A DNA stretch of 64,000 nucleotides, taken from assembly GCF_001447785.1 (NCBI RefSeq), contig NW_015172030.1, positions 512,856 through 576,855 on the forward strand, written 5' to 3'. The translations under genes and the position numbers were made by a program. Each line of letters begins with the position of its first letter. Position 1 is the first letter of the stretch. This document shows, piece after piece, positions 1 through 64,000 of the stretch. This DNA comes from Gekko japonicus. Taxonomy: Eukaryota. The notes under the pieces are model-generated. The model was not told where the DNA came from. It saw only the letters and a list, made by a program, of their open reading frames with translations, and did not search any database.

Positions 1-865
1 CGGTCCGGCTTGAACCAGATGATGTAGCACTTGGGCAGGTAGAGGCACGCCAACAGTCCCAAAGTGCACAGCAAAATGGCGGCCATTTGCACGGCAGGCT
101 GGTACTCTTGCTTCACGGAGGTGTAGGTGGGGATGAAGAAGACCAAGGCGATGAAGTATGCAATCATGGTGAAGGTGATGCCCCGTGCAACGTTGTACTT
201 CTTGGCTGGCATCTGCACCATGAAGGTGCAGAGGAAAGAGGTAAACGCCAGGATGCCATTGTACCCATGGATCAGGGCAAAGGCGGGCCAAGATTCAATC
301 TTGCACTGGATGAGAACTTGGGTCGGCAAAAGAGCGTAGTTGCGGACCACGACCGGTGGGACGTCGTAGACAAACCAATAGCAGAAGAGACTTTCCGCTA
401 GGAGGCAGGAGGCCACGATGGACCAGGGCTGCTTCTGGATGAGGGTGTGCAGGAAGGTGCGCCGGCTGTTGGCGAAGTCATGCACCAGGACAATCTGGAA
501 TGCTTTCACCAATATGGTGGAGAAGCAGACATTGAGGCAGAGGGCGAAGAAAGGCTGGCTGAGCTTGCAGATGGTGGGGCTGGGCTTCCCGATGTGAAGG
601 CTGGTGCTGACGCACATCATGGCAAGGGAGGAGAGGGCCAAGAGGCTCATGGCGCCCCCGGCGGCTTGCACCACGGGGGTATGGAGGTTCTTCAGGAACA
701 GCGCCCCCGTCAGGCAGGTGAGAGCCAAAGCTAAGAACAACAGGCCCAGCAAGATCAAGGACAGGGGTTCTAACCAGAAGAGGTACTTCTCACTGCGGTC
801 ATAACACCGCGTGCTGCGCTTGGGAGACCACTGGTGCTCAGGGCAGGGAGTGCAGGCCGAGTCCT
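1..865 (-). CDS. TAS1R3: TAS1R3 exon 6 (end of cysteine-rich domain plus 7TM), partial; runs off the window
   Basis: ttccacag acceptor; CTPCPEHQWSPKRSTRC...FLKNLHTPVVQAAGG...YNVARGITFTM...YLPKCYIIW; frame open to position 1. Confidence 0.92.
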
Positions 866-1026
866 CTGTGGAAGAACAGCAAGAAACACCTGCCTCAACT
901 GGGCACTTGTCTGCAAACAGATTATTCTGCAGCCTGGTCGACAGCTCATTTTTAACCAGGGAGCCCTAGGGCTTCCAAGCAGTGCCTGACTCTGGCGGGA
1001 GCATTGTGGGGGACCACTACTAGAGC

Positions 1027-1335
1027 CAGGGGTCATTTCCTGCAGGAGCGCACAGGAGCAGAGCTCCGGCAGTAAAGAGCCCAGGGGGCGGCACATGCAA
1101 CAAGCCCCAGGCGACAAGGAGCATGAGGATCTGTGTGTCCCCCCCCCCCATAGCTAGGGATCTAAAACAGTCCAGTGGAGCCTGAGCAGTGGGTGTTGCC
1201 TTCTGACACATTTCCGGTGATGTCAGGGGGTGTGGTATATGCAAATAAGTTATGCTAATGAGTTATGCTAATGAGCTATGCTAATGAGTTATGCTAATGA
1301 GCTCCTGCGCCTCTTTTTCTACGAAATGACCCCTG
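1027..1335. mobile_element. MITE with caggggtcattt / aaatgacccctg ends (also ~7377-7670, 13168-13633, 43910-44295)
   Basis: Terminal inverted repeats and shared internal sequence. Confidence 0.65.
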
Positions 1336-2647
1336 ACTAGAGCTATCTTTGTCACTTCCAGATCACTCTAGGAATCACCGGGAACTCTATGGTTAGAACG
1401 TCCTGTAAGTAACTGAGGCCTTATTTTTCTTTTTTTAAAAGCTTTTCTCCCCAGGATGATTGCCCCCCTCCCCGCCTGGACCCCCGTTTCCACCCGCCAA
1501 TCAGCTGAGCAGCGGCCAGTGAGGGCTACAGTTGGCTGGAGGTCTCCCGCCACAAGTGGGCAAATGGGAACTCTAGGACAGGGGTGTGAGACATAAGACC
1601 TGGGGCCGGGAACCGGCCCGTCCAGGGCTCTTATGCAACCCGCAAGCAACTAGTGCAAGGGAGGGAACAGGAGACTGCTTGGGAGGGGAGTAGGCGGAGC
1701 CTCTCCGATGATGGCTTCAGCATGGCGGAACAACCTCGTCTGCAGCAGTCGAGCAACGTGGGAGCGTCTGCCCAGTGCTGCACCGCCAGGTCTCCGGTCC
1801 ACCCATGTGGGTTTTCCTTTGCACACCCCCCCCTCAGCCCATGGGGCCTTGCAGTGAGGATGCACCAACTCGGAGCTTACTAGCTGCTGTCCTTTGTACA
1901 GTTTACATCTCCGGTACTTGGCATGACGTTTTATGGCACACATGGCCGGGTCTGACAAAGTGACACTTATGTCAGATCCGGCCCTCGTAACAAATGAGTT
2001 TGACACCTCAGCTCAAGGAAATGAGCAAGAGCCAACGACATTGGCACCACCCACTGATTTGGAGCCAAGAGACAAGAAAATGGTGCTCGGTTGGGCTGGG
2101 CTTTCCAACTCTGGGTTGGGAAATTCCTAGAGATTTGGGGGGTGGAACCTGGGGAGGGTGGAATTTGGGGAGGGGAGAGGTGGAACCTGGGGAGGGTATG
2201 CATTGCCTAGGGTTGCCCAGTCTGGGTTGGAAAACACCTAGAGACCTTGGGGGCGGAGCCAGGAGAGGGCAGGGTTTGGGGAGGGGCCTCAGCATGGTGT
2301 ACCATGCCATAGAGTCCACCCTTCAAAGCAGCCATTTTCTCCAGGGGAGCTGATCTCTGTCAGCTGGAGATCAGTTGTAAAAGCGGGCGATCCCCAGGCC
2401 CCACCTGGAGGCTGGCAACCCTAGGTATGCCATAGAGTCCACCACCTGGAACAGCCGTTTCCTCCAGGGGAACTGATCTCAGTCGTCTGGTGATCGGTTG
2501 TAATTCCGGGACATCTCCAGCTACCCCTGGAGACTGGCAACCCTAAATTGGGATTAGTTACCTCTGCCAGACTCTGGGCTTTGGAAGGTGCCCGATCAAT
2601 GCATTTCTGATGCAGGGCGGCTGTTTTAAGGCCCTGAACGTGCTTAC

Positions 2648-2768
2648 CTCTACTGCTGCAGAATGTCCCCTTCTCGCAGTCAATGCAGTCGTAACAGCAC
2701 AGGTGAAAACCTTTCATCCGGCGGATCTGCCCAGGTTGGCACGTGGTAAGGCACTGGGACGTAGGCTT
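2648..2768 (-). CDS. TAS1R3: TAS1R3 exon 5 (cysteine-rich domain)
   Basis: [36 protein letters not shown]; 121 nt; GAG|GTAAG donor. Confidence 0.93.
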
Positions 2769-4390
2769 CTAGGGAGATGGAGAGGACCGCCATGTGATTG
2801 GGCCCTTCACAACAATGGGATGCTTTTCTTTAAAGGGTATAAATGCACATGAAGCAGACTTATGATGCACCACCAGGCCCGTGGTCCATCAAGGTCAGTA
2901 GTGCCTGTTCTGATTGGTCGCCACTCTCCCGGCAGACATCTTTCACATCCCCTACTGCCTGGTCCTCTTTAACCAGAGGTGCCAGAGATTGAACCTGGGA
3001 CCTTCTGCATGCCAAGCAGATGCTCTACCACGGAGCTATAGCCCCTTCCCAATTTCCTGCCCTTCAACCACTCATTTGTTAGAGCGTTCAACGTATAAAC
3101 AATTCAGGCCACTGGATTTGCAAAGGAGGATGGGATTGTTGGTCAGATCAGTTGGGGATTTCAAACACCAAGCAAAAAATGCTGAAGTTATGTTGGCCAA
3201 TGAAGAGATATTTTTTAGAAAAGGTGGTTCCCGTTTCTACTGCAACCATCTGGAAAACTATGAACAATTGACTGTTTTTAAGATTGAGTTGAATTGTGCT
3301 CTGTGATTAGAGATGCCAGCATCCAAATGGGTCGAACAACAAATATATACACTGCAAAAACCTTTTTTATAAGTTAAAGTGTTCTATATGTTCCATCTTA
3401 TAAAGTGCATTGTGTATTATTCATAATATTCTAAAACAGGTATATATTCATTACATGCAATATCAACAATAATAATCAAGTTATAATAATCCTGTAAATT
3501 GACTGGTAGTTATTAGATTGTACAAACTGATTATTATTGTTGATATTGCATGTAATGAATATATTACCTGTTTTAGAATATCTCTCCTTATATATAATTG
3601 AATAGTGGGTGCCAAAGTTCTAATTCTAAAATGCACTCCCTTAGTGTATGGCTGATGGCACTGCTCCTCAGCATATATCACCACCAATCAGAAGGCAAAG
3701 CCCGGGTCCCGCCCACACCACAACTGCTGCGACAACCTGGTCTTTTGCATATGGAAGCTGATTGGACTTCAGTCCATTCCACACCTCAAACTCCCCCCCC
3801 CACAAGGCAGTTGGGATTTTCAGTTGCATAACATACCTCATAGGGGAGAGGAGAATGGGTAACAATGGTTACCACTCTCCAGGTGAGGGCTACAGATAAC
3901 TCAAACATACAAATGCTCTTCAGGTAGCAGAGATCAGTCCCTCTGGAGAAAACAGTGGACTCTGTCATTAAACCCTGCTGAGGTCGCCACAGGAAACTGA
4001 CACTGTTTGCCCAAAGCCAAAGCACTCTCCCAGAGCCTCTTCCTAGATCCCGTTGTATTTATTTCCGCAACGGGCATTATTTCTAGTAGCATTATAAAAC
4101 ACATTAGCAAATCCAAATGGGACCTGGGGATCCCCTGGAATTACAGCTCATCTCCAGATTACAGAGATCAGTTTTCCTGGAGAAAATGGATGCTTTGGAG
4201 GGTGGACTCACCGTACCCCACCGAGGCCCCTGTCCTCCCCAGACTCCATCCCCAAATCTCCAGGAGTCCCAACTTGGATCTAGCAACCCTACCTCCCCCA
4301 TCTCGCACAAGTGGCCAGGGGTTTCCTGGCAACCCTACTGATGTATCACTTTCCTGTGTTATGCTATTTCTAGAAATCCAGTTTTGTGAT

Positions 4391-4730
4391 AGTAAAGGTT
4401 CCCTTGCTCGAAAGCCAGTCGAATCCGACTCTAGGGTTGCGGTGCTCATCTCCGTTTCAAAGCCGAAGAGCCAGCGCTGTCCGAAGACGTTTCCGTGGTC
4501 ATGTGGCCGGCATGACTAAACACCGAGGCGCACGGAACGCTGTTACCTTCCCACCGAAGTGGTCCCTATTTATCTACTTGCAATTTCTTGCTTTCGAACT
4601 GCTAGGTTGGCAGGAGCTGGAACTAGAGACGGGAGCCCACTCCGTCCTGCGGCACACTTGGGTCTCGAACTGCTGAACTACCAACCTTCCACAGCCTGCA
4701 GTTCAGCATCTTAACCACTTGAGCCACCGC
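4391..4730 (-). mobile_element. Sauria SINE
   Basis: tRNA-like head gcggtggctcaagtggttaag and (ACCTTT) tail on the minus strand. Confidence 0.8.
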
Positions 4731-4769
4731 ATTGTGATGGTAATGCCTAATAAGCTAGATATGTTAGAC

Positions 4770-5020
4770 CAGCGGTTCTCAACCTGTGGGTCGCGACCCC
4801 TTTGGGGGTCGAACGACCCTTTCACAGGGGTCGCCTAAGACCATCGGAAAACACAAATTTTCGATGGTCTTAGGAACCGAGACACATCCTGCATATCAGA
4901 CATTTACATTACGATTCATAACAATAGCAAAATTCCAGTTATGAAGTAGCAACGAAAATAATTTTATGGTTGGGGAACTGTATTAAAGGGTCGCGGTATT
5001 AGGAAGGTTGAGAACCACTG
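4770..5020. mobile_element. SPIN/URR1-type non-autonomous hAT transposon
   Basis: cagcggttctcaacct...aggttgagaaccactg TIRs; perfect 8-bp TSD tgttagac; internal sequence recalls URR1/SPIN MITEs. Confidence 0.8.
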
Positions 5021-5134
5021 TGTTAGACAGAACTTATCTAGCTATCAGGCAAGTTATCACTTGCTCCTGTGAGGTACCAAATAATTAGGAGTCCCCTAAT
5101 TCTGGGTTTTAACCAAGTGTATGACTTCTAGCTA

Positions 5135-5482
5135 GGAGCTGCGGTGGCTCAAGTGGTTAAGACACTGAACTGCAGGCTGTGGAAGGTCAGTAGTTCAGTA
5201 GTTCGAGACCCGAGTTGCCACATGATGGAGTGAGCTCCCGTCTCTAGTTCCAGCTCCTGCCAACCTAGCAGTTCGAAAGCAAGAAATTGCAAGCAGATAA
5301 ATAGGTACCACTCCGGTGGGAAGGGAACAGCGTTCCGTGCGCCTTGGTGTTTAGTCATGCCGGCCACATGACCACGGAAATGTCTTCGGACAGCGCTGGC
5401 TCTTCGGCTTTGAAACGGAGATGAGCACCGCAACCCTAGAGTCGGACTCGACTGGCTTTCGAGCAAGGGAACCTTTACCTTT
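5135..5482 (+). mobile_element. Sauria SINE
   Basis: Same family, opposite orientation to 4391-4730. Confidence 0.8.
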
Positions 5483-5607
5483 TTATGACTCCTTTCTAGT
5501 AGGATATAACTAGGATATAAACAAGATGCGCTGATCGGCGAGGTGAGGAATTTTTGTGGACGTAAGTTGGGGAAGAAGGAGAAACTGACTACCTTCTCCG
5601 TTTTTAC

Positions 5608-5811
5608 CTGTTGATTTTCGGTATGAAAAAGAAGCAGGGATTTGTTGATGTTCAGTTTCCCATTGAATTCTCCAAGGGTGGTGTACTTGATCTGGCCGTC
5701 CTTCCAGCTCCACCCAATGACCTCGTAGCCCTTGTTGATGCTGCGGTATCGGTCAAACTGGAACGACTGGTTTCTGGTGCTGAAATTGAGGGTCTTCATT
5801 TCTTCCAGCAG
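5608..5811 (-). CDS. TAS1R3: TAS1R3 exon 4
   Basis: tttctgcag acceptor; LLEEMKTLNF...FHTENQQ; CAG|GTAAAA donor; 204 nt, phase 0-0. Confidence 0.9.
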
Positions 5812-7933
5812 CTGCAGAAATGGAGAGGGAGGCGGTGGACGGAGACCCCGCGGTTCCACCTCCCAATTTTACCTCCCAGCGAACGAAACTACACCCAATA
5901 TCCCAACAAAGATCTCTGGCCTGTGCCGGCCCCTTCTCTGGGAGCTGTGCTAGATCTGGAATCATGCAGAATGCTGCACTGCAGGCATCCCCAGGCTTTT
6001 CGAGCCTGCAGGCAACTCCGGACTGCTGTCACAGTGCGGCGGGCGCAGCCACAAAACAGCTGCTGCAGGTGGGCTTGCCAGACCCCCCAGTTTGGCGGGG
6101 GTTGCCCGATTTGGAGGGGCTTCCTTCCACCCGGCCTCCTCTCCACTTCTTCCCAACAGTGTTTAAATACATCTGCTGGGGAGAGGTGGGGGCCTGGGCG
6201 CCTGCACTCCGAGCCCTGAATTTGGGGCTTGGAGTGCAGGCACATGCGGCTTCCTCACCCACCTCTCCCCAGCAGCGTTTAAAAGAAGGCTTTCAATGCT
6301 GCTGGGGAGAGGCAGGTCTGGGCACCCACCACCACCTCTTCCCAGCAGGGTTTAAAAAGACCCTTTAAATGTTGCTGGGGAGAGGTTGGAGTTTCCACTC
6401 CCGAATGTGATGACGTCATTTCTGAGTGATGTCATGACGCTGGGGACTCCCCACCCCCTCCAGTAACACCCCCCAAAGTCCCCCGCTGGGGTCTTTGGGG
6501 GCACCTGCCAACCCTAGCTGTGGAACATGGAGCCAGCCACAAAATGGCCGCCTCAGCTTACCTTCAGTCACGCAGTGAAGATCCTTGGGCTGTGGTGGCA
6601 GCTGCTGGCAAAGGCAACGTGTTTTTTTTTTAAAAAAAAATCAAATGTCCAATGGCCAATCAGAAGCCTTGCTGGGCAAAAGCTCCAGGTGGCCCCGCCC
6701 GCTTTCTAAAAACACAAATATTTTGTGTTGCAGAGATTGAGGAGGAGAGGAAAAAAAGTGCTTCCGGCTCCCTTCCACTTGCCAGGAGCCATTTTTAATG
6801 CACCGAGAGGTCTGCTGGCTATTTGTCCGCTTCTTCCCCTATTCTCATTTTTGTACCTTAACTTTTTGGTCTGGCAGGACTGAAAAGATTAAGAGTTAAG
6901 AAAAGATGAAGGTGGGAGACAAAGCCCTTGCTTCCTTTTCTCTGTGTTTTATCTTATATTAATCAAATATATCTGTTGTGTTTCCCAGTGCTTCTAATGA
7001 TATACACTTTGGTGTAGTGGTTAGGGCCGTGGACTCTAATCTGGGAGAACCGGGTTTGGTTCCCCACTCCTCCACATGCAGCAGCTGGCATGACCTTGGG
7101 TCAGTCTCTCACGGTTCTCTCACAGCTGTTCTGGACAGAGCAGTTTCTGTCAAGAGCTCTCTCATCCCCACCTACCTCACAGGGTATCTGTTAGGAGGGG
7201 AAGGGAAAGGAGATTGTAAGCCGTTCTGTGACTCCTTCAGGTAGTGAAGGGTGGGGGTATAAACCCAATTTCTTCTTCTCTTCTTCTTCTTATTGACCAG
7301 AGTGGGGCAGAAGAAGGAAGCAATGAGTACTGCCAACCTCCAGGTGCTGCCGGGAGATCTTCCAGAATTATAACTCAGAGGTCATTTGGGGGGAATTGCA
7401 GGGGATCGCAGTTCCCCCGGGTGAGGTACGGGGGGGGGCGGGGCACATGATGAAGCCCCACCCCCTGCTTCCGGCCGCCCCGCTTCCGGCCCTCATTCAG
7501 CCAGGAGGAGGCAGGAGAAGAGGGAGGGTAAGTTGCTTCCTCCCTGCCTCTCCCCACCCCTGCCTGCCTGCCTGGGGCCAGGGAGGGCCTTCGCGGGGCT
7601 TCCTTGCACTCCCGCCGGCCTTGCACGTCCACCGCCGGGCCCCTGCTCTTTTTCTACGAAACGACCCCTGTTATAACTGATCTCCAGACTACAGAGTCAG
7701 TCCCTCTGAAGAAAATGGCTGCTTTGGAGGGTGGACTGGATGTCATTATACCCCACTGAAGTCCTCAAATCCCGCCCTCCTCAGGCTCCACCCCCACATC
7801 TCCAGGAATTTCCCAATCTGGAGTTAGCAACCCTAGAATTAGCAGGTACGTCCCATCGCTGAAAGGACATAGGTGGATTGGCTCCAGCCTGTTTCCCACT
7901 TTGAAGAGGGCCCCCTCACCTTTGTTCTCTCAC

Positions 7934-9139
7934 CTGCCAAGGTTTGACACTGCTCTTGTTACACCGCCCGCTTTCACAACCCAGCGCGTTGTGGAGCGCA
8001 TGGGCCACGCTGTAGACAGCCGTGTACACAGCAAAAGTCTGCCGATGCTCCAGCACCCCTTTGATGGTCTCTAGGGAAGCCTGGTCACATTGCGGGCACT
8101 GTGAACCCAGGACATCCGAGCCCGCCTCATTGGCTTCCTTCTGGGAAGCCTCACAGAAACTCCTCTGTTGGCACAGCTCAAAGAGTCTGATGGCATACTC
8201 GTGGAAGCTGGAAACGTTTCCGGCCTTGATGATGAAACCGATGACTGTCCCAATAGAGTCCACTCGCCCAAGGGAGGTGACCACGTCAGACATCACCCAC
8301 GCTTCGGTGGCCAGCCATACCTTCTTGCCCAGTCCTAGCCGGAGACACTCTTTGAAGAGAGCCCGGACGGTTCGGTCATTGGAAAAAAGGACGATGACGT
8401 TGACGTTGGTTTTGTTGACCGACTCAATGGTCGACACCAACGTCTTGTCAAAATCAGGGCTCAATACGTCTGCCGGGATCAGCCCCTCGTAGTTCTCCAG
8501 GGAAACCTGGTCACATTGCGGGCACTGCGACCCCAGGACGTCCGAGCCCACCTCATTGGCTTCCTTCTGGGAAGCCTCGCAGAAACTCTTCTGTTGGCTC
8601 AGCTCAAAGAGTCTGATGGCGTACTCGTGAAAGCTGGAGACGTTTCCGGCCTTGATGATGAAACCAATGACTGTCCCAATAGAGTCCACTCGCCCGAGGG
8701 AGGTGACCACGTCAGACATCACCCACGCTTCGGTGGCCAGCCATACCTTCTTGCCCAGTCCTAGCCGGAGACACTCTTTGAAGAGAGCCCGGACGGTTCG
8801 GTCGTTGGAGAAAAGGACGATGACGTTGACGTTGGTTTTGTTGACCGACTCAATGGTCGACACCAACGTCTTGTCAAAATCAGGGCTCAGTACGTCTGCC
8901 GGGATCAGCCCCTCGTAGGCGACGCAGATGCTTTTGCTGACCGCCATGGAAGACAGGAGGCTGAGGCCTTCTCGGCCGTATTCGTCATCGCTGCCTATGA
9001 CTGCGATCCAGTTCCACTTGAAAGAGGTCAGGAGTTCCACCATGGCGTCCAGTTGGATCTTGTCGCTGGGCACAGTGCGGAAGAAAGAGGGGTACATCTC
9101 CTCGCTGTTCAGCTTCTGTGACGTGGCACCATAGCTGAT
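7934..9139 (-). CDS. TAS1R3: TAS1R3 exon 3 (1206 nt, including a 426-nt in-frame tandem duplication)
   Basis: ISYGA...YPSFFRTVPSD...WNWIAVIGSDDEYG...CPQCD...VYSVAHALH...KPWQ; ccag acceptor and CAG|GTGAG donor. Confidence 0.92.
8067..8918 (-). repeat. Direct tandem duplication, 2 x 426 nt, within TAS1R3 exon 3
   Basis: Copies at 8493-8918 and 8067-8492, ~96% identical. Confidence 0.97.
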
Positions 9140-10147
9140 CTGGAGGGACATAAGTGGTGGTCACATTGACAGTCCATTTCTACCCAACCCTTTTGCCGGT
9201 TTCAGAGGGAAGATGTGTTGGTCTGCCGTAGGGGAGCTAGATTCGAATGCCATGGCATCTTAGAGACCAACAAGATTTTCGGGGTACGAACTTTTGAGGG
9301 TCAAAGCAGACGAAGAGAGCTTTGACCCTCGAAAGCACGTACCCCCAAAAAAATCTTGCTACTGGACTCGAATCTAACTTTTTTGTCCGTTTGCTTGGAA
9401 ACCTTTGGATCAATGGGGCAGGGGAAGGGACGATTTTAAATAAACGAAACAAGCAATTTGCCGTGTTCGAGCACAAAAGTTGTGGGACAAATCTTGGAAG
9501 TTTGGTGCAAACTGTCACGGAATGATAGAATCACAGACGGGGGCATAGCCAGAAAATTTTGAGTGGTGGGGCATTGGGAAATCTGGGGGGCAGGGGAGTG
9601 GGAGAGAGAGAGAGAGAGAGAGAGATCCCATTGGCAGGCAGGTGAAGAAGAGAAGGGTCTTTCCTTACCTGCTGGCACAACTCCCATAGCGGGAATTGTG
9701 GGGCGTGGGCCATGAATGAAGGGGCACCGCCCCTAAATGCCCCACTGTGGCTACGGACTGATCACAGAGCTGGCAGGGGCCACACAGGCCACCCAGTCCA
9801 ACCCCCTGCTCAATGCAGGATCAGCCTATAGCATCCCTGACAAGGGTTTGTCCAGCCGCTGCTTGAAGACTGCCAGTGAGGGGGAGCTCACCACCTCCCG
9901 AGGCAGCTGATGCCACTGTTGAAAAACTCCTATTGTCAAAAAGTTTTTCCTGAGATCCAGCCGGTCCCTTCCCGCCCTTCATTTAAACCCATTCTTGCGA
10001 GTCCTCTCCTCTGCTGCCAACAGGAACAGCTCCCTGCCCTCCTCTAAGTGACAGCCCTTCAAATATCCTACTACCCTTCAGGTGACAGTTCTTGGCAAAA
10101 AGCAGTCTTTCTTCCCCCCCCCCCCCCCCCTATTAAATATGAAATAG

Positions 10148-10413
10148 GTGTAGTGGTTAAGTGCGCGGACTAATCTGGGAGAACCGGGTTTGATTCCCCA
10201 CTCCTCCACTTGCACCTGCTGATGTGACCTTGGGTCAGTCACAAGCTCTGGCACAGCTGTCCTTGAAAAAGAGCAGTTTCTGTCAGAGCTCTCTCAGCCC
10301 CACCCACCTCACAGGGTGTCTGTTGTGGGGAGGGGAAGGGAAAGGAGTTTGTAAGCCGCTCTGAGACTCCAAGTGAAGGGCGGGGTATAAATCCAATATC
10401 TTCTTCTTCTTCT
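10148..10413 (+). mobile_element. tRNA-derived SINE (Squam3-like); other copies at ~7008-7290, 17608-17841, 35951-36225, 39667-39910, 56633-57360, 60368-60772, 62325-62599, 63471-63742
   Basis: A/B-box head ggtgtagtggttaag...ggtttgattcccc; shared body; (TTC)n tail. Family name tentative. Confidence 0.65.
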
Positions 10414-10726
10414 TAAAGATATGGATTCTATCTGTTGGGTTCCAGTCTAGTGTTCTATCTGTATGTCTAAAAAAGTCTGCTGGGACAGCACAGGTAGAAA
10501 TGCCCAGATGACCCAGCAGAGAGAAGTTCGACTCCCGTGTCCCATAACTAGAAAAATTAAAGTTTTAAATAGAGCGGGGATCACTGGGGGAGTGGGAGAG
10601 GGGAGGTAGCTGTGAATGTCCTGCATTGCGCATAGGGTTGGACTAGATGACCCTTGTGGGTCCCTTCCAGCTCTACGTTTCTATCAAGAGAACTTTCTAA
10701 TATGGCGCTTTACAAAAAAAAATGAC

Positions 10727-11027
10727 CTGCGGGATCAGGAAGAAGCTAAAGAGCTTAGCAGTAACGGTGCAGAGCTGAGAGCTGTGCGGCCCTATGACCG
10801 CCAGCACCCGGGGCTGGTAGTCGGTGTAGTTGCAGAGGACTCCGATTCTGTTGCTGCCTGTCCTGGTGAGGAACAGGAGGCTGGGCTGGAGGGCGACGAT
10901 CGGCTCCGAGCAGTCGTCGTAGATGTTGTAGCCCAGCTTGATCCCTGGCAGCAGCGTTGTGGAGTTGTTGATTTCCTCCACGGCAAACTTCATCCCCAGA
11001 GCCCAGACGAGACCTGTGGCATAAAGC
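10727..11027 (-). CDS. TAS1R3: TAS1R3 exon 2
   Basis: ttttcccctgcag acceptor; [30 protein letters not shown]...[19 protein letters not shown]...FSFFLIPQ, typical of T1R3; 301 nt. Confidence 0.93.
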
Positions 11028-11107
11028 CTGCAGGGGAAAAGGGGAGGGGAGGTGTGAGGATTCGGGACATTAAAATAGCTGCCCTGGATCAGACCGAGGT
11101 CTATCTA

Positions 11108-11720
11108 AGTAAAGGTAAAGGTTTCCCTTGCTCGAAAGAAGGATTGGATTGATACCCTGCCCTTCACTTGGAGTCTCAGAGCGGCTTACAAACTCCTTTC
11201 CCTTCCCCTCCCCACAACAGACACCCTGTGAGGTGGGTGGGGCTGAGAGAGCTCTGACACAAACTGCTCTTTTTCAAGGACAGCTGTGCCAGAGCTTGTG
11301 ACTGACCCAAGGTCACATCAGCAGGTGCAAGTGGAGGAGTGGGGAATCAAACCGGGTTCTCCCAGATTAGAGTCCGCGCACTTAACCACTACACCAAACT
11401 GGCTCTCTCTACACCAAACTGGCTCTAGGGGGCGGTGGTCATCTCTGTGTCCAAGCTGAAGCGCCAGTGCTGTCCGGAGACATTTCTGTGGTCATGTGGC
11501 CAGCATGACTGAACGCCGAGGGGCACGGAATGCCGTTACCTTCCCACTGAAGCGGTACCTATTTATCTACTTGCAGTTTCTTGCTTTCGAACTGCTAGGT
11601 TGGCAGGAGCTGGGGCCAGAGACGGGAGCTCACTCCATCACGCGGCACACTCGGGTCTTGAACTGCCGAACCACAGACCTTCCGGTCTGCAGCTCAGCGT
11701 CTTAGCCTCTGAGCCACCGC
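11108..11720 (-). mobile_element. Sauria SINE interrupted by a second SINE family (11138-11410)
   Basis: Tail at 11108-11137, body at 11426-11720. Confidence 0.7.
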
Positions 11721-12465
11721 GGCACTTTAGAAGCATCTGCTATTCCAGGTACATTGTCTGTGATTGTGGAGGTTCCACTCTGATGGGGAGGGGGCTGTGG
11801 CCCAAGTGGTCGAGCAGAAGGGTCCCAGGCTCTGCAGGTGAAAGGACCAGGTGGTAGGGGATGTGAAGGGAGACCCCGGAGAGCGGCTGCGACTCTGCGT
11901 GGACCATACTGACCTGGGTGGACCACGGTCTGATTCAGTAGAAGGCAGCTTCATGCACATTCATGGCTAACAGCTACTGACAGTCCTGCCTAATAGTGAC
12001 GTATTTACTCTTTGATAAGGACACAATTGTTGCTTTGCTGGTCCCAGATCAAGGTCCCTGCACCCTCTTTCTAGCATAAAGAGACGGGCACATGTGTTTG
12101 TGGGGCTTTGGGCACCCCCTCCTCCCATTCTCTGACTCCCCTTTCCACCTCCCTCAGTGCTGCTCCACCATAGTAGCAATCTCCCAGCGGATGAGAGGGT
12201 AACTCAGCAGAATATGGTGCTCCCTATGCTCTTGTGTTCACTCTCCCTATGCTCTTGTGTCAGCCATTGGTGGTATGTAGGACCATGAGCCTCAGTAGAT
12301 GCCTGGCTGTGCCAACCCACATCCTAACAGCACCCACTTGGGAAGGACGTAAAAAGGAGCTTGAAAGCATCCACCTTTCCTTCTGCAGAGCATCTGTGCC
12401 CGGAGGTATTTGGCTTTCTTGCCGCAGCGTTACCTTTGGGGGCTCACCTTCGATTCCCTCCTTAC

Positions 12466-12644
12466 CTCTCGCACATGTAAACATCCGGCAACGTCCGGTC
12501 CATTGCACTGGTGGTGAGGACTCGTAAAGGGAACAATCCACCCAGCAGATAGTCTCCGGGTTTTCTAAACTGGGAAGAGATGCAGCGCTCTTCCCGGGCC
12601 AGGGTCCAGCCCAAACCGATACCGAGCACAAGGAAAGCGGCCAT
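12466..12644 (-). CDS. TAS1R3: Taste receptor type 1 member 3, exon 1 (signal peptide, start of Venus flytrap domain)
   Basis: ATG at 12644 gives MAAFLVLGIGLGWTLA...PGDYLLGGLFP (class C GPCR N-terminal motif); AG|GTAAG donor; phase matches exon 2. Confidence 0.9.
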
Positions 12645-14040
12645 GGCCCTTGAACGGTTCCAACAGCAATCTTTGCCTCCTAGTTTTGGAGTCGGATGCG
12701 GCAACGGCAGGCAGGGAAGACTCTCAAAACGCAAGGTGTCACCTCCTCAACATTTATTTTTTTATTAACTTGAGTTATAGATGGCCAAGGAGGGGAAACG
12801 TCCCAAAAGGATTTGTTTAGCAAAGTACGTTGTGTGCGGGATCATGCATCTGCGGGGGGAGGCTTAGTCATCCATGCTAAGCAAATGTCCAATGGGGCTA
12901 GTCAGGGTTGCTCTTTTGCAAACCGCTGGCCCAAATCTTTGCCGTTTCCTCATCGAGCGCTTTTGACATTGGCTTGGAAAGGGCAAGAGGTTTTGCTTTC
13001 TCCAGCCCGGGGTCATAGTGATGGTTCTTTTTGCTTTAAGCGCAACACAATGCATGACGGTGGACTCTTTTTCTCGCCTGCTGGCACACAGGGGACCAGA
13101 AAGAGGTGTGTGTGTATTAGGTACCATCAAATTGCTTCCGACTTCTGGTGACCCTATGAATCAAGGCAGAGGTCATTTCGGGGGGGGATCGCGGGGGATC
13201 ACAGTCCCCCCCGGTGAGGTACGGGGGCGGGGCACATGATGAAGCCCCACCCCCTGCTTCCGGCTGCCCCGCTTCCGGCCCTCATTCAGCCAGGAGGAGG
13301 CAGGAGAAGAGGGAGGGTAAGTTGCTTCCTCCCTGCCTCTCCCCACCCCTGCCTGCCTGGGGCCAGGGAGGGCCTTCGCGAGGCTTCCTTGCACTCCCGC
13401 CGGCCTTGCAGGTCCACCGCCGGGCCCCTCATGGGGCTCAGCAGTGGAGCTGCAAGGCCAGCGGCGGTGGCCGGGACCGTTGGGAGCGGGGTGTGTGGCC
13501 TTATGACACACTTCCGGTGATGTCAGGGGGTGTGGCCTTATGACACACTTCCGGTGATGTCAGGGGGTGTGGCATATGCTAATGAATTATGCTAATGAGT
13601 TCCCCTAGCTCTTTTTCTACGAAACGACCCCTGAATCAAGGACCTCCAAAGCATCCTATCATTAACTGCCTTGCTCAAGTCTTGCAAACCGAAGGCCGCA
13701 GCTTCCTTGATTGAGTCAATCCATCTCATGTTGATAGATCAAGACGGGCAGCTGTGTTCGTCTGTCTGGAGCAGGAGAAAAGCACAAGAGTCCAGCAGCA
13801 ACCGAAAGACTAACAAGATTTGTGTCCAGGCAACATTCTGACAGTGTATTTTGGGGGTCCCCAACTGTGTTAGCTATGCTACAATGTGCTTAGAGACTGG
13901 GATGCATCTGATAGAGACGAGGGCATGGCTACTAACCTTAAAGTGTTGGCTGTGCCTACACTTTAGGGCTGAACCTGCTAGCTATATCCATATGATGCTA
14001 GCTGATTCTTTTGTTTCCAACTGGTGTAGTCAGATCCAGA

Positions 14041-14385
14041 AGGCTCAAGTGGTTAAGACGCTGAACTGCAGGCTGTGGAAGGTCGTTCGTTCAGAAGTTC
14101 GAGTCCCAAGTGTGCCGCATGACGAAGTGAGCTCCCGTCTCTAGTTCCAGCTCCTGCCAACCTAGCAGTTCGAAAGCAAGAAATTGCAAGTAGATAAATA
14201 GGTACCACTTCAGTGGGAAGGTCACAGTGTTCCGTGCGCCTTGGTGTTTAGTCATTCCGACCACATGACCACGGAAATGTCTTCGGACAGCGCTGGCTCT
14301 TCGGCTTTGAGACGGAGATGAGCACCGCAACCCTAGAGTTGGATTCGACTGGCTTTCGAGCAAGGGAACCTTTATCTTTACCTTT
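14041..14385 (+). mobile_element. Sauria SINE
   Basis: Family match to the other copies. Confidence 0.8.
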
Positions 14386-14387
14386 AT

Positions 14388-15069
14388 GGGTGCGTTCGGA
14401 TGGGCCATTTGAGCCGGTATAGATGCCGGTTGGAAACGGAGTACTTACGCGCGATCACACAGGCAACATCTGCCTCTTGTCCCGAGCCATTGCCAACCGT
14501 CCCAAACACTCTTTAAACCAGTGTAGTTTGCTACTAGGTCCCCAAGTGGTGTTTTCCTGAGGGCTCTGGCTCCAGCTGCATTTTCCCCATGTGATCGCTC
14601 TTTGCCGGTGTAGAGCCACTTCCGCTGGGAAGCCCAAGGCTTCCACTTTTCGCCCGCCTTTTTTTTTTTTAGCCTCAGCGATATGCGATTGGGTGAAGCT
14701 TCGCCCCGGTGTTAATAACAATTTTTAAAAGGTGATTCGTTTTAGGCTTCGGACGAGTCCGGGACCTCACGGAGGCCCTTTTCGCTGTAGAAGTTTAAAG
14801 GGCAGTGTTCCTTCAGGGCATGCTTTTCAGGACAGGGTGTTCTGCGCCTGCGCGAAGAGCTCAATTCTGTGGATGGCTGCCTATGCGCATGCGCAAAATG
14901 TAAAATAATAATTTTTAAAACCGCCGACACACGCTGCTGCGCGCCTAGTGTGGACGCCCGGGAGCGATGTGTTGTGCGGTGAGGGTGACCGCGCTTGCCC
15001 CGGATCAGATTAGTCCACTTGGAACCGGAGCAGTTTAAACCGCTCCCGGCAGGCCGTCTGACCGCACCC
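14388..15069. mobile_element. PIF/Harbinger-like MITE
   Basis: TIRs gggtgcgttcggatgg / ccgtctgaccgcaccc; 3-bp TSD TAT. Confidence 0.7.
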
Positions 15070-15072
15070 TAT

Positions 15073-16065
15073 AGGTGTCTCTTTGGACAACTTCTGCATG
15101 TTACGTGAAACGCAGGCATGTAGAATTTTGAAACAGAGGATTCCAGATATTGAGAAACAGACTTTCTGTTCTCTTGAAAACAAAACTTGCTCCCCTTTAG
15201 CATTTGGTATCTTTCCAGACTATGGACGGCCTGCTGCCTACCTTTCCCAGATTTCCTCACCCAAGTTACGCCGCTCTTTTATGTTAGGAAGACGCAATGT
15301 TTTACCCTCAGCGGTATTGTCTGGGAGGTTTGTCAACACTCCCTATCAGGAAAGACTTTGTCCATGTAAAGGAGGGCACATAGAAACGGTAGCCCAAGTT
15401 TTACTTCATTGTGAATTTTTATGGGGAAGTGTGGGACTGTAGAATTAAACCTATTGTGGGCCCCGGTCACATGGGCCGGATATTGCGGGGGGGAGGCATG
15501 GCTAATTGCCCCGCCGCAGTTTGATGTGCGATTACATGATCAGACGCGCCGGCGGCACACCACGGGTCCTTCCCTCGGCGCCAGTGGGTAAATGAGGGAC
15601 CGGAGGGGAATGCCACGGGCCGGCGTGATAACACCACGGGTGTCTGGAGGCAGCCCGTGGCAAACATTTACTAGTACCTTGGAGGTACTAGTTTTTTAAC
15701 GCGCATTGTCGGCGGTAAGTCACGGGTGCACTCCACTTCCCAGATGTTGGGGTGTGATCGCGCCCGGATAATCCGCCCACCATCCGTGCCTCTCCCGCGG
15801 CAACTTTGCCATGTGACCGGGGCCGTGTCTAACTTTCACGGTCTATCCGAGGCGAAGTTAGTCTCTCTCTTACTATCTGACCGATGTTCCCATACTACAA
15901 GTTCAGTTGCAAGGTACCTCTTGGCTGCCATAACAAACAGGGAGCAAAAGCTTAGCTTTTCTAGCCGATGTTTGATGGTTTTTATAATTAAGACTCTCTG
16001 TAAATTTGCCATGTTGTACCTTTCTTTTGTTTTTATGCCAATAAAGCTATTTGGATTGGATTGGA
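15073..16065 (+). mobile_element. 3' end of a non-LTR retrotransposon (RTE-X-like), interrupted by a MITE
   Basis: LPSAVLSGRF..PYQERLCPC..IETVAQVLLHC zinc-finger-like C-terminus; AATAAA and (TTGGA)n tail. Confidence 0.6.
15459..15824. mobile_element. PIF/Harbinger-like MITE
   Basis: Perfect 16-bp TIR ggccccggtcacatgg; 3-bp TSD GTG. Confidence 0.75.
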
Positions 16066-16177
16066 ACAAGATTTGTGGCAGGGGAGGAGCTTCTGCGAGT
16101 CGCTGCTCACTTCTTCAGACACTCACGAAAGCTCCTCCCCCGCCGCATATTTTGTTAGTCTTTAAAGTGTTAACTAA

Positions 16178-16562
16178 GGAGCTGCGGTGGCTCAAGTGGT
16201 TAAGATGCTGAACTGCAGGCTGTGGAGGTCAGTAGTTCAGCAGTTTGAGACCCGGGTGCCGCAAGGCGGAGTGAGCTCCCGTCTCTAGTTCCAGCTCCTG
16301 CCAACCTAGCAGTTCGAAAGCAAGAAATTGCAAGTAGATAAATAGGGACCACTTCGGTGGGAAGGTAACAGCGTTCCGTGCGCCTTGGTGTTTAGTCATG
16401 CCGGCCACGTGACCATGGAAACGTCTTCGGACAGCGCTGGCTCTTCGGCTTTGAAACGGAGATGAGCACCGCAACCCTAGTCGGACTCGACTGGCTTGAG
16501 ATGAGCACCAACCCTAGAGTCGGACTCGACTGGCTTTCGAGCAAGGGAACTTTTACCTTTTT
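16178..16562 (+). mobile_element. Sauria SINE
   Basis: Family match; flanking tttaa(a/g)gtgttaact TSD. Confidence 0.8.
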
Positions 16563-18439
16563 AAGGTGTTAACTGGACTCTTGGTCTTTTCTACTGCTGC
16601 AGACGGACAGATGAACACAGCCACCCGTCTTGATCTGTCTCCATGGAAGGCACCAGAATTAGCCGTACAGAATGGAAATGCATCAGCCTTGTGAAGGAAC
16701 CCGGCACAGGTACAGACAGGCATCATCTTTCTCACTCAAAGCAGAAGACAGCTTATCTCATGCTATGTCTTCCTCTTTTCCTGCCGCCTTCAGCTTTGCT
16801 GAGCGTGATTGTCTAGGGTGGTCTGTTTTAAAGATGTGTGACTTAGAGGGTTGCATGCATCCAGTTTTCTGATTTGAGCACTCTAATGATTAAAATATGT
16901 CCATTTACATCTCAACTGTCCTTTATGCTACCCTGGAGCAGAGTCCAAAATTTCTGGTAAAGCAGTTACGGTTTCTGTTGTTGTTGTTTTTTTGTATTGA
17001 ACAGCTGAACTCTGATGCAGGGTGAAGTTAAAATTGGTTCAGCGAGATCGCTTTCTCAGACACAAGTGCCCACAACAAAGACCTATAGTTTATTGAGCTG
17101 AACAACTCAGGACATGGAAAATCAAACTCCAATCTGGTTTGGTTGAATACCTCTACCAGCAGTGCGGTGCCCGCTGTGTATCTGCATGATTTACTGTTCT
17201 GGCTCCACCTCATCCTGGAGAAAAAGTATAAGGAAAACAGTCGTGAGAGTCTGACCCACAAATCAAGCAGTCAACAAGACTTGCAAAAAATGCTTCCTGT
17301 GTATTACAGTCTAAATTCCTACAAATCATAAGAAAATCCTAGAACAAACATACATAATCAAAGATACATCATCAACGTCGTCTCCGGATTATATAACGTT
17401 TCAACATTGGATCTTCTTCAGGAATATTAGAGTGGTACAAAAGCTTTCTTGCTCTTAAAGTGCTGTACAACAAGTCATGAAAGATAACACAATTCATTCA
17501 AATAGGACGCTGATCTCAATATGTTCAGGCTCAGATATGCTGCTAAGCTTCTAATGGATCCCAGGCATCTCCTCATCCCGATCAACTGTGATTCTGCTGC
17601 CTCTCAGAAGAAGAGGAGGAGATTAGATTTATATCCCGCCCTTCACTCAGAGTGGCGTACGATCTCTTTCCCTTCCTCTCCCCACAAGGGATACCCTGTG
17701 AGGTAGGTGGAGCTGAGAGAGCTCCGAGAGAACTTGTGACTGACCCAAGGACACCCAGCTGGCTGCACGTGGAAGGAGTGGGGAATCAAACCCGGGTTCT
17801 CCCGATTAGAGTCTGCCGCTCTTAACCACTACATCAAACTGAGTGGGATGAAACCATTGTTACGCCTGCCCCAAGGACACCATTATACTTGCTCCCACAC
17901 CTAGCAGACTTCGCTGGTGAACCTCTGTATGAGTTGCTCTTCTGGGCCGGCCTCTTGATGCACCCTGCTACAGCATGGTTTGGTCTCCCGGGACGCGGTT
18001 ACAGCTTCAGGGATTCCTGAGTGTCCCATTCTAAGTGTCTATGTTGTCTGTTTCTTACCCAGTCGTAGTCTTATGAATTCAGGGGACCTTTCAATCTTAC
18101 ACTGGTCCCAACCAGGCCTGTAGCCAGGATTGTTAAAGTCGGGGGGCATTTAAATTTCTTAGGGGGCACTGGCTAATCAAATGAAAGGAATACCCGGCTC
18201 CTTCCCTGCACCTGCAGTCACTCAGGGGCCCTGGGCTGGATGGGAAGGGGGGGGGCTGGCCAGTAAGTCAGGGGGCCTAGCCCCAGGATGCCCCCACTGT
18301 AGCTACGGGCCTGGTCCCAACCCTTCTACAAGTTCTCTATACGTGGCCTGGTCTCAGAGATCTGGAAGGGCTCCTAGGAAGACACAGAGGGTGTCCTACT
18401 GCCAAGAAATCCCTTTTGTATAAGTGTAAGCTTTTAAGA

Positions 18440-18787
18440 GGAGCTGCGGTGGCTCAAGTGGTTAAGACGCTGAACTGCGGGCTGTGGAAGGTTGGAAGTT
18501 CAGCAGTTCGAGACTCGGGTGCCGCATGACGGAGTGAGCTCCCGTCTCTAGTTCCAGCTCCTGCCAACCTAGCAGTTCGAAAGCAAGAAACTGCAAGTAG
18601 AGAAATAGGTACCACTTCGGTGGGAAGGGAACAGCGTTCCGTGCGCCTTGGTGTTTAGTCACGCCGGCCACATGACCACGGAAACGTCTTAGGACAGCGC
18701 TGGCTCTTCGGCTTTGAAACGGAGATGAGCACGGCAACCCTAGAGTCGGACTCGACTGGCTTTTGAGCAAGAGAACCTTTACCTTTA
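18440..18787 (+). mobile_element. Sauria SINE
   Basis: Family match; TSD taagcttttaag. Confidence 0.8.
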
Positions 18788-20525
18788 AGCTTTTAAGGGC
18801 AGGAGGCAGACAGCGTGTGTATCTGCTTCCGAGGGGGTAGCTGCCCTTCATTGGGACATGCAATTGGGGCAGGGTCACCCCCCAGCTGTTTATGGACCCT
18901 GCCTTGACTGTGGAGTGGACAACTTTTCGCTACCACCATTGCGCTTTTCGGCACTGAAAAATCCACAACGCTGCTCCCGGTGCAGAGAGAGTATTTATTT
19001 CAACCCAACTGATAGATATAGAATCTTCAATACAATCCCGGTACAAGCATTCAGTCTGCAGGACTGCAGTGCAAATATTTCCAGCGTGGACAGCTTACAC
19101 AGACATGAGACAGACAGAAACCCGTGACAGTACGGTGAACACTTTGATTGGCTTGAAAATAAAGAGAGAATCTGGCACGACAGACACGTCGTGAAAAACA
19201 TCCCTTATACAGAACACCTTAGATTGTCTAGAGCAGGGGTCCCCAACGTGGCGCCCACCCTCGTCGACACCTCTCCTGGGGTGTCCCAAGTGCTTTTAGA
19301 ACGTGGGTGAGGCTAGGTGGGACCTTTTCCCAGCAGGGCTTCCGCTTGGCTATGCAGATTAAAAGGCATCCTGTTAAACAGCCCATCTGCCCGAAACGTT
19401 GACGTTCCTATTAGAGTTGTATATAACCTGGATCCATGTTATTTTGTGGTTGGCTCCACCTCCTGCGGTAGCCATTTTGTGACTACCCCCACCTCCTGCG
19501 GCAGCCATTTTGTGATTGGCTCCACCTCCTGCGGCAGCCATTTTGTGTTTGTACCCACCGCCCTTTGTCAGAATTCCAAAGGTGCCCACAAACACCAAAG
19601 GTTAGGGACCCCTTGTCTAAAGGCCTGACCAACAGCCTTGCGTAGAAACATCCTGAAATGTTACAGCATAGTTAAAAAATTTTTTAAGCATTTCCTAACA
19701 GAAAAGTCTTGGTACGAGAGAGCGAAGATGGTTCAATAGCAGATAAGCAGAACTCCAAACAGACCCTGCTGTAGCTACTAGGGCACTGATCCAGGGAGAG
19801 TCAGGCATGCTTACAGATTGCAATTCAGGGCCTGCTTACCTGGGAGTAATCCCCACTGAATAAAGTAGGCGTCCCTTCTGTGTAAACATGCACAGGCTTG
19901 TGCGGTTTTGTTCCAGCGACTGGGGGACAAGTTAGCAGCGAGTCCGACCAGCTAACTTTAACGGGAACAAAGTGTGGCTATTTCTGGACCTGGGGCTACG
20001 GGGAATGAAAGGTTCTGGCAGAAAAACTCTTAAATACTTTGAAAGTTGCCTTCTTCGCTGCTTTGAGCAATAGAAAAGCTGGATGATTTTAACAAGAAGA
20101 CTACCTTTTTAAAGCAGCTTCTAATTCAGGAAAAGGCAAGCACAGGATAGCGCCACTCCCTCGGACAAGGAATGAGAGTAGAGGCAGAGGAAGGAAGAGT
20201 CAAGGATGGTGATAAGCAAGAAGAGCTACGAGCCAGAAGGGGGAGGGGGGAAGCAGATAGACTGAACACCAGAAAGGCTGCCGATAAAGCAGCAGAAACG
20301 ATGAACGGTGCTCTTTTACACAGACTGACAACTGCCCATCAGGCGTCAGATATTCTCAAGCAGTCAGGTGTGGGTTCTTTGAGGGCACTGTGCCTTTCCA
20401 TTCGTTTCCGCTAACTAGGAGGGCCGCCGCTACGGGACCTGTTCCCGATTTGGCCGCTGAACGCTGAGGTTAGTCCCTCGAGTCTTCTTTCTGCCGTTTG
20501 GCTCTGTGTTTTTTTGGTTTTGTAT

Positions 20526-20819
20526 TGACCGTGCAGCTATTTTTCTCAGTAATGAGTTCGTAGCACTGCTGCAGAGACCTGTTAGTTTTAATCAAACTGG
20601 GCGACAGCGGCCTTGAGTTCTATGCAGAGGCAGGTCGGTAGCATTTAAAGAAACAGCAGCTCGTAATCTGGTTTTGTTTTGACCGTGCAGCTATTGTTCT
20701 TAGTAATGAGTTCGTAGCACTGCTGCACAGACCTGTTAGTTTTGATCAAACTGGGCGACAGCGGCCTCGAGTTCTATGCAGAGGCAGGTCGGTAGCATTT
20801 AAAGAAACGGCAGCTCGTA
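20526..20819 (+). repeat. Local tandem duplication, ~154-bp period
   Basis: tgaccgtgcagctatt...gcagctcgta occurs twice. Confidence 0.85.
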
Positions 20820-22441
20820 TTACCGACACCCTCTAGGCCAGGGGTCCCCAACGTGGTGCCCACCGATACGTTTCCTGGCGCCCACCAAGTGTTTTAAGGA
20901 AGTGGGCGGAGCCAGGTGGGGCTTTCCCCCAGCAATGCCTCTGACTGGCCACTGGAGATTTGATTGGCGGCAGATGGCCAGCACAGGCCGAGGACCCTCA
21001 CTGTGTGACTGAAGGGAAGCTACGGCAGCCAGTGTTCCCTCTAAGCTGAGTCAGTGTGAGCTAGCTCACAGCTTTTTAGCCTCCGGCTCACACATTTATG
21101 TCTCAGCTCAGGAAGGAGGGCTCCAGAGCAAACTAATTGATGCAGCAGCCAAGTCGCTCGCTCACAACTTTAATGCCAGTGAGCTCACAAAGTAGAATTT
21201 TTGCTCACAGGACTCCACAGCTTACAGGGAGCATTGACGGCAGCCATTTTTGTCAGAAGCCCACAGGCCCCAAAAGGGTTGGGACCCCTGCTCTTAGTAT
21301 CCATAACACTGAAAGATTGATTGTCAGGCCCTTTGTCTGGAACCAGGGACCGATGTGCTGTCGCCTCTGCGCAAGGGGGTGGCAGAAAGGCCTCGTCTGA
21401 ACCCTGTCAGGCCCTCAAACCCCCCCACGGCCAGTGTCCTGTCCAGCGATTATCCAATGAAGACGGATCTGTGCTACAGAGAGGTTATCTAGCACGTCCA
21501 GCACTGCTTTCCCTCTGTAGGTATCCCAACACCCCTGATAGTCCTAGCAGCAGCATCCCGCATGCCGAAGGTCTTGGGTACCTTACTGTAAATTGCAGAA
21601 GAACACTGCCTTTGCGGTAATGGCTTAGGGGTGCGACTGTCTGCCTGAAGCCAGAACGACACATCCCTCTGCGCAGCCAGGGGTGGGGAGCAAGGAGCAA
21701 CAGCTTCATCGTTCAGAGACCCCGCTTGGCACGCAGAAGGTCTCCAATTCAATCCCTGGCACCTCCAATTTAAAAAGGATCTTGCACGAAAAGGGCCGGG
21801 AAAGGATTTTGCTCGAGTCAACAGCAGGCAGAGCACACAGTAAGGGGTGCAGCAGTCTCATGGCCCGCCAGGGTGTAACGCAGCTTCGTATGTCTCAGGG
21901 CCCAACAGAATTTCGGTGGGACCTTCCGCCTCGTGTGCCTTGTCGATCGCGCCATTACATAAGCCCCCTTTGACCATCATCCCCCCCCCGTTTCCATGCT
22001 AAAAAAAATGCAACAACTTGTTGCAAAGAGCCGACTTTTGCAAAGCAATGATTTCACTGTGGTGAAGCCCCGATTACACAGCGTTTGATTGACAGAGCAC
22101 AAACAATTTAAACCCGAGACCAGAAGCCATCTATGCCCTGAGAAGTCCGGTCTGTAGTTCTGCAATTTAAAAAAAAGAGCAGAAGATGATTGCTTTCGAC
22201 TGTGTCACAAGAGGGCCAGGAGTCTGGTCGTGTTTCTTTGGAGATGAATTAAACGGAACAGGTACTCAGACAACAGAAAGCTTACAGCTATAGGAAACCA
22301 GATTTAGGACAGAGCCGAGTGTGAGAAGCTATGGATTTTGGTACCAGCACGTCTCCTGTTTATGCACGGACTCGGGCACCAGTGATTGTGCTCACCCCGA
22401 CCACTGATACTCAAGAAAGCATAGATTATTAGCCCACTCGG

Positions 22442-22964
22442 TTATGGGATGTCAAGAAGGTTGTGTTGGGCATACAGTGCTTCTGTGATGTCATAGACCT
22501 TGACGATGCTGGGCAAAGCCTCTTCCAGCATCGCCACCGCATCCGCAGGGGTGCCCACGTTCATGAGCTCCAGGAAGGTGTTCCGAGCAGGTAGGACGTA
22601 GAAAGACAGGAGGGCCGTCTTTCGGATAATCCATGGGTGATACTTGGCCAAGGAGGCATTGTACGCTTCCGTACACAGGGCCGACGCGCTGGAGTCCTCC
22701 GAGCTGGTCCGCAGGCCCTCCAAGAACAGCTGCAGCCAGCGGAGGGCGCGGTGAAGACGCAGGATTGTCCGGCAGCCCGAGGGCGGCTGGTCTCCGGGCT
22801 TTTTCAAATCCACCAAGTTGCTGGCTAGTTCGTACTTCACCATGGAATGAAGCGTCGAGTATTGGTCCTTTTGATCGCTGCTGCGGTAGTTCTCCATGAT
22901 CTGGATCTTGGCCACCGCATCTTTGGAAACGAAGGAGAAGATGGTGCCCAAGATGTTGAGGAAC
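22442..22964 (-). CDS. CPTP: CPTP last coding exon (GLTP fold)
   Basis: FLNILGTIFSFVSKDAVAK...SGCRTILRLHRALRWLQLF...YHPW...LLDIP*; the two exons give 214 aa; syntenic between TAS1R3 and INTS11. Confidence 0.95.
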
Positions 22965-25435
22965 CTAGGGTTTAAGACAGGAGACTGTATGTCCCGGGCC
23001 AAAAGAGAGGCGTGCAACGAAAAGTCATATTTGAGAGCTTGAGTTTCCTTCTATCTACACCCTGAGGATACAGAAATGTGAAGAATTATGGGGGATTCCT
23101 AGATCTCTCTCTGTCTTGGGATCCGGAGTTATTCAACACAACTGATGAGTGGTAGGCATACGTCTGATGAAAAGAAGTATTTTTTCACATGGGGCGTAAC
23201 TGGGGAATTAATTAGCGAAAGGGAAAAAAATTGGGGGCTTTCCACTTTATGGGGAAAAAAACATCAGAGGGGCATGAAAAAGTATAAACCAAGGAGCACT
23301 TCTTTTCAGACAATAACTTGTGGACCTCACTGCCACAGGCTGTGTCAAGAGACAGGATCTCAGCTTTAAAAAAGAGATTACCTAATTCATGGAGTTTACC
23401 AATGGCTATTAGCTGTGACAGCTCAAGAGAGCCTCCATGATCAAAAGCAGTATATCCCTGAATACTACTTCCTGGGGCGAAAAGGGGGAGGCTTGGCTGC
23501 TGTGGCGAGCCACTGTTAATCCTGGTGATTCACCGGTCTGATCCAGGCATGGCTGCGCTTTAAGAATTCTCTGCCGCAGGATGCCACGTGGCCTTTTAGC
23601 AAAGGAGTTTTATCTTGTTTAGCCATTTTATGGTCTACCCTAAGCCTAAGGACCGTTTGTTTGATTGCTTTTAGTTCTAAGGCATTTCAAGTAAGGGAGA
23701 CCGTGGCTGTGGTCACAATGGTGGCTTGGCGCAATATGGTGCCACCTCTAATTGTACTGGTTTAAAGTGTTGTGGGATATATCAGCCACACAGCACACCC
23801 TGCTGTGGGTTACCCACGGAGACACCCTGTGGTAAAGCATCCACACATTATTGCAGCGCCTCAGCCACGGACCGCACTGCAAAAAATCCCCAAAGTTCAT
23901 GCGCACGCATAAGTGCGCATGTGCACGCTCATGTGCATGCGTGCACATGGGCAATATTTTTAAAAACTTGCCTCCCTAGTGGCAGAACAGATCTGCAGGT
24001 TCATACTGCCAAATCTATTCTGCGCACATTCCCCCACGTTCAGACATCCGATCATGTGCAATGACTGTGTGGGGAACTGAAAACACCACGTGATGTGGTG
24101 CCTTCTTAACCTGGCTCCAACTCGTCCTATGACAGGATGAGTATGACTGCGGGAACGCCTGACAGATGTGGCTGTCAGACTGCGCCCATTTGATCCGGAG
24201 GGGAGGAGTGGCTGTGTGCGGCTTTGGGTTCCCCGCCAAGACGCTCTGCTTCAGGCTCCACACCCAAGTTCAGCAAATCAGGCAAAACTCTTCCATTATC
24301 AAAGAAAAAGGCGAGGTGACCTCAATTAACAATAGTTAACCAGACAAAAGGAAAATTCTACATCTTCCGATGGCTAACAAAATACAAACAGTCAATAAAA
24401 TCAGCCGAAACGTACTCAAACCCGCCCGAAAGGTAGGAAAAAATCCTGCCCAAAAGATGCATGCTACCCCTCCCTCTATCCCATCCAGCTGTTAATTGAG
24501 ATATCTCAGCTGTGCAGCTCTTGGGGGTGGGGTTCCCCCCGGCAGCCCGATTTGGGCTGGCGGGGAACCAACCCAATTAGCAGGGGTTTCCCCGCCGCCC
24601 CAGGCAATTTGAAACCCTAGTGCTGCGCGACGACGACGTGAGCTCCCGTCTGTGGCCCCAGCTCCTGCCAACCTAGCAGTTCGAAAGCAAGCAATTGCAA
24701 GTAGATAAATAGGTACTGCTTCGGTGGGAAGGTCACAGCATTCCGTGCGCCTTAACTTCTAGTCACGCCGGCCACGTGACCGTGGAAATGTCTCTGGACA
24801 GCGCTGGCTCTTCGGCTTGGAAACGGAGATGAGCACTGCATCCTAGAGTTGGATTCGACTGGCTTTCGAGCGAGGGAAACCTTTACCTTTAGCTAGTCGA
24901 AAGCCTGGTGGAAGCGCTCTGTTTTACCAGCCCTGCAGAACTGTAGTAGATCCCGCAGGGCCCTGATCTCTCCCGGGAGCTCATTCCACCAGTATGGAGG
25001 TGCCCCCGAGAAGGCCCTGGCTGCCGCCAACCGAACATCTTTGGGGCCTGGAAGGGCCAGCCGGTTTTGAGCCCCTGAACGCAGTGCTCCCTGGGGATTT
25101 GTATACTGTTTTGTTGTAAGCTGCCCTGAGCCTGTTTCTGGGGAAGGGTGGCCTAGTAAATCTAATTTAATAAATAAATTAAATACATTTTGGGTAGCAG
25201 AGTCACGGAAGCAATGAAGATATAAATTCTACAGTCAAATTCTATGCAGAGTTGCCCCACTCTAAACCCACAGAATCAGTGGACTTAGAGCAGAGTAACT
25301 CCATATAGAATTGTGCGACTAGATCCCTCATGAACACTGCAATTCTATGCATGCATATCTTAGAGTGAGCCCCAATGAACACAGTGGGATTTACTGCTGA
25401 GTAGACAGGCACAGAGAGTGAGGACGTGATCGTAC

Positions 25436-25557
25436 CTGACTAGTCCTTTCCAGCCTGCTACGTAAGGATCCATTAAGATTTCTTGCTGGTCATTGAGGCA
25501 GGACTGGAACGTGACCAGCACGTCTTTCAGGCAACACCCGTCTTCACCGTTAGCCAT
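25436..25557 (-). CDS. CPTP: Ceramide-1-phosphate transfer protein, first coding exon
   Basis: MANGEDGCCLKDVLVTFQSCL...DPYVAGWKGLVR; acceptor 9 nt upstream of the ATG; AG|GTACG donor; 122 coding nt. Confidence 0.9.
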
Positions 25558-27899
25558 GATGAAGCTCTGAAACAGACAACAGGAAAGTCAGCCAGAGTAA
25601 GCAAACGTCAGTATTCCTTTTCCGGGGAAGGGAAGGTGATTAAGAGTAGAAAAATTGTGAGCAGGAACTCAAGCCTTTCTTTGGTGTAGGGCAGTGAGTT
25701 TCAAACTTCTAGGGAAGTCTCAGGTATCCTACACGTTATGGGACCTTGGGGTATCTCCAAGGGAGCCCTTGTCATTGCAGTGCATTATGGGGCAGAAATA
25801 GGCCAGTTTCCCATCTCCCCCTTGTAACAGACTCTCAGCCGCTCTCAACATTATGTGCCTTATTGAGCACACTCAGGTTTTTTCCCCACCTTTAATTTAC
25901 AGCCGTAAAATTTTGTTTTTGAATTAAGTCCATAGAAATCCTGCCCTTCTCTATGAACGGCCTGACTTTTTAGCTTTTGTGATCCGCACAAACTACCCTC
26001 AATCTACTATTAGATATTGCAATTACAGTTAAATTACTGAATTGAGTTTCCCTACTCCTGTCAGGGATTAGTGTCCACGGCCTCTCACCGAACGTTACAG
26101 TTCTCCTCAATTTGGCTCCAGCCAGGATGTCTTGGTCCTTGCCCTCTCCTTTGGAAACTTCCTTAATGTGAAGAAAGGCCTTTTTCCTTCGGAGGTTTGA
26201 AATGAGTAAAACCTTCACTCTGAGTTTTAAAAGTCCCCCCCCCCGGGCAGAGAACAGGCAGGGAGGAGGAAGTCAGTCCATGGCTTTCCCGACTTACCTC
26301 AGCCCACCTTCAGACAAATGCCAATAGGTCGAGAACAGAAAGCTTCAAGGTACTGGAAACCCAGTAGAGATTTGTAACTTACTAAACTGTAGGATCCAAT
26401 TTCAACATTGGATAGGGCATGTATAGAGAGAGGGACAGAGGATTGTGTTTTGCCCATTTCTTTTGAATCCCTTGCTCAGGCTGGTGCTGTGCTAAAAGTA
26501 TACTTGAGAACATTTTATTTTAAATAAATATAACATTTGATGCTGGTAGTGGTTCTCTGAACCACACAGACCTCCCCCGTATTGGACACACTATTTTTAT
26601 AGGCGTGCTGGAGGAAGGAAGGCCATTGGCAAGGGGCTATTCCTCCAAGGGCACGCAAGGCAGTAAACGGTCCCCATGGTGACCAGGCACTGGGCAGCAG
26701 GAGACACAGAGGCAAGGCCTCAGAACTCGGAAAGAAAGCTGAAAGCCCTGACCCTCCCAGTGGGCAGTTCCTTACAAAGGTCAGGTGTTGGCGATGGTTT
26801 ACTGGAGAGAGAGTAAGGCCTCTCCAGGTGTTGGGGGAACCTTGGAAGGCAGGGTGAAATAGGGCCTGCAGGCCGGAGCAGGCCTTGTTCCGCCACACGG
26901 GCATTCCAGCTTGGTCTGGGGAGGCCTCAGATGAACTACTGCTGTTTATATCTCAAAGGGATAAGCTCCTTATTTGCCGCTTCATCTCTTCTCAGGAGGC
27001 TCTGGTGCAGACAAGAGATCTTAATTGGCACCCATCATTACATAATCCAGTTAGGTCTGCAGCACCCCCGTCTCCCTCTTAAAGTGCAGGCAGACTCCTC
27101 TATCACGATCACATCTTTTCTCTCTTCCTCCTCCTTCCCCTTTTTGGGCTGGGGTGTGTGGTTCCCTCTTTATTTATTTATTTATTTATCCTTCGACTTG
27201 ATATACCGCTCTTGGAGCATCGGCTTGGCATGCAGACCGTCCCAGGTTTAATCCCCAGCCTCCCTAGTTAAAAGGAATTAGAGAGTAGATGGCCTGAAAG
27301 ACCTTTGCCTGAGGAGAAGGCTGCCAGCTTTACGCAACAATAATTGCCTCCATAAATCATGAGAGGAGCCTCGGTTTGGCCTATGGCGATGCTATCAATT
27401 AATGACCTCCAAAATGTCCTCTCGTTAACAGCCTAGTTCAGGTCTTGCAAACTGAGGGCCATGGCTTAATTCGAGTCTATCCATCTCCTGTTGGGTCTTC
27501 CCCTTTTCCTGCAGCTTTCAACGTTTCCTAGCGTGATTGTCTTTCCCAGTGACTCTTGTCTTCTCCTAATGCGAGCCTAATGAAAAGACTCGGATGCTTG
27601 TACTATCTTCCGAGTATCACATTCCTGATGATTAGAAGACGTCGCAACACAACCTTGTTTTACACCCACTTATTATTCTCTCCTCCCCTGTATTATCCTC
27701 ACAACAACTCTGTGATGTAAGCTGAGAGAGAGGGTGGCTGGACGTGGCGCGTGGTCGCCACTAAGTTTCACTGCAAATAGGAGATTTGAACGCAAGTTTC
27801 CCCGATCCCAGTCCAAGACATTGAACCATTACACCACACTGGCTCTTGTTAATTAGAACATCTTTGTGGACTGGTTGAAATTTATGGAAGTGCATATGT

Positions 27900-29165
27900 G
27901 GTTAAGAACATAAGAACAAAACAGAAGCCATGTTGGATCAGGCCAATGGCCCATCCAGTCCAACACTCTGTGTCACACAGGGGTCCAGTCCCAGGTGCCA
28001 TCAGGAGGTTCGCCAGTGGGGCCAGAACTTCAGAAGCCCCTCCCACTGTTGCCCCCCAAGCACCAAGAGGACAGAGCATCACTGCCCCAGACTGAGAGTT
28101 CCTATCTTTACCTTGTGGCTAACAGCCACTGATGGACTTCTGCACCCCCTCCCACTGTTGCCCCTCAAGCACCAAGAAGACAGAGCATCACTGCCCCAGA
28201 CGGAAAGTTCCTATCTTTACCTTGTGGCTAACAGCCACTGATGGACTTCTGCTCCCAATGTTTCTTCAATCCCCACTTGAAGCTGTCTAGGCTTGTAGCC
28301 ACAAACCACTTCCTGCAGCAGTGAATTTGACGTGTTAATTACTCTTTGGGTGACAAAGTACTTCCTTTTATCTGTTCTAAACCTACTGCTCATTAATTTC
28401 ATTGAGCGCCCACGAGTTCTTGTATTGTGTGAAAAGTACTTCTTTTATTACCTTCTCTATCCCATGCATAATTTTGTAAACCTCTATCATGTCACCCCTC
28501 AGTCATCGTTTCTCCAAGCTAAAAAGCCCTAACCTCTTTAACCTTTCTTCATCGGGAAAGTGGACCTCCTGATGGCACTGGTATTTCTGGCCACTGTGGG
28601 ATACAGAGTGTTGAACTGGATGGGCCTTTGGCCTGATCCAACATTGGCATCTCTTATGTTCTTAAAGTGTTCCACCCCCTTAGTCATTTTAGTTGCCCTT
28701 TTTCGAATACCACAATATCTTTTTTGAGGTGCAGTGACCAGAACTGTACAGAGTATTTCAGATGCGGCCACATGCACCATCAGTTTCTACTGATTTGTTT
28801 TCCTTTCCCTCCCTAATAATCCCCGGCAAAGCATTTGCCCTTTTTATTGCCGGCACACACTGAGTCAACATTTTCAGTGAGTTATCTACCACACGACTGC
28901 AAGATCTTGCTCCTGGTCAGCCTCTACCAGTTTGGACCCAGTCAACATGCATTTATAGTTAGGATTTTTAGCTTCAATATGCATTACATTGCACTTTCCC
29001 ATTTTGAACTGACGCCCACTCAGCCAGCCTCGACAATTCCCTCTGGAGCACCTCACAATTCTCCCCGGTTCTCACCACCCTGAACAATTTAGTGTCATCT
29101 GCAAACTCAGCCACTTCACTGCTTACTTCCGTCACCAAATCATTAATGAACAAGTTAAAAAGCAC
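27900..29165 (-). mobile_element. CR1 LINE 3' fragments
   Basis: LFNLFINDL...FADDTKL reverse-transcriptase motif; RFRTDKRKYF..QRVIN C-terminus. Confidence 0.8.
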
Positions 29166-30039
29166 TTCTGATCTTCCACAGTCTGGGCAGCCAATAATTT
29201 AGCTTAAATACTTTTATAGGTCTATTTTTTATGGAGTACTGTGTACCAGTGTTCCCTCTAAGCTGAGTTAGTGTGAGCTAGCTCACAGTTTTTTAGCCGC
29301 CAGCTCACACATTTTTGCCTTTGCTCAGGAAGGATGGCTCCAGAGCAGACTATGTATGCAGCCGCCAAATTGCTCGCTCACAACTTTAATGCCAGTAGCA
29401 CACAAAGTAGAATTTTTGCTCGCAAGACTCCACAGCTTAGAGGGAACACTGCTGTGTACCCTCTTAGGTGGGAAAATAGGGGTGCCAGCCTCCAGATGGG
29501 ACCTGGGGATCCCCTGGAATTACAACTCATATCTGGACTACAGAGATCAGTTCCCCTGGAGAAAACGGGTGCTTTCGAGGGTTGACTTTATGGCGTTGCA
29601 TCCCACTGAGGTCTCTGCCCTCCCCAGGCTCCATCTCCAAATCTCCAGGAATCTCCCAACCTGGAGCTAGCAATGCTACCCCCTCTACTGGTGACCAGTG
29701 TGGACTTGGTGATCCTATGGGGAAACCGTAACATAGATGTTTTTTAAATAATCACCGATACGTTATTCTTCTTTTTCACCTCCTTCATATTTATGGCTTC
29801 CATTCCATACAGTAATATTATAACAATTATAATTTACATATAAAAATATTAAATGAGAATTCTAAATAGTATTATTAGCATCTCTGGCTCCTTATAATAC
29901 ACAGAATTATTATGTCTGCCCATCAGTGATACAACCCGGGATTAAATTCTATAGACAGGGAAGATTTCACACATTTCCCCCCAGAGGGGCTGCTTAGCTT
30001 CCCCCTCCCTCTCCCGTTGCCCCGCTGCCACTGACTCAC

Positions 30040-30200
30040 CCCAACAGCCGCTTCCTCCTTCCCAACTTCAGCTAGCTTTCCGCTTTCTCGCTTGGCAGCG
30101 AATAAAAGCCCTCCTCCTCCCCGCTCCTGCCCGCCTCTCTCCATCTTTTCGCCAATCATATTGCTATCTTTCGGGGCGTGCTTAAGGCACGAGCAATTGC
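30040..30200 (-). other. CPTP: Probable non-coding first exon of CPTP (5' end uncertain)
   Basis: Minus-strand G|GTGAGT donor at 30039 next to the CpG-rich promoter. Confidence 0.5.
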
Positions 30201-30384
30201 CCATAGCAGGAGGCGGGGAGAGGGCGGGGAAATGGGTCCGCTTTCCTCATCCTTGTTTGCTATTGGTCTCTGCTTGGAAGAGGCTTCACTTCTTTGTTCC
30301 GCCCTTGCAGTGACGCCTGACCCCTTCGAGCCAATAGAAACTAAGATTCCTCGAGCGGATATCAGCCAATAGGGATACGGGGAT

Positions 30385-31000
30385 NNNNNNNNNNNNNNNN
30401 NNNNNNNNNNNNNNNNNNNNNNNNNNNNNNNNNNNNNNNNNNNNNNNNNNNNNNNNNNNNNNNNNNNNNNNNNNNNNNNNNNNNNNNNNNNNNNNNNNNN
30501 NNNNNNNNNNNNNNNNNNNNNNNNNNNNNNNNNNNNNNNNNNNNNNNNNNNNNNNNNNNNNNNNNNNNNNNNNNNNNNNNNNNNNNNNNNNNNNNNNNNN
30601 NNNNNNNNNNNNNNNNNNNNNNNNNNNNNNNNNNNNNNNNNNNNNNNNNNNNNNNNNNNNNNNNNNNNNNNNNNNNNNNNNNNNNNNNNNNNNNNNNNNN
30701 NNNNNNNNNNNNNNNNNNNNNNNNNNNNNNNNNNNNNNNNNNNNNNNNNNNNNNNNNNNNNNNNNNNNNNNNNNNNNNNNNNNNNNNNNNNNNNNNNNNN
30801 NNNNNNNNNNNNNNNNNNNNNNNNNNNNNNNNNNNNNNNNNNNNNNNNNNNNNNNNNNNNNNNNNNNNNNNNNNNNNNNNNNNNNNNNNNNNNNNNNNNN
30901 NNNNNNNNNNNNNNNNNNNNNNNNNNNNNNNNNNNNNNNNNNNNNNNNNNNNNNNNNNNNNNNNNNNNNNNNNNNNNNNNNNNNNNNNNNNNNNNNNNNN
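30385..31000. other. Assembly gap (616 N)
   Basis: Run of N. Confidence 1.
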
Positions 31001-31059
31001 GGTGTGCGCGTGACGTAGAAAAAGAAACGGTTTCGAACTGCGCATGTGTGCAGGTACGA

Positions 31060-31149
31060 GGTGATGCTCACGCGTGTTAGAGCCGCTCCGGTTGCCGGAA
31101 GCTCCGCGTAAGCATGCCGCGCATGCGCTCGTGGTCTCTTGCTCTGCAG
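31060..31149 (+). other. INTS11: Probable non-coding first exon of INTS11 (start uncertain)
   Basis: CAG|GTAAGA consensus donor at 31149/31150 within the promoter; the ATG exon at 33 kb has its own acceptor. Confidence 0.55.
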
Positions 31150-33093
31150 GTAAGAGGAAGGTGTGGAGCATCCCACCGGAGGCGCTGAGCGAATGGGCTT
31201 GTTGTTGCCATGGAAACAGTATGAGTCTAAGTGGGCCTTTAAGTACCAAAAGGCCTTTTGGGGTTCCTGTCATTGCGTGATTGATAATATCCTTTTGCCG
31301 GGTGGAAAGTAGGGTTGCCACTCCAGGTTGGGTAATACCTGGAGAGTTTGGGGGGTGGAGCCTGAGGAGGGCGGGGTTGGGGGGAGGGACTTCAATGGGG
31401 TATCATGCCACAGAGTCCACCTTCCAAAGGGACCATTTTCTCCAGGTGAACTGATCTCTTTTGCCTGGAGATCAGTTGTAATAGTGGGAGATCTCCAGGC
31501 CCTACCTGAAGGCTGGCAACCTTGGAAACAGTGTTCCCTCTAAGCTGAGTTGGTGTGAGCTAGCTCACAGTTTTTTCGCCTCCGGCTCACGCAGTTTTGT
31601 CTTAGCTCAGGAAGGATGGCTCCAGAGCAAACTAATTTATGCAGTCGCCAAATCGCTTGCTCACAACTTTCATGCGAGTTGCGCACAAAGTGGAATTTTT
31701 GCTCACAAGACTCCACAGCTTAGAGGGAACATTGCTTGGAAAGTGATGGCAGCCATATTAGGGCAACCACGTAGCGTTTTCAAGGTGAGAGACGTTCAGA
31801 GGTTTGCCATCGCCAGCTTTTGTGTAGCGGCTCTAGGCTTCCCTGGTGGACACCCACCCACCTAGATACTGACCAGGGCTGACCCTGCGTAGCTTCCAAA
31901 GATCTGATGCGATTGGGCTAGCTTGGGCCATCCAGGCTAGAGCAATTGATAACGAATAGTGCATTATGACTGACTTGGTCACTTTATTAACTATCAAAAA
32001 TTGCACACCATAATATATCTGTTAATTTGTATCATAAGAACCAAGCTTTTTGCACTGAGGGAGCCACGGAGAGTTTGGGTGTAAATGCATTTGACAGTGA
32101 GTAACTTGAAACTCCGTCTCTGTGCAGCCTGCCCTACCTCAAGGGGTAGTTGTGAAGACAAAAGGTGCTGGATCCTAGAGTACTATAGAGGTATCTCGAT
32201 AAGTAGCCCATATATTGTGTTATGTCGATGATGTAACATGTTTAGGCATAGCTGTCAGTGTGCATGTTTGCTTTGTGGACAGCTGTAAAATAAGAGAGAG
32301 ATTTCTGTCCTGTGGAGCTTACTGTCTGAAGGCTAACAATAATACAGCTCAGGGTAGTATTAGGGGTGGTGCTGCTCCTTAGCTTTTAACAGCTTTGTGC
32401 TTGAAGTCATCAGGTGACTTTCCCAATGAACTGCTTACCTGTCCTGGGGAAAACTGTCTCTGTGGCAATTAAAGACATTGGAACTGTCCAGGAATTAACC
32501 ATAAAATAAGCATGCTATTATTTCAATTGCAGTAAGTGTGTTCTAGAATTGTTCTTCTTAATGGTTTATGTAGGCATTGCTAATAGCTGTTATTTAGTCC
32601 CATCCTGAGCAAGTCTATCTGGAGTCTCACTTGGGTGTGTTCCAGGAAAGTGTTCCTAGTTTCATTCTGGAAGTCCTTTAACTGAGTTGATCATATTAAT
32701 GTTTCCTGTCAATTTTACCTCTAGCTAGCATCTTAACTGCAGATTTCTTACCCCCCCCCCTCCTCCAATTCACAGGATATGACTTTGGCAGATTTTGTCT
32801 GCTTGCAGTTAAAAGAATTTTTTTAAAGGCAGCAGTTGTACTAGAATTGAAAGTGTGACACACAGAGAAATATGTGTCGATCAATGCTCATCACAGACTT
32901 TTTAAAACTGCATGGTTCTCTTTTTCACCCCCCCCCCCCAAAAACAAACTATCCTCTTTATGGACTTCCATTTTTCTTCTCCCTTGCTTTCCTTCAGAAC
33001 ATCTTTTGTATCTGAGCTGCTGATACGTTGACATCTTCATGGGATCTCTGCAACAGCCTCCTTCCCAGCTGAAATTCTGAGACTGCAATAATC

Positions 33094-33121
33094 ATGCCTG
33101 AAATAAAAGTCACTCCCTTGG
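33094..33121 (+). CDS. INTS11: Integrator complex subunit 11 (CPSF3L), coding exon 1
   Basis: MPEIKVTPL(G); G|GTAAG donor. Confidence 0.92.
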
Positions 33122-35367
33122 GTAAGCCACGTGAACATTCGTGCCTGTTTCACGCTCTTTATGTTGGAGACAGGTGGGGGTATGTTCTTGAAAAGTGTGG
33201 TCTTTCATAATAAGAACATAGAATCATAGAATGTTAGAGTTGTAAGGGACCCCTTGCAGGTCATCTAGTCCAGCCCCCTGCACTCTGCAGGAGCATAGCC
33301 GAAAGATAGCCCTACAACATACCCGAAAGATGGTCGTCCAGCCTCCACTTGAAAACGTCCAGTGAAGGAGCATCCTCCACCTCCCGAGGCAGTCTGTTCC
33401 ACTGCTCAACCACTCTTACAGTTAGGACGTTTCTCCAGTCTGTTCCACTGCTCAACCACTCTTGCCGTTAGGAGGTCTCTCCTGGTATATAACCGGTAAT
33501 GACTCCCTTGTAATTTCCACCCATTAGATCTAGTCTTGCAATCCGGAGCAAGAGAGAGAATAGAACTGCTCCATCTTCTACATGACAGCCCATCAAATAC
33601 TTGAAGACGGCAATCATGTCCCCTCTAAGCCTTCTCTTTCCCAGGCTAAACATAAGGAGAGCCCATCCAGTCAGGCATTCTGTCTCACACAGTGGCCATC
33701 CAGCTCTTCTGGAGGGCCTATAACAGGGCATAGGGGCTGAGGCCTTCCCCTGATGTTGCCTCCTGGCTCTGTACAGGGTTCCATCAGCGGCTATTAGCCA
33801 CAAGGTATAGATAGGAACTCTCGGTCTGGGGCAAGGGATGCTCCGTATTCTTGGTGCTTGGGGGGGGGGCAGTTCCGTAGTTCCAGCAGTTCCGTAGAGC
33901 CGTGAAAATGGAGCTGTTTCGCCAAGCGTTCCAATAAGAACTGACTGCACTGGTTGGGTCGCACTAGCACTTCATTATAGGACGCCGCTGTATTTATTTA
34001 GCTTCACTGTATTTATTGAGCGGTCGGGTTAGAATGGATAAAGGGAAGTACTTCTTCACCCAAAGAGTGATTCACACTTGGAATTCACTGCCACAGGAAG
34101 TGGTGGTGGCTACAAACATGGACGGCTTCAAAAGGGAATTAGATAAGCATATGGAGCAGAGGTCCATCAGTGGCTATGAGCCACAAGGTATAGATAGGGA
34201 CTCTGGGGCAAGTGATGCTCTGTCTTCTTGGTGCTTGGGGCGGTCAACAGTGGGAGGGCTTCTAATGTCCTGGCCCCACTGGTGGACCTCCTGATGGCAT
34301 GTGGTATTTTTGGCCATTGTGTGACAGTGTTGGACTGGATGGGCCTTTGGCCTGATCCAACATTGGAATCTCTTATGTTCGTATTGGAATTGTATTTTAT
34401 ATCTCGTAATTGCTGATTTTAAATTGTATGTTGGTTTTAAATTGTTTGTAAGCCGCCCTGAGCCGCTTCGGCGGGAGGGCAGAGTAGAAATTTAATAAAT
34501 AAATGAATAAATAAATAAAGTGGGAGGGCTCCTAGTGTCCTGGCCCCACTGATGGACCTCCTGAGGGCACCCGGTATTTTTGGCCACTGTGTGACACAGA
34601 GTGTTGGACTGGATGGGCCATTGGCCTGATCCCACATTGGCTTCTGTTGTTATGTATGAAAGGCAAATATTCAGACAGCAGCATTCCATAGTACGGATAA
34701 ATGTGTTTAACTTGTTTGACAGGCCCCATTGGGGAAGTAGTATGCTTTTGTCATGTTTCCAGCCACAGTTTATATCATCCCCTCCAATGTTTCACAAATC
34801 AAAATAGGGACGTGCTTGTACACGATTGCCCTCTTTAAGTGTTTGAAAGGCTGTCTCTTAGAGGAAGGCGAGGAGCTGTTCCTGTTGGCAGCAGAGGACA
34901 GGATTTGCAACAATGGCTTTAAATTATGGGAGGAAAAGGTACTGGCTGGATAGCACAAAGAATTTTTTACAGTAAGAGTAGTTTTGCAGTGGAATCGGCT
35001 GCCCAGGGAGGTGGTGAGCACCCCCTCCCTGGCAGTCTTCAAGCAGCGGCTGGACGAACACTGGTCAGGGATGCTCTAGGCTGATCCTGCATTGAGCAGG
35101 GGGTTGGTCTAGATGGCCTGTAGGGTCCCAACTCTGTGATTATGTGATCTGTGTTGCTGGTCTATTCATCCTGCTCTCCTTCCACTGTTGCGTGCCGCCG
35201 AAGGAACTTTGAGATCAGTCCTATTTCTTTTCTCACCAATAGTCCGTCCTGCACTTTTAACAGTCAAGCAGGAGGGAGTCCTTTTCTCTTATCCGAGTGT
35301 ACCTTGAACCAATTTTCTGACTATTGTCCACAGTTCAGGATAAGGTGTGGTGTGAAAAGCAGTATGT

Positions 35368-35890
35368 ACAAAGACAAATATGGTCACAGTCCATAGACAT
35401 GAAAATAGACCCTGTGGCTCTATCTTTTCATGTGGTGTGAAAAGCGGCAAGAGCACGCACTGCATTTCCACATGGGCATGTGTTTATGTGCCAGTGTGCC
35501 AAAAAGAAGGTGTGTTCATTCTCCAGTGCAGAGATTTAAATGGGAAGGAATGTGATCCCTGTCTGTTGGCTGTAGCAACTGACATGAACGAGGGAGGGGC
35601 TGTGGCTCAGTGGAAGAGTGCTTCACAAAGACAAATATGGTCACAGTCCATAGTCATGAAAGTAGACCTGTGGCTCTGTCTTTTCATGTGGTGTGAAAAG
35701 CGGCAGGAGCATGCACTGCATTTCCACAAAACCCTTTCATGGGCATGTGTTTATGTGCCAGTGTGCCAAAAAGAAGGTGTGTTCATTCTCCAGTGCAGAG
35801 ATTTAAATGGGAAGGAATGTGATCCCTGTCTGTTGGCCGTAGCAGCTGACATGAACGAGGGAGGGGCTGTGGCTCAGTGGAAGAGTGCTT
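35368..35890 (+). repeat. Local tandem duplication, ~256-bp period
   Basis: acaaagacaaatatggtcacagtccatag...tggaagagtgcttc occurs twice. Confidence 0.85.
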
Positions 35891-36552
35891 CGTATGCAGA
35901 AGGTCCCAAGTTCAATCCATGGCATCTCCAGTTAAAAAAAGGACCATGCAGAGCCAGTTTGGTGTAGTGGTTAAGTGCGCGGACTCTAATCTGGGAGAAC
36001 CAGGTTTGATTCCCCACTCCTCCACTTGCACCTGCTGATGTGACCTTGGGTCAGTCACAAGCTCTGGCACAGCTGTCCTTGAAAAAGAGCAGTTTCTGTC
36101 AGAGCTCTCTCAGCCCCACCCACCTCACAGGGTGTCTGTTGTGGGGAGGGGAAGGGAGAGGAGTTTGTAAGCTGCTCTGAGACTCCAAGTGAAGGGCGGG
36201 GTATAAATCCGATCTCTTCTTCTTCATTATGTGAAGGACCTCTGCAGTCTGAGTAGATAACACTGACCCTGATGGACCGATGTTCTGGTTCCATTTAAGG
36301 CAGTTTCACGTGTGTTTCTGTGTAAAAATGGACCTTCAGGTGAGGAAAATGCAGAAATCGGGCCAGTGACTTAATAGGGGAAACAACCAAAAACCCTTTT
36401 AGATGGGAACAGATGGAGGATAGGCTATATTGAGATTTGAAGCATATGAGTCAGTTTGAAGGTTACATTTCACACAGTTGAGCATTTCGGAAACAGCGTG
36501 GCAGCCGCATGAGGATTTCAAGCAACTCACTTAATGTTCTTTGACCTTTCAG

Positions 36553-36650
36553 GAGCGGGCCAAGACGTGGGCCGCAGCTGCATCCTGGTGTCCATCGCGG
36601 GGAAGAATGTCATGTTGGACTGCGGGATGCACATGGGTTATAACGACGAT
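36553..36650 (+). CDS. INTS11: INTS11 coding exon 2
   Basis: [32 protein letters not shown]; AG/GT boundaries. Confidence 0.95.
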
Positions 36651-36756
36651 GTAAGTTTGAAGGGGAATAAGAAAAGGGGGTGTTGGTGCAACTGATCTCT
36701 GATGGAAGAGGAAATCCCAACTGGGCCAATGCAACTGCCCCGCTTGTGTCTTCCAG

Positions 36757-36830
36757 AGACGATTTCCCGACTTCTCATATATCACTCAGAACGGAAGGCT
36801 GACCGACTTCCTGGACTGTGTAATCATCAG
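36757..36830 (+). CDS. INTS11: INTS11 coding exon 3
   Basis: [25 protein letters not shown]. Confidence 0.95.
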
Positions 36831-36895
36831 GTGGGTGCATCTCTGTCGATATGTACAATTTCAGTATCATTTACTGCCTGGTAAAAGACCTTCTG

Positions 36896-37135
36896 GAGCT
36901 GCGGTGGCTCAAGTGGTTAAGACGCTGGACTGCAGGCTGTGGAACGTCAGTAGTTCAGCAGTTCGAGACCCGGGTGTGTGCGGCAAGACGGAGTGAGCTC
37001 CCGTCTCTAGTTCCAGCTCCTGCCAACCTCTTCGGACAGCGCTGGCTCTTCGGCTTTGAAACGGAGATGAGCACCGCAACCCTAGAGTCTGATTCGACTG
37101 GCTTTCGAGCAAGGGAACCTTTACCTTTACCTTTA
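36896..37135 (+). mobile_element. Sauria SINE with internal deletion
   Basis: Head and tail present, middle missing; TSD taaaagacctt. Confidence 0.75.
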
Positions 37136-37909
37136 AAAGACCTTATAGGAAATGGATTTGTTGTGACCGGCATCCCATAGAGCAATTAGCTCACTGAACT
37201 GGTATTAGTTGAAGATTTGTGCTTGGTCTCTGTGTACAAGAGAATCCATGAATTCTCTGCCTTGTGTTTCGGACACCCCACCCCCACCCCGAACCTATAG
37301 CCTGTTGAGCTGCAGGGACTTTCCATTTACAAGAAGCACTGTAAGCTGTTGCTGCCAGTGTAATCTATTTAGAGGCATGCCTGCGCTGGAAGAATAGGTT
37401 GGTTTAGGAGGCATGGCTTCTCCCAAACAATTGTGGAAGTTGTAGTTTAATGAAAATTCTCTGTTGGGGGCAACACTAGCCTACAACTCTTAGGAGAGAG
37501 GAATGACAAACTTGGCTTCAAGTTCTCTAGTTCTCTCTTTGTGTGTGGCATGCAGAGCTGGCCATGAAGATCGCTCTTCTCTTGAACACAGAATCTCTAA
37601 AGTGCTTTAAGAGGGTCACTTCCTTGAGGTCTGATTCTTCCATTTGACTTAAGAATTTCCCAAAGGGCCATCACGTCCAGACTTCAGTTTCTAAAAGGGG
37701 CCAGCTGTAATGCTCCAGAAAGCTAGCAAGCAGGGTACAAAAGGCAGCAACTCTCCCCTATTTGCATTCCCCAGCAGCTGGCATTTTGAGGTACACTGCC
37801 TCTGAATGCGGAGGTTCCATTTAGTATCCTGGCCAATAGACCTTGGTATAGTTAACCTTCGGTGATCTCTGTTGCTTTAAAAAAGAAATCTTTACCTGTC
37901 CCTCCCCAG

Positions 37910-38138
37910 TCACTTCCACCTGGACCATTGTGGGGCCCTGCCATATTTCAGCGAGATGGTTGGGTACGACGGGCCCATCTACATGACCCACCCAACCAAG
38001 GCCATCTGCCCCATCCTGCTGGAGGACTACAGGAAAATCACCGTGGACAAGAAAGGAGAGACTAACTTCTTCACCTCTCAGATGATCAAAGACTGTATGA
38101 AGAAAGTGGTGGCCGTCCACCTTCATCAGACGGTCCAG
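37910..38138 (+). CDS. INTS11: INTS11 coding exon 4 (HxHxDH metallo-beta-lactamase motif)
   Basis: [29 protein letters not shown]...HQTVQ. Confidence 0.96.
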
Positions 38139-38555
38139 GTAAGGGAGCCCTGACTCCGACTGGTACTGATCAATGCTCCCTTTAAGCTGTGGGGTCTTGG
38201 GAGCAAAAATTCTACTTTGTGAGCTCACTGGCATTAAAGCTGTGAGTGAGCGATTGGGCTACTGCATAAATTAGTTTGCTCTGGAGCCATCCTTCCCGTG
38301 TGTGTGAGCCGGAGGCTAAAAAAACTGTGAGCTAGCTCACACTCAGCTTAGAGGGAACACTGGCACTGACGTATCTGCCAGCATTACCTTTGACAAGTCA
38401 GGATAACACCAGCTGATCTCAGTGCCTGGCAGTTTCACATGGATGGCCGCGGCCTTTCGAATGCCTTGGTCCTAAGTCATTTAAGACTTCCGTACTTGAC
38501 TTCTCCGGAGACTTGCTGGGACCCCTTCAGCACTCAGTTTGATTTGTCATTGCAG

Positions 38556-38654
38556 GTGGATGATGAGTTGGAGATTAAGGCATACTACGCAGGCCACGTC
38601 CTTGGGGCAGCCATGTTCCAGATCAAAGTCGGCTGTGAGTCTGTGGTTTATACC
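38556..38654 (+). CDS. INTS11: INTS11 coding exon 5
   Basis: [33 protein letters not shown]. Confidence 0.96.
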
Positions 38655-38748
38655 GTAAGTAAGCTGTTGTGTCATTCTAGCAATTTCAATTAAACTGGGC
38701 GTGCCAAATGTTTTGCAATAATTAAGAAAGGTTTCTTTGTTTCATTAG

Positions 38749-38783
38749 GGTGACTATAACATGACTCCAGACAGACACTTGGG
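38749..38783 (+). CDS. INTS11: INTS11 coding exon 6
   Basis: GDYNMTPDRHLG. Confidence 0.93.
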
Positions 38784-39220
38784 GTAAGCATGGGAAGCTC
38801 ATGGACGTGTGTGTGTGTGGTGTCTTAAAATCATCTTCCATCACCACGAGTGTCACACGTGGATCAACACCTCATGGGTCTCTCTGATGTGTTTGTTTAG
38901 ATATTTTTGCTCACCCTTCCATTCCTCATGGTTTGTACTGTTCTGTTCCCTCCTTTTCTCCTTCAAAGAAGCTTCAAGGGGAGATTACAGTGGGAGATTG
39001 CTGAACTTGAGTTCATTCACAAGTTCAGAACAATGGACCCCTGGGGCTGAATAGGGATATTGGATTCTTATCTCACTATAGATGCAAGTTTTCCTCCCCC
39101 TAGCATTTCTCCTCTGTTCTTATCAAGCTGATTACTGTTCTGTGACTGTGACCATCATTTTTGAGCCACATGCCCTGCAGGAATGCCAAGCCTCCTTTGT
39201 TCCTCTCTGTTTGTCTTCAG

Positions 39221-39359
39221 AGCTGCCTGGATTGACAAGTGCCGTCCCGACCTGCTCATCTCGGAGTCCACCTACGCCACGACCATCAGAGATTCCAAAC
39301 GCTGCCGTGAGCGGGACTTCTTGAAGAAGGTCCACGAGACCGTTGAGCGGGGAGGAAAA
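39221..39359 (+). CDS. INTS11: INTS11 coding exon 7
   Basis: [46 protein letters not shown]. Confidence 0.95.
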
Positions 39360-39510
39360 GTATGGCTTTTTTTAAAGGGGGGAGGGGGGCCCCTCCCGGT
39401 TTTCTGAGGAAACGGATTCCCTGAGGCAGTTCATTAGATTTGCTCTTCAAATGGCCAGGGCTTTGACCACAGGGACATCTAAGCCCCCCGGTTGCTTTCT
39501 TTCTCTGCAG

Positions 39511-39575
39511 GTGCTGATCCCGGTATTTGCCCTGGGCCGGGCTCAGGAGCTCTGCATCCTACTGGAGACCTTCTG
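39511..39575 (+). CDS. INTS11: INTS11 coding exon 8
   Basis: [22 protein letters not shown] (start of beta-CASP domain). Confidence 0.95.
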
Positions 39576-40606
39576 GTAAGGAGTCACCCTCCTTTGTTTT
39601 CCCTTTGATTCTGTCTTGCTCTCTCTGCCTTGGTCCTTCTACATCCCTTTGACTCTCCGTCTGTTGAAGAAGAAGAAGGTGTCTCAGAGCGCCTTACAAA
39701 CTCCTTTCACTTCCCCTCCCCACAACAGACACCCTGTGAGGTAGGAGCTGAGAGAGCTCTGGCAGAAACTGCTCGTTTTCAAGGACAGCTGTTATCAGAA
39801 CTACGGCTTGCCCAAGGTCATCCAGCAGTTGCAAGTGGAGGAGTGGGGAATCAAACCCCATTCTCCCAGATTAGAGTCCGTGCCCTTAACCACTACACCA
39901 AACTGGCTCTGTGTCTTCTGTCCTCCCACCACAGTCTTTCTCATAGTTTTTACTCTACAGTATTCTTTGCGTAGAGCAGGGGTGGCCAAACTGCGGCTCG
40001 GGAGCCACATGTGGCTCTTTCACACATATCGAGTGGCTCCCGGCAGGGCTGCTGGGGAAGAGAACCGGAGGCATGCTTTTCCTCTCTCCCTCCTTCTCTC
40101 CCATCTATTTGCTTTCTTTATTTCTCTCTCTCTTTTTCTCTTTCTCTCTTTCTTTCCACCTCTTTTCATTCTTTCTTTCCACCTCCCTCTCTTTTTCTCT
40201 CTCTCTCTCAGGTAAATAAGTATCATTGGACAAATAAATACCATTATCAATATCTGTTTTTACCCCTTTTGTTTTTATTTTTGGCGGTCTCCTTTAATGT
40301 TAATAAAAAGCAGATGTGCATATTTTTAAAATAAAAACATGTGTGTCATATTTGTCCATGTCTTCCAGCTCTCAAACATCTGACATTTATGTCCATGTCT
40401 TCCGGCTCTCAAACATCTGACATTTATTCTGTGTGGTTCTTACGTTAAGCGAGTTTGGCCACCCCTGGTGTAGAAGGTTGATTCCTTTGAAATGTGGTGT
40501 TGGAGGAGAGTTTTACAGATACTGTGGGCCACCAAAAAGACAAAACCGTGGTTCCTAGATCAAATCAAGCCTGTATTCTCCCTAGAAGTGAAGTGACAAA
40601 ACTGAG

Positions 40607-41354
40607 TGTGACGTCCTCCTTATTAGGGAGGACTAGTTTCACTTTAAAAGTTCACTTTATTTTTCTTTACTGGGTAGATTCTGCTGCCACCAGGAAATTT
40701 TAAGGATTTCCAAACCTTTATGCTTTTACTTTGGCTCTTACTAGTTTGGTAGACCGAGTTTAAGGCTTACGAGGAACTATGTGGTCCTGAGAAGTATTTT
40801 ATTCAGAGCTGGTATAAACTTAAATAAAAGAGGATTTATTGAAATAAATACTAAATAAGAGGGTGAGACAATGTAACTAGTAATGTGTAAATGATGTACA
40901 ATTTCTTTGGTATCACACTCAATCTTTTCCCTCACTGACAGGGATCTTTTCATGTAACTTTGTAACACTTGTTTATCTCAATGCCATATATGTTCACTGT
41001 TTCTCTCCAGTCTGTTATGACACTCAGACTTTCCTTTAACTTTACTTCACTTAAACTTTACTTTACTTTTCTTATACATTCAGCTTTCTCACTGAACAAC
41101 CGCAGCTGTCCACTTCTAACTGCTTCAACACAGAACTAACTGTCTAACTGAACATCAACTGTCAACATCTAACTGAAACTCCTGACTGACTCACATACTC
41201 ATCCATCCAGATTCACTTCCAAAACCCCTCCCCCTCTCTGTCAACCACCAATCATACCACACTTGCCTCTCTCAACCACTCTAGTCTATCTGCCACAGCC
41301 ATGCAACCAAACTTTTAAAGAGACACACACATACAAAAACAAGGAATCATTACA
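40607..41354. mobile_element. Solo LTR inserted into an RTE/BovB fragment
   Basis: TG...CA ends; 5-bp TSD ctgag; BovB-like sequence resumes on both sides (~40480-40606, 41355-41605). Confidence 0.7.
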
Positions 41355-42007
41355 CTGAGGCTCTTGAACTTTGGTCCCATTGTGAGACGCAAGAGTCACG
41401 GGAAAAGACAATCATGCTCAGAAAAGTGGGAGGGGAAGAGGAAGTTGAAAGGAGAGAGGGGAAGGCCCAACGTGAGATGGATTGACTCGATAAAGGAAGT
41501 CACAGCTCTCAGTTTGCAAGACCTGAGCAAGGCAGGATAGGACATTTTGGAGGACATTAATTCATTGGGTTGCCATAAGTCGGGAGGGACTTGACGGCAC
41601 CCACACATTCTTTGTGTTTGTCTGACAGTTCGGTGGGGCTCAATGCTCCTTCTAAGCTGTCCCCTGAGCAAAAATTCTGCTTTGTGAGCTACTGGCATTA
41701 AAGTTGTGAGCGAGCGATTTGGCTCCTGCATAAATTATTTTGCTCTGGAGCCATCTTTCCTGAGCTAAGGCAAAAATGTGTGAGCCGGAGTCTAAAAAAC
41801 TGTGAGCTAGCTCACACTATCTCAGCTTAGAGGGAATGCTGGTGGGAAGGCAGATGACGCTCCAAAGGTGGTTGTTCAGGTTCTCCTGGATGTGAGAAGA
41901 ACCATCCTAGTCTCTTTTCTCATCCTGGGGTTCCCTCCGCCTGCCTCTCCTAGATCGTGCCGGAACCGCTATGACTCCATCCGCTCTCCCCTTCTTTCCC
42001 TCCAAAG

Positions 42008-42197
42008 GGAACGCATGAACTTGAAAGCGCCCATCTACTTCTCGACAGGATTGACCGAGAAGGCCAATCACTACTACAAGCTCTTCATCACGTGGACCAA
42101 CCAGAAGATCCGGAAGACCTTCGTCCAGAGGAACATGTTCGAGTTCAAACACATCAAGGCCTTCGACCGAACCTTTGCCGACAACCCAGGCCCTATG
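42008..42197 (+). CDS. INTS11: INTS11 coding exon 9
   Basis: [26 protein letters not shown]...DNPGPM. Confidence 0.95.
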
Positions 42198-42369
42198 GTG
42201 CGTACAGTTGGGGGCGGCGAGCGGTTGCTAAAACCATGATGTGTTCGTGTGGTCAGGGATTTCTCTTTGGGCAGTTTTGGAATACAAAGCCCATCGCTTT
42301 ACCCATACTTAATTTTTTTTATTTTTTGCTTTTAAATGTTTCCCCCCGTATGTGTGGCATGTGAGAGTA

Positions 42370-42582
42370 TGTGTGCAGCTGGAAGTCATGGCGACCTCTG
42401 GTGACTGACCCCTACTGAGGGTGTGGAGGCTATTCAGAGAGGTGGCTGAATAAAGCCTGCCCCCGCCTCTCAGCCTCTGGTATTCCAAGGAGGTCTCCCA
42501 TCCAAGGACTTGTCAGAGTCGGCTGTGCCGAGCTTCCGAGATCTGACGAGATCGGGCTTGCCTGGCCTATCCAGGCCAGGGT
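42370..42582 (-). mobile_element. 5S rRNA-derived SINE (also ~31770-31940, 43645-43845, 45680-45852, and 46250-47155 split by the hAT element)
   Basis: Minus strand reads gcccgatctcgtcagatctcggaagct...ttggatgggagacc, matching the 5S internal promoter region, followed by a non-5S tail. Confidence 0.7.
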
Positions 42583-42779
42583 TGTTTTAACTACTTTATT
42601 GGAAACCACTTGGGAACAGCAGGAGGAGAAAAGCAAACAGCGGGTCAACATTTTTTTTCTTCTTAACACACCTTTCTTCTTCTACGTATGCGTAACGTGC
42701 ACCACATTCTTGAACTTGGATGATTTTTGTAAAAAGGCATTGTTTTTCCAAAAGCCACATTTGAGTATTATTAGGGATT

Positions 42780-43510
42780 ATTGAGTATTATTGGGGATTA
42801 TTAAGAAGGGAATAGAAAACAAATCATCCAGTATCATAATGCCCCTGTATAATTCGATGGTAGGTACAGTTCTGGTCACCACACCTCAAAAAGGATATTA
42901 TAGCATTGGAAAAATGCAGAAAAGGGCAACTAGAATGATAAAAGGGTTGGAACACTTTCCCTATGAAGAAAGGTTAAAGCGCTTGGGGCTCTTCAGCTTG
43001 GAGAAACGACGGCTGAGGGGTGACATGATCGAGGTTTGTAAGATTATGCATGGGATAGAGCAGTTCGAGAAAGAAGGACTTTTCTCCCTTTCTCACAATA
43101 CAAGACCCCGTGGGCACTCCATGAAATTGCTGAGCGGTCGGGTGAGAACAGATAAAAGGAAATACTTCTTCACCTAAAGAGTGATTAACACATGGAATTC
43201 ACTGCCACAGGAGGTGGTGGCGGCTACAAGCCTGGACGGCTTCAAGAGGGAATTGGATAAACATATGGAGCAGAGGTCCATCAGTGGCTACTAGCCACAA
43301 GGTATAGATAGGAACTCTCAGTCTGGGGCAGGGGATGCTCTGCATTCTTGGTGCTTGGGGGGGGGGGGCAACAGTGGGAGAGGGCTTCTAGTGTCCTGGC
43401 CCCACTGCTGGACCTCCTGATGGCCGCTGGTATTTTTGGCCACTGTGTGACAGAGTGTTGGACTGGATGGGCCATTGGCCTGATCCAACATTGGCCTCTC
43501 TTATGTTCTT
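42780..43510 (+). mobile_element. CR1 LINE 3' fragment (also ~33220-33660, 34016-34380, 34810-35150, 53500-54130, 54930-55290, 60020-60340)
   Basis: [27 protein letters not shown]1 ORF2 C-terminus. Confidence 0.85.
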
Positions 43511-44337
43511 ACGAGTATGAAAAGCGTTCATGTCAGATACATGTCTGTTAAGCTTCTCTTTTAACCCACGAGGGGTTAGTTAGGAATTTGCTTTCTTTTT
43601 TTATTTTTCGGTATTTTGTGTGCACGTGTGTGCTTGCTCGCCTGGCAGTCGTGGTGATTCCTGGTGACCCCTAGTGGGGTTTGCACGTTTTCCAGAGAGG
43701 TGGCTCGATAGCCTGCCTCTGCGTCCCGGCCCTGGTATTCCTTGGAGGTCTCCCTTCCAATGACTTGCCAGGGTCTGCCCTGGCCCTGCTTAACTCCCGA
43801 GGTCTGGTGAGATCGGGCTTCCCCGGGCTATGCAGGTCAGGGCAGAATCTGCTTTATTTTGAAAAAGAAAACGGAGGCTCTTGGAAACCAGCTGCATTAA
43901 TATTATTATCAGGGGTCATTTCGTAGAAAAAGGGGTGCAGGAGCTCATTAACATAACTTATTCACATAACTTATTTGCATATGCCACTCCCCCTGACATC
44001 ACCGGAAGTGTGTCAGAAGGCAACACCCACCGCTCAGGCTCCACTGGACTGTTTTGGATTGCAAGCTATTGGGGGGGGGGGGACAGCGAACAGATCTGTC
44101 CTCGCAGAGGAGGGAGAGCTTGTGCCTGAATAAAACTTGGTCTTAAAGGGGCCACTGTGCAACTTACCTGGCTGCTTCTTGCTCTGACTGAGGGCTGCTG
44201 GGAGCAGGGGGCGGGGCTTGTTGCATGTGCCCGCCCCCTGGGCTCTTTACTGCCGGAGCTCCGCTCCTGTGCGCTCCTGCAGGAAATGACCCCTGATTAT
44301 TATTATTATTACTACTCGTTTTGGTGTGTTGTTCTAG

Positions 44338-44421
44338 GTAGTGTTTGCCACCCCGGGAATGCTTCATGCCGGACAATCCCTACAGATCTTCAAGAAATGG
44401 GCCGGCAACGAGAAGAACATG
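44338..44421 (+). CDS. INTS11: INTS11 coding exon 10
   Basis: [28 protein letters not shown]. Confidence 0.95.
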
Positions 44422-44548
44422 GTACGAAAGCCTCCCGAGGCTTGTAAAAAATTGTTGTTTTGTTTGAAGAGCGGCACCGTGATCGTCTGTTTCTTTCGGT
44501 GACGAGTCCAGACGGCCAGCCGCTTCCTTCTGGGTTCTCTTTCCCCAG

Positions 44549-44638
44549 GTGATCATGCCGGGCTACTGCGTGCAGGGGACCGTGGGCCACAAAATTCTGG
44601 GCGGGCAACGGAAGCTGGAAATGGAGGGGAGGCAGATT
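44549..44638 (+). CDS. INTS11: INTS11 coding exon 11
   Basis: [30 protein letters not shown]. Confidence 0.95.
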
Positions 44639-44961
44639 GTGAGTATCCTTTCAAAAAGGGAATCCCTTTATCTGTTGTCCTAGTTATGAATGGCCGCTAA
44701 AGAAAAAAGGCCTGATCAGGTATACTGTGGAGGAAAAAGACTAAAAACATACAGAACAATAGAGTTGGAAGATAGTTTCAGGTGGGTAACTGTGTTGGGT
44801 CTGGCATAGAAGAACAAGGTTCAGGTCCAGTAGCACCTCAGAGACCAACACGATTTTGTGGGGTATTCCGTGCGCCTCACTGTTTAGTCATGCCGGCCAC
44901 ATGACCACAGAAATGTCTTCGGACAGCACTGGCTCTTCGGCTTTGAAACAGAGATGAACAC

Positions 44962-45490
44962 TACATAGATGGCACTGGACTCCAGACAGGCTACAAAAAT
45001 GTTAAACAAATATTTCGGGCAATTGCTGGAGATGTAACCACAATATTGGGACGTACTTCCACATTTGGTGGAAATGCGAAAGAGTACAAAGTTTTTGGAA
45101 AATGACTAAACACCTGATAAAAGAGATTACAGATATAGACTTAACATTTATTCCTGAAATTTTCCTGTTAAATATAACACCCGATGGTTTAAAATTTAAT
45201 GCAAAATGTATTATTGTTTACCTAATTACAATGGCTAGGATAGCTGTCGCAAAGAATTGGACATCAGATAATCTGCCGAGCCGTGATGTATTACTTAGCA
45301 ATTTTTATGAAGTAATAGAAATGGATAAATTAAATATGTTTCTAGCGGGAAAAACAAGTGAGCAATTTAAGCAGAAATGGCAAAAAGCCATTAATTGGTA
45401 TGAAATCAACTTCTGAGGCCAACCCCCCCAATTGTATGTAATGGAAATTTTGGACAAAACTTGAAAATAAAATACTTAAAAAAAAGAAAA
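44962..45490 (+). mobile_element. 5'-truncated L1-clade LINE inserted into a Sauria SINE
   Basis: CWRC..GTYFHIWWKC zinc knuckle and ARIAVAKNW ORF2 C-terminus; A-rich tail; 17-bp TSD gaaacagagatgaacac. Confidence 0.85.
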
Positions 45491-46300
45491 GAAACAGAGA
45501 TGAACACCGCAACCCTAGAGTCGGATTCGACTGGCTTTCGAGAAAGAGAACCTTTACCTTTACTTTAATTAATTAATTATTGTATAGTAGTGTGTGTAGT
45601 ATAGCCAGGAGATCCAAACATTGTCCGGCAGCCAAAAGTTCTAGCTCTTTTAGCGTTGTGTACCACTAGGTGGCGAGCGAGACTTGTTTTTGAGGCAAGA
45701 GACGTTTCAGCGGTGGTTTGCCATTGCCTCACTCTGCATCGTAGCCCTGGTATTCCTTGGAAGGTCATCCCTCCAAATACTAGCCAGGACCAACCCTGCT
45801 TTGCTTCCGAGATCTGACGAGATCCGGCTAGCTTGGGCCATCCAAGTTAGGGATTTTTTTTGGGGGGGGGGGGGTCTGAGCTTTCAATAGTCCTGCTCTC
45901 CAGCCCCGTTCTGACTCGCTACCCATGAAGGGGGAAGAATTTTTTTCTGACCCACTGGAAATATTTATTTATACCCAGCGTTCCAGACCCCCCTCCTTCC
46001 TGGATCTTGAGGCGTCAGGTGGGTCTCCCATCCAGGGACCAAGGAGACTTGGACCTGCTTAGCTTTTAGCTAGGTGGACCGGGTTGGCCTGTCACCTGAC
46101 CACAAGGTGCATATCACCATTCCGGGGGGGGGGGGAGAAACCCCATGTAGCTTTCCTAGTTTTGGGCCCTCAATTTGTCGTCTGGCTCCATCTTTGCTGG
46201 GAAGGAATGGGAAGGGGCAGGCAAAAGAAGCCTGGCAAAAGATCCAACCAGCCCTGACCTGGATGGATCAGGCTAGGCCAATCTCGTCCAAGCTTGGAAG

Positions 46301-47047
46301 TAGGGATGAGCATTCGGTTCATCCGAACCGAATGCATCCCCGAAAATGGCCCATTCGGACCCCTTTCGGGCTGCTGCAGGCCAATTCAGATTCTCTGATC
46401 TGAATCGGCTTGCCGCTGAATCGGCAATTCGGCCCCATTATATCCTATGGGCCATTGAAGTCAATGGCGAAAACATAGGGTATATTCTGGGGGCTGGAGG
46501 GGAGGGGGTTTGAGGGAGAGGCTCCAAACTCGCAGGGTAGCTGCTGGAGCCTCTCCCCAAGATACCAACCAAGTTTGAAGAACATTAGATCAGGGGGTCC
46601 AATTCTACGGGCCTCCAAACAGTTTGCCCCTATCCTATGTGTTCTGCCTGATCCCCCCCCTTTTTTCCCACCATAGAGAACAATGGAGGGGATAGGGGCA
46701 ACCTGTTTGGGGGCCCGTAGAATTGGACCCCCTGGCCCAATGTTCTTCAAACTTGGTTGGTGTCTTGGGGAGAGGCTCCAGCAGCTACCCTGCGAGGTTG
46801 GAGCCTCTCCCTCAAACCCCCTCCCCTCCAGCCCCCAGAATATACCCTATGTTTTCGCCATTGACTTCAATGGCCCATAGGATATAATGGGGCTGAAACT
46901 GACATTCGGCTGGCCGAAAGACTCCTGAATCTGCTTGCACTGCCAAAATTGACATGCAGGAGTCTTCATGCCTGCCAAAATTGATTCTGCCCGATTCGGC
47001 CGAATCCGAATCAGGCCGAATTTATTTATTTTTTTTGCACGCCCCTA
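46301..47047. mobile_element. hAT non-autonomous element with ~205-bp internal inverted repeat
   Basis: taggg...cccta ends; 8-bp TSD cttggaag; arms ~46432-46636 and ~46689-46891. Confidence 0.8.
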
Positions 47048-47295
47048 CTTGGAAGCTCAGCAGGGTTGGCCGTGGTTGGGACTTGGGTGGGAGACGACCA
47101 AGGAAGACCAAGGCTGTGATGCAGAGGCAAGCAAATGGCAAACCACCATTGCCCTAAGTCACTGGTGACGTGACAGCCCTTTGCGCGCCCAGATATCCAA
47201 TCACATGCTGCAGAGACGGCCCGGCTGTGTGGAGTGTGGCCTGACGTGAGATGCTGGCGCTCTGTCTGTCTGTCTGTCTGTCTTGTGCCTTCCAG

Positions 47296-47458
47296 ATAGA
47301 AGTGAAGATGCAGGTGGAGTACATGTCCTTCAGTGCCCACGCGGACGCCAAGGGCATCATGCAGCTCATCCGCCAGGCCGAGCCGCGCAACGTCCTCCTA
47401 GTCCACGGCGAGGCGAAGAAGATGGAGTTCCTGAAGCAGAAGATCGAGCAGGAGTTCC
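47296..47458 (+). CDS. INTS11: INTS11 coding exon 12
   Basis: [20 protein letters not shown]...[22 protein letters not shown]. Confidence 0.95.
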
Positions 47459-48369
47459 GTACGTCCATGGTGCAATGCCTGTTGGCCGCAACAGCACAGG
47501 AGGGCTTTTCATTGGTGGATTCCTCCAACAACCCCCCCCCCAGCGAGACATCTTCCTGTTTCGCTGAACTGCTCTCTCGAGTTACCTGTTGAGGATTAGC
47601 TCTCTTCCTGTCATGTAGCCAGTTCACCTGGGCAACTAATCCGCCACATTCCATACCATCCTCGGTGGCAGCTAAATTTTCAGTGGGGATCATGTTTCTG
47701 ATTAAGTGAAGGCCGAAAGACCAGTGACAGCGGAATTGCCCGTCAGCTGAGGCTGTGGGCAAAGGCCTCTTTCTATCTCCTTCCCGTCATGGGCTCAGGC
47801 ATTGGAAGGAGCAGCTGACCAGAGCCTCTAGTGCGGCTCACACCAGAGGGATGAAAGAGGCCTTTGGTGGGATGAAGGAGGCCTTTGCCTATTGGAGAAA
47901 GTGGCCGAGGTGTCGAATGGGAGGGACCCTTGTGAACGGTGGCCAGAACAGAAGTCCTCGGGGGCCAAACTGAGCCCATGAGGTTTGTGCAGTCCTCCAG
48001 AAGGCGAAGGCAGTGCCGAGTCTGCATCCGTTATCTTCCCTGTCCTTTTTCCAAGGTGCTCGGTGTCCTCCGTTCTCCCCTCCCTTCATTTAATCCTCAC
48101 CACAACCCTGTGAAGTAGGTTAGGCAGGGAGACTGGCCCAAAGTCTCCCAGTGAGCTTTGTGGCTGAGGGAGATTGTGAACGGGGGGGGGTTTCTCCCAG
48201 ATCCTGGTCTGACCCTCCAGTCACACAGAAGTAATCTCGACGACCATATTGTCCCAATCTTTTTGGGAAATGGCATTGCGGGTCAAACGTACTTTCTGAT
48301 GGCAAAGACTCACCCCTCCCTCCCTCCCAGTCCCCGTCGCTCACGCCACGCATTTTCGTTCACCCGCAG

Positions 48370-48477
48370 GTGTCAACTGCCACATGCCCGCCAACGGAGA
48401 GACGGTGACCGTTTTCACGAGCCCCAACATCCCCGTGGATGTCTCCCTTGCACTGTTGAAGCGGGAACGTGCTCTCG
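48370..48477 (+). CDS. INTS11: INTS11 coding exon 13
   Basis: [35 protein letters not shown]. Confidence 0.92.
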
Positions 48478-49262
48478 GTGAGATGTCAGACGGCCAGCGG
48501 GGGCTCGCTGTTTGGAAGCCACGTGGCTAAATGGGGCGGCTGTTCTCTGGGGCTCTCGCAGCACGTTTGCATGGCTGTCCGGTATTGGCTCTAAACGGAC
48601 TGTAATGGCTGTGATCCAAGGAACCCTGGGAAATGTAGTTTCAGAGGGCGGCCATGTCGGTCTGCAGCAGAAGAGCTAGATTTGAGTCCATTGGTCGACG
48701 AGAAAGATAAATTTCAGAGGAAGAGTCCAGTGGCACCTTGAAGACTAGCAGACTTTGTGCCAGGGTAGGAGCTTTCGTGAGTCACTGCTCACTTTAGATA
48801 TCTGAAGAAGTGAGTAGTGACCCATAAAATCCTGCCACGTATTTTGTTAGTCTTTAAGGTGCTACTGGACCCTTGCTCTTTTCTATTGCAGGGTTATGAA
48901 CTTTCGAGAGAGACCTTATCTGACAAAAGGGAGCTTTGACTCTCGAGAAAGCGCATGCCTCCAAAGTCTTATTGGTCTCTAAAATGTCGCTGGTCTCAAA
49001 TCTAGCTGGGAAACTTAGTTCTAGTTTAACCGGGAGAGAATCACGTCTGAATTCTTCCTACCCTGTGCTTGAGCGCCACTGGCGAGGCCTCAGGAGGAGG
49101 GGGTCTCTTGATTGGCAGTTGTGCTTCCCATCTTGTGGTGGGGTGCTGTGGGGTACCGGTCCGGGACGAGCTATTGAGCGGGCGGGGCCCGCGAGCAAGG
49201 GAGGGCGCCAGCCCGGGGGGGGGGCCTGCCTGACTGTCGTCCTTTTTCTCCTTTGCCTCCAG

Positions 49263-49324
49263 GTCCCTTGCCGGATTCTAAGAAGCCCAGGCTTATGCAT
49301 GGCACCCTGATCATCAAGGACAAC
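49263..49324 (+). CDS. INTS11: INTS11 coding exon 14
   Basis: PLPDSKKPRLMHGTLIIKDN; AAC|GTAAG donor. Confidence 0.92.
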
Positions 49325-49621
49325 GTAAGCAAAAGGAGAGGGCGGGGGCAGAATTGTGAGTTCCGTGTGAACGCTTGAGCCCGCGCTAACAGGCTTTCCT
49401 CGGGCATGGGTTCGGACAACCGGTTCTGGCCCATTAGGAAGTCTCCAATGGAGCAGGTTTGTTCCCAGGGCCAGACCTGCCTCCTCTTTTTCCCCTCCCT
49501 CCCACCCTGTGTGGAAAGTGCCGTGAAGCTGCAGCTCCAAGGAAATGTCAGGTTTCCAAGGCAAGAGACATTGGTCCTTTCCGCACTAGAACTTAAATCC
49601 TGGTGCAACCCTGTCCCTGAA

Positions 49622-52293
49622 TTTACATTCTACACTACACGCAAGTTCACCCCTGTAATTACCTCGGGGTATTTTTACATTCTACACTACACGCGAGTTC
49701 ACCCCGGTAATTACCTCAGGGTATTTTTACATTCTACACTACACGCGAGTTCACCCCGGTAATTACCTCGGGGTATTTTTACATTCTACACTACACGCGA
49801 GTTCACCCCGGTAATTACCTCGGGGTATTTTTACATTCTACACTACACGCGAGTTCACCCCGGTAATTACCTCGGGGTATTTTTACATTCTACACTACAC
49901 GCGAGTTCACCCCGGTAATTACCTCGGGGTATTTTTACATTCTACACTACACGCGAGTTCACCCCGGTAATTACCTCGGGGTATTTTTACATTCTACACT
50001 ACACGCGAGTTCACCCCGGTAATTACCTCGGGGTATTTTTACATTCTACACTACACGCGAGTTCACCCCGGTAATTACCTCGGGGTATTTTTACATTCTA
50101 CACTACACGCGAGTTCACCCCGGTAATTACCTCGGGGTATTTTTACATTCTACACTACACGCGAGTTCACCCCGGTAATTACCTCGGGGTATTTTTACAT
50201 TCTACACTACACGCGAGTTCACCCCGGTAATTACCTCGGGGTATTTTTACATTCTACACTACACGCGAGTTCACCCCGGTAATTACCTCGGGGTATTTTT
50301 ACATTCTACACTACACGCGAGTTCACCCCGGTAATTACCTCGGGGTATTTTTACATTCTACACTACACGCGAGTTCACCCCGGTAATTACCTCGGGGTAT
50401 TTTTACATTCTACACTACACGCGAGTTCACCCCGGTAATTACCTCGGGGTATTTTTACATTCTACACTACACGCGAGTTCACCCCGGTAATTACCTCGGG
50501 GTATTTTTACATTCTACACTACACGCGAGTTCACCCCGGTAATTACCTCGGGGTATTTTTACATTCTACACTACACGCGAGTTCACCCCGGTAATTACCT
50601 CGGGGTATTTTTACATTCTACACTACACGCGAGTTCACCCCGGTAATTACCTCGGGGTATTTTTACATTCTACACTACACGCGAGTTCACCCCGGTAATT
50701 ACCTCGGGGTATTTTTACATTCTACACTACACGCGAGTTCACCCCGGTAATTACCTCGGGGTATTTTTACATTCTACACTACACGCGAGTTCACCCCGGT
50801 AATTACCTCGGGGTATTTTTACATTCTACACTACACGCGAGTTCACCCCGGTAATTACCTCGGGGTATTTTTACATTCTACACTACACGCGAGTTCACCC
50901 CGGTAATTACCTCGGGGTATTTTTACATTCTACACTACACGCGAGTTCACCCCGGTAATTACCTCGGGGTATTTTTACATTCTACACTACACGCGAGTTC
51001 ACCCCGGTAATTACCTCGGGGTATTTTTACATTCTACACTACACGCGAGTTCACCCCGGTAATTACCTCGGGGTATTTTTACATTCTACACTACACGCGA
51101 GTTCACCCCGGTAATTACCTCGGGGTATTTTTACATTCTACACTACACGCGAGTTCACCCCGGTAATTACCTCGGGGTATTTTTACATTCTACACTACAC
51201 GCGAGTTCACCCCGGTAATTACCTCGGGGTATTTTTACATTCTACACTACACGCGAGTTCACCCCGGTAATTACCTCGGGGTATTTTTACATTCTACACT
51301 ACACGCGAGTTCACCCCGGTAATTACCTCGGGGTATTTTTACATTCTACACTACACGCGAGTTCACCCCGGTAATTACCTCGGGGTATTTTTACATTCTA
51401 CACTACACGCGAGTTCACCCCGGTAATTACCTCGGGGTATTTTTACATTCTACACTACACGCGAGTTCACCCCGGTAATTACCTCGGGGTATTTTTACAT
51501 TCTACACTACACGCGAGTTCACCCCGGTAATTACCTCGGGGTATTTTTACATTCTACACTACACGCGAGTTCACCCCGGTAATTACCTCGGGGTATTTTT
51601 ACATTCTACACTACACGCGAGTTCACCCCGGTAATTACCTCGGGGTATTTTTACATTCTACACTACACGCGAGTTCACCCCGGTAATTACCTCGGGGTAT
51701 TTTTACATTCTACACTACACGCGAGTTCACCCCGGTAATTACCTCGGGGTATTTTTACATTCTACACTACACGCGAGTTCACCCCGGTAATTACCTCGGG
51801 GTATTTTTACATTCTACACTACACGCGAGTTCACCCCGGTAATTACCTCGGGGTATTTTTACATTCTACACTACACGCGAGTTCACCCCGGTAATTACCT
51901 CGGGGTATTTTTACATTCTACACTACACGCGAGTTCACCCCGGTAATTACCTCGGGGTATTTTTACATTCTACACTACACGCGAGTTCACCCCGGTAATT
52001 ACCTCGGGGTATTTTTACATTCTACACTACACGCGAGTTCACCCCGGTAATTACCTCGGGGTATTTTTACATTCTACACTACACGCGAGTTCACCCCGGT
52101 AATTACCTCGGGGTATTTTTACATTCTACACTACACGCGAGTTCACCCCGGTAATTACCTCGGGGTATTTTTACATTCTACACTACACGCGAGTTCACCC
52201 CGGTAATTACCTCGGGGTATTTTTACATTCTACACTACACGCGAGTTCACCCCGGTAATTACCTCGGGGTATTTTTACATTCTACACTACACG
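49622..52293. repeat. Tandem array, 52-bp unit x ~51 copies, near-perfect
   Basis: Unit acattctacactacacgcgagttcaccccggtaattacctcggggtattttt; period 52 from 49625 to 52277. Confidence 0.98.
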
Positions 52294-54427
52294 GCTCACA
52301 CCCTTTTGTCTCCGCTCGGGAAGGATGGCTCCAGAGTGAACTAATTTACACAGTAGCTAAATCGCTCGCCCACAACTTTAATGCCAGTCGCTCACCAAGT
52401 AGAATTTTTCCTCACAAGGCTCCCCACAGCTTAGAGGGAACATTGCTCAGATTTTCAATTTGATATTGTTATAAGGGACACTGATTGTCTAAAGAATCAG
52501 GGCTTCTCATTCTGCTCTACCCCAAGTTCCACAATCTGGAGAGCACTGTACTTCGATCTCGTTGTGTTTGATATTGATTTGTTAAATGACTCCGAAAGTC
52601 GATAGGTTATAGAAAGAAAGTTACATCGCATCAATACTTTTTAAAACATGGTTTGCCTGTTCTAGATTCATTTAGTGACCTTAGAGCTATCGTTACAATG
52701 GCACTGTTGTTCTTTATAATGATTGCTTCATACACTCTGATCCTCCTAGCTATTCCCACAAAATGGCTGCCGCAGGGGGTGGAGCCAGCTACAGAATGGC
52801 TGCCGCAGCTTCCCTTCAGTCACTCGATGAAGCTCCTTGTGCTGCGGTGGCAGCTGCCGCCGAAGCAACATGTAAACAAAAAAATCTGCACAGCCAATCA
52901 AATCGCCCGTCAGGAGCATTGCTGGGCTAAAGCCCCGCCCGGCCCCGCCCACTTTCTAGAAATGCCCACAGGCACCAAGTCGGGTTCCTCTGCTGTAGAA
53001 CAAACACTTATGCTTCACAGCACTCAGTCCGTATAACCATCTGCGGGTGAACGCGTGAACATGAAAGGCTGGTTCACTTTCGGTTTCTCAGCATCTCTGT
53101 GCTGTCGGTTGGCCACCGCGCAGTGGAAAGTGAGGCTCGATTTCCTGGAAAGCGGCCATGAGTAGGAATGTCGAGAAGGGGGCCCTGGTTGGCAGCAGAG
53201 CTGGGAGGGGCCTTGTTTGTATTGGGTGGTCCTGGATGTCTTCACGCCCCGGGAACAGGCCCTCTAGACTGCAGTGCCCGTCTGTACTTAGGAGGGCAGC
53301 TCAGTTCTCCTTGAAGTCGCCTCCTCCAGAGGTGCCCGACCTTTTTGAGCCGGTGGGCACCTCTGGAATTCTGACACAGGGTAGTGGGGCACAGGAGGCT
53401 GAGCCAGTCACACCCCCCGAGGAACTGCAAGGGAGGATAGAGCCAATTTTTAAAATAGAATCGGAATCATAGAGTTGGAAAGGACCTCTGGGGTCATAAG
53501 AACATCAGAGACGCAAATGTTGGATCAGACCAAAGGCCCATCCAGCCCAACACTCTGTTGTGTCACACAGTGGCCAGAAATACCAGTGCCATCAGGAGGT
53601 CCACCAGTGGGGCCAGGACATTAGAAGCCCTCCCACTGTTGACCCCCCCCCCAAGCACCAAGAAGACAGAGCATCCCTTGCCCCAGAGCCCCTAGCTATA
53701 CCTTGTGGCTAATAGCCACTGATGGACCTCTGCTCCATATGCTTATCTAATTCCCTTTTGAAGCCGTCCATGCTTGTAGCTGCCACCACTTCCTGTGGCA
53801 GTGAATTCCATGTGTTAATCACTCTTTGGGTGAAGAAGTACTTCCTTTTATCCGTTCTAACCCGACCGCTCAGCAATTTCATGGAGTCAGAAGGAGTTCA
53901 TGTATTGTGAGAAAGGGAGAAAAGTACCTCTTTCTCTACCTGCTCTTTCCCATGCATAATCTTATAAACCTCAATCATGTCACCCCTCAGTCGTCGTTTC
54001 TCCAAGCTAAAGAGCCCTAAGTGCTTTAACGTTTCCTCATAGGGAAAGTGTTCCAACCCTTTTATCATTCGAGTTGCCCTTTTCTGCACTTTTTCCAAAG
54101 CTATAATCTTTTTAACCCGACCGCTCAGCATCTAGTCCACGGTGTCATCTAGTCAAACCCCCTGCACAGTGCAGGGAATTCACAAATACCTCCCCTCCCC
54201 ACACCCCCGCTGTTCCATGCCCAGAAGATGGCAACACCCCACCCACCCCTGGATCTCTGGCCAAACTGGCCTAGAGAAAAATGGCTTCCTGACCCCCAAG
54301 GTGGCGACCGGCATTTCCCTGGGTGTGCAAGAAAGGGCCACGAGAACGAAGCACTGAGGCAACCCTCCCTGCCCTCCCTCTCACGGGGCAACAGAAAGCA
54401 ACTCCGCCCCATCCTCTGTGTGACAGC

Positions 54428-54734
54428 TGGGCTTACCAAGTACTTACCGAGAATCGGTGGGGGACACATACGGTACTTCTTCTCAGGGCCGTTCCCGCGT
54501 GGAAAACAGACGCGCCGCACCATGCCGTCGCCAGGAAGTGACGCCGGGTGACACTCTGGCAATGGGGCTGGAAACTCGATGGTATTATCGAGTTTCCAGC
54601 CCCATTGCCAGAGCGTCGCCCAGCGTCACTTCCTGGCGATGGCATGGTGCGGCATTGGTGTGTTACAGGGAGGAATGTTCCGGCTGGGGACCACGTGTCC
54701 CTTGCCGATTCGCGGTAGGTACTTGGTAACCCTA
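54428..54734. mobile_element. hAT-like palindromic MITE
   Basis: Inverted ends gggcttaccaagtac / gtacttggtaaccc; 8-bp TSD gtgacagc. Confidence 0.7.
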
Positions 54735-55549
54735 GTGACAGCCCTTCAAGTGCTTGAAGATGGCTATCATCTCATCTCTCAGTCGTCTCGGCAAGGCCCC
54801 CCCCCCAAAGTGGTTCCACCCACTTTCAGAAAACACTTGGCAGGTGCCAGGTAAGGTGTCAGCGGGGCAGCCATGGGAACGACAGTGGAGGACCCCCCCC
54901 CCGGTCTAATCCTTTAAAAAAGAGCCATAAGAGAACATAAGAGAAACCAGCATTGGATCAGGCCAGTGGCCCATCCAGTCCAGCACTCTGTCACAGTGGC
55001 CAAAAATACCGGGTGCCATCAGGAGGTCCAGCAGTGGGGCCAGGACACTAGGAGCCCCCCCACTGTTGCCCCCCCCCAAGCACCAATAATACAGTGCATC
55101 CCTTGCCCCAGACCAAGAGTCCCTATCTATACCTTGTGGCTCATAGCCACCGATGGACCTCTGCTCCATCTGTTTATCCAGTTCCCTCTTGAAGCCATCC
55201 AGGCTTGTAGCCGCCACCACCCCCTGTGGCAGTGAATTCCATGCGTCAATCACTCTTTGGGTGAAGAAGGACTTCCTTTTATCTGTTCTAAGAGTTTAGC
55301 CGTGTGGAGCCAGTTCCAGGAAAGAGAGCTCACGCGGCACCTTTTGGGTAACGGGTTTATTAAGACTAACACCACAATAAATCTGTTAGCATTCAAGCTA
55401 CGATGCTTTAAAAGGGGGGGGGGAGCAATTTGTGCTTTTCGGCCACCACCGCAGTCTCGCAGCACCGGATTCTGAACGAAGGGGGGGGGAGGAATGCTTG
55501 ATGTGTTTCAAAGAGTGCTTTCTTCTCTCTTTTTGGTCTCCGCCTCCAG

Positions 55550-55615
55550 GAAGAAGAAATGGGAAGCTACGTGACGTCTTTGCTGAAGAAGGCACTGCCC
55601 CAAATCACAGCGTGA
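55550..55615 (+). CDS. INTS11: INTS11 terminal coding exon
   Basis: Polypyrimidine tract plus CAG; EEEMGSYVTSLLKKALPQITA* resembles the vertebrate INTS11 C-terminus (DEELGSFLTSLLKKGLP). Confidence 0.88.
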   Translation, partial: EEEMGSYVTSLLKKALPQITA

Positions 55616-55710
55616 CCCGCCCCCTCACTGGCATTTTTGGGACGCTTTCCCATAGGCAGTAGGTGCGCAGGCCGACTGTAAATACTGTAGGTGTTTGGTT
55701 TATCTTTTAA

Positions 55711-55716
55711 AATAAA
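55711..55716 (+). terminator. Polyadenylation signal of INTS11
   Basis: AATAAA ~95 nt after the stop codon. Confidence 0.65.
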
Positions 55717-55819
55717 TTTTAATCGTGGTACCTTGGGCCTTTTCTGCTGACGGACACAGGGCAACTTACTGCGTTGTTCACATTGCAGGCTCCAAAGAGG
55801 ATAAGGCTGTGGTAACTTT

Positions 55820-56175
55820 TAAAGGTAAAGGTAGAGGTTCCCTTGCTCGAAAGCCAGTCGAATCCGACTCTGGGGTTGCGGTGCTCATCTCCGTTTCAAA
55901 GCCAAAGAGCCAGTGCTGTCCAAAGACGTTTCCGTGGTCATGTGGCCAGCATGACTAAACACCAAGGCGCACGGAACGCTGTTACCTTCCCACCGAAGTG
56001 GTACCTATTTATCTACTTGCAATTTCTTGCTTTCGAACTGCTAGGTTGGCAGGAGCTGGAACTAGAGACGGGAGCTCACTCCATCATGCAGTAACTCGGG
56101 TCTCGAACTGCTGAACTACTGACCTTCCACAGCCGGCAGTTCAGCGTCTTAACCACTGGAGCCACCGCAGCTCCT
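55820..56175 (-). mobile_element. Sauria SINE
   Basis: Family match; TSD tgtggtaactttt. Confidence 0.8.
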
Positions 56176-57423
56176 GTGGTAACTTTTACCAGACTGCAAA
56201 TCTATTGGCAATGAACACCCGCGACTTGATTATTTCTTTAAAAGCCACGAAGCTGCTTGCTACACCCCGGCTCCTCCAACATCCAGAGGGGGGAAACAGG
56301 GACACTCTTGCGGATTTGGCACGTACATGAATACACGAAGCCGCCTTCTACTGAATCAGACCCTCGGTCCATCAATGTCAGTCTTGCCTACCTAGACTGG
56401 CAGCGGCTCTCCAGGGTCTCGGGCAGAGGTCTTCCCCATCCCCTGCCACCTGGTCCTTTTAGCTGGAGAGGCCGGGGATTGAACCTGGGACCTTCTGCAT
56501 GCCGAGCAGGTGCTCTGGCACTGAGCCACGGGCCCTTCCCCACGAAGTGCCCTCTGCAGAGTAAGGCTGCTGGTCCCTCTGGCTCAGAATTGTCCACCTT
56601 GTCCAGCAGCGAAATGTCTTCCCCGGTACCCGGTTTGGTGTAATGGTTAGGCGCGCGGACTCTAATCTGGGAGAACCGGGTTTGATTCCCCACGCCTCCG
56701 TGTGCAGCTGCTGGTGTGACATGGGGTCAGTCACAAGTTCTTGCAGAGCTGTTCTCTCAAGAGCAGTTTTTGAAAGAGGTCTCTCGGCCCCACCTACCTC
56801 ACGGACTGCGGTCACACACACTAAATAATAATCTGGGAGAACCAAGTTTGAATCCCCACTCCTCCACGTGCAGCTGCTGGTGTGACATGGGGTCAGTCAC
56901 AAGTTCTCGCAGAGCTGTTCTCTCAAGGGCAGTCCTCGAAAGAGCTCTCTCGGCCCCACCTACCTCACAGGGGCTGTGGTCACACACACTAAATAATAAT
57001 CTGGGAGAACCAGATTTGAATCCATACTCATCCACGTGCAGCTGCTGGTGTGACATGGGGTCAGTCACAAGTTCTCGCAGAGCTGTTCTCTCAAGGGCAG
57101 TCCTCGAAAGAGCTCTCTCGGCCCCCCCTACCTCACAGGGGCTGCGGTCACACACACTAAATAATCCACTTCCAGTGCACTTTCCAACTGGATTTTTACT
57201 GTGTGAACTGGCAAAATCCAGTTGGAAAGTGGATTATTTAGCGTGTGTGACCGCAGCCAGGGTGCCTGTTGTGGGGAGGGGAAGGGAAAGGAGATTGTAA
57301 ACCGTTCTGAGACTCCCTTGGGTAGCAAAAGGCGGGGCATAACTCCAATCTCCTCTTCTGCCCGAGGCCATTGAACTGGAGGAAGTTGGGACCTCCCGCA
57401 AGCTTAAGCCACGCAGTTTCTCT

Positions 57424-58491
57424 TTAAGGTCCACCAATCTGCTGCGGCACCCTCGACCAGGTCACCCCACCCACGTAATCCCGCTGCCGGGTTCCACGAG
57501 CGCCGGAGTCCTCGCGGTTCCGCCTCCCGCTGACGGTGTAGACCGCGACGGCCCTCGGTCTGAAGCGCAGCCTGCAGCGCCACCGCCCGCTGGCCGAAGT
57601 GAAGTAGTAGAGAATCGGGTTCAGGCAGCAGTTGAAGCTGACCAGCGCCAAGGTGACCCGGCGCATTCCGTAAATAAAGGCAGCAAAGCGGCAGTCCCGG
57701 ATGAGGCCGGCCCGCATCAGGAAGTGGAGGAGGTGGGTGAGGTGGTAGGGAAGGAAGCAGGTCGTGCAGATGAGGAGGATCAGGTAGATGGTGCCCAGGG
57801 CTTTCGTCTTGCGGGCGCTGCGGGGGATGCGGGAGATACGCCTGGCGATGAGGGGATAGCTGATCAAGATGACCACGAAGGGGATGGCGAAGCCAAACAC
57901 CAGGGCACAGACGTTGTAAGGCACCATCCGCCCCCTCCAGCTGCCCGCTCCGAAGCTTTCGAAACAGACCGTCTGGTTACCCTTTCGGGAGGTCAGGGGC
58001 CCTCCCAGGACCAGCGGAACCGCCACTCCCAGCGCCACTCCCCAGAGGAGCGCGGAGACCATCCCGTAATGCCCACTCTTGATCCGGATGTACGCAAAGG
58101 GGTGGAGGACCGCCACGTAGCGGTCGACGCAGATGCAGGTGAAGAAGGCGATGCTGAGGTAGATGTTGACGAAGTACACGCTGCCGGTGACCCTGCAGGC
58201 CACGTCGCCGAAGATCCAGTCGTTGCGGCCGAGGTGGTAGTGGATCTTGAAAGGCAAGACGCAGACGAACAAGGTGTCCACCACGGCCAGGTTGACGAGG
58301 TAGACAAAGGAGCGGGGGGCACCGGCCGTCTTGCAGGTCAGGAGGTAGAAGGCCGCCACGTTTTCCAGCAGGCCCAAGACAAAGACCGTGCTGTAGACGG
58401 CGGGGAAGAAGGAGTACTGGAAGTCCGCTTGGAGGAGGCACTGGGAACTGGCGTTGGCCAGCGTCACATTGGACGGGTCTCTCTCTTCCAT
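57424..58491 (-). CDS. Intronless class A GPCR, P2Y/LPAR4-6-related orphan (LPAR6-like), 355 aa
   Basis: Kozak gcgccATGG; N-glycosylation sites NVT and NAS; 7 hydrophobic helices; NLAVVD, WIFG, CVDRY, CFLPYH, CCLNPILY; N-terminal and ECL3 cysteines typical of the P2Y clade. Confidence 0.92.
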   Translation of the reverse strand: MEERDPSNVTLANASSQCLLQADFQYSFFPAVYSTVFVLGLLENVAAFYLLTCKTAGAPRSFVYLVNLAVVDTLFVCVLPFKIHYHLGRNDWIFGDVACRVTGSVYFVNIYLSIAFFTCICVDRYVAVLHPFAYIRIKSGHYGMVSALLWGVALGVAVPLVLGGPLTSRKGNQTVCFESFGAGSWRGRMVPYNVCALVFGFAIPFVVILISYPLIARRISRIPRSARKTKALGTIYLILLICTTCFLPYHLTHLLHFLMRAGLIRDCRFAAFIYGMRRVTLALVSFNCCLNPILYYFTSASGRWRCRLRFRPRAVAVYTVSGRRNREDSGARGTRQRDYVGGVTWSRVPQQIGGP

Positions 58492-58890
58492 GGCGCCTGG
58501 AGAGGATTGCCTTCTTCTCCGGAAGATCGGAGGTCATTTAACGTCCCATCCCGACAAGTCTGAAGGTTCGGCTTCTGGAAGGGGTTTGGACTTCTTTTGT
58601 CTTGTTCTTCCAGGTTAACAGACGGAACAAAGCTGCAAGGCAGAGAAAGGATGTTAAACTGGCAGGGCTGAGATTGTAGAAGAAGAAGAACAGATTGGTT
58701 TTATACCTGACCTTCACTCGGAGTCTCAGAGCGGCTTACAGTCTCCTTTCCCTTCGTCTCCTCACAGCAGACACCCTGTGAGGTAGGCAGGGCTGAGAGA
58801 GCCCCTTCGAGAACTGCTCTTGAGAGAACACCTCTAACTGTGACTTATCACCCAGCAGCTGCATGTGGAGGAGTGGGAAATCAAACCCGG

Positions 58891-59258
58891 TGTCAGGGTC
58901 CTTAGCCAGGTTACTCAACACACGGCTTCATGAGAAGATAATTGTTTATTGGTAAATCCAGTACTGGAGACACGTGTACAGCTTGTGTCAGGAATGGCTG
59001 CCAATACTAGGGCCTTTGACTTATACTAGACTCAAACATCCCCCCGGTAAGCATGAGCCAATGGATACATCTCGCGCGAGCGGGCAAAGCAAGCAGGCAA
59101 AGCGAAAGCCGTTAACTTTCCCAGCCGAGTAAAACTGCAGCTGGAGCATCTACAAGGTCAAGCATAAGATAGCAAACAGTTGGTGAGCCAGGGAGAGGGA
59201 GACCGAAAACAGGAGGGCACCTCTCCACATTCCAGACCCATGACAGGGCTACCTGACA
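58891..59258 (-). mobile_element. Solo LTR inserted into a SINE
   Basis: TGTCAGG...CCTGACA inverted termini; (a/t)cccgg TSD; minus-strand TATAA ~59021 and AATAAA ~58945. Confidence 0.75.
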
Positions 59259-60884
59259 TCCCGGTTTCTCCCAGATTAGAGTCCGCGCTCCTAACAACGA
59301 CACCAAACGAGAGGGAGGGGCAGAAAAGGTTAAACAATCCCTTCCCCTAGAATAAAACTCTGTTGGTGTTAAAGGTGCCACTTGAACTTTTTTCAGTCCC
59401 TACCCTTCCCCCCAAAAAGCAGGATGACATCTCTCCTGTGTCGATGACCCCTGGGCAGCAGGGTTTCACCGGCCTTTGCCTTAGACCATAAATTGCTTCT
59501 GATCAGCATAAACCCAAGCAAGTGAAGCAAGGGGTGAAGGCAACCGAGGGAGCCCGCGTGCCTTTGCTGTGGGGCACAGGGAAATTGTTGGGGTGTTTAG
59601 GAGAAAGAGGGTTAGGGGGAAGGCCTTAGAAGAGGGGCTACAAAATCCCGCGGGGAGGACATTTCTACTCTTCTCTGGCACTACTGAATGACCCTGCTTT
59701 TGTGCCCTGTTTGGGCTCCCTGGAGCCACGTGGCTGGCTGGCTGGCTGACTCTGCTTGGAAAGGGGATTCCAGACAGACCAGAAGACGATCAGAAGCGAG
59801 GCTGTAAGGATGAAGGAGCCCTGCTGGATCAGACCAGCGGTCCATCCAGTCCAGCATCCTGAACAGATTCAAGAACTGGCCAAAATCATCGGCACCCATC
59901 AGCAGCGACAGCCACTGATTTAGATGGCTTCTGAGATCAGCTGGACAAGTGCATGGAGAAGCCACCATACTGTAGTGGTTAAAGTGTTGGATGAGGATCT
60001 GGATCAGACCAGGGGTCCGTCTAGTCCTCCATGTATCTATCTAATTGCCTTTTAAAGCTGTTCGCTCCTGCGGCCATCACAACAGTCTCTGGCAGCGAAT
60101 CCCACATTTTCGTCACTTTCTGCGTAAAGTGGTCTTTCCTTTTGCCTGTCCTGAACCTACTGCCCGTCAACTTCACCGGACGCCCTCGAGTTCTAGTGTT
60201 TTGGGAGAGGGAGAAAAATTTCTCTTTACCAACTCTGTCCACCCTGTGCATAATTTTATAAACCTTGATCATGCCGCCACCACCACCCATCTCTTTTCTA
60301 AACGGAAAAGCCCCAGACTCATCAGCCTTTCCTCATGGATCCTCCATGTTCTTGCAGTCCACCTCCAAGCCAGTTTGGCGTAGGGGTTAGGAGCGAGGAC
60401 TCTAATCTGGGAGAACTGCGTTTGATTCCCCACTTCTCTACATGCAGCTGCTGGCGTGACCTTGGGTCGGTCACAAGTTCTTTCAGAGCTGTTCTCTGCA
60501 GTCCACCTCCGAGCCAGTTTGGCGTAGGGGTTAGGAGCGAGGACTCTAATCTGGGAGAACTGCGTTTGATTCCCCACTTCTCTACAGGCAGCTGCTGGCG
60601 TGACCTTGGGTCAGTCACAAGTTCTCTCAGAGCTGTTCTCTCAAGGGCGGTTCTCGAGAGAGCTCCCTCAGCCCCACCTGCCTCACAGGGTGTCTGTTCT
60701 GGGGAGCGGAAAGGAGATGGTAAGCCACTCTGAGACGCCGAGTGAAGGGCGGGGTATAAATCCAGTCTGTCTTCTACCGTGTGCTAGGGCCACGGGATGG
60801 GGGGGAGACGCTGCTGCTTCACACGCCTGCTCAGAGATGTGGCTTGGTGCCACTGGATGCCACACTGCTGGATACGATGGGGCC

Positions 60885-61090
60885 CAGTGTTCCCTCTAAG
60901 CTGAGTTAGTGTGAGCTAGCTCACAGTTTTTTAGCCTCCGGCTCACACATTCTTGTCTTCGCTCAGGAAGGAGGGCTCCAGAGCAGACTGATTTATGCAG
61001 CAGCCAAATCGCTCGCTCACAACTTTAGTGCCAGTAGCTCGCAAAGCAGAATTTTTGCTCACAAGACTCCACAGCTTAGAGGGAACACTG
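60885..61090. mobile_element. ~205-bp MITE family (also ~21030-21237, 29246-29450, 31530-31733, 38170-38362, 41640-41841, truncated 52293-52445)
   Basis: TIR cagtgttccctctaagct / agcttagagggaacactg. Confidence 0.75.
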
Positions 61091-61609
61091 ATCAGGGGCC
61101 CTTTGGCAGTGATGCCCTGTGATGACTAAAGATGGCCTTTCTGCTGACGGAAGCTTGGGACTGGGCACAGCCAGTGCTTCTTGCCCTAAGAGAGCCTCTG
61201 AAGGCTGGCTGGAAATGCAAATTCTGGATCGAACCGAATAGAACCCAAAGGAGAGAGACCTCCGCCGGCTGTGAACTTGGCGCCCTCCCATGCAAGCAAT
61301 CCTTGGCAGATTGGGGGGGAGGGACTTACCAGCTTGAGCGATCCTCCCTGTCCTTCCGCCGAACGAGCCGTTCCTCGGGAGGGGGCTGGCCAGGACTCCG
61401 TGCCTCCCCTCGCTCCTCTCCTCTTGGAATGAGGGTACTGCTGCAAGTTGCTTCTGTGCTGCTCGGCGAGGGGAAGAGAAGCCACCACCTCTGTTCCACA
61501 GTAAGAAGCCACAGGAAGTGACGAGCAAAGCCCCAAGGCTGAGGTTTGCAGTGGAAGCGGAGGCTGCAAGGCGGTACGAGCGAGCTGCAGCCGGACCTGG
61601 TGGCTCCCA

Positions 61610-61992
61610 TCAGAAGAGCCCTGCTGGATCAGGCCAATGAGGGTCCCTTTAGTCCAGCATCCCGTCTCACACAGTGGCCGACCAGTTCCTCTGGAGGGCC
61701 AACAACGGGGCATAGAGGCTGAGGCCTTCATTAGAACATCAGAAGAGACCTGCTGGATCAGACCAGTGGCCCATCTGGTCCAGCATCCTGTCTCACACAG
61801 TGGCCGACCAGTTCCTCTGGAGGGCCAACAACGGGGCATAGAGGCTGAGGCCTTCATTAGAACATCAGAAGAGACCTGCTGGATCAGACCAGTGGCCCAT
61901 CTGGTCCAGCATCCTGTCTCACACAGTGGCCGACCAGTTCCTCTGAAGGGCCAACAACGGGGCATAGAGGCCGAGGCCTTCATGAGAACATC
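61610..61992 (+). repeat. Tandem triplication of a ~127-bp retroelement-tail fragment
   Basis: ctgctggatcag...gaggccttcat occurs three times. Confidence 0.8.
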
Positions 61993-63366
61993 GGCTCCAT
62001 GTGTTTAGGATGGTCAGGGAAGAGCTGTGGCTGAGTGGCAGAGCATCTGCCTGGCCTGCAGAAGGTCCCAGGTTCAATCCCCGGCATCTCCAGTTTTAAA
62101 CCGTGTAGTGGGTTTTGGGAAAGACCTCTGCCTGAGACCCTGGAGAGCTGCTGCCCATCTGGCCTTGTACAAGGCAGTGCCATGCGACTGGAGAGTCCTG
62201 TTTGGAACTGCTCGATTCAAGTCCAGGAGCACCTGAGAGACCAAGGTTTTCGGGGTTTGAGCTTTGGAGAGTCAAAGTTCCTTTCGTCTCCAAAGCTGAA
62301 TACCTGAAAACCTTCTTGGTCAACGGAAGAAGGAGATTGGATTTACACCCTGCCCTTCACTCCTCGAAGGAGTCTCAGAGCAGCTTACAATCTCCTTTCC
62401 CTTCCCCTCCCCACAACAGACACCCTGTGAGGCAGGTGGTGCTGAGAGAGCTCTCTCGGGGACTGCTTGTGAGAGAACAGCTCTGGGAGAACTTGTGACT
62501 GACCCGAGATCACACCAGCAGCTGCATGTGGAGGAGCGGGGAATCAGACCCGGTTCTCCCAGATTAGAGTCCGCGCCCCTAACCACTACACCAAACTGGA
62601 GCAATTCTGCTTGGAACTGAAATCCTCTGCACCGACACAAGCAAGGGAGTCCGTGTGAAAAGGACGGCAAAAACTTAAAAGCACTTTTTATTTTTGGCAA
62701 GACGCACCACTCTCTTACTTTGTGCCAGTTCTTTTTAAATAACCTTTAGCGTTCAACTAGCACTTCAGACGATTCGGAGCAGTCAGTGTGCACCATTTCG
62801 GGAAGCTCCCCGCAGCAACAATAACAACAACCTGACAAGATAGCCCAGTTCTGCGGCGGCTGTGACACAGGAGCGGTTTGCCCGAGGCCGGCTTGGGAGC
62901 AGGGTGCAGAGGCGAGAATCCGTCCGGGGGTCTCCCGCTTCTCAGCTCACCCCCTTTGCCGCTGTGCGAGAGCAGCTGCTCAGCCATCCCAGGGAGTCAG
63001 CCAGGAGCTGTGCTCTTCCAGGACCTGTTCTGCACCCCATATCTCCCCAAACCCATCGCTGCCCCGAGAAGGACTAGGTGCTCGCTTCGTACAAAATCAA
63101 TCTCAAAATCCCAAGTGCAATGCGTTCTGCCCAGCAGCGCAAATTCTGTCGGACGGCCGCAAAGTAGACAACCCAGGCTTACGGCTTGAGTTTCAGTCTC
63201 GTTTTCCCCTCATTTTAGGGCTGCGTTTTCCTCCAGGCAGCGCTGGCTTGTTTTGCAGAGAGATGCTCATGTCTGTATCGGCAATGACCTGCAGATGGGG
63301 GGGGGGGGACTGACATGCCTAAGGGGCAAACAGGGTGCACTCCTAGACTACCCCCCCGAAATGGCA

Positions 63367-63440
63367 CTAGTGTTCTTCCACGGGTTCGTGGTCCATACAA
63401 CCGGACTGTAATTCTACCTCTGTCGTTCCTGTCTCCAAAT
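63367..63440 (-). CDS. Candidate terminal coding exon of the next gene (PUSL1 by synteny)
   Basis: ctctcttgtttttgcag acceptor; open phase-1 frame (D)LETGTTEVELQSGCMDHEPVEEH*; upstream G|GTGAG donor at 63994/63993; minus-strand AATAAA at ~62687. Gene identity rests only on conserved gene order. Confidence 0.45.
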
Positions 63441-64000
63441 CTGCAAAAACAAGAGAGGTAAATAACAATAAGAAGAGGAGATTGGATTTATATCCCGCCC
63501 TCCACTGCCCGAAGGAGTCTCAGAGGGGCTTACAATCTCCTTCCCCTCCCCACAGCAGACACCCTATGAGGTAGGCGAGGCTGAGAGAGCTCTCTCGAGA
63601 ACTGCCCTTGAGAGAACAGCTCTGAGAGAACTTGTGACTGCCCCAAGGTCACCCAGCTGGCTGCATGTGGTGGAGTGGGGAATCAAACCCGGTCCTCCCG
63701 GATTAGAATTTGTGCTCTTAACCACTACACCAAACTGGCTCTCATTGCTGCCCCGAGAACGGGTTAAAGAGCCCTCTGCCTGGCAGAGTCCTTCCATTAC
63801 CAGGTCCTTCAACTGCTGAGTGCTGTGCCCACCCCAAGAGAGGAGGAGATGGGCACAAAGCCATGCTTCTGCAGGTCCTCTGTTTACGGCTCCCGGAGGT
63901 TTACCTGGCAGCCGGTGTTCACGGCTTGGAGTGGAACAGCCGAAAGCAGGAAGCCCCCAAAGCGCTGATGAGAAAGGGAGGGGGGTCACTCACCATCTTC

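What the first reader, a model, noticed from the sequence alone, without database searches (positions are those of the whole stretch)
8067..8918. In-frame 142-aa tandem duplication inside the TAS1R3 Venus-flytrap domain, with mostly synonymous divergence
Seen in sequence: exon 3 is 1206 nt and contains two adjacent 426-nt copies (YEGLIPAD...CPQCDQVSLEN and YEGLIPAD...CPQCDQASLET), with no frameshift or stop. By hand I count ~18 differences: ~13 synonymous and ~5 non-synonymous (S/C, K/R, V/A, V/A, N/T), concentrated in the 3' third of the unit. Established: removing one copy leaves 780 nt, close to the usual T1R3 exon 3. The segment covers much of lobe 2, the EAW ligand-pocket region and the T1R CPQC loop. 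Inference: ~4% divergence with a synonymous excess is high for two alleles. This could be a selected, structurally novel sweet/umami receptor subunit with an extra lobe, a recombinant of two diverged TAS1R3 copies, or a mis-join of haplotypes or paralogs in a gapped assembly.
Basis: partly seen in the sequence, partly recalled or inferred. Interest (0 to 1): 0.8.

Follow-up and report, generated by a model that had tools for sequence, protein, structure and literature searches.

The report
False exon duplication in gecko TAS1R3
The doubled 142-residue stretch in this lizard sweet/umami taste receptor gene is in the assembly, but other animals of the species carry it once, so it is most likely two alleles placed in tandem by the assembler.

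Summary
Exon 3 of TAS1R3 (minus strand, 7934-9139, 1206 nt, open, AG/GT) contains two adjacent 426-nt units: U1 at 8067-8492 and U2 at 8493-8918. They differ by 18 substitutions and no indels (13 synonymous, 5 non-synonymous; dN/dS about 0.11).

The headline reading, a selected receptor with an extra lobe, does not hold. I laid public contigs of three conspecific samples and one related species on the junction. None lies on the U1-tail to U2-head joint. All begin to fit at 8492 and carry 123-268 unlike letters to the left.

In sample X1, a full-depth 1050-nt contig has exactly the length of window 7807-9282 minus one unit. That gives a normal 780-nt exon. Sample X3 holds both a U1-type and a U2-type head at equal depth. 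Neither is preceded by a unit tail, so they behave as two alleles of a single-copy exon.

Most likely (about 0.88) the assembled animal was heterozygous and the short-read assembler placed both haplotypes in tandem, a heterotype false duplication. The synonymous excess is ordinary allelic divergence under purifying selection. The scan had no earlier follow-up of this stretch.

The parts
7934..9139 (-). TAS1R3 exon 3 as assembled (1206 nt; 780 nt if one unit is removed)
   Evidence: Open frame with AG acceptor and GT donor. PDB best hit is T1R3 at E = 1.8e-91. Pfam ANF_receptor at 6.8e-55.
8067..8492 (-). Unit U1, the 3' copy in the gene's direction. Its variant-rich head is 8067-8270. I read it as haplotype a of the assembled animal.
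   Evidence: A U1-type head contig in X3 (record 18) shows 9 differences, which are exactly the 9 U1/U2 differences within 8494-8609. Its 51 letters to the left are unlike a unit tail. No U1 letters appear in X1 or X2.
8493..8918 (-). Unit U2, the 5' copy in the gene's direction. I read it as haplotype b of the assembled animal.
   Evidence: The U2-type head appears with 0 differences in X1, X2 and X3. G at 8804, 8810 and 8890 is private to the assembly; all four runs read A there, which is the U1 state.
8492..8493 (.). Junction between U1 tail and U2 head. No laid record supports it.
   Evidence: Depth is 0 in bins 8420-8481 in all four runs. Every contig begins to fit at 8492 (or 8494 for the U1-type one) with 51-268 unlike letters to the left. 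8066 and 8492 are both g, which explains a start at 8492 if the left part is the true left flank.
7662..7836 (.). Interspersed repeat in intron 3 that sets the left end of the X1 and X2 contigs
   Evidence: Four other full-length copies and one 76-nt partial copy in the window, at 74-80% identity, all ending at 7830-7836. 7837 - 30 = 7807, which gives the observed 259-letter left part.
9253..9310 (.). High-copy repeat in intron 2 that sets the right end of the contigs
   Evidence: Summed contig depth rises to 231,298 at 9257-9287. Contigs end at 9282, about 30 letters into the repeat.
10700..11104 (-). Open stretch holding TAS1R3 exon 2
   Evidence: PDB T1R3 at 1.3e-43, chain residues 68-174. 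ANF_receptor.
12465..12746 (-). Open stretch holding TAS1R3 exon 1 (signal peptide and start of the flytrap domain)
   Evidence: PDB T1R3 at 4.3e-05, chain residues 27-66.
5152..5868 (-). Open stretch holding TAS1R3 exon 4
   Evidence: PDB T1R3 at 3.3e-06, chain residues 426-494.
2424..2768 (-). Open stretch holding TAS1R3 exon 5 (cysteine-rich domain)
   Evidence: Pfam NCD3G at 2.1e-10.
3..965 (-). TAS1R3 exon 6 (seven-helix domain); the open frame still runs at the window start
   Evidence: Pfam 7tm_3 at 2.9e-50. PDB T1R3 at 1.4e-67.

Best explanation
The duplication is a heterotype false duplication made by the assembler, not a feature of the gene. The real exon 3 has one 426-nt unit and is 780 nt long, the usual T1R3 size. 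The species carries at least two alleles of this exon that differ strongly over about 200 nt. The assembled animal was heterozygous. Its two versions of the interval between the first and last heterozygous sites were laid head to tail: flank, allele a, allele b, flank. The frame stays open only because 426 is a multiple of 3. The excess of synonymous changes reflects ordinary purifying selection on two alleles of a working single-copy gene. Shown: the single-copy structure in four other samples, and both head types as separate single-copy forms. Inferred: that the reference animal was heterozygous, and how the assembler joined the two.
For: Read evidence:
- No contig of X1, X2, X3 (organism A, two studies) or X5 (organism B) lies on 8420-8491. 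All start to fit at 8492 with 123-268 unlike letters on the left.
- X1's contig is 1050 nt at depth 82, similar to its neighbours (62-81). Window 7807-9282 minus 426 is 1050, and the 259-letter left part equals 7807-8065. That start lies k-1 = 30 letters inside the repeat ending at 7836. The adjacency of left flank to U2-type head, which the assembly does not contain, therefore exists in reads.
- X3 has a U2-type head contig (0 differences, depth 4.3) and a U1-type head contig (9 of 9 diagnostic differences, depth 4.2). Neither is preceded by a unit tail.
- X1 and X2 show no U1-type letters, so U1 is not a fixed second copy.
- The single-copy form in X1, X2 and X3 is U2 head plus U1-state tail (A at 8804, 8810, 8890). 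Unequal crossing-over within a U1-U2 array cannot produce that form.

Supporting points:
- The unit starts exactly at a variable site (chance 18/426 = 0.04).
- The 15:3 transition bias and absence of indels show real alleles rather than read errors.
- Heterotype false duplications, including false exon gains, are documented as common in older assemblies (PMC9516828).
Its paper reports Illumina reads assembled with SOAPdenovo and SSPACE (PMC4673495). I did not verify the species.
Against:
- All four runs are contigs, which show presence rather than absence and give no local depth.
- There is no N gap at or near the junction; the only N run is 30385-31000. Ko et al. list a gap between copies as a usual mark of false duplication.
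- I did not see the letters of the contigs' left parts. That they are the left flank rests on length arithmetic and on the start at 8492.
- A simple de Bruijn bubble would duplicate only the variant-dense 204 nt, not the whole 426 nt. The exact assembler step is therefore unexplained.
Confidence: 0.88

Rival explanations
1. A real but rare tandem duplication allele carried by the reference animal. It would have formed in a U1/U2 heterozygote by non-homologous exchange or template switching between homologues. It would encode a T1R3 with 142 extra residues in the flytrap domain, probably non-functional.
For: The assembly shows it without a gap, in frame and without indels. The reference animal's reads were not examined. 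X2's contig over the unit has about half the depth of its flanks (46.6 against 83.5-96.2), so a second, unassembled haplotype exists in at least one animal.
Against: It needs an inter-homologue event with only 1 nt of shared sequence at the breakpoints. Both units exist as plain single-copy alleles, so an artefact needs no extra event. The unit begins exactly at a variable site. None of four runs shows the junction.
Confidence: 0.07
2. A fixed, old and selected in-frame duplication: a structurally novel sweet/umami receptor subunit.
For: The frame is open, dN/dS is 0.11 and dS is 0.14 between the units.
Against: X1 carries a full-depth contig that goes from the left flank into a single unit and on to the right flank, 426 nt shorter than the window. 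X1 and X2 lack U1-type letters. Organism B also has one unit. The duplicated piece (human T1R3 residues about 245-387) is not a self-contained folding unit of the bilobed domain; this last point is inference from the known flytrap topology.
Confidence: 0.01
3. A mis-join of paralogues: U1 comes from a second TAS1R3-like locus elsewhere in the genome.
For: The two heads differ by 15 of 204 nt (7.4%; dS 0.23 over the codon-aligned 204 nt). That is about as much as organism B differs from U2 (70 of 782).
Against: A fixed paralogue would appear as contigs in the deep DNA runs X1 and X2, yet no U1-type letters are listed there at 90% likeness. In X3 the two forms have equal depth (4.2 and 4.3). The window holds no other TAS1R3-like copy.
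Confidence: 0.03

Closest known systems
Heterotype false duplication / false exon gain in genome assemblies (Ko et al. 2022, PMC9516828; Rhie et al. 2021, PMC8081667)
   Same: Two diverged haplotypes of one locus are both kept in a haploid assembly, on the same scaffold, inside a gene, at a spot of locally high heterozygosity. Each copy carries haplotype-specific letters.
   Different: There is no gap between the copies. The block is small (426 nt), lies inside one exon and happens to be in frame. Half depth in the source animal was not tested.
TAS1R3 (T1R3), the shared subunit of vertebrate sweet and umami receptors
   Same: All six exon regions hit T1R3 best. The domain order is flytrap, cysteine-rich, seven-helix. 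The exon 3 length is normal once one unit is removed.
   Different: Nothing beyond the assembly error. Two strongly diverged alleles over about 200 nt of exon 3 are unusual but not a structural novelty.
True intragenic tandem duplications (exon-internal, in-frame)
   Same: Head-to-tail units, an open frame and little breakpoint homology.
   Different: A true new duplication starts with identical copies. Here both copies pre-exist as single-copy alleles, and the junction is absent in four runs.

Membership tests
TAS1R3 (class C GPCR) | Venus-flytrap (ANF_receptor) domain, nine-cysteine domain and 7tm_3 domain in that order | tested here: met
   ANF_receptor in exons 2 and 3, NCD3G in exon 5, 7tm_3 in exon 6.
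TAS1R3 (class C GPCR) | Closer to T1R3 than to T1R1, T1R2 or CaSR | tested here: met
   Exon 3: T1R3 1.8e-91, T1R1 3e-44, T1R2 4e-40, CaSR 3e-34. Exon 6: T1R3 1.4e-67, CaSR 8e-43. Exon 2: T1R3 1.3e-43, T1R2 1e-17.
TAS1R3 (class C GPCR) | Conserved neighbourhood (DVL1 / CPTP / INTS11 side) | not tested
   First-stage notes place INTS11 at 49325-55549. I did not check this.
Heterotype false duplication | Each copy corresponds to one haplotype of a single-copy locus | tested here: met
   The U2-type head follows the left flank directly in X1, X2 and X3. A U1-type head contig in X3 is likewise not preceded by a unit tail.
Heterotype false duplication | Junction between copies absent from reads | tested here: met
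   No record lies on 8420-8491 in four runs, and X1's contig is the window minus 426 nt. These are independent animals, not the source animal.
Heterotype false duplication | Half read depth over each copy in the source animal | not testable with these tools
Heterotype false duplication | Gap between the duplicated pair | tested here: not met
   The only N run is 30385-31000.
True tandem duplication fixed in the species | Both units and their junction present in every animal | tested here: not met
   X1 is single copy at full depth, and X1 and X2 have no U1-type letters.

The most novel reading that the evidence does not exclude
The reference animal really carries a private or rare in-frame 426-nt tandem duplication allele of TAS1R3. 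It would have been built from two diverged alleles by an inter-homologue non-homologous event, and it would segregate alongside normal single-copy alleles.
Probability: 0.07. Interest if true: 0.4.

Novelty: not a real feature. Interest (0 to 1): 0.08.

Why it matters
If taken at face value, the duplication would suggest a lizard sweet/umami receptor with an extra piece of ligand-binding lobe. It would enter gene models as a T1R3 with 142 extra residues. Showing that it is an assembly error protects comparative work on taste receptors; for example, TAS1R surveys of reptiles draw on draft assemblies of this kind (PMC6110252). It also warns that other in-frame tandem exon duplications noted in this genome need read-level checks before being believed. 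The one biological residue is two strongly diverged TAS1R3 alleles over about 200 nt of the flytrap domain.

Tried and rejected
1. Looked for a common edge signature in the window's other two-copy tandem duplications (first base variable, last difference 28 nt from the end). They do not share it, so I make no claim about assembler k-mer size.
2. Considered deletion by unequal crossing-over from a duplicated ancestor as the source of the single-copy form. Rejected: the single-copy form has a U2 head with a U1-state tail, the order such a deletion cannot give.
3. Considered sequencing error as the source of the differences. Rejected because of the 15:3 transition bias, the absence of indels and recovery of both forms in X3.
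4. Did not lay the full repeat pair. Read laying turns away stretches with a long repeat, so I sent 8420-9330: 73 nt of U1 tail, all of U2 and the right flank. Direct comparison of depth over U1 was lost.
All protein searches were exon by exon, by reference. For the same reason the big protein searches were not used. Their length window would miss full-length T1R3 with a single-exon query, and the claim does not rest on absence of relatives.
6. No structure prediction was run, because the read evidence made it moot.

Full report
**What is in the window**

The gene lies on the minus strand. Exon 3 runs 9139 to 7934 and is 1206 nt. It is open in frame 0, preceded by AG and followed by GT. Inside it, Tandem Repeats Finder reports a 426-nt period with 2.0 copies, 96% matches and no indels at 8068-8918.

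I call the + strand units U1 (8067-8492) and U2 (8493-8918). They differ at 18 sites with no indels: 15 transitions and 3 transversions. Thirteen changes are synonymous and five are not. NG86 gives dN 0.016, dS 0.140 and a ratio of 0.11.

Fifteen of the 18 differences lie in + strand offsets 0-203 of the unit, which I call the head. Three lie in the tail, at offsets 311, 317 and 397 (p = 0.003).

**The gene is TAS1R3**

- Exon 3 hits T1R3 chains at E = 1.8e-91, against 3e-44 for T1R1, 4e-40 for T1R2 and 3e-34 for CaSR. It does so in two stretches that re-use chain residues 266-387.
- The other exon regions also hit T1R3 best: exon 2 (1.3e-43), exon 6 (1.4e-67), exon 4 (3.3e-06) and exon 1 (4.3e-05).
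- Pfam finds ANF_receptor, NCD3G and 7tm_3 in the expected order.

**The test: reads from other animals**

The look-up of sequencing runs listed DNA-type runs X1 and X2 of the window's species (organism A; shares 0.57 and 0.49). It also listed a small run X3 of the same species from another study (share 0.38, guessed to be RNA) and run X5 of a relative, organism B.

Read laying turns away stretches with a long repeat. I therefore sent 8420-9330, which holds 73 nt of U1 tail, the junction, all of U2 and the right flank. I set likeness to 90% so that U1-type sequence and the relative would also be laid.

The result is clear.

- No record in any of the four runs lies on 8420-8491.
- In each run the long contig begins to fit at 8492 and carries unlike letters to its left: 259 in X1 and X2, 268 in X5 and 123 in X3.
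- A start at 8492 rather than 8493 is what the true left flank predicts, because 8066 and 8492 are both g while 8065 and 8491 differ.

**The length arithmetic for X1**

I did not see the letters of the left parts, but their lengths identify them.

- The interspersed repeat in intron 3 ends at 7836.
- A k = 31 contig would begin 30 letters inside it, at 7807. From 7807 to 8065 is 259 letters.
- At the other end the contigs stop at 9282, about 30 letters into the high-copy repeat that begins near 9253.
- Window 7807-9282 is 1476 nt. Minus one unit it is 1050 nt, exactly the length of X1's contig.
- That contig has depth 82, similar to its neighbours (62-81). It differs from the window at only three sites.

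X1 is therefore, as far as contigs can show, homozygous for an exon 3 with a single unit of 780 nt. The adjacency of left flank to U2-type head does not exist anywhere in the assembly, so it must come from reads.

**U1 and U2 behave as alleles**

- X3 holds two head contigs. Record 17 is identical to U2 over 8492-8591 (depth 4.3).
- Record 18 has 9 differences over 8494-8609 (depth 4.2). Nine is exactly the number of U1/U2 differences in that span, and the two rows listed for X3 (8579, 8589) show the U1 letter.
- Both records carry left parts unlike a unit tail.
- X1 and X2 show no U1-type letters at all, so U1 is not a fixed second copy or a fixed paralogue.
- All four runs read A at 8804, 8810 and 8890, the U1 state. 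The three Gs in U2 are private to the assembly.
- The common single-copy form is therefore U2 head plus U1-state tail. Unequal crossing-over within a U1-U2 array could only give U1 head plus U2 tail, so the single-copy form is not a deletion derivative of a duplicated ancestor.
- Organism B differs from U2 at 70 of 782 sites and also has a single unit.

**Best explanation**

The reference animal was heterozygous for two diverged alleles, and the assembler laid both in tandem. This is the heterotype false duplication of Ko et al. 2022 and Rhie et al. 2021, who also describe false exon gains and find such errors most often in older assemblies (PMC9516828).

The synonymous excess needs no special selection on a longer protein. 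It is what two alleles of a constrained single-copy gene look like. The unit begins exactly at a variable site (8067/8493), which has a 4% chance for a random breakpoint and is expected if the block is the heterozygous interval.

An earlier follow-up in this scan names the genome as the Japanese gecko draft. The paper for that genome reports Illumina reads assembled with SOAPdenovo and SSPACE (PMC4673495). I did not verify the species myself. X1's 2,455 million contig letters are compatible with a genome of that size.

**What weakens this reading**

- I could not lay the reference animal's own reads, because the cap was one call.
- All four runs are contigs, which show presence and not absence.
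- No gap separates the copies, whereas Ko et al. list a gap as a usual mark.
- A plain de Bruijn bubble would duplicate only the dense 204-nt head. The step that carried the whole 426 nt is unexplained.
- X2's contig over the unit has about half the depth of its flanks (46.6 against 83.5-96.2). A second haplotype that the contigs dropped therefore exists there. I cannot say what it is.

For these reasons I leave about 7% for a real, rare duplication allele in the reference animal.

**Residual biology**

The two heads differ at 15 of 204 nt (dS 0.23, dN 0.03 over the codon-aligned 204 nt, which holds 14 of them). That is about as far apart as organism B is from U2.

Organism B shows the U1 letter at 8579, 8589 and 8666 and at the three tail sites. 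Rows for the other sites are not listed, and the table was truncated. Both alleles therefore carry derived changes.

A short, deeply diverged tract in the flytrap domain could be an old polymorphism, an introgressed piece or a conversion tract. It is unexplained.

X3's contigs stop at the exon edges. Record 19 ends at 9138/9139, and X3 has no depth in 9164-9225, where the DNA runs have it. This fits transcript-derived contigs expressing both alleles, but RNA origin is only the tool's guess.

**Verdict**

The novel-receptor reading is refuted for the species. The feature is most likely an assembly artefact.

Noticed in passing
window 20515-20819, 28037-28256, 33390-33482, 35368-35891, 60347-60641: Further tandem duplications of 2.0-2.1 copies (periods 154, 109, 46, 267 and 144 nt) at 4-9% divergence, mostly without indels. 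They may be more haplotype-in-tandem artefacts or real old duplications. They share no edge signature with the TAS1R3 case.
   Followed up: partly
window 49622-52293: An almost perfect 52-nt tandem array of 51 copies (99% matches). It lies inside the region where the first stage noted missing INTS11 exons. It is either a real minisatellite or an assembly or gap-filling product that replaced sequence.
   Followed up: no
window 56663-57165 and 61608-61992: Three-copy tandem arrays (periods 168 and 126 nt, 93-94% matches). The first is built from the SINE-like element also seen at 7036-7235 and 10170-10370.
   Followed up: no
window 8067-8270 versus 8493-8696: Two TAS1R3 alleles differ at 15 of 204 nt (dS 0.23 over the codon-aligned 204 nt). 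That is as much as the related organism B differs from one of them. Both are present in sample X3. This could be an old polymorphism, introgression or a conversion tract.
   Followed up: partly
window 9253-9310: A very high-copy element in intron 2, with summed contig depth up to 231,298 in X1. It has an inverted-repeat core (9276-9350 pairs with itself at 77%) and is also present in organism B.
   Followed up: no
run X2 over window 8492-8906: The contig over the unit has about half the depth of the flanking contigs (46.6 against 83.5-96.2). This animal carries a second haplotype that the contigs do not show.
   Followed up: no
window 7500-7644 versus 13289-13429: A 145-nt stretch in intron 3 recurs at 96% identity upstream of the exon 1 region; it is a young dispersed repeat or local duplication.
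   Followed up: no
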